In this document: positions 1 through 21,434 of the stretch, in pieces
How the letters are laid out: each line of letters begins with the position of its first letter
Numbering within the stretch: the stretch's first letter is position 1
Virus record (IMG/VR): IMGVR_UViG_2563366996_000005
Coordinates: 1-21,434 of that record
Length of the DNA: 21,434 nucleotides
DNA from: a virus
Taxonomy: Duplodnaviria > Heunggongvirae > Uroviricota > Caudoviricetes
Direction: 5' to 3' (one strand)
Position numbers and translations under genes: made by a program
The notes under the pieces: generated by a model
Database searches by the model: none
What the model was told of the DNA's origin: nothing
The model's input: the letters and a program-made list of their open reading frames with translations, nothing else

Positions 1-35
1 AGCTTCCCTGCCAGCGTTGCGAGTGCTGTACTCAT
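1..35 (-). CDS. bet: Bet (Red-beta) single-strand annealing recombinase, first ~11 codons only; gene runs off the window start
   Basis: Reverse complement of 1-35 reads ATG AGT ACA GCA CTC GCA ACG CTG GCA GGG AAG = MSTALATLAGK, which I recall as the lambda Bet N-terminus. It sits directly downstream of the gam stop, as in lambda. Confidence 0.7.
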   Translation of the reverse strand, partial: MSTALATLAGK

Positions 36-40
36 CCGTT

Positions 41-457
41 TTATACCTCTGAATCAATATCAACCTGGTGGTGAGCAATGGTTTCAACCATGTACCGGAT
101 GTGTTCTGCCATGCGCTCCTGAAACTCAACATCGTCATCAAACGCACGGGTAATGGCTTTTTTGCTGGCCCCGTGGCGTTGCAAATGATCGATGCATAGC
201 GATTCAAACAGGTGCTGGGGCAGGCCTTTTTCCATGTCGTCTGCCAGTTCTGCCTCTTTCTCTTCACGGGCGATCTGCTGGTAGTGACGCGCCCAGCTCT
301 GAGCCTCAAGACGATCCTGAATGTAATAAGCGTTCATGGCTGAACTCCTGAAATAGCTGTGAAAATATCGCCCGCGAAATGCCGGGCTGATTAGGAAAAC
401 AGGAAAGGGGGTTAGTGAATGCTTTTGCTTGATCTCAGTTTCAGTATTAATATCCAT
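41..457 (-). CDS. gam: Gam, RecBCD inhibitor (long form 138 aa; short GamS form from the internal Met at 337, 98 aa)
   Basis: ORF-track translation [15 protein letters not shown]...[21 protein letters not shown]...[10 protein letters not shown] matches my recollection of lambda Gam. The internal ATG at 337 has an AGGAG-like RBS. Position between bet and kil is lambda-like. Confidence 0.9.
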
Positions 458-555
458 TTTTTATAAGCGTCGACGGCCTCACGAAACATCTTTTCATCGC
501 CAATAAAAGTGGCGATAGTGAATTTAGTCTGGATAGCCATAAGTGTTTGATCCAT
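412..555 (-). CDS. kil: Kil (host cell-division inhibitor), 47 aa
   Basis: The C-terminal 47 residues of track ORF 412..681 ([47 protein letters not shown]) match recalled lambda Kil. The ATG at 553-555 (minus) was located by hand. Confidence 0.85.
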
Positions 556-688
556 TTTTTGGGACTCCTGGCTGATTAAGTATGTCGATAAGGCGTTTCC
601 ATCCGTCACGTAATTTACGGGTGATTCGTTCAAGTAAAGATTCGGAAGGGCAGCCAGCAACAGGCCACCCTGCAATGGCATATTGCAT
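524..688 (-). CDS. cIII: CIII (protects CII from FtsH), 54 aa; overlaps the kil start by 32 nt as in lambda
   Basis: Manual translation of the minus strand from ATG at 686-688 gives [54 protein letters not shown], with an AAGGAG RBS upstream. It is in a different frame from track ORF 412..681, so the track does not list it. Confidence 0.85.
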   Translation of the reverse strand: MQYAIAGWPVAGCPSESLLERITRKLRDGWKRLIDILNQPGVPKNGSNTYGYPD

Positions 689-712
689 GGTGTGCTCCTT
701 ATTTATACATAA

Positions 713-737
713 CGAAAAACGCCTCGAGTGAAGCGTT
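713..737 (-). terminator. Candidate intrinsic terminator between ea10 and cIII (minus strand)
   Basis: Minus-strand hairpin AACGC-(10 nt loop)-GCGTT followed by TTTTTCGTT. Confidence 0.4.
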
Positions 738-760
738 ATTGGTATGCGGTAACGCCGCGC

Positions 761-1129
761 TCAGGCGGCTTTGATAGTCATATCATCTGAATCAAATATT
801 CCTGATGTATCGATATCGGTAATTCTTATTCCTTCGCTACCATCCATTGGAGGCCATCCTTCCTGACCATTTCCATCATTCCAGTCGAACTCACACACAA
901 CACCATATGCATTTAAGTCGCTTGAAATTGCTATAAGCAGAGCATGTTGCGCCAGCATGATTAATACAGCATTTAATACAGAGCCGTGTTTATTGAGTCG
1001 GTATTCAGAGTCTGACCAGAAATTATTAATCTGGTGAAGTTTTTCCTCTGTCATTACGTCATGGTCGATTTCAATTTCTATTGATGCTTTCCAGTCGTAA
1101 TCAATGATGTATTTTTTGATGTTTGACAT
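761..1129 (-). CDS. ea10: Ea10 (lambda early protein of the pL operon), 122 aa
   Basis: Track ORF; translation matches recalled lambda Ea10, and it sits next to cIII as in lambda. Confidence 0.8.
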   Translation of the reverse strand: MSNIKKYIIDYDWKASIEIEIDHDVMTEEKLHQINNFWSDSEYRLNKHGSVLNAVLIMLAQHALLIAISSDLNAYGVVCEFDWNDGNGQEGWPPMDGSEGIRITDIDTSGIFDSDDMTIKAA

Positions 1130-1147
1130 CTATTCATATCCTCACAG

Positions 1148-1175
1148 ATAAAAAATCGCCCTCACATTGGAGGGC
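1148..1175 (-). terminator. Intrinsic terminator upstream of ea10 (minus strand)
   Basis: Minus-strand hairpin GCCCTC-CAATGT-GAGGGC (1158-1175) followed immediately by GATTTTTTAT. Confidence 0.55.
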
Positions 1176-1389
1176 AAAGAAGATTTCCAATAATCAGAAC
1201 AAGTCGGCTCCTGTTTAGTTACGAGCGACATTGCTCAGTGTATTCACTCGTTGGAATGAATACACAGTGCAGTGTTTATTAGTATGCCTGTCTTTTAACC
1301 ACATCAGGCTCGGTGGTTCTCGTGTACCCCTACAGCGAGAAATCGGATAAACTCTATTCACCCCTACAGAGAGCAAAAGAGAAACGCCG

Positions 1390-1971
1390 ATGAACAACTC
1401 ATGGTGGCAGGAACTAATGCATTTTTTCCTGCAAGGAATGACACTTAAACAGTTGATTCATATGCTAATCATCCTGATCATATTGATTATTGTTATGCCT
1501 GTAAGCGTAAAAGAATGGATAAACCTGCATAATCCAGAAATCCTTCCTCATTACTGGATGTATTACATCCTGTTGTTTTGCGTTAGCTATGTGCTTAACG
1601 GCGTTGTTAATTCCGCTTATCACGCTGTGACTGTAAGAATTGAGATATTCGCTGCTCAGAAGCGCAAATCTAAAGAAGAGAAATACGTGCAAGATTTGTT
1701 TGATTCGTTAACTCTTGGAGAAAGAGCGTATTTGGCATTCGCTGTAGCCGCTAATAACCAGCTAAAGACAGAAAAGGGAAGCCCTGAAGCAATCTCATTG
1801 CTCGAAAAAGGGCTTCTTATTCGGGTACCTTCTGCTACTGGATATCCTGAAATCGACCGTTTTGTTATCCCGGAACGCTATAGAAATGAGTGCTACATTA
1901 GGTTTGCTGGGAAGAAAGACAGTCTTATGGATGAACTTATCGCTCAGGATAAGCATGGCAAAAACAAGTAA
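1390..1971 (+). CDS. sieB: SieB-like superinfection exclusion protein, 193 aa, hydrophobic N-terminal segments
   Basis: Track ORF on the opposite strand to the pL genes, between ea10 and N where lambda and P22 carry sieB. Size is right (~192 aa) and the N-terminal region is very hydrophobic (LIHMLIILIILIIVMPV, YYILLFCVSYVLNGVV). Identity to lambda SieB is recalled, not verified. Confidence 0.6.
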   Translation: MNNSWWQELMHFFLQGMTLKQLIHMLIILIILIIVMPVSVKEWINLHNPEILPHYWMYYILLFCVSYVLNGVVNSAYHAVTVRIEIFAAQKRKSKEEKYVQDLFDSLTLGERAYLAFAVAANNQLKTEKGSPEAISLLEKGLLIRVPSATGYPEIDRFVIPERYRNECYIRFAGKKDSLMDELIAQDKHGKNK

Positions 1972-1987
1972 TTAGCAAATGAATTTA

Positions 1988-2296
1988 TCATCTCGCCGTC
2001 AGTTGTTTTGATTTCCGGTAGCCTGCCGCGTAAATAGCTACGTTTGGCAGGCAAACACTTCCACTGCATTCATCTACTTTCTTGCAGCGAAGGCTTCCGA
2101 GTGATATTGCTTTTTCAGAAAGGCTTAACCGCTTTCTCGGGTCTTCCTGAACAGGTTCCTCACTGTCTGTGCCGAAGATCGAATCGATGATGTTGCAGAT
2201 GGAATCACGCTCGATGGCCAGCTTTCTGCGCCGCTCATGACGGCGAGTTTTGGCATTTCCTGCAAATGTTGATTTTCCGTACACGATTACCGTCAT
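1988..2296 (-). CDS. N: N antiterminator, P22 type (gene 24-like), 102 aa
   Basis: Contains the P22 N arginine-rich motif GNAKTRRHERRRKLAIER. The likely start is the internal Met of track ORF 1988..2380 (MTVIVYGK..., ATG at 2294-2296) with a GAGGA RBS. It lies directly downstream of a P22-type boxB. Confidence 0.85.
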   Translation of the reverse strand: MTVIVYGKSTFAGNAKTRRHERRRKLAIERDSICNIIDSIFGTDSEEPVQEDPRKRLSLSEKAISLGSLRCKKVDECSGSVCLPNVAIYAAGYRKSKQLTAR

Positions 2297-2414
2297 GATG
2301 TTTTCCTCATGTGAAATGGCTTTGGTGGTGATGCGCCAGATGCTGATCTTCTGGTTGCTGTCGTTACTGCTGCAATTCACATCACCCCAAACCCATCTCG
2401 TTTGGTATCTGTTC

Positions 2415-2448
2415 GCGCTTTGTCAGCGCATCATCGAAGTTAAAGAGC
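2415..2448 (-). promoter_or_regulatory. nutL: P22-type boxB (2415-2429) plus boxA-like element (2439-2448)
   Basis: Minus-strand sequence GCTCTTTAAC...GCGCTGACAAAGCGC. The 15-nt GCGCUGACAAAGCGC hairpin is the P22 boxB-left sequence as I recall it from the N-peptide/boxB literature. Confidence 0.75.
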
Positions 2449-2704
2449 CTGCCAATCTGTTCCGTTTGGCTGCCAGCGTCCTGCTGATGGCGATTATAAT
2501 GAACCAATAGTTCGATATTATCAAGAACTATAAGTACGAATTGTTTGTGGTTCATTAACTTAATGAGATATGTTTTTGATATGTAAAGGAATTTATTTTT
2601 GTAAAGATTGAAGATTGGTCAGTAGGAGAGAAAGAATTGTTTGCTGGCGTGTTAGTTCGTGGGTTAGCACATGTGCGGATGTTAAATAAGGTAGACGATC
2701 GTGA

Positions 2705-2732
2705 GGAAAAGAAAAACCGGCGCTGAGGCCGG
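2705..2732 (-). terminator. Intrinsic terminator just downstream of the 299-aa gene (minus strand)
   Basis: Minus-strand hairpin CCGGC-CTCAGC-GCCGG (2717-2732) followed by TTTTTCTTTT, 7 nt past the stop codon at 2739-2741. Confidence 0.55.
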
Positions 2733-2738
2733 GTATAA

Positions 2739-3638
2739 TTATTTGATTATTTCTTTTATAAAGACTTCTTTCGGTTGGTATTTTTTATCTGATGATTTGA
2801 GCTGGTACGTTATTGTTATATCAGCACGTACAGAAAATTTACCTGCAAAATCTGATGGGTTTACGTTGGGGCCAAGAACCATATTTACTCTTCGATCTAT
2901 TAATCCAGGGATAACAGCAGCCCAACCTTTCTCTGGATTGTCGAGGTCTAATGCACGGATTTCAACATCAACATCAAAATGATCCTGAGTATATGACTCT
3001 GGTGTGAAGACAACTTCAGTTGGGGCTTTTTTAATGGTTTCAGCGGGAATGGTCACTGTACCACCCCCTGTACCTATGACCATCGTAGATCCTTCGTCTG
3101 CCCTAGCTGGGGCAAGCGTCTTAATGGAACTTTTGGCAAGAGTCTTCTTATTGGTTACCGTGCTTTCTATGATTGCTTGAAGACGGTCAGGTGAAATATT
3201 AGCCTCACCGGCACCAATATTGATGATTGTATTGTTATTTGCTTCAAAGTGGGAGGTGTTGCTTGGAGCCATAGCCTTAGTTGCTAGAACTAAGCCATAT
3301 CCAACCAGACCAATAACAACAGCACCAACGAGAGCGTTTCTCATTTTCCCATTTCCGATCTTTGCATGAGCGCCAGCAAGAAACTTGTCCATTTCTTCTT
3401 GGCTACCAAAGAGGAGTTTAATAACAATATCTTCATAAAGGCTTCCTGCTTCTAATCGCGCAACATGCACCGATATATCAAGGATATTAGCCCCTGTCAG
3501 TTCCTGCAAAACACCTTCTGATTGTTTTGCGATGGCCTCCCACCCTTGAAGGGAGGTAATCACATCTTTGATGCTTACAGGTTCTTTAGTTGAATAATAT
3601 ATGTTTTCGGTAAAGGTTAAAGATAATTCTTGGGACAT
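2739..3638 (-). CDS. Hypothetical 299-aa single-pass membrane protein in the rexAB-equivalent slot (between oL/pL and the repressor, same strand as the repressor)
   Basis: Track ORF. One strongly hydrophobic helix near residues 100-125 (MRNALVGAVVIGLVGYGLVLATKAMA) separates a ~100-aa N-terminal domain from a ~175-aa C-terminal domain. I recognise no family. AT-rich compared with the flanking lambda-like genes. Confidence 0.8.
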   Translation of the reverse strand: MSQELSLTFTENIYYSTKEPVSIKDVITSLQGWEAIAKQSEGVLQELTGANILDISVHVARLEAGSLYEDIVIKLLFGSQEEMDKFLAGAHAKIGNGKMRNALVGAVVIGLVGYGLVLATKAMAPSNTSHFEANNNTIINIGAGEANISPDRLQAIIESTVTNKKTLAKSSIKTLAPARADEGSTMVIGTGGGTVTIPAETIKKAPTEVVFTPESYTQDHFDVDVEIRALDLDNPEKGWAAVIPGLIDRRVNMVLGPNVNPSDFAGKFSVRADITITYQLKSSDKKYQPKEVFIKEIIK

Positions 3639-3767
3639 CCGAGCCCTCGCTGTTTCTTTCGATTTGCTGTGTTAAGCTAATATTTTAATATCCATGTTTC
3701 TGTTTGCTTGCAGTGTGTTTCTCACCACCATCCAAACGTACTGGTTACTAGCTATGTGATGATGAAG

Positions 3768-4475
3768 TCATGAACTTTTCAGCCATTCCCTGGCCTCGAT
3801 GTCATCTAGGTGGCGAGATTGCTTCAGAATACCAGCTACATACTCCACCTTTGCTACTTGATGATAAGGCAACGTTATTGGCCTGTGGTCTTGGTTGATG
3901 CTTGTAAATTGGTATTCTCCGTCTCTGTCATAGCCAAGAACCTTGATCATGTTGTGCCCTTCAATGGTTCTGACAAACACCTCATCACCTGGGAATACTT
4001 TGGTGTTAGGCTCAATGAGTACATATTCTCCTGATTTTATTCTGGGCCACATGCTGTCTCCTTTTACACGAAGACCAAAGGCATCTGGATCATCGCTATA
4101 AATCTTGAGCCACCCATCGCGCTCTTCGGTCATCTCGATGGCACCATCAACACCAAGAATTGCCTCACCAACCACGCGCACTAACCCTTTTTTTAATTTG
4201 CCAACAATTGAAAAAGTATCTTCATCATTCGCTCCATTTAACGAAGTGCCGTGCTGAAGCCAAACAACATCAACGTTTAGAAATTTCGCAAGCGCATTCA
4301 TTTTTTCCTGGCGTGGTAAAGACTCAGCATTAAACCATTTGCTAACGCCTTTGGACGAAAGAGAAAGGGCACGGGCTATGGCCATTCCCCTACCATGTTC
4401 ATCAAGACCAGCTTCTTTACAGGCTTGCGCTAGCCGCTGGGCGAATTCTTTGCGCACTTTTTCATTCTGAACCAT
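3768..4475 (-). CDS. cI: CI-like prophage repressor: N-terminal HTH domain plus C-terminal LexA/S24-type autocleavage domain, 235 aa
   Basis: Track ORF. The C-terminal domain carries the S24 serine motif GDSMWP and a downstream Lys. It is divergent from cro across a short operator region. Not lambda, 434 or P22 repressor by recall. Confidence 0.85.
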   Translation of the reverse strand: MVQNEKVRKEFAQRLAQACKEAGLDEHGRGMAIARALSLSSKGVSKWFNAESLPRQEKMNALAKFLNVDVVWLQHGTSLNGANDEDTFSIVGKLKKGLVRVVGEAILGVDGAIEMTEERDGWLKIYSDDPDAFGLRVKGDSMWPRIKSGEYVLIEPNTKVFPGDEVFVRTIEGHNMIKVLGYDRDGEYQFTSINQDHRPITLPYHQVAKVEYVAGILKQSRHLDDIEAREWLKSS

Positions 4476-4553
4476 GAGTACGATACTAAAGCACTTGCAA
4501 AAACTTTCAGTTCAACCATAATGCGTACTGAAAGTACGAAAAAGGACATTCCT
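4476..4553. promoter_or_regulatory. Right operator / pRM-pR region between repressor and cro
   Basis: A 78-bp divergent intergenic region containing the perfect palindrome CGTACTgaaAGTACG (about 4523-4537) and a second AGTACGA copy next to the repressor start. One more AGTACGA copy lies in the presumed oL region near 2543. Confidence 0.5.
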
Positions 4554-4781
4554 ATGCAAAATCTTGATGAGCCGATTAAAGGTGTCGGCATCCCTGAAGT
4601 TGCGAAGGCTTGTGGAGTTAGCGAAAGGGCTGTCTATAAGTGGCTCAAAAACGGCTTCCTCCCTAAGACTGAGTTTTTTGGGAAAACGAAATACGCATCA
4701 AAAATCGAAGAGATTTCTGGTGGCAAATATCAAGCAAGCGAAATGCTTGAAATAAGCAAAAAGAACCTTCTGGCAGCATAA
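4554..4781 (+). CDS. cro: Cro-like HTH regulator, ~75 aa from the internal Met
   Basis: Track ORF 4521..4781. The internal Met (MQNLDEPIKG...) has an AAGGA RBS, while the upstream ATG does not. Contains an HTH-like segment (IPEVAKACGVSERAVYKWLKNG). Coordinates are taken from the ORF track. Confidence 0.7.
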   Translation: MQNLDEPIKGVGIPEVAKACGVSERAVYKWLKNGFLPKTEFFGKTKYASKIEEISGGKYQASEMLEISKKNLLAA

Positions 4782-4788
4782 GTAACAC

Positions 4789-4823
4789 CGCTCTTTATCA
4801 ATCTGCACCGCCGACAACGCGGT
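4789..4823 (+). promoter_or_regulatory. nutR: boxA CGCTCTTTA (4789-4797) plus P22-type boxB ACCGCCGACAACGCGGT (4807-4823)
   Basis: Canonical boxA followed by a hairpin that matches the P22 boxB-right sequence as I recall it. It sits between cro and cII, where nutR and tR1 belong. Confidence 0.7.
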
Positions 4824-4887
4824 AACTAATTAAGAACTCATCGAAAGATGCGTATTAGTGATTATTTACCTATGGAAATAGTAAGAA

Positions 4888-5187
4888 ATGGAACAAACAA
4901 ATTACAGCAAACTATCACAGCGCGACGTTGATCGCGCAGAAACAGATTTACTTATCAACCTGTCAACGCTTACTCAGCGCGGTCTGGCAAAGATGATTGG
5001 CTGTCATGAATCGAAGATAAGCAGAACAGACTGGAGGTTTATAGCTTCGGTCTTGTGTGCTTTTGGCATGGCATCAGACATCAGTCCGATTAGCAGAGCT
5101 TTTAAGTATGCGCTTGATGAAATCACCAATAAAAAACGCCCGGTGTGCAAGACCGAGCGTTCTGAACAAATCCAGATGGAGTTCTGA
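4888..5187 (+). CDS. cII: CII-like transcriptional activator, 99 aa
   Basis: Track ORF. The C-terminus TNKKRPVCKTERSEQIQMEF closely matches the lambda CII C-terminus (TNKKRPAATERSEQIQMEF). The N-terminal half is divergent, consistent with a different immunity type. Confidence 0.8.
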   Translation: MEQTNYSKLSQRDVDRAETDLLINLSTLTQRGLAKMIGCHESKISRTDWRFIASVLCAFGMASDISPISRAFKYALDEITNKKRPVCKTERSEQIQMEF

Positions 5188-5219
5188 GGTCATTACTGGA
5201 TCTATCAACAGGAGTCATT

Positions 5220-6119
5220 ATGACAAATACAGCAAAAATACTCAACTTCGGCAGAGGTAACTTTGCCGGACAGGAGCGTAATGTGGCAGATCTCGATGAT
5301 GGTTACGCCAGACTATCAAATATGCTGCTTGAGGCTTATTCGGGCGCAGATCTGACCAAGCGACAGTTTAAAGTGCTGCTTGCCATTCTGCGTAAAACCT
5401 ATGGGTGGAATAAACCAATGGACAGAATCACCGATTCTCAACTTAGCGAGATTACAAAGTTACCTGTCAAACGGTGCAATGAAGCCAAGTTAGAACTCGT
5501 CAGAATGAATATTATCAAGCAGCAAGGCGGCATGTTTGGACCAAACAAAAACATCTCAGAATGGTGCATCCCTCAAAACGAGGGAAAATCCCCTAAAACG
5601 AGGGATAAAACATCCCTCAAATTGGGGGATTGCTATCCCTCAAAACAGGGGGACACAAAAGACACTATTACAAAAGAAAAAAGAAAAGATTATTCGTCCG
5701 AGAATTCTGGCGAATCCTCTGACCAGCCAGAAAACGATCTTTCTGTGGTTAAACCGGATGCTGCAATTCAGAGCGGCAGTAAGTGGGGAACAGCAGAAGA
5801 CCTGACCGCCGCAGAGTGGATGTTTGACATGGTGAAGACTATCGCACCATCAGCCAGAAAACCGAATTTTGCTGGGTGGGCTAACGATATCCGCCTGATG
5901 CGTGAACGTGACGGACGTAACCACCGCGACATGTGCGTGCTGTTCCGCTGGGCCTGCCAGGACAACTTCTGGTCCGGTAACGTGCTGAGTCCGGCCAAAC
6001 TCCGCGACAAGTGGACCCAGCTCGAAATCAACCGGAACAAGCAACAGGCTGGCGTGACAGTCGGCAAACCAAAACTCGACCTGACAAACACTGACTGGAT
6101 TTACGGGGTGGATCTATGA
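5220..6119 (+). CDS. O: Replication initiator O, 299 aa
   Basis: Track ORF; translation matches recalled lambda O and the gene contains the ori iterons. Confidence 0.9.
   Translation: MTNTAKILNFGRGNFAGQERNVADLDDGYARLSNMLLEAYSGADLTKRQFKVLLAILRKTYGWNKPMDRITDSQLSEITKLPVKRCNEAKLELVRMNIIKQQGGMFGPNKNISEWCIPQNEGKSPKTRDKTSLKLGDCYPSKQGDTKDTITKEKRKDYSSENSGESSDQPENDLSVVKPDAAIQSGSKWGTAEDLTAAEWMFDMVKTIAPSARKPNFAGWANDIRLMRERDGRNHRDMCVLFRWACQDNFWSGNVLSPAKLRDKWTQLEINRNKQQAGVTVGKPKLDLTNTDWIYGVDL
5568..5700. repeat. ori-lambda: four ~19-bp iterons (ATCCCTCAAAACGAGGGA-like) followed by an AT-rich region
   Basis: Four direct repeats are visible: tccctcaaaacgaggga, tcccctaaaacgaggga, atccctcaaattggggga, atccctcaaaacaggggga. 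They are followed by an A-rich stretch (caaaagaaaaaagaaaag), all inside O. Confidence 0.85.
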
Positions 6120-6817
6120 AAAACATCGCCGCACAGATGGTTAACTTTGACCGTGAGCAGATGCGTCGGATCGCCAACAACATGCCGGAACAGTACGACG
6201 AAAAGCCACAGGTACAGCAGGTAGCGCAGATCATCAACGGTGTGTTCAGCCAGTTACTGGCAACTTTCCCGGCGAGCCTGGCTAACCGTGACCAGAACGA
6301 ACTGAACGAAATCCGCCGCCAGTGGGTTCTGGCTTTCCGGGAAAACGGGATCACCACAATGGAACAGGTTAACGCAGGAATGCGCGTAGCCCGTCGGCAG
6401 AATCGACCATTCCTGCCATCCCCCGGACAGTTTGTAGCCTGGTGCCGGGAAGAAGCATCCGTTATTGCCGGACTACCAAACACCAGCGAGCTGGTTGATA
6501 TGGTTTACGAGTATTGCCGGAAGCGTGGCCTGTATCCGGATGCAGAGTCTTATCCGTGGAAATCAAACGCGCACTACTGGCTGGTTACCAACCTGTATCA
6601 GAACATGCGGGCCAATGCGCTTACTGATGCGGAATTACGGCGCAAGGCTGCCGATGAACTGACTTGTATGACCGCGCGAATTAACCGTGGTGAGGCGATA
6701 CCTGAACCAGTAAAACAACTTCCTGTCATGGGCGGTAGACCTCTAAATCGTGCACAGGCTCTGGCGAAGATCGCAGAAATCAAAGCGAAGTTCGGACTGA
6801 AAGGAGCAACTGTATGA
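6116..6817 (+). CDS. P: Replication protein P (DnaB helicase loader), 233 aa
   Basis: Track ORF; translation matches recalled lambda P. ATGA start/stop overlap with O. Confidence 0.9.
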   Translation: MKNIAAQMVNFDREQMRRIANNMPEQYDEKPQVQQVAQIINGVFSQLLATFPASLANRDQNELNEIRRQWVLAFRENGITTMEQVNAGMRVARRQNRPFLPSPGQFVAWCREEASVIAGLPNTSELVDMVYEYCRKRGLYPDAESYPWKSNAHYWLVTNLYQNMRANALTDAELRRKAADELTCMTARINRGEAIPEPVKQLPVMGGRPLNRAQALAKIAEIKAKFGLKGATV

Positions 6818-7116
6818 CGGGCAAAGAGGCAATTATTCATTACCTGGGGACGCATAAGAGCTTCTGTGCGCAGGACGTTGCTGCGGTAACAGGCGCAACA
6901 GTAACCAGTATAAATCAGGCTGCGGCTAAAATGGCACGGGCAGGAATCTTGGTCGTTGATGGTAAGGTCTGGCGAACGGTGTATTACCGGTTCGCTACCA
7001 GGGAAGAACGGGAAGGAAAGGTGAGCACGAATCTGATTTTCAAGGAGTGTCGCCAGAGTGCCGCGATGAAACGAGTGTTGGCAGTGTATGGAGATATGAA
7101 CTTAAACTTGCTGTGA
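6814..7116 (+). CDS. ren: Ren, 100 aa, with a C-terminus that diverges from lambda Ren
   Basis: Track ORF. MTGKEAIIHYLGTH...FKECRQSAAMKRVL matches recalled lambda Ren. The last ~10 residues differ (…AVYGDMNLNLL), marking a mosaic junction. Confidence 0.8.
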   Translation: MTGKEAIIHYLGTHKSFCAQDVAAVTGATVTSINQAAAKMARAGILVVDGKVWRTVYYRFATREEREGKVSTNLIFKECRQSAAMKRVLAVYGDMNLNLL

Positions 7117-7364
7117 CGGTTTTCATCGGTAACACACCATGTAATCTAGCAGTCAGCTTAGAAATAGGAGCGGCAGTTAAAGATTTTTCAGTTAGTAGAA
7201 AATTACTGTTATTGCAGGGATCTAATCACCGGAGAGTCGTTCCATTTGTCTTATGATTACCTGAAGTCCGTTAGTTCGTTGGTAATCACCGTTTTTGTTA
7301 GAGAAGTAAGCATCGCTGACAAAATATTCTCAACGATGCCTGCTTTATTGCTACTACAAATTAA

Positions 7365-8761
7365 TTAAATTGCATCTGCAAACTCTGGGGTTTTTCGCTC
7401 AGGTATAATTGATGAGTTGCTGTTGTCACTTTTTTTATTTTCATGATTACGAATAGCCAATGACTCATTAAAGTCTTTTGCGACTGCTGTCTCAATAAAT
7501 TCAATTTCTGAATCAGAGTGTTTTTTAACAGCTTCTTTGATCTCATCCAGAGTAACATAGAAAAACTCTTTTCTACGATTTACAAGATTGACTCTCTTTT
7601 TATCGAAGACATCATGTAGTTTTTTTTCTAATGATGGAGCGTCCTCCGAATAAATCATGGCATGTACATCAAAAATAAAAGGAACAGATGCATCACCGAG
7701 CTCATTTACACGGTCTTGCGGATCAAGACGTCGTGTCATGCCTATTTTATAAACATTCTCCCCAAAAGAACCTATGTTCGAAATAATATAAACATGACCT
7801 TGTTTGGTTTGTTGTGCCATGGATAATGCTCTTTGATGCTTTGATTCAGCCTGCGACAAACTCTGTTCTAGTTCGGCAATGCGATTTTCGAGGCGCTGCT
7901 TCATGTCACCAGTAACTTTTTCCATTTCCTTTCTTGCAGCTTCAATTGCTTTTTTATAACGGCGCTCTTCTGCCTCTGCGTCTTGCATGGCCTTTTCTAT
8001 TTCTCGTTGTGCACGCTCCTCCTCTCTCATTTGTGCCCTTATTTCTGCCTGTTCTTCTTTTTCTTTCTGTTTTTGCTCACGATATTCATGGGTAAGCCAC
8101 AATTCCTCAAGTTTTTTATTGAGGTATTTAGTGTTTATATATATGTGATTTTGCTCGTTTAGTTTATTTATGGCCTCAAATGCCTTTGTGATGCGTTCTT
8201 CCATTTTAGTGATGTTTTTCCACGTGCAATTGCTAATTGCAGCATCACATTCATTATTAAATGCTCTAGTAGTTAGCCTGATATTTCTGTCTGTCATTTT
8301 TTTACCCTCTGCTCGAGAGCCTTCAACAGTCCATTGGGTTGTACAATATACTGCGCCAGAGTGGGTTTTATCCCGCAGCATTAATTTCTGTTCATCCCTG
8401 ATGGATTTTATTTTGTTTTTAAATTGCTCTGAATCTTCAAAATTAAAATGAGGTTCGTAAAATCCTAGTTCGGCTAGCTCAACATCTTCTGAATAAATAG
8501 AAATTTGCCTTACTAGTTTATCATATATTTCTTTCTTCTCTTTATAAGTTCTTCTTAGCTCTTGGATTTGTTTATTGATACCATCCATTTTTTCAATGGT
8601 GTTTGTTAGTTCATTATTGGCATTTTCTTTTACTTTTAGGGATTCTTCTTTTATTATGGAGCATTCTTGCTCTGTTTTCTCAATAAGCTTCTTACATTCT
8701 TCTTCTACATTAAAATAATCTGCAAAGCGAGATTTGTATTCTTCATTTTTTTGATTGCTAT
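7365..8761 (-). pseudogene. 3' portion of an IS1-split gene: coiled-coil region plus C-terminal T5orf172/GIY-YIG-like domain (longest ATG-initiated remnant ORF 7365..8588, 407 aa)
   Basis: Track ORF 7365..8588. Its frame stays open upstream for another 57 sense codons with no start codon until it enters IS1 at 8762. The C-terminal motif GHVYIISNIGSFGENVYKIGMTRRLDPQDRVNELG...PFIFDVHAMIY...LEKKLHDVF...RKEFFYV is T5orf172/GIY-YIG-like by recall. The central region is a long charged coiled coil. Confidence 0.75.
8753..8761. repeat. IS1 target-site duplication, left copy (GATTGCTAT)
   Basis: This 9-bp sequence directly abuts the IS1 end at 8762 and is identical to 9530-9538. Confidence 0.9.
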
Positions 8762-8776
8762 GGTAATGACTCCAAC

Positions 8777-9280
8777 TTATTGATAGTGTTTTATGTTCAG
8801 ATAATGCCCGATGACTTTGTCATGCAGCTCCACCGATTTTGAGAACGACAGCGACTTCCGTCCCAGCCGTGCCAGGTGCTGCCTCAGATTCAGGTTATGC
8901 CGCTCAATTCGCTGCGTATATCGCTTGCTGATTACGTGCAGCTTTCCCTTCAGGCGGGATTCATACAGCGGCCAGCCATCCGTCATCCATATCACCACGT
9001 CAAAGGGTGACAGCAGGCTCATAAGACGCCCCAGCGTCGCCATAGTGCGTTCACCGAATACGTGCGCAACAACCGTCTTCCGGAGCCTGTCATACGCGTA
9101 AAACAGCCAGCGCTGGCGCGATTTAGCCCCGACGTATCCCCACTGTTCGTCCATTTCCGCGCAGACGATGACGTCACTGCCCGGCTGTATGCGCGAGGTT
9201 ACCGACTGCGGCCTGAGTTTTTTAAATGGCGGAAAATCGTGTTGAGGCCAACGCCCATAATGCGGGCGGTTGCCCGGCAT
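8777..9280 (-). CDS. insB: IS1 InsB (transposase catalytic part, made as InsAB' by a -1 frameshift)
   Basis: Track ORF; translation matches recalled IS1 InsB. Confidence 0.9.
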
Positions 9281-9474
9281 CCAACGCCATTCATGGCCAT
9301 ATCAATGATTTTCTGGTGCGTACCGGGTTGAGAAGCGGTGTAAGTGAACTGCAGTTGCCATGTTTTACGGCAGTGAGAGCAGAGATAGCGCTGATGTCCG
9401 GCGGTGCTTTTGCCGTTACGCACCACCCCGTCAGTAGCTGAACAGGAGGGACAGCTGATAGAAACAGAAGCCAC
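9199..9474 (-). CDS. insA: IS1 InsA (transposition repressor / N-terminal part of the transposase)
   Basis: Track ORF; translation [40 protein letters not shown]... matches recalled IS1 InsA. Confidence 0.9.
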
Positions 9475-9529
9475 TGGAGCACCTCAAAAACACCATCATA
9501 CACTAAATCAGTAAGTTGGCAGCATCACC

Positions 9530-9538
9530 GATTGCTAT
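9530..9538. repeat. IS1 target-site duplication, right copy (GATTGCTAT)
   Basis: Identical 9-mer to 8753-8761, directly abutting the other IS1 end. Confidence 0.9.
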
Positions 9539-9644
9539 CACTTAATTCTAATTGTATTTTTTTGATGCGTTTGATTGCAGCTATATAAAGAACAAGAACA
9601 ACCAATAAAAATATGATTGCAAGTAATAGAGGAGTTTGAGTCAT
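9530..9644 (-). pseudogene. 5' portion of the IS1-split gene: start codon plus N-terminal transmembrane anchor
   Basis: Manual minus-strand translation from ATG at 9642-9644 (AAGGAA RBS 8 nt upstream, in-frame stop 5 codons upstream) gives MTQTPLLLAIIFLLVVLVLYIAAIKRIKKIQLELS... Joined across IS1 with one TSD copy removed, it runs in frame into the 3' portion. Confidence 0.7.
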
Positions 9645-9952
9645 TCGTGCTATTCCTTACGGACAATTTAAGACGTTTTGTATTAAATCCTGTTCAATGT
9701 GTATGCGGGTGATTGCTACCGCTTACAATCTTCATAATTATCAGTTAGATAGACTCGCTAGTAAATAATTTCATTTTTTGCAATATTCTTATTGAATATT
9801 TCAATTTATGAAATGAACTCTTTATCCTTTCAAGGTGAAAGGTTTCTTCTTCGGAAATATTTGCTCTCGTGTGACGTATAAAGACCTTTGATTTTCAAAA
9901 ATCAGTAGGGAATAATATAGTTACTGTCGGCCTGAACACCCGGTGGTGGGGT

Positions 9953-10050
9953 TGCGCTAAACGGGGACGTTTATGCGCACACACAATCCAAACTCTCATC
10001 TCCATTCACAGATGCAGAAATGCACCTACGATTTTTTACATTCGGTGTTT
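9953..10050 (+). repeat. Direct repeat R1 (~98 bp, ~90% identical to R2)
   Basis: tgcgctaaacggggacgtttatgcgcacacacaatccaaactctcatctccattcacagatgcagaaatgcacctacgattttttacattcggtgttt aligns base-for-base with 11887-11984, with about 10 mismatches. Confidence 0.85.
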
Positions 10051-10279
10051 TACTTCGACAGCCAGAATTGGGAGTCTCTATTCGTCTGGCGGCTAAAGGT
10101 GATATGGAAATCGTTATGTTTTGGCCTGAGGTAGTTGTAACTGTTGTAGCAGCTATGGATGTGATCATCATGGTGTCCATTTACTGGGGTTGACGACATG
10201 ATTTATCCGGCGCTATATTCTGTGCGTTGCCGCAAAATCGGCACACGGGATTGGCGTCCCGGGATACTACTCAACGCAT

Positions 10280-10300
10280 ACCGCGTTAAGCGGTTTTTTT
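10280..10300 (+). terminator. Candidate intrinsic terminator (short stem)
   Basis: ACCGC-GTTAA-GCGGT followed by seven T. Confidence 0.4.
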
Positions 10301-10456
10301 GTGCGCTAAGCACGGCTATGCCCAAATTATGGTGGGCTGTGTGAGGGCTTCTTCGGAAGCGCCGGGTTTGAGTAGCCGGTTACGCCAACCTTACACAGTT
10401 CACCACCAGTCGATTGGCGTCGTTGGTGGTGATGGTTAACCTGATGAGGTGATACT

Positions 10457-11065
10457 ATGACTACTCAATTAGCATTCCACAAAACGACGTTTACCCCGAT
10501 TTGCCACAATAACAGAATTTGGCTTACTGCCACTGAAGTTGGTTTAGCACTGGAATATGCGGACGATAAAGCAGTTCAGCGCATTTACTCTCGGCACTCA
10601 GATGAATTCACAGATATGATGACAAGGGTGGTCAAAGTGACCACCCCTCGTGGAATGCAGGAGTCTCGAGTATTTAGCCTTCGCGGAGCCCATTTGATCG
10701 CCATGTTTGCTCGTACTCCTGTGGCCAAAGAATTCCGCCGCTGGGTTCTGGATATTCTCGATCGAGAAGTTCAACAATCCCCAATCACAAAACAATTCAC
10801 TGATAACGAACTTTGCACACTCGCCTGGTTATGGCGAGCAAGTGATACGATGTTAACCGCCTGCCAGAACGTTACGCCCCTTCTTCAGGTCGCAGAGCAT
10901 CGCGAAGCAGGTAGATTCACTTCAATCGAACAAGAATATCCTCGGATACTCAACAGGGCGCGAGAAATCCTTGCCAGAGAAACGGCGCATGTAAAATTCC
11001 AACCGTGGCAGGATGATAAGTGGAGTCGTGTGTTACCATATTTCCGTCAGAATCTGTTGCAATAA
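10457..11065 (+). CDS. Bro-N domain protein (antirepressor-like / Rha-like regulator), 202 aa
   Basis: Track ORF. The N-terminal ~100 aa has the Bro-N pattern (…FHKTTFTPICHNNRIWLTATEVGLALEY…RVFSLRGAHLIAMFARTPVAKEFRRWVLDIL) by recall. A terminator follows. Confidence 0.7.
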   Translation: MTTQLAFHKTTFTPICHNNRIWLTATEVGLALEYADDKAVQRIYSRHSDEFTDMMTRVVKVTTPRGMQESRVFSLRGAHLIAMFARTPVAKEFRRWVLDILDREVQQSPITKQFTDNELCTLAWLWRASDTMLTACQNVTPLLQVAEHREAGRFTSIEQEYPRILNRAREILARETAHVKFQPWQDDKWSRVLPYFRQNLLQ

Positions 11066-11085
11066 AGTCACTAGTTAGAAATACT

Positions 11086-11125
11086 GCCAGCATTCTGCGA
11101 TGACGGAAGTGCTGGCATTTTTTTT
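11086..11125 (+). terminator. Intrinsic terminator after the Bro-N gene
   Basis: GCCAGCA-(17 nt loop)-TGCTGGC followed by ATTTTTTTT. Confidence 0.5.
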
Positions 11126-11300
11126 GGTAATGTGCGAGTCCATTTCATAAAATACGGGTACTGGAACTGGACGATATAATCTAAAAGATACCATTATCAG
11201 TAGCATTAAAATCGCTATGTGCCGATACGGATATAAATTATATTGATTGTTCACATACCTTATTGGATATTACTGAGGGGTGTTTATATAAGGTGTAACG

Positions 11301-11810
11301 ATGATGTGGAACTTTGACAGTGCCGACTTAAGTGCAATAGCAGCAGGCATTTCTGCGTTTGGCACATTAGCCGCAGCGGGGTCGGCGCTTGCAAGTTGGT
11401 GCACGTCAAAAAAAGCGCTGCAGCTACAAAATAGAGTTTACCTTTATGAGTCTTTAAAGGCTTGCGCTGAGAGAGCCAATTCATCAGCTAAAGATAAGCG
11501 CGGATCTGAATGGAGCGTTAATGATGCAGCGGATATCATCAGGTGCCTAGTACGGGCGATGGAGCTCATCAAGCAGGATAGCCAGCAGAAAGAAGGTAAT
11601 CAGGCATTAATGTTGAAACAGTACTTTGTTAATCTGCTAATAATGGAACTGTACGAGGAAGTTCATAACGGTGATGCGGCTGATTCTGTTTTTAAAAGTA
11701 CGGAACCTACACAAGTACTTGATAACTTATGGAGCAAATGGCAGGAGGCTATAGCTTTTTTTGATATTTGGAATTACCCAGTTGCGACTGAGGAAGACTT
11801 GGCAGACTAA
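11301..11810 (+). CDS. Hypothetical 169-aa protein with an N-terminal hydrophobic segment
   Basis: Track ORF. It is preceded by ~170 bp of AT-rich sequence and a GAGGGG RBS-like element. The N-terminus LSAIAAGISAFGTLAAAGSALASW is hydrophobic. I recognise no family. Confidence 0.65.
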   Translation: MMWNFDSADLSAIAAGISAFGTLAAAGSALASWCTSKKALQLQNRVYLYESLKACAERANSSAKDKRGSEWSVNDAADIIRCLVRAMELIKQDSQQKEGNQALMLKQYFVNLLIMELYEEVHNGDAADSVFKSTEPTQVLDNLWSKWQEAIAFFDIWNYPVATEEDLAD

Positions 11811-11886
11811 TTTTCAGCACATTTGATTTCCAATAATCAACCAGCCATAATCATGCCATTGGAGCTTGAACAACTCCGGTGACTTC

Positions 11887-11984
11887 TGCGCTAAACGGGG
11901 ACGTTTATGCGCACATACAATCCAAACTCTCTTCTCCCTTCACAGATGCAGAGATGCACCTGCGATTTTTTGCATCCAGCGTTT
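11887..11984 (+). repeat. Direct repeat R2 (~98 bp), immediately upstream of ninB
   Basis: See R1. Each copy begins a short ORF (R1 9973..10134, R2 11907..12008) with a conserved N-terminus MRT(H/Y)NPNS(H/L)L(H/P)SQMQ(K/R)CT(Y/C)DFLH. Confidence 0.85.
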
Positions 11985-12004
11985 GACCTCTGCGGAGGTG
12001 AAGC

Positions 12005-12460
12005 GTGAACCTCCCACAAGACGGCATCAAATTGCATCGTGGTAACTTCACCGCTATCGGCCAGCAGATCCAGCCTTATCTGGAGGAAGGCAAATGCTTT
12101 CGCATGGTGCTTAAACCGTGGCGTGAGAAACGCAGTCTTTCCCAGAATGCACTCAGCCACATGTGGTACAGCGAAATCAGTGAATACCTCATCAGCAGGG
12201 GTAAAACGTTCGCCACTCCAGCTTGGGTAAAAGATGCTCTCAAACACACATATCTCGGTTATGAAACCAAAGACCTGGTTGATGTCGTAACCGGTGAGAT
12301 CACCACTATCCAGTCGTTACGCCATACCTCCGATCTTGATACCGGAGAGATGTATATCTTCCTGTGTAAGGTTGAAGCCTGGGCGGTGAATATTGGCTGC
12401 CACCTGACTATTCCGCAGAGCTGCGAGTTCCAGCTGCTGCGCGACAAGCAGGAGGCGTAA
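12005..12460 (+). CDS. ninB: NinB-like recombination protein (lambda Orf family), 151 aa, GTG start
   Basis: Track ORF. Family assigned by recall from similarity to lambda NinB (for example around [16 protein letters not shown]) and by its position at the start of the nin region. Confidence 0.65.
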
Positions 12461-12630
12461 TGGCTACACCGCTTATTCGTGTCATGAACGGACACATCTA
12501 CAGAGTACCAAATCGTCGTAAGCGTAAACCTGAGCTGAAGCCATCCGAAATACCAACACTGCTCGGATATACCGCCAGCTTGGTTGATAAAAAATGGTTG
12601 CGACTGGCAGCAAGGAGGAATCATGGCTGA
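12460..12630 (+). CDS. Small nin-region protein (NinD-like), 56 aa
   Basis: Manual translation from ATG 12460 (TAATG overlap with the ninB stop): [56 protein letters not shown]. Below the ORF-track size cutoff. NinD assignment is by recall. Confidence 0.55.
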   Translation: MATPLIRVMNGHIYRVPNRRKRKPELKPSEIPTLLGYTASLVDKKWLRLAARRNHG

Positions 12631-12913
12631 TTTGAGAAAAGCAGCGCGTGGTCGGGAATGCCAGGTAAGAATCCCTGGCGTATGTAATGGCAATTCTGAG
12701 ACGTCTGTACTGGCACATATCCGGCTGGCTGGATTGTGCGGTACCGGTATCAAACCGCCAGACCTGATTGCCACCATTGCATGTTCTGCCTGCCACGACG
12801 AAATCGACCGCCGCACGCATTTTGTTGACGCTGGATATGCAAAAGAATGCGCGCTGGAAGGTATGGCGAGAACGCAGGTTATCTGGCTGAAAGAGAGGGT
12901 AATTAAGGCGTGA
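12623..12913 (+). CDS. ybcO: YbcO-like DUF1364 protein (Cys-rich, putative nuclease), 96 aa from the internal Met
   Basis: Track ORF 12584..12913. [23 protein letters not shown]... matches recalled E. coli DLP12 YbcO. The ATG at 12623 has an AGGAGGAA RBS. Confidence 0.7.
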
Positions 12914-13272
12914 ATACTTACCACATCACACTACCCTGGCCTCCGAGCAATAATCGCTATTACCGCCATAATCGCGGGCGCACGCACGTCAGCGCAGAGG
13001 GGCAGGCATACCGCGATAACGTCGCCCGAATCATTAAAAACGCAATGCTGGATATCGGCCTGGCGATGCCTGTGAAAATCCGCATTGAGTGCCACATGCC
13101 GGATCGCCGTCGCCGTGACCTGGATAATCTGCAAAAAGCCGCTTTTGACGCACTCACCAAAGCAGGTTTCTGGCTGGATGATGCTCAGGTCGTTGATTAC
13201 CGCGTTGTGAAGATGCCTGTTACCAAAGGTGGGAGGCTGGAACTGACCATCACCGAAATGGGGAATGAATGA
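12910..13272 (+). CDS. rusA: RusA Holliday-junction resolvase, 120 aa
   Basis: Track ORF; translation matches recalled RusA ([22 protein letters not shown]...). Confidence 0.9.
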
Positions 13273-13409
13273 TGTTTGAGTTTAATATGGCAGAACTTCT
13301 TCGCCACCGCTGGGGGCGTCTGCGCTTATATCGTTTCCCCGGCTCTGTTTTGACCGATTACCGAATACTGAAGAATTACGCCAAAACACTGACAGGAGCA
13401 GGAGTATGA
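13269..13409 (+). CDS. Small protein (YlcG-like), 46 aa
   Basis: Manual translation [50 protein letters not shown]-coupled to the rusA stop. Below the track cutoff. Confidence 0.5.
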
Positions 13410-13494
13410 AGTCAGAGATAACAATCAACTAATACTGTTTTGCTGATTTTTGCTTGTAATTGGCGTTCTGGTCTGAGTTTTGTGGAGTAAGTTG

Positions 13495-13878
13495 ATGCGT
13501 GATATTCAGATGGTTCTTGAGCGTTGGGGAGCGTGGGCGGCTAATAATCATGAAGATGTGACCTGGTCGTCCATTGCCGCCGGTTTTAAGGGATTAATTC
13601 CTTCAAAAGTAAAATCTCGCCCGCAATGTTGTGACGATGACGCGATGATCATTTGCGGGTGCATGGCCCGTCTGAAAAAGAACAACAGCGATTTGCACGA
13701 TTTATTAGTAGATTATTATGTAGTCGGTATGACATTCATGTCACTGGCAGGTAAGCATTGCTGCTCTGATGGTTATATCGGGAAAAGGTTACAAAAGGCT
13801 GAGGGCATAATTGAAGGGATGTTAATGGCATTAGATATCCGGTTAGAGATGGATATCGTTGTTAATAACTCTAATTAA
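13495..13878 (+). CDS. Q: Q-like late antiterminator (short form, QuuD-like), 127 aa
   Basis: Track ORF 13480..13878. The internal ATG at 13495 has a GGAG RBS. Cys-rich ([20 protein letters not shown]). It sits in the Q position upstream of the lysis genes. DLP12 QuuD similarity is recalled. Confidence 0.75.
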
Positions 13879-13899
13879 TATGCCAATTGTTTACTAAAA

Positions 13900-13929
13900 A
13901 TTATTAAAAATGGGGCGTTGAGACGCCCC
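13900..13929 (-). terminator. Intrinsic terminator downstream of the porin gene (minus strand)
   Basis: Minus-strand hairpin GGGGCG-TCTCAA-CGCCCC followed by ATTTTTAATAATTTTT. Confidence 0.5.
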
Positions 13930-14018
13930 CAAAAATAAAGGGTAATATATAACAGAAGGTTTATATAGTTAGAAGCAAGGTTGTGCTTCTAAAGGAAGTG
14001 GCTTGAGGGAGCCACTTA

Positions 14019-14057
14019 TATGTTGGGGAGGCAACGCCTCCCGCAACATATCTTTTT
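14019..14057 (+). terminator. Plus-strand intrinsic terminator ~140 nt downstream of Q (candidate tR'-like terminator of a short late-promoter RNA)
   Basis: Hairpin GGGAGGC-AAC-GCCTCCC with flanking tatgttg/caacata extension, followed by TCTTTTT. A possible promoter TTGAGA-N19-TAATAT lies at ~13918-13948. Confidence 0.45.
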
Positions 14058-14067
14058 CGTAATCAGA

Positions 14068-15150
14068 TTAGAACTGGTAAACCAGACCTACAGCAACGAT
14101 GTCATCAGTATCAATACCAGCTGTTTTGGTAAACTTACTATCGTCAATTAAGTTGATTTTGTAATCAACAAAAGTGGACATGTTTTTATTAAAGTAGTAA
14201 GTAGCACCGACATCGACATACTTGACTAAGTCTCGGTCACCATGAACACCAAGGTCTTTACCTTTTGACTGAAGGTAAGCAACAGATGGGCGCAGACCGA
14301 AGTCAAACTGATATTGTGCTACTGCTTCAAAGTTTTGTGCTTTGTTTGCAATATGGTTATTACCAAAAACGGTCATATTCTGAGTTTCAGAATATGTGGT
14401 AGCCAGATAGATATTGTTCGCATCATATTTCAGGCCTGCAGCCCATACTTCCGCATTTTTGCCGGAGGCATTGAATTTGCTCTTACCATAGGCGACCTGA
14501 CCGTCAGTGCGATCTGATTTAGCATAGGTTGCACCCACGCCGAATCCTTCATACTCATAAGTAGTGGAGAAACCGAAACCATCACCATTGGCTTCAGTTA
14601 CGTCAGTGCGGTCATTTTTACCCTGATACTGAGCAGCAAAGTTCAGGCCATCGACCAGACCAAAGAAGTCGTTGTTACGATAAGTTGCAACACCAGTAGT
14701 GCGACCAGTCATGAACACATCTGTTTGGGTCCAGGTATCACCACCGAATTCTGGCAGGACGTCAGTCCACGCACCGATGTCGTATGCTACACCGTAGTTA
14801 CGGCCGTAATCGATTGAGCCGTAATCACCAAATTTCAGGCCTGCAAATGCAAGACGGGTTTTGTCTTTGGAAGAACCTTGAGATTCAGCGCGGTTGCCTT
14901 TGAATTCATATTCCCACTGACCGAAACCAGTCAGTTGATCGTTGATTTGGGTTTCACCTTTGAAGCCAAGACGGGCATAAGTAGTATCACCATCATCTGC
15001 ATCATTAGAGGAGAAGTAGTGCTTAGCATTAACTTTCCCGTACAGATCCAGCTTGTTACTGTCTTTATTATAAATTTCAGCTGCCTGAGCAGACATCGCC
15101 ATCAGTACTGATGCAGCTACAGCAGAAATTGCCACTGTTAATTTTTTCAT
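14068..15150 (-). CDS. Outer-membrane general porin (OmpC/OmpF/NmpC/Lc family), 360 aa with signal peptide
   Basis: Track ORF. Signal peptide [23 protein letters not shown] and a C-terminal ...VGLVYQF end typical of 16-strand porins. Gly/Tyr-rich beta-barrel pattern. Opposite strand to the Q and lysis genes. Confidence 0.9.
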
Positions 15151-15578
15151 CGTGAGCCCTTTTTTTTGAACTATTATTAAAAAATGATGTCACTGCGCGA
15201 TAAATATTCATCTAATCAATGTGATTATTTCAAGATGTAAGTTTTGGTTTCTCGTTTAATTTGTGAAGTAGATCTCTATTTTTATCTGAACTTTTTTCTA
15301 TCGAATCCTATTCATGGCTCTTGGCTGAATAAAAATAAATCTATTAGCCAATTTATATTAATGGCTGTTATTTATAAGTGCTCTATAATTTGAAGGTTCA
15401 ATTTAAATTGGCTAAAAATAACGCTGGAAATTATTTGTTGGTTATTTGTTGAGATTTGCTTATGTATTTGTAGTGGTGTTTTCAATACTCGGTAGCATTC
15501 TCGCAAATATCATTTAGTGGTTTACGTACGTAAAAAATTGGTTATGCTGTTAAGAGTGGTTACTTCGTCACACAGCTT

Positions 15579-15611
15579 AAACCCGCCGTCGAGCGGGTTT
15601 TTCCATTTTTT
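15579..15611 (+). terminator. Intrinsic terminator ~110 nt upstream of the holin gene (alternative tR' candidate)
   Basis: AAACCCGC-CGTCGA-GCGGGTTT followed by TTCCATTTTTT. Confidence 0.5.
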
Positions 15612-15723
15612 GAGTCTCGATATTAGCTGATAACCCAATACCTGAGTTATTCACTGACTCCGAGTCTGTTACGTTTCGTAGTATTCCCTCAATTTACACC
15701 CGCTTTGTCTGCGAGGTGGGGTT

Positions 15724-15939
15724 ATGAAATCCATGGATAAGTTAACAACGGGTGTCGCCTATGGCACCTCAGCAGGTAGTGCCGGGTACTGGTTTTTACA
15801 GCTGCTCGATAAAGTCACGCCCTCACAGTGGGCAGCAATAGGTGTGCTGGGTAGCCTGGTATTTGGCCTGCTGACGTACCTGACAAACCTTTATTTCAAG
15901 ATTAAAGAAGATAAGCGCAAGGCTGCGAGAGGTGAATAA
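15724..15939 (+). CDS. S: Class II holin/pinholin, phage 21 S21 type, 71 aa with dual-start motif (M1-K-S-M4)
   Basis: Track ORF. MKSMDK...[13 protein letters not shown]...[35 protein letters not shown] closely matches recalled S21. Two transmembrane segments. Confidence 0.85.
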
Positions 15940-16436
15940 TGCCTCCATCATTACGAAAAGCTGTTGCTGCTGCTATTGGTGGCGGGGCTATTGCTATAGC
16001 ATCTGTGTTAATCACTGGCCCAAGTGGTAACGATGGTCTGGAAGGTGTGAGACATAATCCTTACAAAGACATAGTTGGTGTATGGACTGTATGTTACGGG
16101 CATACAGGAAAAGACATCATTCCCGGTAAAACGTATACCGAAGCAGAGTGCAAAGCCCTCCTGAATAAAGACCTTGCCACTGTCGCCAGACAAATTAACC
16201 GGTACATCAAAGTCGATATACCGGAAACAACGCGCGGCGCTCTTTACTCGTTCGTCTACAACGTGGGTGCTGGCAATTTCAGAACATCGACGCTTCTTCG
16301 CAAAATAAACCAGGGTGATATTAAAGGCGCATGTGATCAGCTACGGCGCTGGACATACGCTGGCGGTAATCAATGGAAAGGACTGATGACTCGCCGTGAG
16401 ATTGAGCGTGAAGTCTGTTTGTGGGGGAAACAATGA
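15939..16436 (+). CDS. R: SAR endolysin (T4-lysozyme-like, R21 type), 165 aa
   Basis: Track ORF. N-terminal signal-anchor-release segment [20 protein letters not shown], then a lysozyme-like catalytic region (E...D...T pattern: [24 protein letters not shown]). Confidence 0.85.
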
Positions 16437-16900
16437 GCAGAGTAACCGCGATTATCTCCGCTCTGGTTATCTGCATCATCGTCTGCCTGTCATGGGCTGT
16501 TAATCATTACCGTGATAATGCAATCGCCTACAAAGAACAGCGCGATAACAAGGCCAGTGAACTGGAGAAGGCGAACGCCACCATTACTGACATGCAGCAG
16601 CGCCAGCGTGATGCTGATGCACTCGATGATAAATACACGAAGGAGTTAGCTGATGCGAAAGCTGAAAATGATGCTCTTCGGCGCAAGCTTGATAATGGTG
16701 GTCGGGTGCTCGTCAAAGGAAAATGCCCTGTGCCATCCTCAGCCGAAACCTCCAGCGCCTCCGGCATGGGCAATGATGCCACCGTCGAACTCTCTCCAGT
16801 TGCTGGACGAAACGTTCTCGGTATCCGGGACGGAATTATCCGCGACCAAACAGCATTGAGAACGCTTCAGGAATACATCAGGACGCAATGCCTTCGATGA
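16433..16900 (+). CDS. Rz: Rz i-spanin, ~155 aa
   Basis: Track ORF 16421..16900. The likely start is ATG 16433, ATGA-coupled to the endolysin stop. N-terminal TM segment, then a coiled-coil periplasmic domain. Confidence 0.8.
16653..16859 (+). CDS. Rz1: Rz1 o-spanin lipoprotein, embedded in the +1 frame of Rz
   Basis: Track ORF. Lipobox LIMVVGC followed by a proline-rich segment [11 protein letters not shown]. Entirely inside Rz. Confidence 0.7.
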
Positions 16901-17040
16901 TAGCGATAATTTTACTCATCATCCTTCACATCTGGCTCTGTAGACAGGGTGGTGCTCACTTCTGGAGTGAATCCAGATTAAACATCTCATTGCTGATGCT
17001 TGATATTGAGCATTTTGCGCGCGGTAAGGGGCTGCGTTGA
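16897..17040 (+). CDS. Possible small hydrophobic protein (47 aa), translationally coupled to the Rz stop
   Basis: Manual translation [47 protein letters not shown], with its ATG overlapping the Rz TGA (ATGA). There is no other support. Confidence 0.3.
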
Positions 17041-17074
17041 GATAAGAGCCAGTCATTACAAATACCAGGATTTA

Positions 17075-17097
17075 GCCTCGCATTCGCGGGGCTTTTT
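17075..17097 (+). terminator. Intrinsic terminator downstream of the lysis cassette
   Basis: GCCTCGC-ATTC-GCGGGGC (one G-U pair) followed by TTTTT. Confidence 0.45.
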
Positions 17098-17391
17098 ATT
17101 GCCATTACAAAAGCCACTTCCTACAGAGTGGCTTTGATAATGGCTTATACCCTACACGGGATAACTTAACTGATATCCCTTTTAAAGGATAAAGGTATTC
17201 AAGCCTGACACATCATGCGCTGTATCGTCGCCGTATTCCCGTATTAACAGAGACCGTAGCCCGACGGGGAACTCCTTCTGCGCGAGTGTGCGGGAATAAT
17301 CAATAACGATGCACACCGGGGTTACCGGGTACACATATTTCATCATGCCAGCGAGTCCGGTTCTGGCACGGAAGAAACCGGACGTTATGAT

Positions 17392-17802
17392 TTAGTGCGG
17401 AAATATTTGTGTAGTGTTCTGAATGTTCTCAGTAAAGAGTAATGAATTATCAAAGGTATAGTAATACCTTTTGTTTTCGTGGATATTTGTAATCCATCTG
17501 AAAACCCCTGCTGTAGCAAGATTTTTCCTGTATTCGTAAAATGATAACTCTCCTGATTTGAATCCTTTTAAGGTGGCTTCTATAAGGCATTTATTTTTTG
17601 AAAATCTTACATTTACAACCTTACTCTGTCCTTTTATTAAAACCGTATTATCGTTTTCAAGAACAAGATGAATATTCTCTGTGGCTAAATAGTAAATGTA
17701 ATGTGAGACATTGTGACGTTTTAGTTCAGAATAAAACCAGTGATAGTTTAAATTATTTCGCACTTTATCGAATATTTGTTTAAAAATGGCAACCTGAGCC
17801 AT
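17392..17802 (-). CDS. DUF1398-family protein (YbcV/YdfO-like), ~136 aa from the internal Met
   Basis: Track ORF 17392..17817. The internal Met ([43 protein letters not shown]...) has an AAGG RBS. Similarity to E. coli cryptic-prophage YdfO/YbcV is recalled. Confidence 0.6.
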
Positions 17803-17859
17803 TGTAGTACCTTCCATGTGATATGAAGGTACCTAGTCTGCACGATTATCTAAATTGCT

Positions 17860-18093
17860 TCAATCTGGTCTGACCTGCTTTCTGAGCAATTCAGTAATGT
17901 CACTCTTTTCTTTGTTTGCTTCAGGCGAAACTCTTTTTTCTGAGCACAGTCTTCGGCGGCAGGCTTCAATGACCCAGGCTGAGAAATTCCCGGACCCTTT
18001 TTGATCAAGAGCAATGTTAATTTGTTCAATCATTTGGTTAGGAAAGCGGATGTTGCGGGTTGTTGTTCTGCGGGTTCTGTTCTTAGTTGACAT
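17860..18093 (-). CDS. Ribbon-helix-helix DNA-binding protein, 77 aa
   Basis: Track ORF. Basic N-terminus followed by an RHH-like beta-strand and two helices (IRFPNQMIEQINIALDQKG...SAWVIEACRRRL). Directly upstream of, and co-oriented with, the DUF1398 gene. Confidence 0.55.
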   Translation of the reverse strand: MSTKNRTRRTTTRNIRFPNQMIEQINIALDQKGSGNFSAWVIEACRRRLCSEKRVSPEANKEKSDITELLRKQVRPD

Positions 18094-18292
18094 GAGGTTG
18101 CCCCGTATTCAGTGTCGCTGATTTGTATTGTCTGAAGTTGTTTTTACGTTAAGTTGATGCAGATCAATTAATATGATACCTGCGTCATAATTGATTATTT
18201 GACGTGGTTTGATGGCGTAGATGCACGTTGTGACATGCAGATGATAATTATTATCATTTTGCGGGTCCTTTCCGGCGATCCGACAGGTTACG

Positions 18293-18304
18293 GGGCGGCG
18301 ACCT
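18293..18304. other. cosN (12-nt cohesive-end sequence GGGCGGCGACCT); cosQ lies to its left and cosB to its right
   Basis: Flanked by lambda-like sequence ...tccgacaggttacg|gggcggcgacct|cgcgggttttcgctatttatg... Nu1 starts ~178 nt downstream, as in lambda. Confidence 0.9.
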
Positions 18305-18481
18305 CGCGGGTTTTCGCTATTTATGAAAATTTTCCGGTTTAAGGCGTTTCCGTTCTTCTTCGTCGTAACTTAATGTTTTTATTTAAAATACCCCCTGAAA
18401 AGAAAGGAAACGACAGGTGCTGAAAACGAACTTTTGGGCCTCTGTCGTTTCCTTTCTCTGTTTTTGGCCGTGGAATGAACA

Positions 18482-19001
18482 ATGGAAGTCAACAAAAAGC
18501 AGCTGGCTGACATTTTCGGTGCGAGTATCCGTACCATTCAGAACTGGCAGGAACAGGGAATGCCCGTTCTGCGAGGCGGTGGCAAGGGTAATGAGGTGCT
18601 TTATGACTCTGCCGCCGTTATAAGATGGTATGCCGAAAGGGATGCTGAAATTGAGAACGAAAAGCTGCGCCGGGAAGTTGAAGAACTGCGGCAGGCCAGC
18701 GAGACAGATCTCCAGCCAGGGACTATTGAGTACGAACGCCATCGACTTACGCGTGCGCAGGCCGACGCACAGGAGCTGAAAAATGCCAGAGACTCCGCTG
18801 AAGTGGTGGAAACCGCATTCTGTACTTTCGTGCTGTCGCGGATCGCAGGTGAAATTGCCAGTATTCTCGACGGGATCCCCCTGTCGGTGCAGCGGCGTTT
18901 TCCGGAACTGGAAAACCGACATGTTGATTTCCTGAAACGGGATATCATCAAAGCCATGAACAAAGCAGCCGCGCTGGATGAACTGATACCGGGGTTGCTG
19001 A

Positions 19002-19027
<26 letters not shown>
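18482..19027 (+). CDS. nu1: Terminase small subunit Nu1, 181 aa
   Basis: Track ORF; MEVNKKQLADIFGASIRTIQNWQEQGMPV... matches recalled lambda Nu1. Confidence 0.95.

Positions 19028-21434
<2,407 letters not shown>

Follow-up and report, generated by a model that had tools for sequence, protein, structure and literature searches.

The early regulatory region at positions 1988 to 4823 of a 21,434-nucleotide stretch of viral DNA (the window) combines an N antiterminator and nut sites of the P22 type with a repressor, Cro and operators of the 933W type. With high confidence, this is the immunity region of a temperate lambdoid prophage of E. coli, put together from exchangeable modules, each of a known kind. 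The identities and placement of its parts, the breakpoints between them and the coupling of N type to nut type at the population level are direct observations. Judged from sequence comparison, the N/imm933W/nutR combination is a common, standing and already known module and not a newly arisen recombinant.

The mapping of breakpoints by alignment, which the earlier note had called for, yields a segment map with lambda, P22-like and 933W blocks:

1-1280: lambda, 98.9% identity
1285-2491: P22-like (sieB 89%, 5' part of N 86%, nutL-containing part of the N leader 90%)
2492-2560: OL/PL of 933W, 88%
2739-3638: no match among the references
3740-4781: 933W, 97-99%
about 4789-4825: P22-like nutR, 95% over 37 bp
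4888-5122: 933W, 97%
5123 onwards: lambda, 94-98% (96.1% over 5123-7096)
18293-21434: lambda 1-3143, 98.3%

Read from left to right, the early part of the window is thus a fine-scale patchwork of lambda, P22-like sieB-N-nutL, 933W OL-tM, a gene for a 299-residue protein, 933W cI-cro, a P22-like nutR island, a 933W-lambda chimeric cII and lambda O-P. The gam-ea10, O-P-ren and cos-Nu1-A flanks are 95-99% identical to lambda (O, 98.2%; P, 95.3%), so that identity to lambda is at least 95% for the recombination, replication and packaging genes alike; the earlier claim of lambda-like flanking recombination, replication and head genes is borne out. The wider notion of a lambda backbone holds for these three blocks but fails for 7100-17900 (nin region, Q, porin, lysis). 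A lambda-type nin/Q/lysis region is absent from the window: the lambda matches in 7097-17900 are all short and weak (Rz, 89% over 248 bp; 17216-17880, 82%), and the genes in this stretch include DLP12-like quuD, essD and rrrD and an ompC-like porin.

The elements of the region and its borders are the following:

1390-1971, plus strand: sieB (superinfection exclusion B), P22-like
1988-2296, minus strand: N, 102 residues, with its ATG at 2296 and GAGG just before it
2415-2448, minus strand: nutL, with boxA GCTCTTTAA (2440-2448) and boxB GCGCTGACAAAGCGC (2415-2429)
2496-2538, minus strand: PL region, with the PL promoter TTGATA-17-CATTAT at 2524-2496 (promoter scan) and the 933W-type operators OL1 (2500-2514) and OL2 (2524-2538)
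2717-2732, minus strand: tM-type intrinsic terminator, CCGGCCTCAGCGCCGG followed by a T-run, at the end of the cI (PRM) operon
2739-3638, minus strand: orf299, a 299-residue cargo gene in the rexAB/stk position, predicted single-pass membrane protein
3768-4475, minus strand: cI, 933W-type repressor
4468-4538: OR region with PRM and PR, comprising OR3 (4468-4482), OR2 (4500-4514), OR1 (4524-4538) and PR, TTGCAA-16-CATAAT, at 4495-4522
4554-4781, plus strand: cro, 933W-type
4789-4823, plus strand: nutR, with boxA CGCTCTTTA (4789-4797) and boxB ACCGCCGACAACGCGGT (4807-4823)
4888-5187, plus strand: cII, chimeric, 933W-like in its 5' part (4888-5122) and lambda-like in its 3' part (5123-5187)
4897-4910, minus strand: CII-box-like TTGC-N6-TTGT (pattern search)
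5133-5163, minus strand: oop terminator

The repressor and Cro had been described as neither lambda nor P22, and the alignments agree: CI shares 20-21% identity with both P22 C2 and lambda CI, and Cro 30% with its P22 and 21% with its lambda counterpart. Their type is imm933W as judged by sequence. CI, which has a helix-turn-helix and an S24 autocleavage domain (Pfam HTH_3, Peptidase_S24), matches 933W CI at 232 of 235 residues (98.7%), and Cro matches at all 75 residues (99.1% of nucleotides). OR1, OR2 and OR3 are identical to the 933W annotation, the two substitutions in the 131-bp OR alignment falling outside the operators. At the left, the OL/PL region is 88% identical to that of 933W, OL1 and OL2 each fit the operator pattern CGTAC-N5-GTWCR with one mismatch, and the promoters and tM terminator lie where 933W annotates them. 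P22 homology stops at 2491, the aligned position of the annotated +1 of P22 PL. To its left, sieB resembles that of P22 (84% of residues, 89% of nucleotides; Pfam SieB, E 3e-25), in contrast to just 20% amino acid identity to lambda sieB, and the order sieB-24-nutL-PL is that of P22. On the cII side, the CII-box pattern search returned 4 matches against 2.95 expected, a number that is not statistically distinctive; PRE is placed tentatively, by position.

The proposal that N carries the P22 arginine-rich motif (ARM) proved exact: residues 14-31, GNAKTRRHERRRKLAIER, are identical to the motif of P22 gp24 (18/18). N is 70% identical to gp24 overall, with only 2 differences in residues 1-42, and is assigned to its family by Pfam N_peptide PF25694 (139.7 bits against a cut-off of 27.9, spanning residues 1-102) and PHROG 271 (E 5.5e-43). 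By sequence, the protein is a chimera of a P22-type N-terminus with the ARM (residues 1-42), a divergent middle and a C-terminus whose last 22 residues are identical to those of 933W N. At the DNA level, identity to P22 gene 24 is 86% over the 5' 126 nucleotides and identity to 933W N is 93% over the 3' 71 nucleotides, while the middle of the window's N is unrelated to gene 24. The C-terminal module is common to the N proteins of 933W, HK97 and P22; as a whole, 933W N is only 29% identical to the window's N and has a different ARM, GNSRSRRRERLKAKA. N opens the PL operon: PL (2524-2496), nutL (2448-2415) and the N start codon follow one another in this order on the minus strand. A plus-strand open reading frame at 2250-2510 (“FIG00644188 hypothetical protein” in 1H12 records) was rejected as probably not a real gene, since it runs antisense to the start, leader and nutL of N. 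A search of PDB sequences with N gave a single match at the level of noise (E 0.24), and the P22 N-peptide/boxB structure was not among the results.

Both boxB hairpins had been read as P22 sequences, and comparison with the sites annotated in P22 (NC_002371) confirms it: nutL is identical at 34 of 34 positions and nutR at 32 of 34, both nutR differences lying in the spacer between boxA and boxB. The nutR boxA matches the CGCTCTTTA consensus at 9/9 positions, and the nutL boxA is the same as that of P22. Each boxB has a single copy in the window, oriented with its early transcript (PL or PR), and is predicted to form the small hairpin expected of it; such hairpins are too small for an informative fold z-score, and the evidence is therefore exact sequence identity rather than energy. 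The nutR site forms a P22-like island of about 35-80 bp between 933W-like cro and cII, at a position where 933W and HK97 have different, longer nutR sites. That of 933W differs from the window's in the boxB stem, in boxA (CGCTATTTT instead of CGCTCTTTA) and in the spacer (about 19 versus 9 nucleotides).

The biochemical activities of all of these parts are predicted from homology; together, they would work in the following manner. In the lysogen, the 933W-type CI presumably occupies OR1-3 and OL1-2, keeping PR and PL shut, and is itself made from PRM, which probably also transcribes the downstream orf299 up to tM. SOS-induced autocleavage of CI would allow PL and PR to fire. The PL transcript would carry nutL about 40 nucleotides from its start, followed by the N coding sequence, and the PR transcript would carry nutR 8 nucleotides past the cro stop codon. 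N may then bind the two P22-type boxB hairpins through its arginine-rich motif and, together with host NusA, NusB, NusE and NusG at boxA, render RNA polymerase resistant to termination, enabling expression of the delayed-early genes. N, nutL and nutR would thus constitute one specificity set that straddles the repressor/operator set and is inherited independently of it.

The coupling of N to its sites was surveyed in 77 IMG/VR metagenomic or prophage loci that share the 3' end of a 933W-type cro, picked by an exact 32-mer. N type and nutR type are concordant in all 65 loci typable for both, 32 having the P22 ARM with a P22-type nutR and 33 the 933W ARM with a 933W-type nutR; the loci are not independent, since many represent one prophage sampled from several isolates (35 cI-cro haplotypes), and, given also the selection by an exact 32-mer, the complete concordance exaggerates how many independent events there were. 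The concordance fits selection for cognate N-nut pairs. Alternatively, the N and nut types found with imm933W may be functionally interchangeable, and their association may reflect linkage or shared ancestry rather than selection. Several similarities point in this direction: the boxB of 933W nutL is the same 15-mer as that of P22 (15/15), the loop of 933W nutR is also GACAAA, the two ARMs share the pattern G-N-[AS]-[KR]-[TS]-R-R-x-E-R, and both N proteins end in the same 22 residues. However, the two classes have no fixed difference in the 1,042-bp cI-cro module, and the distance between them (2.6%, with a minimum of 0.4%) is about that within the P22-type class (2.4%), so that little should hinder homologous recombination between N and nutR; yet none of the 65 loci is discordant. 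The nutR types also differ in stem, boxA and spacer, as described above, and a locus with a third ARM (L018) has a third boxB shared by its nutL and nutR. Interchangeability seems unlikely. Since the nutL boxB is identical and the 933W ARM resembles that of P22, the two N types may nevertheless cross-react, which would blur the notion of a specificity set.

Comparison with type genomes alone gives the region the look of a multi-parent hybrid, and the earlier note had implied a recombinant immunity and antitermination specificity, that is, a recent and unique hybrid whose parents resembled P22, 933W and lambda; every single record, moreover, falls short of 80% coverage of the window. However, 1988-4823 is collinear with, and 100% identical to, a single known phage, an outcome that the earlier note had named as contrary to its reading: Escherichia phage 1H12 (NC_049947; Jouyvirus), together with ten near-identical relatives (Lambda_2E9, 4B5, 2G7a, ev087, ev245 and others), 11 deposited phage genomes in all. 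Beyond these, 113 complete E. coli genome records contain 1285-5230 at 99% identity or more (100% in 25 of 25 among the matches listed), and about 50 Stx2a-converting phages combine P22-type N, 933W-type cI-cro and P22-type nutR at about 96-97%. This recurrence marks the arrangement as a common standing module, and the unusual parts of the window lie elsewhere, in a prophage-type junction somewhere within 5653-7096 and an IS1 insertion. A recent, unique origin is refuted by the identical phage and E. coli copies and can be given almost no credence. What stands is that the region is a true mosaic relative to the type phages, with P22-type antitermination uncoupled from immunity; the novelty does not stand, and the contrast in specificity is softened by the nutL boxB that 933W has in common with P22 and by the shared C-terminal module of N.

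The patchwork could also have arisen as an assembly or binning artefact, by chimeric assembly of several co-resident prophages. Several E. coli genomes hold the two halves of the window in separate prophages on the same chromosome (in CP070048, at 38 kb and 689 kb), so that the full window could conceivably be a collapsed assembly, joined through the O-P-ren genes common to both. Against this, 1-7096 is contiguous at 99.2% identity with an isolated phage, 1H12, in the collinear order gam, kil, ea10, sieB, N, orf299, cI, cro, cII, O, P and ren, and identical copies of the immunity region occur in many closed genomes. 1H12 diverges to the right of 7096, where the window has a PD-Lambda-1 gene with IS1 and a different nin/Q/porin/lysis region, and covers only 44% of the window; any artefact would be confined to the junction right of about 5653-7096 and so lie outside the immunity region. 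For 1988-4823, both an artefact, which is very improbable, and chance resemblance were rejected in favor of the standing module.

That lambdoid phages swap immunity and N/nut specificities as modules is textbook knowledge; in one classical case, lambda and 434 have N/nut in common and differ in immunity. In phages L and P22, another such case, the N-terminus of gp24 and both boxBs are conserved, N specificity residing in the N-terminal part of the protein, and the immC regions differ, the repressor module having been swapped independently (PMC8022706). The principle is the same in the window, with different hosts and repressor types. P22 itself differs in its unrelated repressor, Cro and operators and in having replication genes 18/12 in place of lambda O/P; 933W, besides its own N and longer nutR, has six iterons in its O gene and carries stk genes as cargo where the window has orf299. 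In the literature searched, nothing bearing directly on the pairing of a P22-type N with 933W immunity came up.

The single unexplained part of the region is orf299, situated between cI and tM in the slot taken by rexAB in lambda and stk in 933W. It is probably co-transcribed with cI, as suggested by position, strand and the shared terminator. No relative was found in Pfam, PADLOC or among solved folds; related genes are found across the Enterobacterales and outside that order (56 clusters, with identity as low as 29%), and P4-like and Mu-like elements carry the gene as cargo too. Tentatively, its product could be a hitherto undescribed membrane protein, expressed in the lysogen, that excludes or aborts superinfecting phages, and the gene would merit inclusion in a screen for defence genes.

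As a discovery, the region is of little importance, the exact module having been deposited and annotated many times. Its repressor type predicts homoimmunity with the Stx2 phage 933W, which may interfere with lysogeny or induction of Stx phages in strains that carry the prophage. The survey provides a clean illustration from natural variation that N and both nut sites stay matched even though the repressor module between them exchanges freely, nutR being carried as an island of mere tens of bases.

The early control region of the window (1988-4823) is of a known kind, and even a known sequence: its full length recurs at 100% identity in 11 phage records (Escherichia phage 1H12, as NC_049947 and LR595850, Lambda_2E9, 4B5, 2G7a, ev087, ev245, ev203, ev058, ev110 and ev066), and 1H12 is collinear with window 1-7096 at 99.2% identity. 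The module 1285-5230 is covered to at least 80% in 150 of 5,426 complete E. coli genomes; at least 99% identity is reached in 113 records, with 100% in all 25 among the matches listed. About 50 Stx2a-converting phages have this N-terminal part of N (97% identical over aa 1-73) in combination with a 933W-type cI-cro and a P22-type nutR. A newly arisen recombinant is rejected, as the identical sequence is present in 11 phage records and many E. coli genomes. The earlier note had read the interval as recombinant in immunity and antitermination specificity, which stands in so far as the region is a patchwork when compared with the classical type phages; against it, given the 100% identity over 1988-4823, the whole interval is collinear with a single known phage (1H12). 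The observation is confirmed, the interpretation partly supported. A published precedent for the principle, N/nut in common and immunity different, is the pair of phages L and P22, which have the N-terminal 75 residues of gp24 (the P22 N, gene 24) in common, apparently identical nutL and nutR boxBs, and functionally interchangeable genes 24, but different immC (PMC8022706).

An ORF listing and a reading of window 1700-5200 yielded the following two-strand anatomy.

Anatomy of the control region
1390-1971, plus strand: sieB
1988-2296, minus strand: N, 102 aa, start MTVIVYGKSTFAGNAKTRRHERRRKLAIERD, GAGG before it
2415-2448, minus strand: nutL
2496-2538, minus strand: PL and two operators
2717-2732, minus strand: intrinsic terminator, aligned with the 933W tM terminator
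2739-3638, minus strand: orf299, a 299-aa ORF
3768-4475, minus strand: cI
4468-4538: OR3, OR2 and OR1 with PRM and PR
4554-4781, plus strand: cro
4789-4823, plus strand: nutR
4888-5187, plus strand: cII
after cII: O and P

An 86-aa ORF at 2250-2510 (plus strand) overlaps the start of N, its leader and nutL in antisense; it is labelled "FIG00644188 hypothetical protein" in records of 1H12 and its near-identical relatives and is probably a spurious gene call.

The flanks are lambda-like, as had been noted: identity to lambda is 98.9% over 1-1280 (gam, kil, cIII, ea10), 96.1% over 5123-7096 (3' cII, O, P, ren) and 98.3% over 18293-21434 (cos, Nu1, A, W, start of B). A lambda cIII thermoregulator element at 643-701 (minus strand; Rfam, 88.5 bits) is consistent with the lambda-like left arm. 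Between the flanks, the closest reference changes repeatedly.

Segments and closest references
1-1280: gam, kil, cIII, ea10; lambda 98.9% (933W 98.7%)
between 1280 and 1285: ral and orf28 of lambda absent, ~340 bp (lambda 34056-34395), at the ea10/sieB promoter junction
1285-1389: sieB promoter; P22 96%, lambda 94%
1390-1971: sieB; P22 89%
1988-2058: N 3' end; 933W 93%, HK97 87%
2063-2170: N middle; no match among references
2171-2296: N 5' end; P22 86%
2387-2491: nutL-bearing leader; P22 90%
2492-2560: PL/OL; 933W 88%
2739-3638: orf299; no match among references
3740-4781: cI, OR, cro; 933W 97-99%
about 4789-4825: nutR; P22 95%
4888-5122: cII 5' part; 933W 97%
5123 onwards: cII 3' part, O, P, ren; lambda 94-98%
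5163-5133, minus strand: oop terminator, inside the lambda-like part of cII
5245-5217, minus strand: oop promoter, start of the lambda-like part

The P22 match at nutL stops exactly at PL +1 as annotated in P22, where TCAGCAGGACGC is common to the window, P22 and 933W. cII is itself chimeric, switching near 5123 from a 933W-like part (the first ~78 residues) to a lambda-like C-terminal tail (KKRPVCKTERSEQIQMEF).

The repressor and Cro had been described as neither lambda nor P22, and their global identity to the CI and Cro of both phages is indeed 20-30%. CI is identical at 232 of 235 residues to that of the Shiga-toxin phage 933W, Cro at 75 of 75, and the cI-cro intergenic region differs from 933W by 2 substitutions (131 bp compared), neither of which touches any of the three annotated 933W OR operators. 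On the left, two sites with the OR-type half-site pattern (2500-2514 and 2524-2538) overlap the promoter TTGATA-17-CATTAT in an OL/PL stretch 88% identical to 933W. Because CI, Cro, OR, OL/PL and tM all match 933W, the immunity module is assigned by sequence to imm933W.

A match to Pfam N_peptide (PF25694) spans the whole N protein (139.7 bits; cut-off 27.9), and the arginine-rich motif (ARM) of N equals that of P22 gp24 at 18 of 18 residues. When the best ungapped match to each nut feature annotated in the P22 reference was sought in the window, nutL was identical at 34 of 34 positions over boxA, spacer and boxB, and nutR at 32 of 34, with both mismatches in the spacer; the P22 character claimed for N and both nut sites is thus borne out. 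Each boxB occurs once in the window, on the strand of its own transcript. Both are predicted to fold as hairpins; energy z-scores are uninformative at such small size, so the evidence for the boxBs is their identity to P22. N is a three-part chimera, with a 933W-like 3' end, a middle without reference match and a P22-like 5' end. Among IMG/VR loci with a 933W-type cro, L010 joins the P22 ARM and the same middle region to a lambda-type C-terminus, and L018 (IMGVR_UViG_2585427777_000028) joins a third ARM, DDNARNRRRARRQAQREQ, to a lambda-type C-terminus of the L010 kind, its nutL and nutR having one common third boxB, TCCCGCCGAAATGCGGGA. In such loci ARM, middle and C-terminus (lambda-like or 933W/P22-like) assort independently. 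Since 933W and HK97 have a longer, different sequence at the nutR position, the nutR of the window is a P22-type island of a few tens of bases, flanked by cro and cII of another lineage.

The anatomy is read directly, and homology suggests how it may work. In the lysogen, the 933W-type CI, made from PRM, would repress PR and PL through OR and OL. orf299, downstream of cI on the same strand and ending just before tM, is probably part of the lysogenic cI transcript, like rexAB in lambda and stk in 933W. Upon induction, the S24 domain of CI would autocleave, and PL and PR would fire. nutL lies ~40 nt into the PL transcript and nutR 8 nt past the cro stop codon; the N ARM would bind both boxBs and, with Nus factors at boxA, yield a termination-resistant RNA polymerase.

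The cargo in the rexAB/stk slot, orf299, is a predicted membrane protein for which searches found neither a Pfam family (a DUF1206 match stayed below threshold) nor a PADLOC model nor a fold relative. It belongs to PHROG 4506 (function unknown); its homologues form 56 clusters, all "hypothetical", from Salmonella, Pectobacterium, Yersinia, Serratia, Kluyvera, Edwardsiella, Citrobacter and Lonsdalea, with others outside these genera at identities as low as 29%. Conserved motifs include GSL (65-67) and ANNNTIINIGAGE (133-145). In the AlphaFold2 model (pLDDT 81, pTM 0.67), an alpha/beta domain at the N-terminus is followed by a long helix (101-123) that coincides with the hydrophobic stretch, then by a linker of low confidence and a C-terminal domain rich in beta structure. 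Homologues also lie beside a P4-type primase (Serratia) and within Mu-like prophages (an Accumulibacter-type genome), contexts that mark orf299 as mobile cargo; that it serves in exclusion or defence is a reasonable guess rather than a finding.

Among phage and complete E. coli genome records, none covers at least 80% of the 21.4-kb window. Positions 5653-21434, minus IS1, match another prophage type at 99.4-99.9% (e.g. E. coli S1-CAM-04-C), which has a different immunity region, and both types occupy separate sites in several genomes (e.g. CP070048, CP090319, CP030768). This pattern points to a recombination across the O-P-ren genes common to both types, or possibly to an assembly join, with the junction within 5653-7096. 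An IS1-like, IS1-sized insertion of 768 bp (8762-9529; 9-bp target duplication) interrupts a DUF4041/T5orf172 defence gene (PADLOC call PD-Lambda-1, E 8e-190). The defence gene is probably inactive, since about 94 N-terminal residues of the 500-aa protein that is intact in S1-CAM-04-C are missing from the residual ORF (7365-8588, minus strand; 407 aa). Further right lie the isrK RNA (10228-10300, plus strand; Rfam 58.7 bits) and the C4 antisense RNA (10325-10410, plus strand; 74.8 bits), directly followed by a 202-aa ORF (10457-11065), whose counterpart in the matching E. coli prophage is annotated "P22AR C-terminal domain-containing protein" (antirepressor-like). A 360-aa ORF (14068-15150, minus strand), with a Q-like antiterminator on one side and the lysis genes on the other, carries the annotation of an OmpC/OmpD-type porin in matching records and is likely a lysogenic-conversion gene.

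The coupling of N to nut was surveyed by scanning IMG/VR with an exact 32-mer from the 3' end of 933W-type cro, which gave 77 loci, each typed by the nutR that follows cro and by the closest N ARM preceding it. A P22 ARM accompanies a P22-type nutR in 32 loci and a 933W ARM a 933W-type nutR in 33, with no discordant pair (the remainder of the 77 being truncated or having minor ARM variants), a concordance limited by the loci being non-independent and picked by an exact word. The nutL boxBs of 933W and P22 are one and the same 15-mer, and the two ARMs are alike, so the 933W- and P22-type systems may cross-react partially. The intervening cI-cro module (1,042 bp, 35 haplotypes) has no fixed differences between the classes; the distance between them is 2.6% on average (minimum 0.4%), close to the 2.4% within the P22-type class. 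N and cro are separated by 16 different distances among P22-type loci and by 14 among 933W-type loci, which marks the cargo slot as hypervariable. Exchange in the N-nutR region is evidently frequent, yet no mismatched pair was seen, as predicted by selection for cognate pairs.

What the first reader, a model, noticed from the sequence alone, without database searches (positions are those of the whole stretch)
2739..3638. Uncharacterised 299-aa single-pass membrane protein in the rexAB slot beside the repressor
The gene lies between oL/pL and the cI-like repressor, on the repressor strand, with its own intrinsic terminator. This is the position lambda uses for rexA-rexB, a classic lysogen-expressed exclusion locus. 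Instead of Rex it encodes one protein of unknown family: a ~100-aa N-terminal domain, a single strongly hydrophobic helix, and a ~175-aa C-terminal domain. The gene is AT-rich relative to the flanking lambda-like genes, suggesting horizontal acquisition. Location and architecture make it a candidate prophage-encoded superinfection exclusion or abortive infection factor.
Basis: partly seen in the sequence, partly recalled or inferred. Interest (0 to 1): 0.85.

Follow-up and report, generated by a model that had tools for sequence, protein, structure and literature searches.

The report
Uncharacterised membrane protein replacing rexAB
A lambda-like prophage carries, exactly where phage lambda keeps its rexAB exclusion genes, one gene for a membrane protein of a widespread but unstudied family; it is probably made in lysogens and is a good untested candidate for blocking other phages.

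Summary
A 299-aa ORF (2739..3638, minus strand) lies between a cI-type repressor and pL/N. It has about 100 aa N-terminal, one hydrophobic helix (101-121) and about 175 aa C-terminal.

The "own terminator" is really lambda's immunity-operon terminator, the one that follows rexB (39 nt, 95% identical). So the gene sits in the rexAB position to the nucleotide. The unit shared between prophages with unrelated repressors is leader + ORF + terminator with no promoter, which points to co-transcription with cI (inferred).

The protein belongs to PHROG 4506, function unknown. It has no Pfam, NCBIfam, PADLOC or PDB match and no convincing fold match. The family has at least 662 clusters at 50% identity. 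dN/dS is 0.02-0.10. The positive-inside rule predicts N-in/C-out in 204 of 232 members.

A cI-type regulator lies upstream on the same strand in 29 of 42 loci and never downstream. No other partner is conserved. With a near-identical cI, the same slot carries RexAB, a PD-T4-6-like kinase or PDC-M63.

Best reading: a lysogen-expressed, single-protein inner-membrane exclusion or defence factor. The mechanism is only inferred. "AT-rich" is weak: 41% GC against 45% for cI.

The parts
2739..3638 (-). Target gene: 299-aa predicted bitopic inner-membrane protein. N-terminal beta-alpha-beta-beta-alpha domain at residues 1-95, TM helix 101-121, conserved ANNNTIINIGAGE motif 132-145, helical segment 147-180, beta-rich C-terminal domain 185-297.
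   Evidence: ORF. PHROG 4506, E 1e-170, full length. Hydropathy. AF2 pLDDT 82.8. Family alignments. dN/dS 0.02-0.10.
3639..3700 (-). Conserved leader of the cassette, with RBS GAGGG at 3648..3644. Homology between prophages with unrelated repressors starts here, 36-62 nt upstream of the ATG. No promoter-like site.
2705..2732 (-). Intrinsic terminator (hairpin 2732..2717 plus T-run). It is homologous to the terminator directly after lambda rexB, i.e. the immunity-operon terminator.
   Evidence: A 39-nt match at 95% identity to lambda (window 2696-2734). The same hairpin follows rexB in lambda and closes the slot in O157:H7 and 30EVA2 prophages.
3768..4475 (-). cI-type repressor (HTH_3 + Peptidase_S24), immediately upstream on the same strand. 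Presumed source of transcription for the target.
   Evidence: No terminator or promoter match in the 129-nt gap.
2496..2537 (-). pL-like promoter (TTGATA-17-CATTAT, 2524..2496) overlapping an operator-like site (2525-2537). This is the oL/pL boundary of the slot.
   Evidence: consensus matches only.
4469..4537 (.). oR region between cI and cro, with operator-like sites at 4469-4481 and 4525-4537.
1988..2380 (-). N antiterminator. RefSeq annotates the shorter 102-aa form, equal to window 1988..2296. Marks the far side of the cI-to-N slot.
   Evidence: PF25694, E 1e-40. Annotation.

Best explanation
The gene is the cargo of the prophage immunity operon (pRM/pRE -> cI -> this gene -> shared terminator), so it is made in lysogens together with the repressor. 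It encodes a single-pass inner-membrane protein with a cytoplasmic N-terminal domain of about 100 aa and a periplasmic C-terminal domain of about 175 aa. It needs no conserved partner protein. Most likely it is a superinfection-exclusion-type defence factor acting at the inner membrane. In that model its periplasmic and membrane parts interfere with the genome-entry step of incoming phages, through the tape-measure or ejection-protein conduit or the host inner-membrane entry proteins. This would be analogous to P22 SieA, HK97 gp15 or lactococcal Sie2009.

Shown: gene reality and strong constraint; slot identity; cassette boundaries; repressor linkage across lineages; hotspot cargo; absence of any known domain or fold.

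Inferred: transcription in lysogens; N-in/C-out topology; anti-phage function; the injection-block mechanism.
For: 1. Slot: the gene lies between cI and the terminator that follows rexB in lambda. The same terminator closes the slot in other prophages.
2. Cassette: the unit shared beside unrelated repressors (18-24% identity) is leader + ORF + terminator without a promoter. No terminator lies between cI and the gene.
3. Repressor linkage: a cI-family regulator is upstream on the same strand in 29 of 42 loci (immediately adjacent in 20) and downstream in none, across hosts with GC 0.39-0.64. Pfam finds S24 in 16 of 41 upstream neighbours and 0 of 41 downstream ones. No other neighbour is conserved.
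4. Other placements are classic moron slots: antisense in the Q-holin interval, after Rz, and in Mu-like phages.
5. Hotspot cargo: a 97%-identical cI is followed elsewhere by a PD-T4-6-like kinase plus PDC-S43, by PDC-M63A/B, or by an SDH protease. Lambda has RexAB. Owen et al. 2021 (PMC8585504) describe the cI-N interval as a mosaic hotspot and note that BstA shares this placement.
6. Topology: K/R counts are 3.2 on the N-flank against 1.1 on the C-flank, with N > C in 204 of 232 members. There is one conserved hydrophobic helix.
7. Real, constrained protein: dN/dS 0.02-0.10 in all domains; at least 662 clusters at 50% identity.
9. Inner-membrane proteins that block DNA entry are an established prophage strategy (PMC10883804).
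Against: No experiment or expression data were available, so the function rests on position and architecture.

The topology is only a positive-inside prediction.

Very strong purifying selection and the near-clonal E. coli allele (at least 99% identity in 150 genomes) are not the diversifying pattern often seen in proteins that contact fast-evolving phage parts. A conserved host partner would explain this.

Known Sie proteins are shorter and lack a 100-aa cytoplasmic domain, whose role the model leaves unexplained.

The family is absent from PADLOC. Only 2 of 132 distant members weakly hit candidate PDC-S42, and this was not reproduced in 10 other homologues.

The native occupant of this slot in lambda, RexAB, is an abortive-infection system, not an entry block.
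Confidence: 0.4

Rival explanations
1. Abortive-infection effector. The protein sits idle in the inner membrane of lysogens. The cytoplasmic N-domain or periplasmic C-domain senses an infecting phage, the TM helices then oligomerise, and the membrane is depolarised or permeabilised. The cell dies before progeny are made. One protein would combine the roles of RexA and RexB.
For: - Same slot as rexAB, and the same repressor-linked placement as the Abi protein BstA (PMC8585504).
- Two globular domains on opposite sides of one TM helix fit a sensor-plus-effector layout.
- The TM helix is rich in small-xxx-small packing motifs: 2.56 per helix against 2.07 in composition-matched shuffles, and 80% of members have at least two. 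G115 is about 87% conserved.
- Independent IS1 and IS5 insertions inactivate the gene in 2 of about 150 genomes. This is compatible with a cost, but is only anecdotal.
Against: - A single TM helix is a minimal pore former, and no similarity was found to known membrane effectors. RexB: hhalign probability 0.1%. Pycsar/CBASS TM effectors: only isolated weak hits.
- No self-immunity element or partner is evident.
- IS insertions are also seen in the neighbouring SNIPE gene, so they say little.
Confidence: 0.25
2. A lysogenic-conversion or prophage-maintenance function, not anti-phage defence. A lysogen-expressed envelope protein could alter host physiology (stress signalling, envelope homeostasis, colonisation). 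It could also tune the lysis-lysogeny switch or induction by relaying a periplasmic signal to the cytoplasm.
For: - Repressor-operon cargo need not be defensive, and the SDH protease cargo in the same slot has no defence match.
- Strong purifying selection with little diversification fits interaction with conserved host components.
- The bitopic layout resembles signalling or anti-sigma-type membrane proteins in outline only.
- No PADLOC hit.
Against: - The gene also occurs away from repressors, as a stand-alone cassette in other moron slots and in a primase island. This argues against a role wired into cI regulation.
- It is dispensable for carrying the prophage (IS-disrupted copies).
- Most characterised cargo in this slot is anti-phage.
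Confidence: 0.28
3. A lysis-associated or virion-associated phage protein, such as a lysis regulator, that merely happens to lie next to cI here.
For: - Several distant homologues lie next to lysis genes: before a lysozyme in cyanophage Lsp-JY19, after Q in PseuP_222, after Rz in L055, and in the Q-holin interval in L024, L028 and L036.
- One UniRef name for a homologue reads 'Baseplate protein J-like domain-containing'.
Against: - In most lineages the gene is in the immunity operon, which is transcribed in lysogens and not during lysis.
- In the Q-holin loci it is antisense to the late operon.
- No Pfam or PHROG structural or lysis family matches.
- Those positions are themselves known moron slots.
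Confidence: 0.05

Closest known systems
Lambda RexA/RexB (abortive-infection/exclusion system in the cI-rexA-rexB immunity operon)
   Same: Identical genomic position: downstream of cI on the same strand, and ended by the same terminator (39 nt, 95% identical). Presumably expressed in lysogens. A membrane component is involved.
   Different: One gene instead of two. No sequence or profile similarity to RexA or RexB (hhalign probability about 0.1%) and no PADLOC RexA/RexB hit. One TM helix, whereas RexB is a multi-pass membrane protein (from the literature). The function here is untested.
BstA (prophage BTP1; Owen et al. 2021, PMC8585504)
   Same: A single-gene cargo whose placement directly downstream of the prophage repressor is conserved across diverse Gram-negative bacteria. 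It has its own Rho-independent terminator.
   Different: BstA is not a membrane protein: it localises to sites of phage DNA replication, and it has a DNA self-immunity element (aba). The target is a predicted membrane protein of a different family. No direct sequence comparison was made; the target matches no PADLOC model at all.
Inner-membrane superinfection-exclusion proteins: P22 SieA, HK97 gp15, lactococcal Sie2009, S. thermophilus Ltp (PMC10883804)
   Same: Prophage-expressed, single-protein, membrane-located factors with no enzymatic domain. This is the mechanism proposed here: blocking DNA entry.
   Different: No homology. HK97 gp15 is 62 aa (hhalign probability 0.1%). SieA is about 162 aa with three predicted TM segments. 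PHROG families annotated as exclusion proteins do not match. The target is larger (299 aa), with folded domains on both sides of the membrane.
SNIPE / PD-lambda-1 (Saxton et al. 2026, PMC13190303)
   Same: A single-pass inner-membrane defence protein acting at genome injection. A homologue lies in the same prophage (7365..8588).
   Different: [quoted passage not shown] The target has no nuclease or any other recognisable domain.
PHROG 4506 / PADLOC candidate PDC-S42
   Same: PHROG 4506 is the family itself (E 1e-170, full length). Two of 132 distant members weakly match PDC-S42 (best E 5.9e-6).
   Different: PHROG 4506 carries no functional annotation. The PDC-S42 link is marginal: it was not seen for the window protein or for 10 other homologues, and no literature on it was found.

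Membership tests
PHROG 4506 (uncharacterised phage protein family) | Full-length match to the family profile | tested here: met
   E 1e-170, residues 1-299 against profile positions 1-300 of 300.
RexAB | Sequence or profile homology to RexA or RexB | tested here: not met
   hhalign of the family profile A5 against lambda RexA and RexB gives probability about 0.1%. No PADLOC RexA/RexB hit, while lambda RexA and RexB score E 9e-110 and 9e-61 as positive controls.
RexAB | Location in the immunity operon between cI and the operon terminator | tested here: met
RexAB | Two-component system (cytoplasmic sensor plus multi-pass membrane channel) | tested here: not met
   A single ORF with one hydrophobic helix, and no conserved partner gene in 42 loci.
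Prophage moron / immunity-operon cargo | A discrete cassette found in otherwise unrelated phage backgrounds, ending in a terminator | tested here: met
   Homology is confined to leader + ORF + terminator beside repressors only 18-24% identical. The gene also lies in the Q-holin and post-Rz slots.
Prophage moron / immunity-operon cargo | Expression in the lysogen | not testable with these tools
   Inferred only, from the absence of a terminator or promoter between cI and the gene and the shared terminator. No transcriptome was available.
Superinfection-exclusion proteins (SieA, SieB, HK97 gp15 families) | Homology to a described Sie family | tested here: not met
   No Pfam SieB hit and no PHROG family annotated as exclusion matches. 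HK97 gp15 gives hhalign probability 0.1%. P22 SieA was not compared directly.
Superinfection-exclusion proteins (functional class) | Inner-membrane localisation | tested here: inconclusive
   One conserved hydrophobic helix and a positive-inside bias (N > C in 204 of 232 members) predict a bitopic N-in/C-out protein. No experimental localisation.
Superinfection-exclusion proteins (functional class) | Blocks infection or DNA entry by other phages | not testable with these tools
   Requires plaque, adsorption and DNA-entry assays.
Known anti-phage defence systems (PADLOC v2.0.0) | Match to any known or candidate defence model | tested here: not met
   No hits for the window protein or for 10 divergent homologues. 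Only 2 of 132 distant members hit PDC-S42 weakly.

The most novel reading that the evidence does not exclude
The family is a new class of self-contained transmembrane anti-phage sensor-effector. A periplasmic beta-rich domain detects the incoming phage's injection machinery and signals through one oligomerising TM helix to a cytoplasmic ferredoxin-like domain, or the signal runs the other way. This would give outside-in sensing of infection at the moment of genome entry by a fold with no known relatives. It would be carried by temperate phages from Enterobacterales to Pseudomonas, Accumulibacter and cyanobacteria.
Probability: 0.12. Interest if true: 0.8.

Novelty: new variant of a known kind. 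Interest (0 to 1): 0.55.

Why it matters
The interval between cI and its terminator is among the most highly transcribed parts of a lambdoid prophage, and it is a recognised place for exclusion genes. This work turns an anonymous "hypothetical protein", present in about 3% of complete E. coli genomes, into a defined candidate. It is a single-gene, promoter-less cassette of a large family (at least 662 clusters at 50% identity). The family is strongly constrained, has no known fold, and is linked to repressors in phages of very different hosts. If it blocks phage infection, it adds a new protein family, and possibly a new mechanism, to prophage-encoded defence. It would also bear on phage-therapy host range in clinical E. 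coli. The conserved "cI - cargo - terminator" layout gives a simple rule for mining more cargo.

Tried and rejected
- Sequence searches for a known family: Pfam, NCBIfam, PADLOC and PHROGs on the protein and on 132 divergent members gave only PHROG 4506 (unknown function). The weak DUF1206 hit (E 0.007, below cutoff) overlaps the TM helix and is rejected as compositional.
- PDB by profile: nothing better than E 0.28.
- Homology to RexA, RexB and HK97 gp15: rejected.
- A conserved partner gene (two-gene system): rejected. Only the repressor recurs. The ECF-sigma-like Pfam hits in 2 downstream neighbours were not followed up.
- The PDC-S42 lead could not be localised or reproduced.
- Literature: the RefSeq accession WP_000076840 is absent from searchable full text and from the DefensePredictor supplements. 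Brenes & Laub 2025 (Cell Host Microbe) is not held, so I cannot exclude that this family was tested there.
- The 'AT-rich so horizontally acquired' argument carries little weight.

Full report

Yes. The window has an ATG-initiated ORF at 2739..3638 on the minus strand, encoding 299 aa. A GAGGG ribosome-binding site lies 5 nt upstream.

Hydropathy shows one strong hydrophobic segment at residues 101-121 (Kyte-Doolittle 2.24 over 19 residues). The next-best peak is about 1.0. This leaves about 100 aa before the helix and about 175 aa after it.

The gene lies between two landmarks:
- A cI-type repressor at 3768..4475 (-), with HTH_3 and Peptidase_S24 domains.
- An N antiterminator at 1988..2380 (-), matching PF25694 at E 1e-40.

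The rest of the region is lambdoid:
- cro, cII, O and P follow rightward, and sieB lies left of N.
- A pL-like promoter lies at 2524..2496.
- Three of the four GTACTNNNAGTAC-like sites in the whole window fall at 2525-2537, 4469-4481 and 4525-4537. These are the expected oL and oR positions. This is positional support only, since the total count is not above chance.
- A GC-rich hairpin with a T-run starts 6 nt after the stop codon (2732..2707).

The claim of AT-richness is weak. The gene is 41.2% GC, against 45.3% for cI, 42.1% for cro and 40.0% for sieB.

**2. What the slot is**

I compared the window with lambda's own N-rexB-rexA-cI region. The only DNA homology is a 39-nt stretch at 95% identity (window 2696-2734). 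It is the hairpin terminator directly after rexB. From my own knowledge, this is t_imm, the terminator of the cI-rexA-rexB transcripts.

The gene replaces rexAB precisely between cI and that terminator.

The exact hairpin also closes the slot in two other prophages:
- An O157:H7 prophage, immediately after its last cargo gene.
- The prophage of strain 30EVA2, immediately after its cargo gene.

Those prophages have a cI about 97% identical to the one here but different cargo:

| Prophage | Cargo in the cI-terminator slot | PADLOC result |
|---|---|---|
| O157:H7 | DUF3024, a hypothetical gene, a Ser/Thr kinase | PDC-S43; PD-T4-6/mad6-type kinase |
| PM7 | DUF6932 protein plus a 310-aa protein | PDC-M63A and PDC-M63B |
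| 30EVA2 | SDH-family Clp-fold protease | no match |
| lambda | RexA, RexB | RexA, RexB |

Three of the four alternative cargo sets are therefore known or candidate defence systems. This agrees with Owen et al. 2021 (PMC8585504). They describe the cI-N interval as a mosaic hotspot and note that BstA shares this repressor-linked placement.

**3. The cassette and its transcription**

The E. coli-type gene (94-97% protein identity) also occurs in loci L018-L021. The repressors called immediately upstream in L018 and L021 are only 18% and 24% identical to this cI.

In those loci, homology to the window is confined to about 3674-3700 down to 2704-2712. That span is a 36-62-nt leader with the RBS, the ORF and the terminator.

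No promoter-like site lies in the leader or in the 129-nt gap after cI. No terminator separates cI from the gene.

The simplest reading is read-through from the repressor promoters, meaning expression in lysogens. This step is inferred. No expression data were available.

**4. The family**

- The protein is a full-length member of PHROG 4506, function unknown (E 1e-170).
- It matches nothing in Pfam (only a sub-threshold DUF1206 hit over the TM helix), NCBIfam or PADLOC.
- It is 100% identical in 11 temperate coliphages of the 1H12/Lambda_ev group (Jouyvirus).
- It is present in 150 of 5,426 complete E. coli genomes, always at 99% identity or more, and always annotated as hypothetical.
- A word-indexed search found 56 clusters.
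- An exhaustive profile search found 662 clusters at 50% identity with E at or below 1e-3, and 286 at or below 1e-30. Nearly all are about 300 aa and match end to end.
- Hosts include Enterobacterales, Pseudomonas, Accumulibacter and a cyanophage.
- Conserved features are the TM helix, the juxtamembrane motif ANNNTIINIGAGE (132-145), and residues L30, G65, S66, P177, P206, A229, D231, D233, G238, W239 and R250.
- dN/dS is 0.02-0.10 in every domain, even where dS reaches about 0.7. This is a constrained, functional protein.

**5. Context across the family**

I examined 42 loci, grouped into 19 lineages at 70% identity.

- A cI-family regulator lies upstream on the same strand in 29 loci, immediately adjacent in 20. 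It never lies downstream.
- Pfam independently finds Peptidase_S24 in 16 and HTH_3 in 16 of 41 upstream neighbours, and in none of 41 downstream neighbours.
- The linkage holds in about 10 of the 19 lineages and across hosts with GC from 0.39 to 0.64. It includes Pseudomonas phage D14C, whose copy is only 24% identical.
- No other neighbour family is conserved, so the gene acts as a single-gene module.

Elsewhere the gene occupies other accessory positions:
- The Q-holin interval, antisense to the late genes.
- After the Rz spanin.
- Next to Dam methylase or Hypoth_Ymh genes.
- In Mu-like prophages.
- In a primase-bearing island.

Independent IS1 and IS5 insertions inside the gene in 2 of about 150 E. 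coli genomes show that it is dispensable for prophage carriage.

**6. Structure and topology**

AlphaFold2 with the family alignment gives a confident model (pLDDT 82.8, pTM 0.68):
- An N-terminal beta-alpha-beta-beta-alpha domain (5-94).
- A long helix (101-123).
- Short helices (125-179).
- A beta-rich C-terminal domain (185-297).

Fold searches find no meaningful relative:
- Foldseek against PDB gives no hit at or below E 1e-3.
- BFVD gives only another uncharacterised phage protein.
- Profile searches of PDB sequences are empty.

Across 232 members, K/R residues average 3.2 in the 15 residues before the helix against 1.1 after it. N exceeds C in 204 of 232. This predicts a cytoplasmic N-domain and a periplasmic C-domain. 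The TM helix is modestly enriched in small-xxx-small packing motifs. No catalytic signature was recognised.

**7. How it most likely works**

Shown: a real, constrained, single-gene cassette in the immunity-operon cargo slot. It is repressor-linked across distant phages and encodes a one-helix membrane protein of unknown fold.

Inferred, in three ranked readings:
1. **Entry block, about 0.4.** The protein is made in lysogens and acts as an exclusion or defence factor at the inner membrane. It would interfere with genome entry of incoming phages, as P22 SieA, HK97 gp15 and Sie2009 do. The reasons are that most of the protein is predicted to be periplasmic or in the membrane, it has no enzymatic domain and no partner, and strong conservation fits contact with a conserved host entry component.
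2. **Abi-type membrane effector, about 0.25.** One protein would combine the RexA and RexB roles. The slot, the two-sided domain layout and the packing-prone TM helix favour this.
3. **Non-defence lysogenic-conversion or switch-modulating role, about 0.28.** This cannot be excluded.

A lysis or virion role is unlikely (about 0.05).

**8. Comparison with what is known**

- The gene is in the RexAB position but is not a RexAB member (hhalign probability about 0.1% to both; one gene, one TM).
- It shares BstA's genomic logic. BstA, however, localises to sites of phage DNA replication rather than the membrane (PMC8585504), and no direct sequence comparison with it was made.
- It is not homologous to HK97 gp15 or to any PHROG or Pfam exclusion family.
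- Its predicted topology is opposite to SNIPE's (PMC13190303).
- Two of 132 distant members weakly match the PADLOC candidate PDC-S42. I could not reproduce or localise this.

**9. Novelty and limits**

The slot and the idea of repressor-linked exclusion cargo are known. The protein family, its architecture and its fold are uncharacterised. I found no paper mentioning the accession. It is not in the DefensePredictor supplements.

I rate it a new variant of a known kind. It is of moderate interest (0.55) as a well-delimited and easily testable candidate.

Noticed in passing
window 7365..8588 (-), with IS1 at about 8762..9530 (insB 8777..9280, insA 9199..9474): A homologue of the defence nuclease PD-lambda-1/SNIPE (DUF4041 + GIY-YIG; PADLOC E 8e-190) lies in the ren/nin region, and IS1 interrupts it. 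The reading frame stays open up to the IS1 end at about 8761, and the PADLOC match starts at profile position 99 of 491. So roughly the first 40 aa, presumably carrying the membrane anchor, are cut off. Saxton et al. 2026 report that SNIPE lacking its TM domain is toxic. The gene is intact in most of the 131 E. coli genomes that have it, and other copies carry IS5 or IS1 insertions.
   Followed up: partly
window 1390..1971 (+): A sieB superinfection-exclusion gene (PF14163, E 3e-25; PHROG 1301) lies left of N. This prophage therefore carries three candidate exclusion loci: sieB, the target gene and the disrupted SNIPE.
   Followed up: no
L003 (CP090319) 1840..3516 and L004 (OZ546993) 1840..3938: Independent IS1 and IS5 insertions split the target gene in two clinical E. 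coli genomes. This is natural knock-out material for comparison with intact lysogens.
   Followed up: partly
window 2696..2734; L059 1846-1861; L060 2786-2801; L064 (lambda) 909-924: The immunity-operon terminator hairpin CCGGCCTCAGCGCCGG is conserved exactly in lambdoid prophages whose cargo between cI and the terminator is completely different. It may serve as the recombination anchor for cargo exchange, and it is a handy search key for mining this slot.
   Followed up: partly
L060 (CP138419) 2833..3834: In a prophage with a 97%-identical cI, the same slot holds a 333-aa SDH-family Clp-fold serine protease with no PADLOC match. This is another uncharacterised candidate cargo.
   Followed up: no
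window 761..1129 (-): A DUF2528 protein (PF10800, E 2e-47; PHROG 646, unknown function) lies between the cIII/kil region and sieB. It is conserved in the related prophages and its function is unknown.
   Followed up: no
L051 and L057, genes immediately upstream of the homologue (for example L051 5123..5914): In one distant lineage the family member sits directly after a 263-aa Hypoth_Ymh (PF09509) protein and a 385-aa protein on the same strand. This may be a different multi-gene accessory cluster.
   Followed up: no
L058 (CP032515) 2427..3569: In strain 118UI the prophage carrying the target is integrated next to icd, with its integrase adjacent to the icd gene. This is a classic lambdoid attachment site.
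   Followed up: no

Follow-up and report, generated by a model that had tools for sequence, protein, structure and literature searches.

Our analysis showed that the window (the whole stretch of 21,434 nucleotides that was analysed) carries a copy of the SNIPE/PD-λ-1 gene whose reading frame is split by an IS1 element. By comparison of sequences, this gene is the already-known SNIPE/PD-λ-1 and not a new defence candidate, an identification that no result contradicts, and the copy in the window is a member of SNIPE by descent, but a pseudogene. The explanation that we favour is a simple and recent transposition of IS1 into codons 36-39, which inactivated the gene; for the identity of the gene and its inactivation by IS1 taken together, we estimate the probability of this explanation at about 0.95. 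The coordinates of the features on which it is based are collected in Table 1.

Table 1. Coordinates of the features of the interrupted SNIPE/PD-λ-1 locus and of the sieB gene in the window
Feature	Position	Strand	Remarks
SieB, superinfection exclusion	1390-1971		Pfam match
SNIPE/PD-λ-1 gene, 3' part (nt 107-1503, codons 36-500)	7365-8761	-	parted from the start codon and the anchor
407-aa remnant ORF, M94 to I500	7365-8588	-	part of the coiled coil, DUF4041, linker and nuclease; anchor absent
C-terminal GIY-YIG-type nuclease domain (T5orf172/MUG113), aa 357-449	7521-7799	-	Pfam
Catalytic Glu414 codon	7626-7628	-	E at position 414
DUF4041 / PF13250 "SNIPE" domain, aa 198-252	8112-8276	-	Pfam, E 1.2e-19
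Target-site duplication GATTGCTAT, copy 1	8753-8761		read directly
IS1, intact, 768 bp	8762-9529	-	transposase oriented like SNIPE; identity to the phage P1 IS1, 99.7%
insB' frame	8777-9280	-	inside IS1
insA	9199-9474	-	inside IS1
A6C frameshift site	9223		inside IS1
Target-site duplication GATTGCTAT, copy 2	9530-9538		single copy at the empty site
SNIPE gene, 5' part (nt 1-115)	9530-9644	-	stop inside IS1; the 39-aa peptide is the TM helix plus 15 residues
Single N-terminal TM helix (membrane anchor), codons 5-24	9573-9632	-	hydropathy; topology experimental for the identical protein
Promoter-like site TTTACT-17-GATAAT, ~90 nt upstream of the SNIPE ATG	9737-9765	-	candidate native promoter; a match in a consensus scan, not proof

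When positions 8762 to 9538 were deleted in silico, the minus strand could be read without interruption from 9644 to 7365, in an ORF of 1503 nt that comprises 500 codons and a stop. An AAGGA Shine-Dalgarno sequence is located at positions 9654-9658, 10 to 14 nt upstream of the ATG at 9644. The initial annotation of this DNA had described an ORF of about 500 aa preceded by a ribosome binding site, and the length was found to be exactly 500 aa, with the start codon and the binding site where they had been placed. The N-terminal TM helix that it had proposed was recovered by Kyte-Doolittle hydropathy as a single peak of 3.37 at residues 6-24, the values being 0.87 or less everywhere else in the repaired protein. 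The proposed C-terminal T5orf172/GIY-YIG-like domain was matched by two Pfam models, T5orf172 (E 6.9e-17, 62.3 bits for a cut-off of 20) and MUG113 (E 7e-19, 68.6 bits for a cut-off of 22.3). DUF4041, which had been singled out together with T5orf172 as a model to search for, was also found, with 70.4 bits for a cut-off of 27, and the three matches are all over the Pfam gathering scores. A sequence search of the solved structures gave coiled-coil noise only (E of 0.08 or worse), and no relevant NCBIfam model was at or above its cut-off. In the Pfam names used by another tool, PF13250 is labelled "SNIPE".

Comparison of the repaired gene with known sequences showed 0/1503 nt differences from the CDS annotated as PD-lambda-1 in Escherichia phage PhiR26_1 (PV340555.1, 9690-11192) and 0/1503 nt differences from WP_000195116.1. 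The PADLOC model for PD-Lambda-1 (PDLC03976) was matched over its full length (E 1.9e-198, residues 1-485 of the 491 in the profile), and PHROG 1847 was matched with an E-value of 7e-196. PD-λ-1 was discovered in E. coli ECOR26, where the gene is 1503 nt long and located on contig QOXL01000020 (Vassallo et al. 2022, Nat Microbiol, PMC9519451), and the domain limits obtained with HHpred in the supplement of that work (DUF4041, 197-252; T5orf172, 357-448; MUG113, 373-449) agree with those computed here. PD-λ-1 has since been renamed SNIPE and its mechanism solved (Saxton et al., Nature 2026, PMC13190303; bioRxiv 10.1101/2025.11.03.685801). The length of 500 aa agrees with the last residue number in the SNIPE paper, and all nine of the residues mutated in it (E223, N250, L253, W257, E264, K305, I308, T319, and E414) are present in the repaired protein. 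The intact copies are named "DUF4041 domain-containing protein" in RefSeq and, lately, "SNIPE associated domain-containing protein". The repaired ORF thus shows the full-length profile match, the N-terminal TM helix, the DUF4041, and the GIY-YIG nuclease with E414 that are found in SNIPE members; what is missing in the window is the uninterrupted frame that links the anchor, DUF4041 and the nuclease, which is ended by IS1 after 38 native codons.

The identical intact protein is constitutively expressed and located in the inner membrane, with its N-terminus in the periplasm and with DUF4041 and the nuclease in the cytoplasm (PMC13190303). It protects against lambda and other siphoviruses, the DNA of which is cleaved during injection, and it associates with the ManYZ mannose permease, through which lambda DNA enters, and with the phage tape-measure protein (PMC13190303). 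Binding to DNA is promoted by DUF4041, which probably also makes contact with the tape-measure protein, and defence is lost with the E414A substitution or with the deletion of DUF4041 (PMC13190303). Membrane anchoring holds the nuclease off the chromosome; SNIPE without its TM helix goes to the nucleoid, where double-strand breaks are made, and is highly toxic through its nuclease, this toxicity being abolished by E414A, and the anchor-less protein was not clonable under its own promoter (PMC13190303). The induction of a resident lambda prophage is not impaired by SNIPE (PMC13190303). The gene had been put forward in the initial annotation as an antiphage or abortive-infection effector encoded by a single gene. 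The first part of this proposal is borne out by the PADLOC match, whereas the second is not, as SNIPE cells survived infection in time-lapse microscopy and growth curves, unlike those with the PD-λ-3 Abi control, and SNIPE is a direct defence (PMC13190303).

The window is a mosaic lambdoid prophage, in which SNIPE is located between ren and the nin/ybcN-rusA block, on the strand opposite to that of the flanking genes. The genes on its left are gam, kil, cIII, sieB, N, a cI-like repressor gene, cro, cII, O, P, and ren, and those on its right are a Bro-N/P22AR anti-repressor-like gene, ybcN, ninE, ybcO, rusA, ylcG, Q, an OmpC-like porin gene, the lysis genes, and the terminase gene. The GC content of the SNIPE gene is 35%, compared with 46% in the window and 54% in IS1. 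In a prophage whose left arm is the same, ren is directly followed by ninB and SNIPE is absent; the slot is thus a variable one, and SNIPE fills it as AT-rich cargo, which is what the gene had been called in the initial annotation. The SNIPE gene was found in 131 of 5,426 complete E. coli genomes (~2%), always on the chromosome. Intact homologs at the same position, which were thought worth looking for in related prophages, do exist: many of the carriers have an intact SNIPE in the slot between ren and the P22AR (Bro-N) gene, and so does one isolated temperate phage. Eight ORFs from other parts of the window were scanned with PADLOC, and no further defence system was detected.

The element that splits the gene has all the features of IS1, i.e. 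its length, the inverted repeats, insA and insB' joined through the A6C frameshift, and a 9-bp duplication. The ends of the element (GGTAATGACTCCAACTTATTGAT and GGTGATGCTGCCAACTTACTGAT) are complementary at 18 of 23 positions and form imperfect terminal inverted repeats. The insA gene is intact (91 codons, with a GTG start at 9474), and a -1 shift at the A6C site leads to the 232-aa InsAB' transposase. The 9-bp direct repeats that bracket IS1 are perfect, both being GATTGCTAT, and they correspond to nt 107-115 of the gene (codons 36-39), directly past the TM helix; the intact IS1 and its flanking repeats had already been recognised in the initial annotation, and all of their coordinates were confirmed. 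An empty site with one GATTGCTAT was found in other E. coli genomes, with 0/1503 nt differences from the repaired gene. Since this uninterrupted, single-copy version is known, the repeat is not there by chance. The remnant carries no further mutation, which argues that the insertion is recent, and the event is a routine knockout of a prophage accessory gene by IS1.

The 39-aa product that is encoded today by the 5' part consists of 38 native residues and an arginine, followed by a stop within the left end of IS1 (translation MTQTPLLLAIIFLLVVLVLYIAAIKRIKKIQLELSDSNR, then stop). The same 39-aa N-terminal product was called on five other contigs, and the identical IS1 junction was found with 0 mismatches in five short contigs of other samples, including the human-gut metagenome ERR1711768 and SRR639999. 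The exact IS1/SNIPE junction was found in none of the 5,426 complete E. coli genomes (0/5,426), it had 0 matches among the species-representative genomes of GTDB, and the SNIPE genes in the phage collection were all intact and without the IS1 junction. IS1 would uncouple the anchor, left on the 39-aa peptide, from the body of the protein formed by DUF4041 and the nuclease, and no full-length SNIPE would be made, which would lead to the loss of defence. Such a loss through IS1 had been proposed in the initial annotation and is what the broken frame predicts.

Several other disruptions of SNIPE were found in E. coli. Two more independent IS1 insertions are located in alleles that are ~98% identical, at nt 573-581 in TB354 (NZ_AP038814) and at nt 683-691 in FELIX_MS724/Evo1 (NZ_CP137705/NZ_CP101915). 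Like the gene in the window, these genes are split by IS1 with 9-bp overlaps and belong to the same kind of prophage; however, the alleles, the insertion sites and the neighbour (an HD-domain gene) are different; they are independent events, outside the lineage of the window. One strain, LP-26-E1-261, has an IS5 inside the SNIPE gene. The 407-aa product was called on 189 contigs, and the 500-aa form on at least 1000. Inspection of eight of the 407-aa loci showed that in six the A7 tract of nt 82-88 is replaced by A6 (two assemblies) or by A8 (four), that one has another insertion of 1 nt, and that one is intact but was called short. Common frameshifting of the 5' end was rejected as more than a minor effect, since only 6 of 108 complete genomes deviate at all from a 91-nt 5' probe while 102 of the 108 are perfect, and part of the deviation is possibly sequencing error. 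Pseudogenisation of SNIPE is thus recurrent, not frequent, and sequencing errors may account for some of the indels in homopolymers.

These disruptions could also be explained, in place of neutral decay, by a loss of SNIPE that is selected or reversible, the gene being costly, or a barrier to useful siphoviral prophages, and being turned off by an IS or by slippage in the A7 tract. SNIPE in E. coli prophages would then be a recurrent target of loss or of ON/OFF switching (by IS1, by IS5 or by ±1 slippage of the A7 tract past the TM helix), each event leaving the M94-I500 ORF, so that tolerance of this ORF or its leaky expression at a low level could matter. If this were true, the anchor-less ORF could be a cost, a latent toxin, or the relief of a barrier to new siphoviral prophages. 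The independent IS1 insertions at the separate sites given above, the strain with IS5 and the length variants of the A7 tract speak for such an explanation, but the rate is modest, with the perfect 5' region of most of the complete genomes and with an uninterrupted gene in most of the 131 carriers. The indels in homopolymers of long-read assemblies may be sequencing errors, as noted, and several of the disrupted loci may be clonal. IS1 prefers AT-rich targets, as the SNIPE gene is, and precise excision of IS1 is rare. Both loss under selection and switching are considered unlikely. There is, moreover, no notable growth cost of SNIPE in the published work (PMC13190303). The selected or switchable loss of SNIPE, together with the tolerance by the cell of a latent, anchor-less nuclease ORF, is the only mildly novel point that is left by the analysis, and the support for it is not strong.

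The initial annotation had also considered that a 407-aa remnant starting at 8588 might still be expressed without its anchor. The ORF is as described, the first in-frame start past IS1 being M94 at 8588, but its expression is improbable. The region upstream of M94 (AACACCATTGAAAAAATG) has no Shine-Dalgarno sequence, and a consensus scan of the minus strand from the insA promoter of IS1 to M94 detected no promoter-like site, including no hybrid promoter at the end of IS1. IS1 insertions are classically strongly polar. Because of the absence of these signals, the polarity of IS1 and the toxicity of anchor-less SNIPE, the remnant is probably silent as judged from its sequence, and it would not be translated to a significant level. 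Read-through across IS1 from the SNIPE or insA promoters is possible, and the toxicity of the M94-I500 fragment would be an extrapolation from the published ΔTM construct.

Expression of the M94-I500 remnant as an anchor-less nuclease with a role of its own, e.g. that of a toxin or of a cytoplasmic defence nuclease, is very unlikely. The remnant ORF is intact and free of mutations, but an undecayed ORF is expected anyway after a recent insertion. DUF4041, the nuclease and their linker are all retained in it, other disruptions leave this 407-aa ORF as well, which was called on the 189 contigs, and read-through transcripts are conceivable since IS1 has the same orientation as SNIPE; against this stand the missing signals and the polarity described above, and the binding to the nucleoid, the double-strand breaks and the high toxicity that were observed for SNIPE without its anchor (PMC13190303). 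An artefact of assembly, by which an IS1 repeat would have been collapsed or misjoined into the locus, is hardly credible even though IS1 is multicopy in E. coli (a half-IS1 probe matches each genome at a median of 10 places) and often confuses short-read assembly, since the two junctions are both there, together with a perfect 9-bp target duplication, the sequence on either side is collinear with that of the empty site, and the left junction was found with 0 mismatches in contigs of independent samples.

With inactivation by a recent IS1 insertion as the preferred explanation, the locus is best labelled as a SNIPE/PD-λ-1 pseudogene (IS1::SNIPE), and the lineage that carries it is predicted to have lost the protection given by SNIPE against lambda-like phages and other siphoviruses. 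Programs that search for defence systems and depend on intact ORFs would miss the system or report it as a fragment.

The repaired gene of the window and the SNIPE/PD-λ-1 of ECOR26 agree in length (500 aa), in their TM-DUF4041-GIY-YIG architecture and in the slot beside ren that they occupy in the prophage. The two differ in that the copy in the window is interrupted by IS1 at codons 36-39 and that the left arm of its prophage (immunity and replication) comes from another lambdoid mosaic. The PADLOC candidate PDC-S57 and the other T5orf172/GIY-YIG defence proteins have only the C-terminal T5orf172-type nuclease in common with SNIPE (E 1.7e-18, aa 354-468), while the TM helix, the coiled coil and DUF4041 are unmatched, and they are therefore not the same system. 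SNIPE has been likened to a prophage-encoded exclusion function in the discussion of the SNIPE paper (PMC13190303). Zorya, Kiwa, and SieB act, like SNIPE, at the inner membrane, at or near the injection of the genome; however, their proteins and mechanisms are unrelated to those of SNIPE, which consists of one polypeptide, itself the nuclease by which the incoming DNA is cut.

The IS1 insertions in the SNIPE alleles of FELIX_MS724 and TB354 (loci L003 and L004) are independent events, and the neighbour of SNIPE in these two prophages is a gene for a 515-aa HD-domain protein, not ren. A different element, IS5, splits the SNIPE gene of strain LP-26-E1-261 (NZ_CM144251.1).

The A7 tract of SNIPE was also found altered among the eight inspected loci at which the 407-aa product is called. 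It was reduced to A6 in two assemblies (L006 and L010) and extended to A8 in four (L007-L009 and L012), and each of these alleles carries a frameshift that leaves the same 407-aa M94 remnant, which lacks the N-terminal TM helix. The A6 and A8 variants could be true slippage or homopolymer sequencing error. The 407-aa product was called on 189 contigs and full-length SNIPE on at least 1000, while the 91-nt 5' probe of the gene showed differences in only 6 of 108 complete genomes.

Features of the window and of two other SNIPE loci
Feature	Location	Strand	Position or evidence
SNIPE locus with IS1, FELIX_MS724	L003 6001-8280		IS1 at gene nt 683-691; 9-bp overlap
SNIPE locus with IS1, TB354	L004 6001-8279		IS1 at gene nt 573-581; 9-bp overlap
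lambda cIII thermoregulator RNA element	window 643-701	-	88.5 bits
sieB superinfection-exclusion gene, intact	window 1390-1971	+	Pfam SieB, E 3e-25
299-aa ORF	window 2739-3638	-	directly downstream of cI-like S24 repressor
cI-like S24 repressor	window 3768-4475
A7 tract of SNIPE	window 9557-9563		gene nt 82-88; just 3' of TM-helix codons
isrK Hfq-binding sRNA	window 10228-10300	+	Rfam, 58.7 bits, above gathering score
C4 antisense RNA	window 10325-10410	+	Rfam, 74.8 bits, above gathering score
Bro-N/P22AR anti-repressor-like gene	window 10457-11065
OmpC/NmpC-like porin gene, full length	window 14068-15150	-	Porin_1, E 2e-151

The prophage of the window is a mosaic of two arms. The left arm, from gam to ren (1-7096), is 99.2% identical to a prophage family in which ninB directly follows ren, whereas the right arm (7100-21434) matches SNIPE-carrying DLP12-like prophages; this combination of arms occurs in no complete E. 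coli genome of the collection (5,426 genomes). The isrK and C4 RNA matches lie in tandem immediately upstream of the anti-repressor-like gene, and the set resembles an anti-repressor module of the P1/P7 type under antisense control, adjoining the SNIPE promoter region.

Since sieB is intact, at least one other exclusion function was kept by the prophage after the loss of SNIPE. The 299-aa ORF had no match in Pfam and PADLOC searches, its sole match being PHROG 4506 (function unknown; E 1e-170), and going by its position alone, which in lambda is held by rexAB, it may be a cargo or exclusion gene expressed during lysogeny. The porin gene, further prophage cargo that could change phage receptor availability, is encoded on the opposite strand and separates Q from the lysis cassette, an arrangement shared with DLP12.

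Follow-up and report, generated by a model that had tools for sequence, protein, structure and literature searches.

Probable duplication of a structured ninB leader around an antirepressor module in a lambdoid prophage

Direct repeats and gene content of the locus

The window analysed here is the whole 21,434-nucleotide stretch of the IMG/VR record IMGVR_UViG_2563366996_000005 (positions 1 to 21,434). A repeat search of the window reported a sole direct-repeat family, made up of copy A (9953-10056) and copy B (11887-11990), with a spacing of 1934. The two copies align without gaps over 104 nt at 89% identity (93/104 positions identical, 11/104 different), and the longest perfect block that they share is 29 nt. 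The two direct repeats of about 98 bp and about 90% identity that were described in the initial annotation both sit inside these copies, and the Bro-N gene (10457-11065) and the 169-aa ORF (11301-11810) do lie between them, as it had proposed. The features of the two copies and of the gene that follows copy B are listed below.

9888-9916, plus strand: promoter-like site of copy A, TTGATT-17-AATAAT (promoter scan)
9921-9949, plus strand: hairpin 1 (H1) of copy A, with several G.U pairs and the loop CCUGAACAC (read from sequence; family covariation)
9953-10056, plus strand: direct repeat copy A, the leader core (repeat search, alignment)
9954-9978, plus strand: hairpin 2 (H2) of copy A, GCGC-UAAACG-GGGA-CGUUUA-U-GCGC, with a Shine-Dalgarno (SD) sequence in the loop and AUG in the 3' arm
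9973-10134, plus strand: upstream ORF (uORF) of copy A, 53 codons, of which 28 are ylcH-like before it diverges and overlaps the start of a hydrophobic ORF
11823-11851, plus strand: promoter-like site of copy B, TTGATT-17-CATAAT (promoter scan)
11855-11883, plus strand: H1 of copy B, with the loop CUUGAACAA, a variant of the usual CCUGAACAA (sequence, covariation)
11887-11990, plus strand: direct repeat copy B (repeat search, alignment)
11907-12008, plus strand: uORF of copy B, a ylcH/orf33 homologue of 33 codons, with a stop that overlaps the ninB start (GTGA at 12005-12008)
11943-11962, plus strand: hairpin 3 (H3) in the uORF, CAGAUGCA-GAGA-UGCACCUG followed by a U-run
11979-12006, plus strand: hairpin 4 (H4), which pairs the ninB SD (GGAGG, 11994-11998) and the first two bases of the GTG start
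12005-12460, plus strand: ninB/orf, a YbcN-type recombination mediator (ORF, Pfam, PHROG)

Copy B had been described as running straight into ninB, and its ORF indeed ends in GTGA over the ninB GTG at 12005. Each copy had also been credited with an ATG and about 24 shared codons; the start codons are present (9973 and 11907), but the number of codons shared is 28. The repeat is the best-matching core of a longer leader of about 175 nt rather than the whole unit, which was overlooked in the initial annotation. Homology to other leaders begins at about 9876 for copy A and about 11819 for copy B, and the left part of copy A is about 80% identical to other leaders. Other features missing from that annotation are the promoter-like site before each copy, the isrK and C4 RNAs, and the hydrophobic ORF at 10104-10193.

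A conserved structured leader upstream of ninB

The repeat corresponds to the 5' leader plus 28 initial codons of the uORF (ylcH/orf33) ahead of ninB, in agreement with the earlier suggestion of a duplicated gene start. The gene ylcH of MG1655 (b4588, in prophage DLP12), which overlaps ybcN, is the same unit, as is orf33 of phage 82 (X92588), in which -35 and -10 elements and an inverted repeat are annotated; the promoter-like site of copy A has the same position and hexamers as these annotated elements. About half of complete E. coli genomes have one copy of the leader ahead of ninB/ybcN, as do related enterobacterial prophages, and the unit stands singly before ninB in thousands of genomes that have no cassette. 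Through the NinB protein only, the same leader was also retrieved from phi80, HK225, HK639 and the prophages of six genera. These sequence comparisons support the interpretation of the repeats as two copies of a conserved control region that normally precedes ninB.

Throughout the family, a promoter-like site is followed by two RNA hairpins that show covariation and by an open uORF of 31-34 codons; the uORF stop and the ninB start overlap, the offset being -1 in almost every leader. The promoter hexamers are kept in 87/109 distinct leaders, and the uORF and its overlap precede both YbcN-type and lambda-type NinB genes. A point against promoter activity is that, for rusA, which lies downstream in DLP12, an inserted promoter has been reported to be necessary for adequate expression (PMC4118853). 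The uORF of copy B follows the family layout in both length and ninB overlap, while that of copy A, at 53 codons and with no ninB downstream, falls outside it and is broken in some relatives by a TAG (loci L060 and L018) or a frameshift (L022).

Both copies have H1 and H2 in their upstream part; the H2 loop contains the SD and its stem the AUG. For H1, 93.5% of cells are paired, compared to 60% in shuffles and 28-50% with slid partners, and double changes occur at 9/10 pairs. G.U combinations greatly outnumber A.C combinations (92 vs 10), and the plus-strand RNA is therefore the folding strand. These counts come from a loop-anchored, ungapped alignment; a MAFFT alignment was left out of them because it placed the hairpins out of register. 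All 9 stem variants of H2 pair and its GGGA loop is fixed, but invariance at the anchors (the H2 stem in one scan, the uORF core in the other) is partly by construction, because most leader copies were gathered by matching DNA patterns in which some positions are preset, and only the 17 NinB-anchored loci are unbiased. Further downstream, H4 pairs the ninB SD in essentially all of the 49 variants of the leader 3' end. We considered lambda boxB as an explanation of H1 and rejected it, as the window has no boxB-like sequence and the H1 loop pairs unlike boxB. Up to E = 5, the Rfam 15 covariance models returned no family for either 9880-10060 or 11815-12010. A literature search on ylcH gave only a codon-bias table and one transcriptome table, and one on phi80 IR4 gave nothing relevant in the library searched. 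The leader appears to be an undescribed structured RNA with no Rfam family.

A composite module with an IsrK/C4-antirepressor operon

The second leader copy, copy A, heads an inserted module of 1.9 kb that comprises the hydrophobic ORF, the isrK/C4-ant operon and an accessory slot. This block had been described as a 1.8-kb cargo module, and as a block it holds; it is not a single cargo but a composite, in which only the 3' slot varies and the middle is a known IsrK/C4-antirepressor operon. The module contains the following features.

10104-10193, plus strand: hydrophobic ORF of 29 codons (MEIVMFWPEVVVTVVAAMDVIIMVSIYWG) with AAGGTGA before its start (matches the C-terminal half of phrog_4612)
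10190-10219, plus strand: promoter-like site of the isrK operon, TTGACG-18-TATATT, 10/12 matches (promoter scan)
10228-10300, plus strand: IsrK-like sRNA (a1/b1 region) with terminator (Rfam RF01394, 58.7 bits, gathering threshold 50)
10325-10410, plus strand: C4 antisense RNA (Rfam RF01695, 74.8 bits, threshold 45)
10457-11065, plus strand: antirepressor gene ant, with Bro-N and P22_AR_C domains (Pfam; PHROG anti-repressor families)
11085-11125, plus strand: terminator-like hairpin and U-run after ant, TGCCAGCA...TGCTGGCA then TTTTTTTT (read from sequence)
11301-11810, plus strand: slot cargo, a 169-aa protein with no assigned function (ORF; PHROG phrog_1779, unknown)

The IsrK-like region also matches RF03163 (c4-a1b1) at 39.6 bits, which is below gathering. 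The C4 loops are complementary, over 7- and 8-mers, to 10414-10420 and to ant codons 2-4 at 10461-10468, and on its sequence features this operon is an IsrK/C4-antirepressor (immI-like) module of a known kind. Homology to leader-less versions of the operon begins at the isrK promoter-like site (locus L092). The segment that follows copy A (10045-10200) was found in the phage collection only in PhiR26_1 and IdasGreatGrand, and its part at 10057-10189 was never seen without a leader copy ahead of it among the loci compared. The coding status of the hydrophobic ORF is uncertain; two relatives have a TAG at codon 7 (L056 and L044), a hand count of substitutions on the alignment gave no third-position bias, and the small peptides had no match in NCBIfam.

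The protein encoded in the slot, orf169, had no match in Pfam, NCBIfam or PADLOC, and its 14 homologues are all unnamed. A Foldseek search with its AlphaFold2 model (pLDDT 70.7) against the PDB and BFVD returned nothing below E = 0.1; a few HEPN-toxin chains were among the non-significant matches and were not used. Relatives carry other genes in this position, including those for a HEPN protein, a pol III theta homologue, and unknown proteins, and two-copy alleles with four different cargos are known. In the alpha/beta-hydrolase type (Perceval), a candidate second leader copy proved to be absent, the extra BLAST piece being an ant remnant.

The leader as a module boundary

The initial annotation proposed that the repeat may be a module-boundary sequence that could drive cassette gain or loss by homologous recombination, and a search for the unit in related genomes supports both points. 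Among 207 leaders, the 500-nt flanks fall into 90 sequence clusters upstream and 13 downstream, as would be expected at a boundary between variable and constant DNA. The content between the two copies differs among genomes, many genomes have a single copy, and the predicted recombinant is present: in 7 viral (IMG/VR) loci the same left flank leads into one unit followed by ninB. Left-flank type and presence of the module are found in all four pairings. Within the unit, positions diagnostic of the A and B types switch at about 30, 52 or 86, depending on the locus, as homologous recombination would give, and together with the alleles that have or lack the module this variation in switch points is consistent with gain or loss by that route.

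The two-copy module was found in 112 complete E. coli genomes, and a complete phage genome that was sequenced independently shows the same layout, as do several IMG/VR contigs. For this reason, and because a match this good would arise somewhere in the window with a probability of about 5e-35, we regard chance similarity or an assembly artefact as a vanishingly improbable source of the repeat. A synthetic junction of copy A with copy B matches 46 complete E. coli genomes in one unbroken piece, at 97-99% identity, and the empty-site allele L021 aligns collinearly with both flanks in the window. A divergence of 1-3% from the window means that the empty-site alleles did not derive from it recently; instead of deletions, they may represent the ancestral state. 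The minimal pairing segment is reported to be 23-27 bp for Red-beta and 31-34 bp for RecA (PMC3945230), so that the 29-nt perfect block is above the former and just below the latter; phage PhiR26_1, which is 99.7% identical, encodes exo/bet/gam. From these patterns we infer the action of homologous recombination, mediated by Red or RecA, in making the alleles, and likewise the direction of the events (gain or loss).

Interpretation and alternative explanations

We consider it likely that the repeats result from duplication of the ninB leader, that this leader acts as a homology patch for exchange of left-hand modules, and that recombination of copy A with copy B can delete the 1.9-kb block. 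A normal leader of about 175 nt has a sigma-70-like promoter site, presumed to be active, followed by H1 with its fixed UGARC loop; H2 then holds the uORF SD in its loop and the start codon in its stem, H4 would mask the ninB ribosome-binding site, and the start-stop overlap (GTGA or ATGA) would couple translation of ninB to that of the uORF. Copy B would be the working ninB leader in this prophage, and copy A a leader cut after codon 28 that heads the inserted block, with its hydrophobic ORF, self-promoted operon and accessory slot. As the leader is conserved and the DNA upstream of it is hypervariable, it would serve as a homology patch for exchange among lambdoid phages and prophages, while recombination between two copies in one genome could delete the block. 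Homologous recombination alone would be insufficient for the first duplication, which would need an illegitimate joint or an ancestor with the leader before another gene.

It is possible, though we lean against it, that copy A has been kept for function, its promoter, hairpins and uORF placing the hydrophobic ORF under ninB-like control and, with read-through, the antirepressor operon as well. No first copy has lost its promoter hexamers, H1 or H2, the copy A uORF ends just past the start of the SD-preceded hydrophobic ORF in a manner that mimics the uORF-ninB overlap, and the constant association of 10057-10189 with a leader copy agrees with such a role. However, both reading frames are interrupted in the relatives described above, the substitutions in the hydrophobic ORF lack a third-position bias, and the operon has its own strong promoter-like site and directly follows ren without a leader copy in L092. 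Functional retention is compatible with duplication and exchange, and would shift the weight to regulation.

A role of the unit mainly as a terminator or attenuator of the nin region, similar to tR2, in which case the duplication just gives two terminators, seems unlikely to us. The nin region of lambda holds terminators, and our scan flagged 11947-11964 with ATTTTTT in copy B as terminator-like, but the stem is short and the U-run varies among leaders (UUUUUU, UUUUCU, UUUCCU, AUUCUUU) through substitutions most of which leave Phe or Leu unchanged. The leader of Phytobacter (L139) lacks the hairpin altogether, yet keeps the uORF and its overlap. More improbable still is that the repeats are attachment-type sites of a site-specific cassette moved by a dedicated recombinase. 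Direct repeats do bracket a discrete block, and the serine recombinase gene ybcK occupies the same inter-module slot in DLP12 and Perceval, but we did not find a recombinase gene within or beside the module in the window, the switch points are scattered through the unit with no single core, the copies differ at 11 positions, and single units before ninB abound in genomes without the cassette.

Comparison with known systems

Homologous exchange at conserved boundary sequences is already a known phenomenon, and the locus is an ordinary but clean example of module shuffling in lambda-like phages. In the modular theory of Susskind and Botstein, and in the 2001 work of Clark and colleagues on HK620, conserved boundary (linker) sequences reportedly lie at the junctions of lambdoid modules and allow homologous exchange. 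The locus shares with such linkers a short conserved sequence between variable and constant modules with switch points inside it, identity blocks near the minimal pairing length of Red-beta, and presence/absence alleles with common flanks. It differs in that the boundary appears from its sequence to be a leader, with promoter-like site, covarying hairpins and coupled uORF, rather than a neutral linker; because this leader occurs twice in one genome, intramolecular deletion is possible, unlike at the usual lambdoid linkers. Relaxed recombination of the Rad52 type has been described by De Paepe et al. 2014 (PMC3945230).

Compared to ylcH (b4588) and orf33 (X92588), copy B is a full homologue, with the same 33 codons, position, and 4-nt overlap with ybcN/orf151, whereas in copy A the resemblance is limited to 20 nt upstream and the first 28 codons, after which the sequence is unrelated and no ninB follows. 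The operon resembles IsrK-orf45-AnrP of Gifsy-1 (PMC4825925) and immI c4-ant of P1/P7 in having isrK and C4 above Rfam gathering with an antirepressor gene downstream, C4 loops complementary to the ant translation-initiation region, and a promoter-like site directly upstream of isrK. RNA-controlled ant translation and antirepressor activity have been shown for Salmonella Gifsy-1 (PMC4825925). In Gifsy-1 the operon is found downstream of Q; the putative antirepressor module described here instead has ren/PD-lambda-1 on one side and ninB on the other, with a ninB-leader copy ahead of it and a variable accessory slot after it. Like translationally coupled leader peptides and uORFs, the ninB leader has a uORF stop over the downstream start, a downstream SD paired within the uORF 3' end, and an ORF constant in length and frame but variable at most residues; it differs from them in its additional fixed-loop 5' hairpin and nucleotide-invariant internal hairpin with a GNRA loop.

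Implications

A more specific reading, which we put forward tentatively and give less than an even chance, is that the repeat belongs to a cis-regulatory RNA leader of wide conservation, so far undescribed, that controls the Orf/NinB recombination mediator in lambdoid phages. Such a leader would combine a dedicated promoter with a palindrome, TGAT-N8/9-ATCA, over its -35, the UGARC loop of H1 as a putative factor-binding site, a hairpin that sequesters the start codon, a nucleotide-invariant GNRA hairpin in the uORF, and uORF-dependent unmasking of the ninB RBS. If this is true, duplication of the leader would put the antirepressor and accessory module under the same signal as ninB.

The slot directly upstream of ninB, which adjoins the PD-lambda-1 defence gene, may merit mining for accessory genes. 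The locus also offers a well-documented natural case of a functional leader that doubles as a homology patch for module exchange, with the intermediate alleles (a single copy, two copies with four cargos, and the predicted recombinant) all in public genomes. Lastly, ylcH, an uncharacterised 33-codon gene of E. coli K-12, can be placed as part of a structured leader conserved in several genera, and control of the expression of the Orf/NinB recombination mediator therefore becomes testable.

A duplicated leader upstream of ninB

Two same-orientation repeats had been reported to bracket an antirepressor-like gene and a gene for a 169-aa protein, and our analysis confirmed this. The repeat (9953-10056 and 11887-11990, starts 1934 nt apart) is 104 nt long with 93/104 ungapped matches, a match with a probability of ~5e-35 of arising by chance anywhere in 21 kb, and a Bro-N/P22_AR_C antirepressor gene and the 169-aa ORF lie between the copies. 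Each copy holds an ATG (9973 in copy A, 11907 in copy B) and the start of an ORF, with 28 codons in common rather than the ~24 initially described, and copy B does run into ninB, as the GTGA ending its ORF contains the ninB start (12005).

The copy B ORF is known from phage 82 as orf33, whose annotation places it before orf151 (ninB), with an inverted repeat named "possible regulator-binding site" and a putative -35/-10 nearby, and from prophage DLP12 of K-12 as ylcH (b4588), which overlaps ybcN by 4 nt. This upstream ORF (uORF) belongs to a leader with a promoter-like site and four hairpins. In copy A the leader ends after codon 28; the uORF there reads on to a length of 53 codons, into the beginning of a 29-codon hydrophobic ORF.

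Features of the leader copies, the module between them and the left part of the window
643-701, minus strand: Lambda_thermo, cIII thermoregulator (Rfam, 88.5 bits)
~7365-9644, minus strand: PD-lambda-1 defence gene
9888-9916: promoter-like site, copy A
10009-10028: hairpin 3, copy A
10104-10193: hydrophobic ORF (MEIVMFWPEVVVTVVAAMDVIIMVSIYWG), 29 codons, AAGGTGA SD; matches the C-terminal half of phrog_4612
10190-10219: strong isrK promoter-like site, TTGACG-18-TATATT, with the hydrophobic ORF stop within its -35
10228-10300: isrK (Rfam, above gathering score)
10325-10410: C4 antisense RNA, adjoining isrK (Rfam, above gathering score)
11823-11851: promoter-like site, copy B, TTGATT-17-CATAAT
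11855-11883: hairpin 1, copy B; 10-bp stem, 9-nt loop
11888-11912: hairpin 2, copy B; fixed GGGA loop is the uORF SD, start codon in the 3' arm
11943-11962: hairpin 3, copy B; inside the uORF, GNRA loop
11979-12006: hairpin 4, with the ninB SD and the GT of the GTG start codon paired

Gain or loss of content at the repeat

The leader is present in 2893 of 5426 complete E. coli genomes, usually as a single copy, and two copies occur in 9 of 124 sources carrying the 82-type unit. All two-copy sources share the unit, hydrophobic ORF, isrK/C4 and ant, and differ 3' of ant, where the slot holds orf169; genes for 66, 81 (pol III theta) and 195 aa; a 241-aa gene on the opposite strand; or, at four loci (L098, L060, L018 and L056), a HEPN protein (138 aa) with an overlapping 133-aa ORF. 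Among 207 leaders, the upstream 500 nt formed 90 clusters and the downstream 500 nt 13. The search of other genomes proposed in the initial annotation thus found the unit at boundaries with varying content, and this, together with the ylcH/orf33 identity, supports reading the repeat as a duplicated gene start and module boundary.

Left flanks of the PD-lambda-1 type and left flanks of other types are each seen both with and without the module, so that all four combinations exist. One locus (L021) is collinear with the window on both sides and has one unit without the module, and the A x B recombinant junction predicted from the window is present, unbroken and with 97-99% identity, in 46 complete E. 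coli genomes; the two-copy module is present in 112. As far as comparison of genomes can tell, these data show that content is gained or lost at the repeat; the cassette gain or loss that had been suggested holds as polymorphism between genomes, and recombination between the two copies may occur within this one. The longest stretch over which the copies match perfectly comprises nt 1-29 of the unit, and the flank switch maps there. The shortest segments reported to allow pairing measure 23-27 bp with Red-beta and 31-34 bp with RecA (PMC3945230), and exo, bet and gam are encoded by the near-identical complete phage PhiR26_1.

A site-specific recombination cassette is disfavoured, because no recombinase gene lies in or beside the module and the switch points are not fixed, with A-versus-B diagnostic positions changing at unit position ~30, 52 or 86 depending on the locus. 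A pure terminator role of the unit is weakened, as its U-run is not conserved. Under the reading of the repeat as a duplicated boundary, the first duplication requires at least one non-homologous joint. Elsewhere the isrK/C4-ant operon immediately follows ren, without a preceding leader copy.

Contents of the module and left flank

The hydrophobic ORF always directly follows the first leader copy. Its frame is kept through a 6-nt indel, and two loci (L056 and L044) have a TAG at codon 7; it could encode a small membrane peptide or be non-coding. The promoter-like site and hairpins of copy A are always intact, but some relatives have interruptions in the copy A uORF and in the hydrophobic ORF.

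The isrK-C4-antirepressor order is the arrangement characterised as isrK-orf45-anrP in Gifsy-1 (PMC4825925), and it is related to P1 immI. The isrK region also scores 39.6 bits, under the gathering threshold, as the c4-a1b1 target element, and two C4 loops are complementary to 10414-10420 and ant codons 2-4, in the ant initiation region (to 10468). An ORF of 46 codons with a TTG start (10299-10439) overlaps C4 and may be the counterpart of orf45 in Gifsy-1.

After the antirepressor gene, orf169 (11301-11810) is preceded by a terminator-like hairpin and a promoter-like site (TTGGTA-18-TAAAAT), both in the stretch 11085-11153. Its product has an N-terminal hydrophobic helix, an all-alpha domain and 14 unnamed homologues; searches returned no family of known function, fold match or informative sequence match, and orf169 looks like a moron. 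The alternative HEPN protein has a weak PADLOC match (PDC-M28A), and the pair resembles a HEPN/antitoxin pair or defence candidate.

The PD-lambda-1 gene is interrupted by a 768-bp IS1 (8762-9529) that is flanked by a target duplication of 9 bp (GATTGCTAT). An ORF of 500 aa is recovered when the IS1 and one of the duplicates are taken out, and the gene is intact in PhiR26_1 and empty-site loci; relatives are now named "SNIPE associated domain-containing protein" in RefSeq. The early-left region is lambda-like, given its Lambda_thermo match.

Structure and spread of the leader

The promoter-like hexamers are retained in 87 of 109 distinct leaders, and in most others that position is occupied by CATACT or an extended -10 (TGTTATAAT). 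In most variants (including L001 and L124-L136) a TGAT-N8/9-ATCA palindrome overlaps the -35 (9888-9905 and 11823-11840); its half-sites resemble those of FNR, but the spacing is wrong. RNA from ylcH has been detected in K-12 and was reported to be two-fold higher under microaerobic growth (PMC8910356). According to the literature, an inserted promoter is required for rusA, which lies downstream in DLP12 (PMC4118853).

To assess hairpin 1, 60 distinct sequences were aligned without gaps, with the loop as the sole anchor. Pairing was seen in 93.5% of cells, against 60% in shuffles and 28-50% with partners slid, and 9 of 10 pairs had double changes. G.U outnumbered A.C 92 to 10, and therefore the plus-strand RNA is the folding strand. 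The commonest loop is CUGARCA, from which 38 of 246 leaders depart, including copy B with CUUGAACAA instead of the common CCUGAACAA (position 11866). As this variant recurs in several other loci, the fixed core is UGARC.

Hairpin 2 has nine stem variants, all pairing. The uORF is kept open, with a length of 31-34 codons, although its residues are free to vary beyond the core SQMQKCTCDFLH; the Phe and Leu codons there change synonymously. Hairpin 3 is nearly nucleotide-invariant across otherwise diverged leaders, with a GAAA loop (but GAGA in copy B); in a Siccibacter locus (L135, 3441 region) an A-U to U-A double change keeps the pair and alters two amino acids. A Phytobacter leader (L139) lacks hairpin 3, yet retains the uORF and overlap. 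Hairpin 4 pairing holds in essentially all variants, and the uORF stop overlaps the downstream start codon (offset -1, ATGA or GTGA) in nearly all. Such an arrangement suggests that translation of ninB would depend on that of the uORF, and this in turn on the opening of hairpin 2.

Among loci collected solely by way of the NinB protein, from one genome of each species, the leader lies upstream of ninB in Escherichia, Enterobacter, Citrobacter, Huaxiibacter, Siccibacter and Phytobacter prophages, and was not found there in Pantoea or Rosenbergiella. Phages phi80 (part annotated as IR4), HK225 and HK639 also carry it. The NinB genes that follow it are of the YbcN type or of the lambda type (MKQ... 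proteins). The second type is only distantly related to the first, so across the Orf family the leader was either retained or exchanged. Viral loci including HK639 (L125) and L235-L260 have the leader and overlapping uORF before lambda-type NinB.

Both ylcH/orf33 and the IsrK/C4-ant operon are already annotated or characterised. Exchange at short conserved boundary sequences is an established idea for lambdoid phages (PMC3029335; PMC3945230), of which the window's repeat is a well-resolved case. No Rfam family matched the leader, even at E up to 5, and the structured ninB leader, which seems to be undescribed, is the part most worth an experiment.

Follow-up and report, generated by a model that had tools for sequence, protein, structure and literature searches.

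We propose that ORF169, a 169-aa protein encoded by a lambda-like E. coli prophage, may be a prophage-expressed inner-membrane exclusion or abortive-infection protein, a reading to which we give a probability of roughly 40%. We infer this exclusion function from location and architecture only, and we likewise infer promoter activity, expression in the lysogen and topology in vivo. The evidence leans to exclusion or defence, over anti-defence or host modulation, through the location of the gene, the membrane anchoring predicted for its product and a distribution confined to temperate elements. As a candidate for exclusion carried as cargo in a variable slot, this small prophage gene is of a familiar kind, and it belongs to a family without known function, domain, structure or literature.

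The window, by which we mean the whole stretch of 21,434 nt that was analysed (IMG/VR record IMGVR_UViG_2563366996_000005), is for the most part near-identical to Escherichia phage PhiR26_1 (PV340555), from which it differs in the immunity region. The genes and signals surrounding ORF169 are arranged as follows:

5220-7116: O, P and ren
7365-8588, minus strand: PD-Lambda-1 (SNIPE), with an N-terminal remnant at 9525-9644
8762-9529: inserted IS1 element
10228-10410: isrK-like RNA and C4 antisense RNA within non-coding DNA
10457-11065: Bro-N/P22_AR_C antirepressor-type gene, followed by the terminator and ORF169
11085-11127, plus strand: intrinsic terminator closing the isrK/C4-antirepressor unit, with a stem of 12-13 bp and then T8
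11128-11300, plus strand: AT-rich upstream region of 173 nt, travelling with ORF169 as one cassette
11301-11810, plus strand: ORF169 coding sequence, ATG start, 169 aa, RefSeq WP_000990010.1, phrog_1779
11822-12004, plus strand: right boundary of the slot, a lambdoid element beginning the next unit, with a putative -35/-10, an inverted repeat and the orf33 leader overlapping the ybcN start
3′ of ORF169, in order: orf33, ybcN (ninB-like, 12005-12460), ybcO, rusA and Q (13480-13878)
after Q: porin gene, lysis genes (15724-16900) and terminase

SNIPE/PD-Lambda-1 is the upstream neighbour of ORF169 in the window, at a distance of 1.5 kb. The earlier note on this DNA had called a 169-aa gene here, and the open reading frame is exactly the one listed, preceded by a Shine-Dalgarno sequence:

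11290-11295, plus strand: Shine-Dalgarno AAGGTG, 5 nt before the ATG, with AGG or GAGG at the same place in homologues

One allele group, in which codon 1 is ATA, has its sole start at a second in-frame ATG, at 11304. Because dN/dS values against diverged homologues (60-88% identity) lie between 0.09 and 0.31 wherever dS is not saturated, ORF169 is, as judged from these substitution patterns, a genuine coding gene under purifying selection. Its GC content is 44.5%, with a GC3 of 0.43 as compared with 0.57-0.61 for P and ybcN.

The gene occupies a slot between the antirepressor terminator and orf33-ybcN, where in other E. coli prophages ORF169 is replaced by other genes and the flanks remain the same. 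The earlier view that this is an accessory cargo slot is thereby supported, the alternative cargo being:

BstA (PADLOC E = 3.6e-121)
a HEPN protein with a 133-aa partner
58-aa and 210-aa unknown proteins
an alpha/beta hydrolase on the opposite strand

Both junctions are sharp in alignments: the left one falls close to the stop codon of the antirepressor and its terminator, the right one at ~11822, 12 nt past the ORF169 stop. The cassette therefore extends over ~11128-11821 (0.7 kb) and includes the AT-rich upstream region, which is specific to it when compared with prophages carrying other cargo. The element at 11822-12004 is also annotated in the phage 82 record X92588 and is present in ~2,500 E. 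coli genomes, and the ORF169 cassette was found in 178 of 5,426 complete E. coli genomes (~3%). Among the features looked for in a moron, replaceability between the same flanks and a composition unlike that of the flanking core genes were both observed, and no downstream terminator of its own was found in the window. Sharing a slot with defence genes may be regarded as guilt by association, and the alpha/beta hydrolase is found there as well. The 210-aa alternative cargo protein was considered as a homologue of ORF169 and rejected (hhalign probability ~0.1). A 16-nt inverted repeat (9805-9820 / 11136-11151) was considered as the ends of a mobile unit and likewise rejected; its right arm is present in all E. 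coli ORF169 loci and its left arm only in a subset of them, so the two arms are not a pair.

In all of ~40 E. coli loci from IMG/VR, ORF169 and its 235-nt upstream region (94-100% identical) come directly after a P22_AR_C gene. Two antirepressor variants precede it, one being isrK/C4-controlled and the other, similar only in the C-terminal ~311 nt, adjoining Arc genes (PhiR5_1-like and L011-type loci). This constancy across two variants is what would be expected if ORF169 were a partner of the adjacent antirepressor, namely a membrane tether sequestering the antirepressor or the repressor and thus tuning induction or immunity. We hold such a partnership to be very improbable, since outside E. 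coli the immediate upstream neighbour is a DUF551 gene, a methyltransferase, an unknown gene or a theta-like gene and never an antirepressor, a strong terminator separates both genes, and the same antirepressor precedes BstA or HEPN genes in other prophages. For these reasons the linkage is best explained by recombination breakpoints, and a two-gene system with the antirepressor was rejected on its restriction to E. coli and on the intervening terminator.

The same terminator bears on the expression of ORF169. The earlier note had placed the gene behind a terminator and ~170 bp of AT-rich sequence, and both parts of this description were confirmed. The hairpin, with arms TGCCAGCATTCTGC...GGAAGTGCTGGCA and then eight T, stands directly after the antirepressor stop; the folding energy of its 70-nt region is -22.7 kcal/mol (z = -2.98, with 2 of 200 shuffles folding as well), and it is 94-100% conserved across all E. 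coli loci carrying ORF169. It was missed by a simple terminator scan because of its loop length. The 173 nt that follow have a GC content of 34.1% against 45.8% for the window, and 8.7% of equal-length windows are equally AT-rich; the stretch is AT-rich, though not extreme. Within it a promoter-like block can be recognized:

11243-11248, plus strand: candidate -35 hexamer TTGATT, with an AT-rich UP-like tract before it
11266-11271, plus strand: candidate -10 hexamer GATATT after a 17-nt spacer, with a predicted transcription start at ~11276-11279
11255-11283, plus strand: imperfect inverted repeat flanking the -10, ATACCTT ... AGGGGTGT, a possible operator

The block is common to 8 diverged lineages, whose proteins go down to ~50% identity and whose further-upstream DNA is unrelated, and in each of them an AT-rich tract precedes TTG(A/C)nn, which a spacer of exactly 17 nt separates from GATATT. 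In 8/8 lineages the distance from the TTG to GATATT is exactly 23 nt, and GATATT(A) is invariant, ending 26-30 nt from the start codon. When the 8 lineages are compared without gaps and anchored at GATATT, mean pairwise identity is 0.23-0.29 at -90 to -51 and rises to 0.78 at -30 to -21 and 0.79 at 0 to +9, the block overall standing at 0.66-0.79. A promoter scan with a threshold of 9/12 reported only a weak site at 11124-11153, the candidate at 11243-11271 having been missed because its score against the consensus is 8/12. Three lineages (L014/L064, L018 and L002) do not have the block, and the promoter therefore characterises the main clade, without extending to all of the family.

In the relatives, the inverted repeat around the -10 takes the form ATACCCTG...CAGGGTAT, and it is degenerate in the window. 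RNAalifold on the 8 lineages gave -2.97 kcal/mol with negligible covariation, a compensatory change being present in one of six pairs, on which ground the reading as an RNA hairpin or attenuator was rejected. A single copy of the motif is present in the window, as in each locus, and an operator shared with the immunity region was rejected on this ground. Since there is essentially no RNA covariation and the motif is unique at each locus, we treat the repeat as a possible DNA operator for some regulatory factor, which would fit the sequences better than an RNA hairpin does.

If the block at ~11243-11271 acts as a sigma-70 promoter of the gene's own, ORF169 would probably be transcribed in the lysogen also. 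The earlier suggestion of an own promoter and independent expression is supported in part, in so far as the unit lies behind a terminator and the promoter-like block recurs in 8 lineages, and falls short in that no terminator of its own follows the gene in the window, where nothing convincing was found between 11811 and the orf33-ybcN element. Transcripts would, for lack of such a terminator, continue into orf33-ybcN. Downstream terminators do occur in the relatives L014 and L076. As regards independence from the early operon, the promoter-like block speaks for it, but in some relatives the gene is only 35-110 nt behind early-operon genes, which makes read-through from pR equally possible. In one of them (L003) the upstream gap of only 35 nt is filled by a terminator-like hairpin.

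Read-through is the core of the main competing explanation, in which ORF169 is a delayed-early lytic accessory protein, made mainly by N-antiterminated read-through from pR and acting in the phage's own development without protecting the lysogen; it might modulate a host membrane protein or protease, serve in anti-defence, or help replication or recombination at the membrane. We regard this as possible, though rather unlikely. Besides the transcripts running into orf33-ybcN, it draws on the genomic contexts of the relatives. Where other Enterobacteriaceae carry it in lambdoid prophages, at identities down to 34%, the gene stands after the replication genes and before ninB/DUF1367, rusA or Q, and its orientation is that of the early-right (pR) operon in every lambdoid context. 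One relative, in a P2/P4-like element where it adjoins AlpA, an integrase and a retron, overlaps a theta/Hot-like gene by 4 nt. Moreover, ORF169 is strongly acidic (net -9), and many anti-restriction or DNA-mimic proteins are strongly acidic.

Several observations argue against a purely lytic role. The ~17 distinct contexts examined are without exception temperate elements, and no virulent phage among 50,697 phage records was found to carry a member of the family. Members also lie outside early operons, at prophage ends by integrases (one being two genes from the integrase) and on P1-like plasmids, just upstream of phd-doc. Non-coding gaps flank the gene, usually 80-165 nt upstream and 140-350 nt downstream, in a region where neighbouring early genes are packed or overlapping; such gaps, together with the promoter-like block, would be superfluous for a gene served by the operon. 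Finally, the slot is dispensable, being filled by unrelated genes in sister prophages, and a membrane anchor is unusual among anti-defence proteins. Exclusion or defence and a delayed-early role are mutually compatible. A benefit to the lysogen is nevertheless the reading that we draw from a slot for defence genes, a temperate-only distribution, the promoter-like block that appears independent, and the fact that no constant partner gene accompanies the family across its contexts.

The family itself is small. ORF169 had been labelled an orphan, and this label has to be withdrawn, as the protein matches PHROG 1779 (function unknown) over its full length (residues 1-169 against all 169 positions of the profile, E = 1.7e-102, 341 bits), and all of 30 diverse homologues match the same profile. 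PHROG 1779 is thus ORF169's own family, and it has no functional annotation, no Pfam or NCBIfam counterpart and no solved or similar structure. The accompanying statement that the protein resembles no recognisable family still stands with respect to Pfam, NCBIfam, PADLOC and PDB sequences, in which neither the single sequence nor a 30-sequence profile found a match; in PADLOC-DB v2 (5,027 defence models) 0 families were reported at E <= 10. Homology to a known structural or regulatory protein, which the earlier note had held to be at odds with its proposal, was found neither in Pfam, NCBIfam and PDB sequences nor by a fold search. Among 5.8 billion proteins the family makes up 14 clusters at 90% identity, and a profile search of 1.84 billion representatives returned 34 members, almost all of 150-180 aa, homologues being detectable down to ~22% identity. 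The exact protein (WP_000990010.1) is present on at least 1,000 contigs. Strains 118UI and CFSAN061770 are among the natural carriers. In the phage records, ORF169 occurs in 2 of the 50,697, both of them inducible temperate ECOR phages (PhiR26_1 and PhiR5_1). No literature mention was found for PhiR26_1 or WP_000990010, and three accessions are absent from the DefensePredictor supplements. Brenes & Laub 2025, which PMC13190303 cites, may be the source of the PhiR phages.

The protein can be divided into three parts:

11328-11399, plus strand: single transmembrane helix, residues 10-33, Ala/Gly/Ser-rich, predicted N-out/C-in
11400-11786, plus strand: acidic cytoplasmic helical bundle, residues 34-162, from the AF2 model and conserved columns
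11787-11807, plus strand: acidic C-terminal tail T-E-E-D-L-A-D, residues 163-169, with the family consensus T-D-E-D-L-x-D

A hydrophobic N-terminal segment had been noted before, and it is indeed the only one in ORF169 (residues 12-30, Kyte-Doolittle mean 1.59, which is marginal in this allele); in the family, one N-terminal hydrophobic helix lies within the first 45 residues in 30/30 members. The flank before the helix is free of K and R in 26 of the 30 members; its net charge is negative in 26 and zero in the rest, and the 15 residues after it hold 2-6 K/R (n = 30). Because K and R cluster after the helix, the positive-inside rule gives an N-out/C-in orientation, with a short N-terminus predicted in the periplasm and the C-terminal domain in the cytoplasm. 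A Sec signal peptide was rejected on the same distribution of charges, and a Sec cleavage site was rejected too, since the ALA-S present in ORF169 is not conserved (AAFLS, AAFQS and AAIIS in homologues). A26, A29 and S32, spaced by three residues on one helix face, belong to the 14 columns that are most conserved in the family, S32 being invariant. This conserved face of small residues suggests that the helix packs against something, beyond plain anchoring.

The structure prediction proposed in the earlier note was carried out with AlphaFold2 on the 30-sequence alignment (pLDDT 82.7, pTM 0.69), and in the model a long helix (residues 7-63), of which the hydrophobic segment is the first part, is accompanied by four to five more helices packed into a compact bundle. 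Foldseek returned no significant fold neighbour for it. Its matches to HepT/HEPN had E > 0.5 and a TM of ~0.27, so a HEPN fold was rejected, and a HEPN ribonuclease was rejected as well by inspection, there being no R 5-7 residues before any H and thus no R-x(4-6)-H motif. The cytoplasmic part has a net charge of -9 and carries the conserved motifs AERAN, (S/D)W-x-x-x-D-A-A-N-I (with W71), K-x-Y-F, PPD and W147...FF. In the tail, T-[DE]-[DE]-D-L-x-D, residues T163, E165, D166, L167 and D169 are invariant in 13 close homologues, and the tail is found in most of the distant members.

A small protein with a single Ala/Gly/Ser-rich helix and a conserved face suited to helix-helix packing could also be a membrane toxin or a factor of lysis timing or cell division (Kil-, holin- or Hok-like), which would damage the inner membrane or make it permeable when its helix oligomerises, and the inverted repeat over the -10 may suggest that its expression is held down. 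Such a function is improbable, however, as the ~130 conserved cytoplasmic residues with their several invariant motifs point to a binding domain and not to a simple pore peptide, ORF169 lies outside the lysis cassette, no adjacent antitoxin or antisense partner is conserved and no Pfam holin or toxin was matched. A holin in particular was rejected, the lysis genes being 4 kb off and no holin family having been matched. Both the membrane toxin and the antirepressor partner are less likely than the exclusion and delayed-early readings.

If ORF169 is an exclusion or abortive-infection protein, it would be a stand-alone moron-type accessory gene of temperate enterobacterial phages, whose product would be a single-pass inner-membrane protein with its short acidic N-terminus in the periplasm. 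Its small-residue transmembrane helix would pack on itself or on a host membrane protein, and the acidic five-helix domain and the conserved acidic tail would be presented at the cytoplasmic face. There it may act at the membrane against superinfecting phages by interfering with genome entry, or, alternatively, may sense an injected or early phage component and bring about membrane failure, that is, abortive infection. Perhaps, in a bolder form that we consider speculative and doubtful as a whole, phrog_1779 is an unrecognised single-protein anti-phage system, in which the transmembrane face docks on a siphophage entry route (e.g. ManYZ or PtsG) or self-assembles, the acidic bundle and the DEDLxD tail capture an injected component, leading to an entry block or an abortive membrane collapse, and the promoter carries an operator for some regulator.

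Small inner-membrane exclusion proteins acting on incoming phages are known in SieB of lambda and P22, SieA of P22, Imm of T4 and gp15 of HK97, which are accessory phage genes expressed apart from the main operons. ORF169 resembles these in being a small membrane protein encoded by a phage accessory gene, but shares no homology with them and differs in topology and domain content. Membership in the SieB family (PF14163) was rejected, there being no Pfam match and an hhalign probability of 0.14 between the ORF169 family and the window's own SieB. BstA, a prophage abortive-infection protein, is likewise a single gene and occupies exactly the same slot, yet it is 309 aa long and does not detectably resemble ORF169; a PADLOC model matched it, and a Pfam scan of it was negative. 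SNIPE (PD-Lambda-1) is a membrane-bound nuclease which cleaves incoming phage DNA while it is being injected (PMC13190303). Like ORF169, it is lambdoid-prophage cargo of the post-replication region and the product of one gene, and, as is predicted for ORF169, it is anchored by an N-terminal transmembrane segment and has its working domain in the cytoplasm. Unlike ORF169, it reaches ~500 aa and contains DUF4041 together with a T5orf172 nuclease domain; ORF169, with 169 aa, is predicted to consist of helices throughout, lacks a nuclease motif and is not similar to SNIPE in sequence. HepS is an abortive-infection protein found in another study (PMC13043305).

Should the exclusion or defence reading be true, a very small single-gene, membrane-anchored family without a known domain would join the prophage defence repertoire, and the interval from the antirepressor to orf33-ybcN would be a second lambdoid cargo hotspot, beside the ren-to-antirepressor interval that holds SNIPE. 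If ORF169 is an early lytic gene instead, it would be one more nin-region accessory gene, of modest interest. The gene is easily testable, as the cassette measures 0.7 kb and two inducible ECOR phages carry the gene.

The gene of ORF169, the 169-aa membrane-anchored protein, belongs to a larger block in which an antirepressor gene is immediately preceded by an isrK-like RNA and a C4 antisense RNA, and the whole block, from isrK and C4 through the antirepressor to ORF169, is enclosed by two copies of a direct repeat of ~170 nt.

Features of the antirepressor unit and of the repeats around it (window positions)
9805-9820 and 11136-11151: inverted repeat of 16 nt, 15/16 complementary, arms 1.3 kb apart
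9885-10056 and 11822-11990: direct repeat of ~170 nt, two copies, core of 104 nt, 89% identical
10190-10219: promoter-like site TTGACG-18-TATATT (10/12), upstream of both RNAs
10228-10300: isrK-like RNA (Rfam, 58.7 bits)
10325-10410: C4 antisense RNA (Rfam, 74.8 bits)

The promoter-like site at 10190-10219 is the top-scoring one in its region. The isrK-C4-antirepressor stretch looks like an antisense-controlled antirepressor unit of the P1 immI type, which would end at the terminator at 11085-11127.

Each copy of the direct repeat contains a promoter-like TTGATT-17-(C/A)ATAAT, a hairpin whose loop CCTGAACA is conserved while its stem varies from phage to phage, and the beginning of a small leader ORF. 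Of the two, the one at 11822-11990 is the orf33-ybcN element, which is an annotated feature of phage 82 (X92588) and is kept in ~2,500 E. coli genomes; here the orf33 stop overlaps the GTG start of ybcN. The 16-nt inverted repeat is probably not a functional pair, as its right arm is found in every E. coli ORF169 cassette and its left arm in a subset only.

The slot between the antirepressor terminator and the orf33-ybcN element is occupied by other genes in loci such as L010 and L011.

Other occupants of the ORF169 slot (positions in each locus)
L010, 2943-3739: HEPN protein (weak PADLOC match to PDC-M28A) with an overlapping 133-aa partner
L011, 2051-2856: pair of 58-aa and 210-aa proteins

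The family search returned no matches for the L011 pair. Both pairs are alternative, uncharacterised cargo of this slot.

Members of the ORF169 family also lie in other surroundings. In a P2/P4-like element (L070, 5756-6519), a 31%-identical relative overlaps by 4 nt a gene resembling DNA polymerase III theta (HolE/P1 Hot) and has as neighbours AlpA, an integrase gene and a retron (RVT_1 and SLATT_5). P1-like plasmids carry a family member immediately upstream of phd-doc; P1 itself has hot, lxr and humD in that region.

Within E. coli, 12 nucleotide alleles of ORF169 (L004, L022-L067) differ by 15 distinct non-synonymous changes, C34Y and L89I among them and present in most alleles, against 4 synonymous ones. 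This excess contrasts with the deep comparisons, where dN/dS is 0.1-0.3. In one allele group codon 1 is ATA, and thus the start must be the second ATG. Two copies are damaged, one by a frameshift (L059) and the other cut off at residue 68 (L068).

Further cargo and regulatory features are found elsewhere in the window.

Other features of the window
643-701, minus: lambda cIII thermoregulator RNA element
1390-1971: SieB superinfection-exclusion gene
2739-3638, minus: 299-aa ORF adjoining the cI repressor
7365-8588 and 9525-9644, minus: PD-Lambda-1/SNIPE, in two pieces
8753-8761 and 9530-9538: 9-bp target duplication GATTGCTAT flanking IS1
8762-9529: IS1 element, 768 bp
14068-15150, minus: gene for a porin of the OmpC/NmpC type, with Q on one side and the lysis genes on the other

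The 299-aa ORF occupies the position of rexAB in lambda, gave no Pfam match above threshold and no PADLOC match, and is a candidate for further uncharacterised cargo. The PD-Lambda-1/SNIPE defence gene is interrupted by IS1 near codon 35, at which the transmembrane N-terminus is cut off from the DUF4041/T5orf172 body; in Escherichia phage PhiR26_1 the gene is uninterrupted.

Follow-up and report, generated by a model that had tools for sequence, protein, structure and literature searches.

The window, a stretch of 21,434 nucleotides of viral DNA (IMG/VR record IMGVR_UViG_2563366996_000005), very probably carries an accessory ("moron") module of a lambda-like E. coli prophage, lc/nmpC-ipeX, which is inserted backwards between the late-gene antiterminator gene Q and the target of Q, the late promoter pR'. 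The original prediction, which placed a porin gene flanked by terminators between Q and the lysis cassette and read it as a lysogenic-conversion gene, is partly supported as a whole. Its boundaries, 13,879 to 15,723, are exact, as Q ends at 13,878 and the holin gene starts at 15,724. The gene content also stands, and different roles are assigned here to the two hairpins that had been named as terminators.

Organization and distribution of the region

The Q gene (13,495–13,878, plus strand) encodes a 127-aa antiterminator of the QuuD type (Pfam PF06530, E 9.7e-54), with 99% identity to QuuD of K-12, 79% to Q of phage 933W and a distant match to the solved Q21 structure (E 7.6e-8). Downstream of the porin gene, the plus strand resumes with a 71-aa holin/antiholin of the S21 (P21) type at 15,724–15,939 (PF04971, E 2e-35). 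A second start codon, Met4, is located at 15,733, and these dual starts agree with the annotation of phage 434B. The endolysin gene (15,939–16,436; PF00959, E 2.3e-48) and an Rz spanin gene ending at 16,900 (PF03245, E 4.1e-29), both on the plus strand, complete the lysis cassette. In the DLP12 literature, the S-R-Rz operon is placed under the control of a phage Q-type antiterminator.

The order Q, reversed porin gene and S-R-Rz is common to the K-12 prophage DLP12, phage 434B and 36 phage records. Of the 5426 complete E. coli genomes, 2393 contain at least 80% of the 2.6-kb segment, as do the 36 phage records, and each of the 80 viral contigs whose Q is 99% identical or more has an intact porin gene at a constant distance. 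This arrangement has long been known and is very common; the window holds an intact common copy, real but ordinary. In comparison with DLP12 (qsr'), the gene order is identical (quuD, nmpC on the minus strand, essD-rrrD-rzpD), and the pR' segment is identical except for one base in the upstream flank. The nmpC gene of DLP12 is, however, split by IS5 after codon 346 and silent, whereas the window has an unbroken gene, in what appears to be a complete lambda-like prophage.

The porin gene and its product

A complete general-porin gene with a signal peptide, directed against the late operon, had been predicted and is confirmed. The open reading frame at 14,068–15,150 on the minus strand encodes 360 aa, and its assignment as an Lc/NmpC-type porin agrees between Pfam, NCBIfam and structure matches. 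The Pfam Porin_1 profile (PF00267) is matched over its full length (positions 1–337 of 337, E 1.9e-151). With 521 bits, the protein scores above the cut-off of the NCBIfam "porin OmpC" subfamily (484) and below the equivalog cut-offs for PhoE and OmpF. Solved chains of OmpC, OmpK36, PhoE and OmpF align to residues 24–360, with E-values down to 6e-137, and by homology to these porins the protein is expected to fold into a 16-stranded beta-barrel trimer. It is not a chance reading frame, as many E. coli chromosomes contain the 2.6-kb segment at 100% identity.

Several hallmarks can be read directly from the translation. The signal peptide of 23 residues, encoded by 15,082–15,150, has the cleavage context AQA/AE and gives a mature protein starting with AEIYNK; the PEFGG motif of loop 3 is found at residues 133–137; and the C-terminus (...VYQF) ends in the aromatic residue Phe. 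The porin shares its Pfam family, the PEFGG motif and the C-terminal Phe with OmpC, OmpF, PhoE and Salmonella OmpD. Unlike these chromosomal porins, it is prophage-borne and is followed by a 3' untranslated region of a type that, by analogy, would repress the chromosomal paralogues.

The closest studied relative is the Lc porin of phage PA-2 (J02580), which is placed and oriented in the same way with respect to the lysis genes and has an identically annotated 23-residue signal peptide and 91% protein identity over the full length. The two are different alleles (360 aa in the window versus 365 aa for Lc). Identity to the NmpC fragments of K-12 is also 91%. On this sequence evidence, the protein is an Lc/NmpC prophage porin of the OmpC family, carried as cargo by lambda-like E. 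coli prophages.

The gene is intact in 80 of the 80 related viral loci, which together contain 14 protein alleles. The differences from PA-2 Lc fall into five patches, all in the C-terminal two thirds of the protein; from the topology of OmpF, we take these patches to be loops L4–L8. A single-sequence AlphaFold2 model, with a mean pLDDT of 32.8, was unusable for placing the patches on loops.

The porin 3' untranslated region and ipeX

The porin gene is followed, on the minus strand, by an untranslated region at 13,905–14,067 that corresponds to the regulatory RNA ipeX and consists of four stem-loops and a terminator. In the published definition, ipeX is the untranslated region from the stop codon of nmpC/lc to the Rho-independent terminator. 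With the porin stop codon included, the stretch up to the last U of the U-run measures about 167 nt, in agreement with the published length. The whole spacer between Q and the porin gene (13,879–14,067; 189 nt) is 100% identical to that of PA-2 and of phage 434B; the 434B record marks the matching segment as non-434 and carries the IS5-split nmpC of K-12 DLP12. Among phage records, this spacer occurs only in the 36 that also bear the porin. By sequence, the window carries the very 3' untranslated region on which the definition of ipeX is based, and a terminator of its own closes it before Q is reached.

This intrinsic terminator of the porin/ipeX transcript (13,906–13,929, minus strand) was detected both by the terminator scan and by folding. 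It consists of a hairpin running from 13,929 to 13,912, GGGGCGUCUCAACGCCCC, followed by AUUUUU, and has a folding energy of -13.9 kcal/mol (z -3.4). The ipeX region as a whole folds at -63.4 kcal/mol (z -8.5). Across 26 variants, 99.2% of the cells in the alignment of paired positions can pair, and changes are confined to loops, bulges or G-U pairs. The covariation test of the five ipeX hairpins over these variants found no double compensatory changes and is non-discriminating, as the diversity is too low. Support for the ipeX structure is therefore thermodynamic and from conservation. In an Rfam scan of 13,300–16,000 at a permissive threshold, no family matched the ipeX region, which says little, as the presence of an IpeX model in Rfam is not established.

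The complementary strand of ipeX hairpin 1 has terminator features of its own. On the plus strand, a hairpin at 14,018–14,051 followed by CTTTTT (-21.3 kcal/mol, z -5.1) makes 14,018–14,057 a candidate for terminating rightward transcription that comes out of Q. In some alleles the T-run is reduced to T4. A hairpin just after Q had been named as a terminator candidate. The hairpin cluster there is instead primarily the ipeX RNA, and the true terminator of the porin lies at 13,912–13,929 on the minus strand.

The ipeX literature reports that the RNA lowers the expression of OmpC and OmpF, by a mechanism that is not settled there. The RNA is missing from the listed features of the region in K-12 and in strain 118UI.

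The control region upstream of the porin gene

The porin gene and the late promoter are separated by an AT-rich divergent control region (15,151–15,520; 26–30% GC), in which the porin promoter would lie. The sigma-70 consensus scan gave no match at threshold in 15,151–15,520, and hence flagged no porin promoter. Both CRP-like sites annotated in the PA-2 record J02580 are present exactly in the window. The first of them, at 15,259–15,279, falls within the control region. The second, at 15,555–15,575 in the window, goes back to an annotation of 1986 and was set aside, as it lies inside the invariant start of the late transcript, which is common to phages without the porin.

The late promoter pR' and its candidate terminator

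The late promoter pR' is assigned by homology to 15,521–15,548 on the plus strand, where a -35 element (TTTACG), a 16-nt spacer and a -10 element (TATGCT) align base for base with the annotated pR' of 933W and VT1-Sakai. As only 8 of its 12 positions match the sigma-70 consensus, it was not flagged by the scan. The homology to these phages covers 15,520–15,602 and includes the first terminator annotated downstream of pR' in both. A perfect dyad, TTTACGTACGTAAA, at 15,521–15,534 overlaps the -35 element and is the predicted Q-binding element. Downstream, an invariant sequence (TAAGAGTGGTTAC...) at 15,551–15,573 represents the start of the late transcript. It is unchanged in seven divergent phages and in 118 viral loci, and occurs once in the window, at 15,551, where no copy is expected by chance. 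Inspection of this initial transcribed sequence by eye revealed no convincing -10-like, sigma-dependent pause element.

The hairpin that had been regarded as the second flank of the porin, just before the holin gene, belongs to this late promoter unit. The terminator at 15,579–15,611 (plus strand) is composed of a hairpin at 15,579–15,600 followed by TTCCATTTTTT, as found by the terminator scan and by folding. On homology, it is the tR' candidate and the presumed target of Q antitermination. Both hairpins named in the original prediction thus exist, but the first is hairpin 1 of the porin 3' untranslated region and the second is the Q-target terminator of pR'. The hairpin at 15,579–15,600 also forms when the predicted 57-nt RNA is folded, and the terminator scan found no other plus-strand terminator before the holin gene. 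The sole match in the Rfam scan of 13,300–16,000 was a sub-threshold, chance-level Trp_leader at this terminator.

The transcription start, at about 15,555, is transferred from the map of the Sakai Stx prophages and would apply here by analogy. Published dRNA-seq of these prophages places the pR' start adjoining Q, which fits the annotated promoter, and Term-seq of the Sakai Stx phages located an RNA 3' end 258 nt downstream of pR'. In 933W, the distance from a start just after the annotated -10 element to the second annotated terminator is equally 258 nt. The Sakai 3' end coincides with the second annotated terminator, and the counterpart of the hairpin in the window is therefore read through there at least partly. 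The terminator at 15,579–15,611 is a candidate for tR' and may be leaky.

The window shares with the pR'-tR' late control unit of 933W and Sakai Sp5/Sp15, which gives rise to the StxS RNA, the Q family, the -35 element and dyad, the -10 element, the invariant initial transcribed sequence and the first hairpin with its T-run. In the Stx phages, however, pR' overlaps the end of Q, the cargo (tRNAs, stx) is in the sense orientation, located past the terminators and Q-dependent, and the terminated RNA measures 258 nt. In the window, the cargo precedes pR' and is encoded on the other strand, where it would be Q-independent, and a single terminator precedes the holin gene.

Proposed transcription of the module

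Since the annotated pR' and terminator of Stx phages, where the start was mapped by dRNA-seq, have their homologue at 15,521–15,611, late transcription probably starts downstream of the porin gene and diverges from it. In the mechanism that we propose, the porin would be transcribed leftward in the lysogen from its own promoter within 15,151–15,520, independently of Q, and its product would be exported to take its place among the porins of the outer membrane. From the same transcript, the ipeX portion would lower OmpC and OmpF, and both effects combined would result in a remodelled porin and receptor surface. This corresponds to the classical exclusion phenotype of PA-2, whose Lc porin is expressed in lysogens. 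At its core, the lysogenic-conversion reading of the original prediction, with a changed porin repertoire and changed receptors for other phages, holds and agrees with the experimentally studied PA-2 Lc and DLP12 NmpC; expression in the lysogen and an effect on phage adsorption would be expected here by analogy.

On the other side of the control region, pR' would fire rightward, divergent from the porin promoter, and in the absence of Q this transcription would stop at 15,579–15,611. Once the prophage is induced, Q, encoded 1.6 kb away, would act in trans at the dyad and pause region, and polymerase would enter S-R-Rz. With pR' downstream of the porin gene, late transcription would never cross it. 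Only early rightward read-through past Q could run antisense into the porin, and the hairpin and T-tract at 14,018–14,057 face that direction. Late transcription had been proposed either to run antisense through the porin gene or to start downstream of it. The homology of pR' and the single copy of its transcribed element support the downstream start, and the antisense route is disfavoured.

A late promoter located directly after Q would be in the usual position, as in lambda, 82, 21 and 933W, and would send Q-modified polymerase antisense through the porin gene, shutting the porin off in lytic growth. Reverse-strand defence genes inside late operons do exist, such as tai/ati of phi80, and the spacer at 13,879–14,067 is AT-rich with several hairpins. 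We nevertheless regard this placement as very improbable. The consensus scan gave no promoter-like match in the spacer, which is found only together with the porin and so belongs to the cargo, not to the Q unit. The only copy of the invariant pR' element is the one at 15,551, accompanied by a clade-specific dyad that matches Q; moreover, relatives have anything from 0 to about 2460 nt between Q and this element, while the element stays beside the lysis genes. The "noncontiguous operon" of phi80 tai/ati resembles the module as a reverse-oriented accessory gene, expressed in lysogeny, near Q and the late genes. There, however, the late transcript crosses the gene antisense and switches it off, whereas the gene in the window would lie outside the late transcription unit.

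Two further explanations concern the porin itself. The presence of the gene is no guarantee of its expression, since the K-12 copy is silent through IS5, and the porin could be a passenger as in K-12 and B: intact, unexpressed in the lysogen and without a conversion phenotype. Literature sources call nmpC quiescent in K-12 and cite a paper on a quiescent nmpC in E. coli B. A GC content of 26–30% upstream is typical of silenced horizontally acquired DNA, and no consensus promoter was found. Such silence is unlikely here, as the IS5 that causes it in K-12 is absent, and as an open reading frame intact in all 80 loci, with its variation in discrete patches, points to ongoing selection on the protein. 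The 5' region and its CRP site are, in addition, identical to those of PA-2, from which Lc is expressed in lysogens. Moreover, ipeX transcripts have been detected in clinical isolates. The RefSeq name of the gene, "porin OmpC", and its place in the NCBIfam OmpC subfamily would also suit a chromosomal ompC paralogue lying beside prophage remnants, with no part in phage cargo. This last explanation has a negligible probability: it is refuted, as 36 deposited phage genomes (some listed with laboratory propagation hosts) and 80 viral contigs have the gene at this position, and phage genes flank it on both sides in the window.

With the module read as lc/nmpC-ipeX between Q and pR', the copy in the window adds nothing new to the lysogenic conversion of the outer membrane, for which Lc/NmpC and ipeX are already established. 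Its value lies in annotation: the RefSeq "porin OmpC" is prophage cargo, ipeX is unlisted, and the late promoter belongs beside the holin gene and not beside Q.

The gap between Q and pR' in related phages

Side observations on the gap itself could matter more. Among the 118 viral loci with the invariant pR' element, 99 have a Q match upstream. The gap from Q to the element measures 0–40 nt in 24 of these and about 590–2460 nt in the other 75, with at least 23 unrelated contents in the filled gaps. Our search of the literature found no specific earlier description of this gap as a hotspot. It is conceivable, though we put it forward only tentatively, that the gap is a general cargo slot in phages of the Q933/QuuD family, almost always filled on the reverse strand, and that the dyad is a Q-binding site co-evolving with Q. 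Placement in such a slot would leave the cargo expressed during lysogeny while keeping it clear of the late operon as well as of its terminators.

The sequence of the dyad varies between Q clades while its symmetry is kept, each clade having its own dyad at the same position, and in all 30 loci of the clade to which the window belongs, the dyad variant fits the Q clade. This clade-specific symmetry at the -35 element suggests a Q-binding site and co-evolution of Q with its site across the intervening cargo. The dyad may be the site on the DNA that antiterminators of the Q933/QuuD type recognize; in related phages, these proteins govern the release of Shiga toxin. The contents of the gap, with several defence candidates among them, include the defence system Kiwa, PDC-S20 (PifA/KAP-like), PDC-M53, PDC-S42, an HNH nuclease, two lipoproteins and many proteins without a match.

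Identity and distribution of the porin gene

The window encodes, on its minus strand, an uninterrupted ORF of 360 codons (14068–15150), whose translation is matched end to end by the Pfam family Porin_1 (E 1.9e-151) and scores above the cut-off of the OmpC subfamily in NCBIfam. The protein starts with a 23-residue signal peptide, with cleavage between AQA and AE. This is consistent with the alignments to the solved OmpC, OmpK36, PhoE and OmpF chains, which begin at residue 24. A PEFGG constriction-loop motif and a C-terminal Phe are also found. Upstream on the plus strand, the antiterminator gene Q (PF06530) ends at 13878; the P21-type holin gene (Pfam, plus strand) starts at 15724, with genes for a lysozyme and then an Rz protein after it. 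The original prediction of a complete porin gene with a signal peptide, located on the opposite strand between Q and the lysis genes, is thus confirmed.

The protein shares 91% identity with Lc of phage PA-2, whose record (J02580) annotates a signal peptide and a gene order like those of the window. The arrangement is also shared by the K-12 prophage DLP12 (quuD, nmpC on the minus strand, essD-rrrD-rzpD), in which nmpC is interrupted by IS5, whereas the window porin is not. The IS5-split segment recurs in phage 434B, where the record marks it as non-434. Many E. coli chromosomes carry the 2.6-kb segment from Q to the endolysin with 100% identity; 2393 of 5426 complete E. coli genomes contain at least 80% of it, and the full segment is present in 36 deposited phage genomes. 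An intact porin gene at a constant distance occurs in all 80 IMG/VR contigs whose Q is at least 99% identical to that of the window. Because of the Lc identity, the DLP12 arrangement, this occurrence in phages and genomes and the 80 related contigs, the gene is, judged by sequence, the Lc/NmpC prophage porin. Few prophage cargoes in E. coli are more common, and its host element is apparently a complete lambda-like prophage. Lc and NmpC have been known since the 1970s–80s, and ipeX was added in 2006; the original prediction correctly recognised an already known system. Only the cargo-slot and dyad observations described below might be new, and both lie outside the porin finding.

Fourteen porin protein alleles were found in the 80 contigs, with three main groups at 100%, ~94% and ~91% identity to the window. 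Their 44 variable positions all fall within 14068–14630 (residues ~175–360), in five patches (aa 182–187, 216–231, 263–267, 300–312 and 335–347), which are probably the surface loops L4–L8. Almost no variation is seen in the N-terminal third, the 5′ UTR or ipeX.

Late promoter pR′ and its terminator

In a distant search with 15151–15723, only 15520–15602 was common to phages without the porin. This stretch coincides with features annotated as "pR′ promoter / qut / terminator" in 933W and VT1-Sakai and aligns with them base for base: a −35 TTTACG, a 16-nt spacer and a −10 TATGCT (TATCAT in 933W), together with an invariant TAAGAGTGGTTAC and a GC-rich hairpin with a T-run. The 933W Q is 79% identical to the window Q. 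Published dRNA-seq/Term-seq data on the Sakai Stx prophages place the pR′ start adjoining Q and map a 3′ end 258 nt further on; in 933W, this matches the distance from a start just past the annotated −10 to the second annotated terminator. By transfer, the late transcript of the window would start at ~15555.

It had been proposed that late transcription either runs antisense through the porin gene or starts downstream of it. Since the pR′ homologue sits downstream and its invariant element is single-copy within the window, the second option is favoured: late transcription would diverge from the porin gene, and no crossing would be needed. The control region between the two has 26–30% GC. The DLP12 literature likewise describes the S-R-Rz operon as controlled by a phage Q-type antiterminator.

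The two predicted terminator hairpins both exist. In a terminator scan, the pR′ hairpin is the sole plus-strand candidate ahead of the holin gene. Its Sakai homologue is not the 3′ end mapped there. A variant with GAGCTGG for GAGCGGG at the 15579–15600 site, breaking a G-C pair of the stem, occurs in at least 16 of 118 viral loci sharing the pR′ element (e.g., L091, L105 and L174), all with a window-type promoter. This variant and the read-through of the homologous Sakai hairpin into a 258-nt RNA suggest that the pR′ terminator may be leaky. A CRP-binding site from the 1986 PA-2 record is found exactly at 15555–15575, inside the invariant late-transcript start; this is probably a coincidence, as that start is also present in porin-less phages.

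The Q-porin spacer and ipeX

The 189-nt spacer between Q and the porin stop codon is confined to porin-bearing phages (36/36) and is 100% identical to PA-2 and to the DLP12-type segment of 434B. On the porin strand, it folds into four stem-loops and a canonical terminator (−63.4 kcal/mol, z −8.5), the latter being GGGGCGUCUCAACGCCCC at 13929–13906, followed by AUUUUU. Counted from the stop codon, the U-run ends after ~167 nt, the size published for ipeX. In 26 sequence variants, pairing is kept in 99.2% of pair cells; changes are found in loops, a bulge and linkers or at G-U positions, and a covariation test of the hairpins in these variants gave no double compensatory change. In an Rfam scan around the Q-porin-holin region, ipeX matched no family.

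The other predicted hairpin, just after Q, corresponds to ipeX hairpin 1 (14018–14051, then C-T5; −21.3 kcal/mol). Its plus-strand face could halt unmodified polymerase leaving Q. From the placement of hairpin 1 and the porin-strand terminator, the block between the convergent Q and porin genes would have an outward-facing terminator at each end.

Proposed role in the lysogen

The gene identities, the architecture, the control-element homology and the RNA fold form the basis of the following model, drawn from the homologues. Porin and ipeX would be transcribed in the lysogen. A sigma-70 promoter scan yielded no porin promoter; the CRP-like site annotated in PA-2 is found exactly at 15259–15279. 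The porin would join the outer membrane and ipeX would lower OmpC and OmpF, altering permeability and receptor availability. Upon induction, Q would act in trans at pR′, which lies 1.6 kb from the Q gene. Classical work is said to have identified OmpC as the PA-2 receptor, with Lc-making lysogens losing OmpC.

A cargo slot between Q and pR′

Of the 118 viral loci with the invariant pR′ element, 99 have Q upstream of it. Q and the element are separated by 0–40 nt in 24 loci and by ~590–2460 nt in 75. These filled gaps contain at least 23 unrelated clusters, 21 mainly on the reverse strand; porin-ipeX is the largest cluster (32 loci). Others match Kiwa KwaB with a membrane partner, PDC-S20 (PifA/KAP-like), PDC-M53 (also present in Shigella phage SfII), PDC-S42, an HNH nuclease, an NA37-like protein, an esterase and two lipoproteins; many gap clusters and ORFs had no match in the annotation searches. 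In phages with Q933/QuuD-type antiterminators, the gap recurrently serves as a cargo slot. It spans 13879–15520 in the window; other examples are L006/L090 (SfII), L007 (PhiR40_1) and L091–L206.

A clade-specific dyad at the pR′ −35

Directly upstream of the −10, a dyad-symmetric sequence occupies a fixed position but differs from one Q clade to the next, and the transcribed element downstream is invariant. In the window, the dyad is a perfect 14-nt palindrome, TTTACGTACGTAAA (15521–15534), overlapping the −35; examples from other clades are TTTACGATCGTAAA (933W), GCGTACGC, GCGGTCCGC, TGTTATAACA and TGGAATTCCA. Co-inheritance alone could explain the association of dyad and Q clade, but the symmetry is kept through changes in both half-sites, which points to the site of a dimeric protein. 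The position of the dyad, −34 to −21, is that of the Q-binding element in lambda. The dyad is therefore a candidate binding element for Q that would co-evolve with it, a lead rather than a result.

Other features of the prophage

The best sigma-70-like match in the region (GTGACA, 18-nt spacer, CATAAT; 10/12) lies antisense inside Q (13715–13744, minus strand), resembling the lambda antisense promoter paQ. A PD-Lambda-1 defence gene (DUF4041 + T5orf172; 7365–9280, minus strand; PADLOC E 8e-190) lacks ~98 N-terminal profile residues; an IS1 transposase ORF follows, and IS1 thus appears to have truncated the gene. In strain 118UI, an intact 500-aa DUF4041 gene occupies the same relative position, between ren and the nin-region genes. 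Near the S24 repressor gene, the SieB superinfection-exclusion protein (1390–1971, plus strand; Pfam E 3e-25) is a second exclusion function of the prophage.
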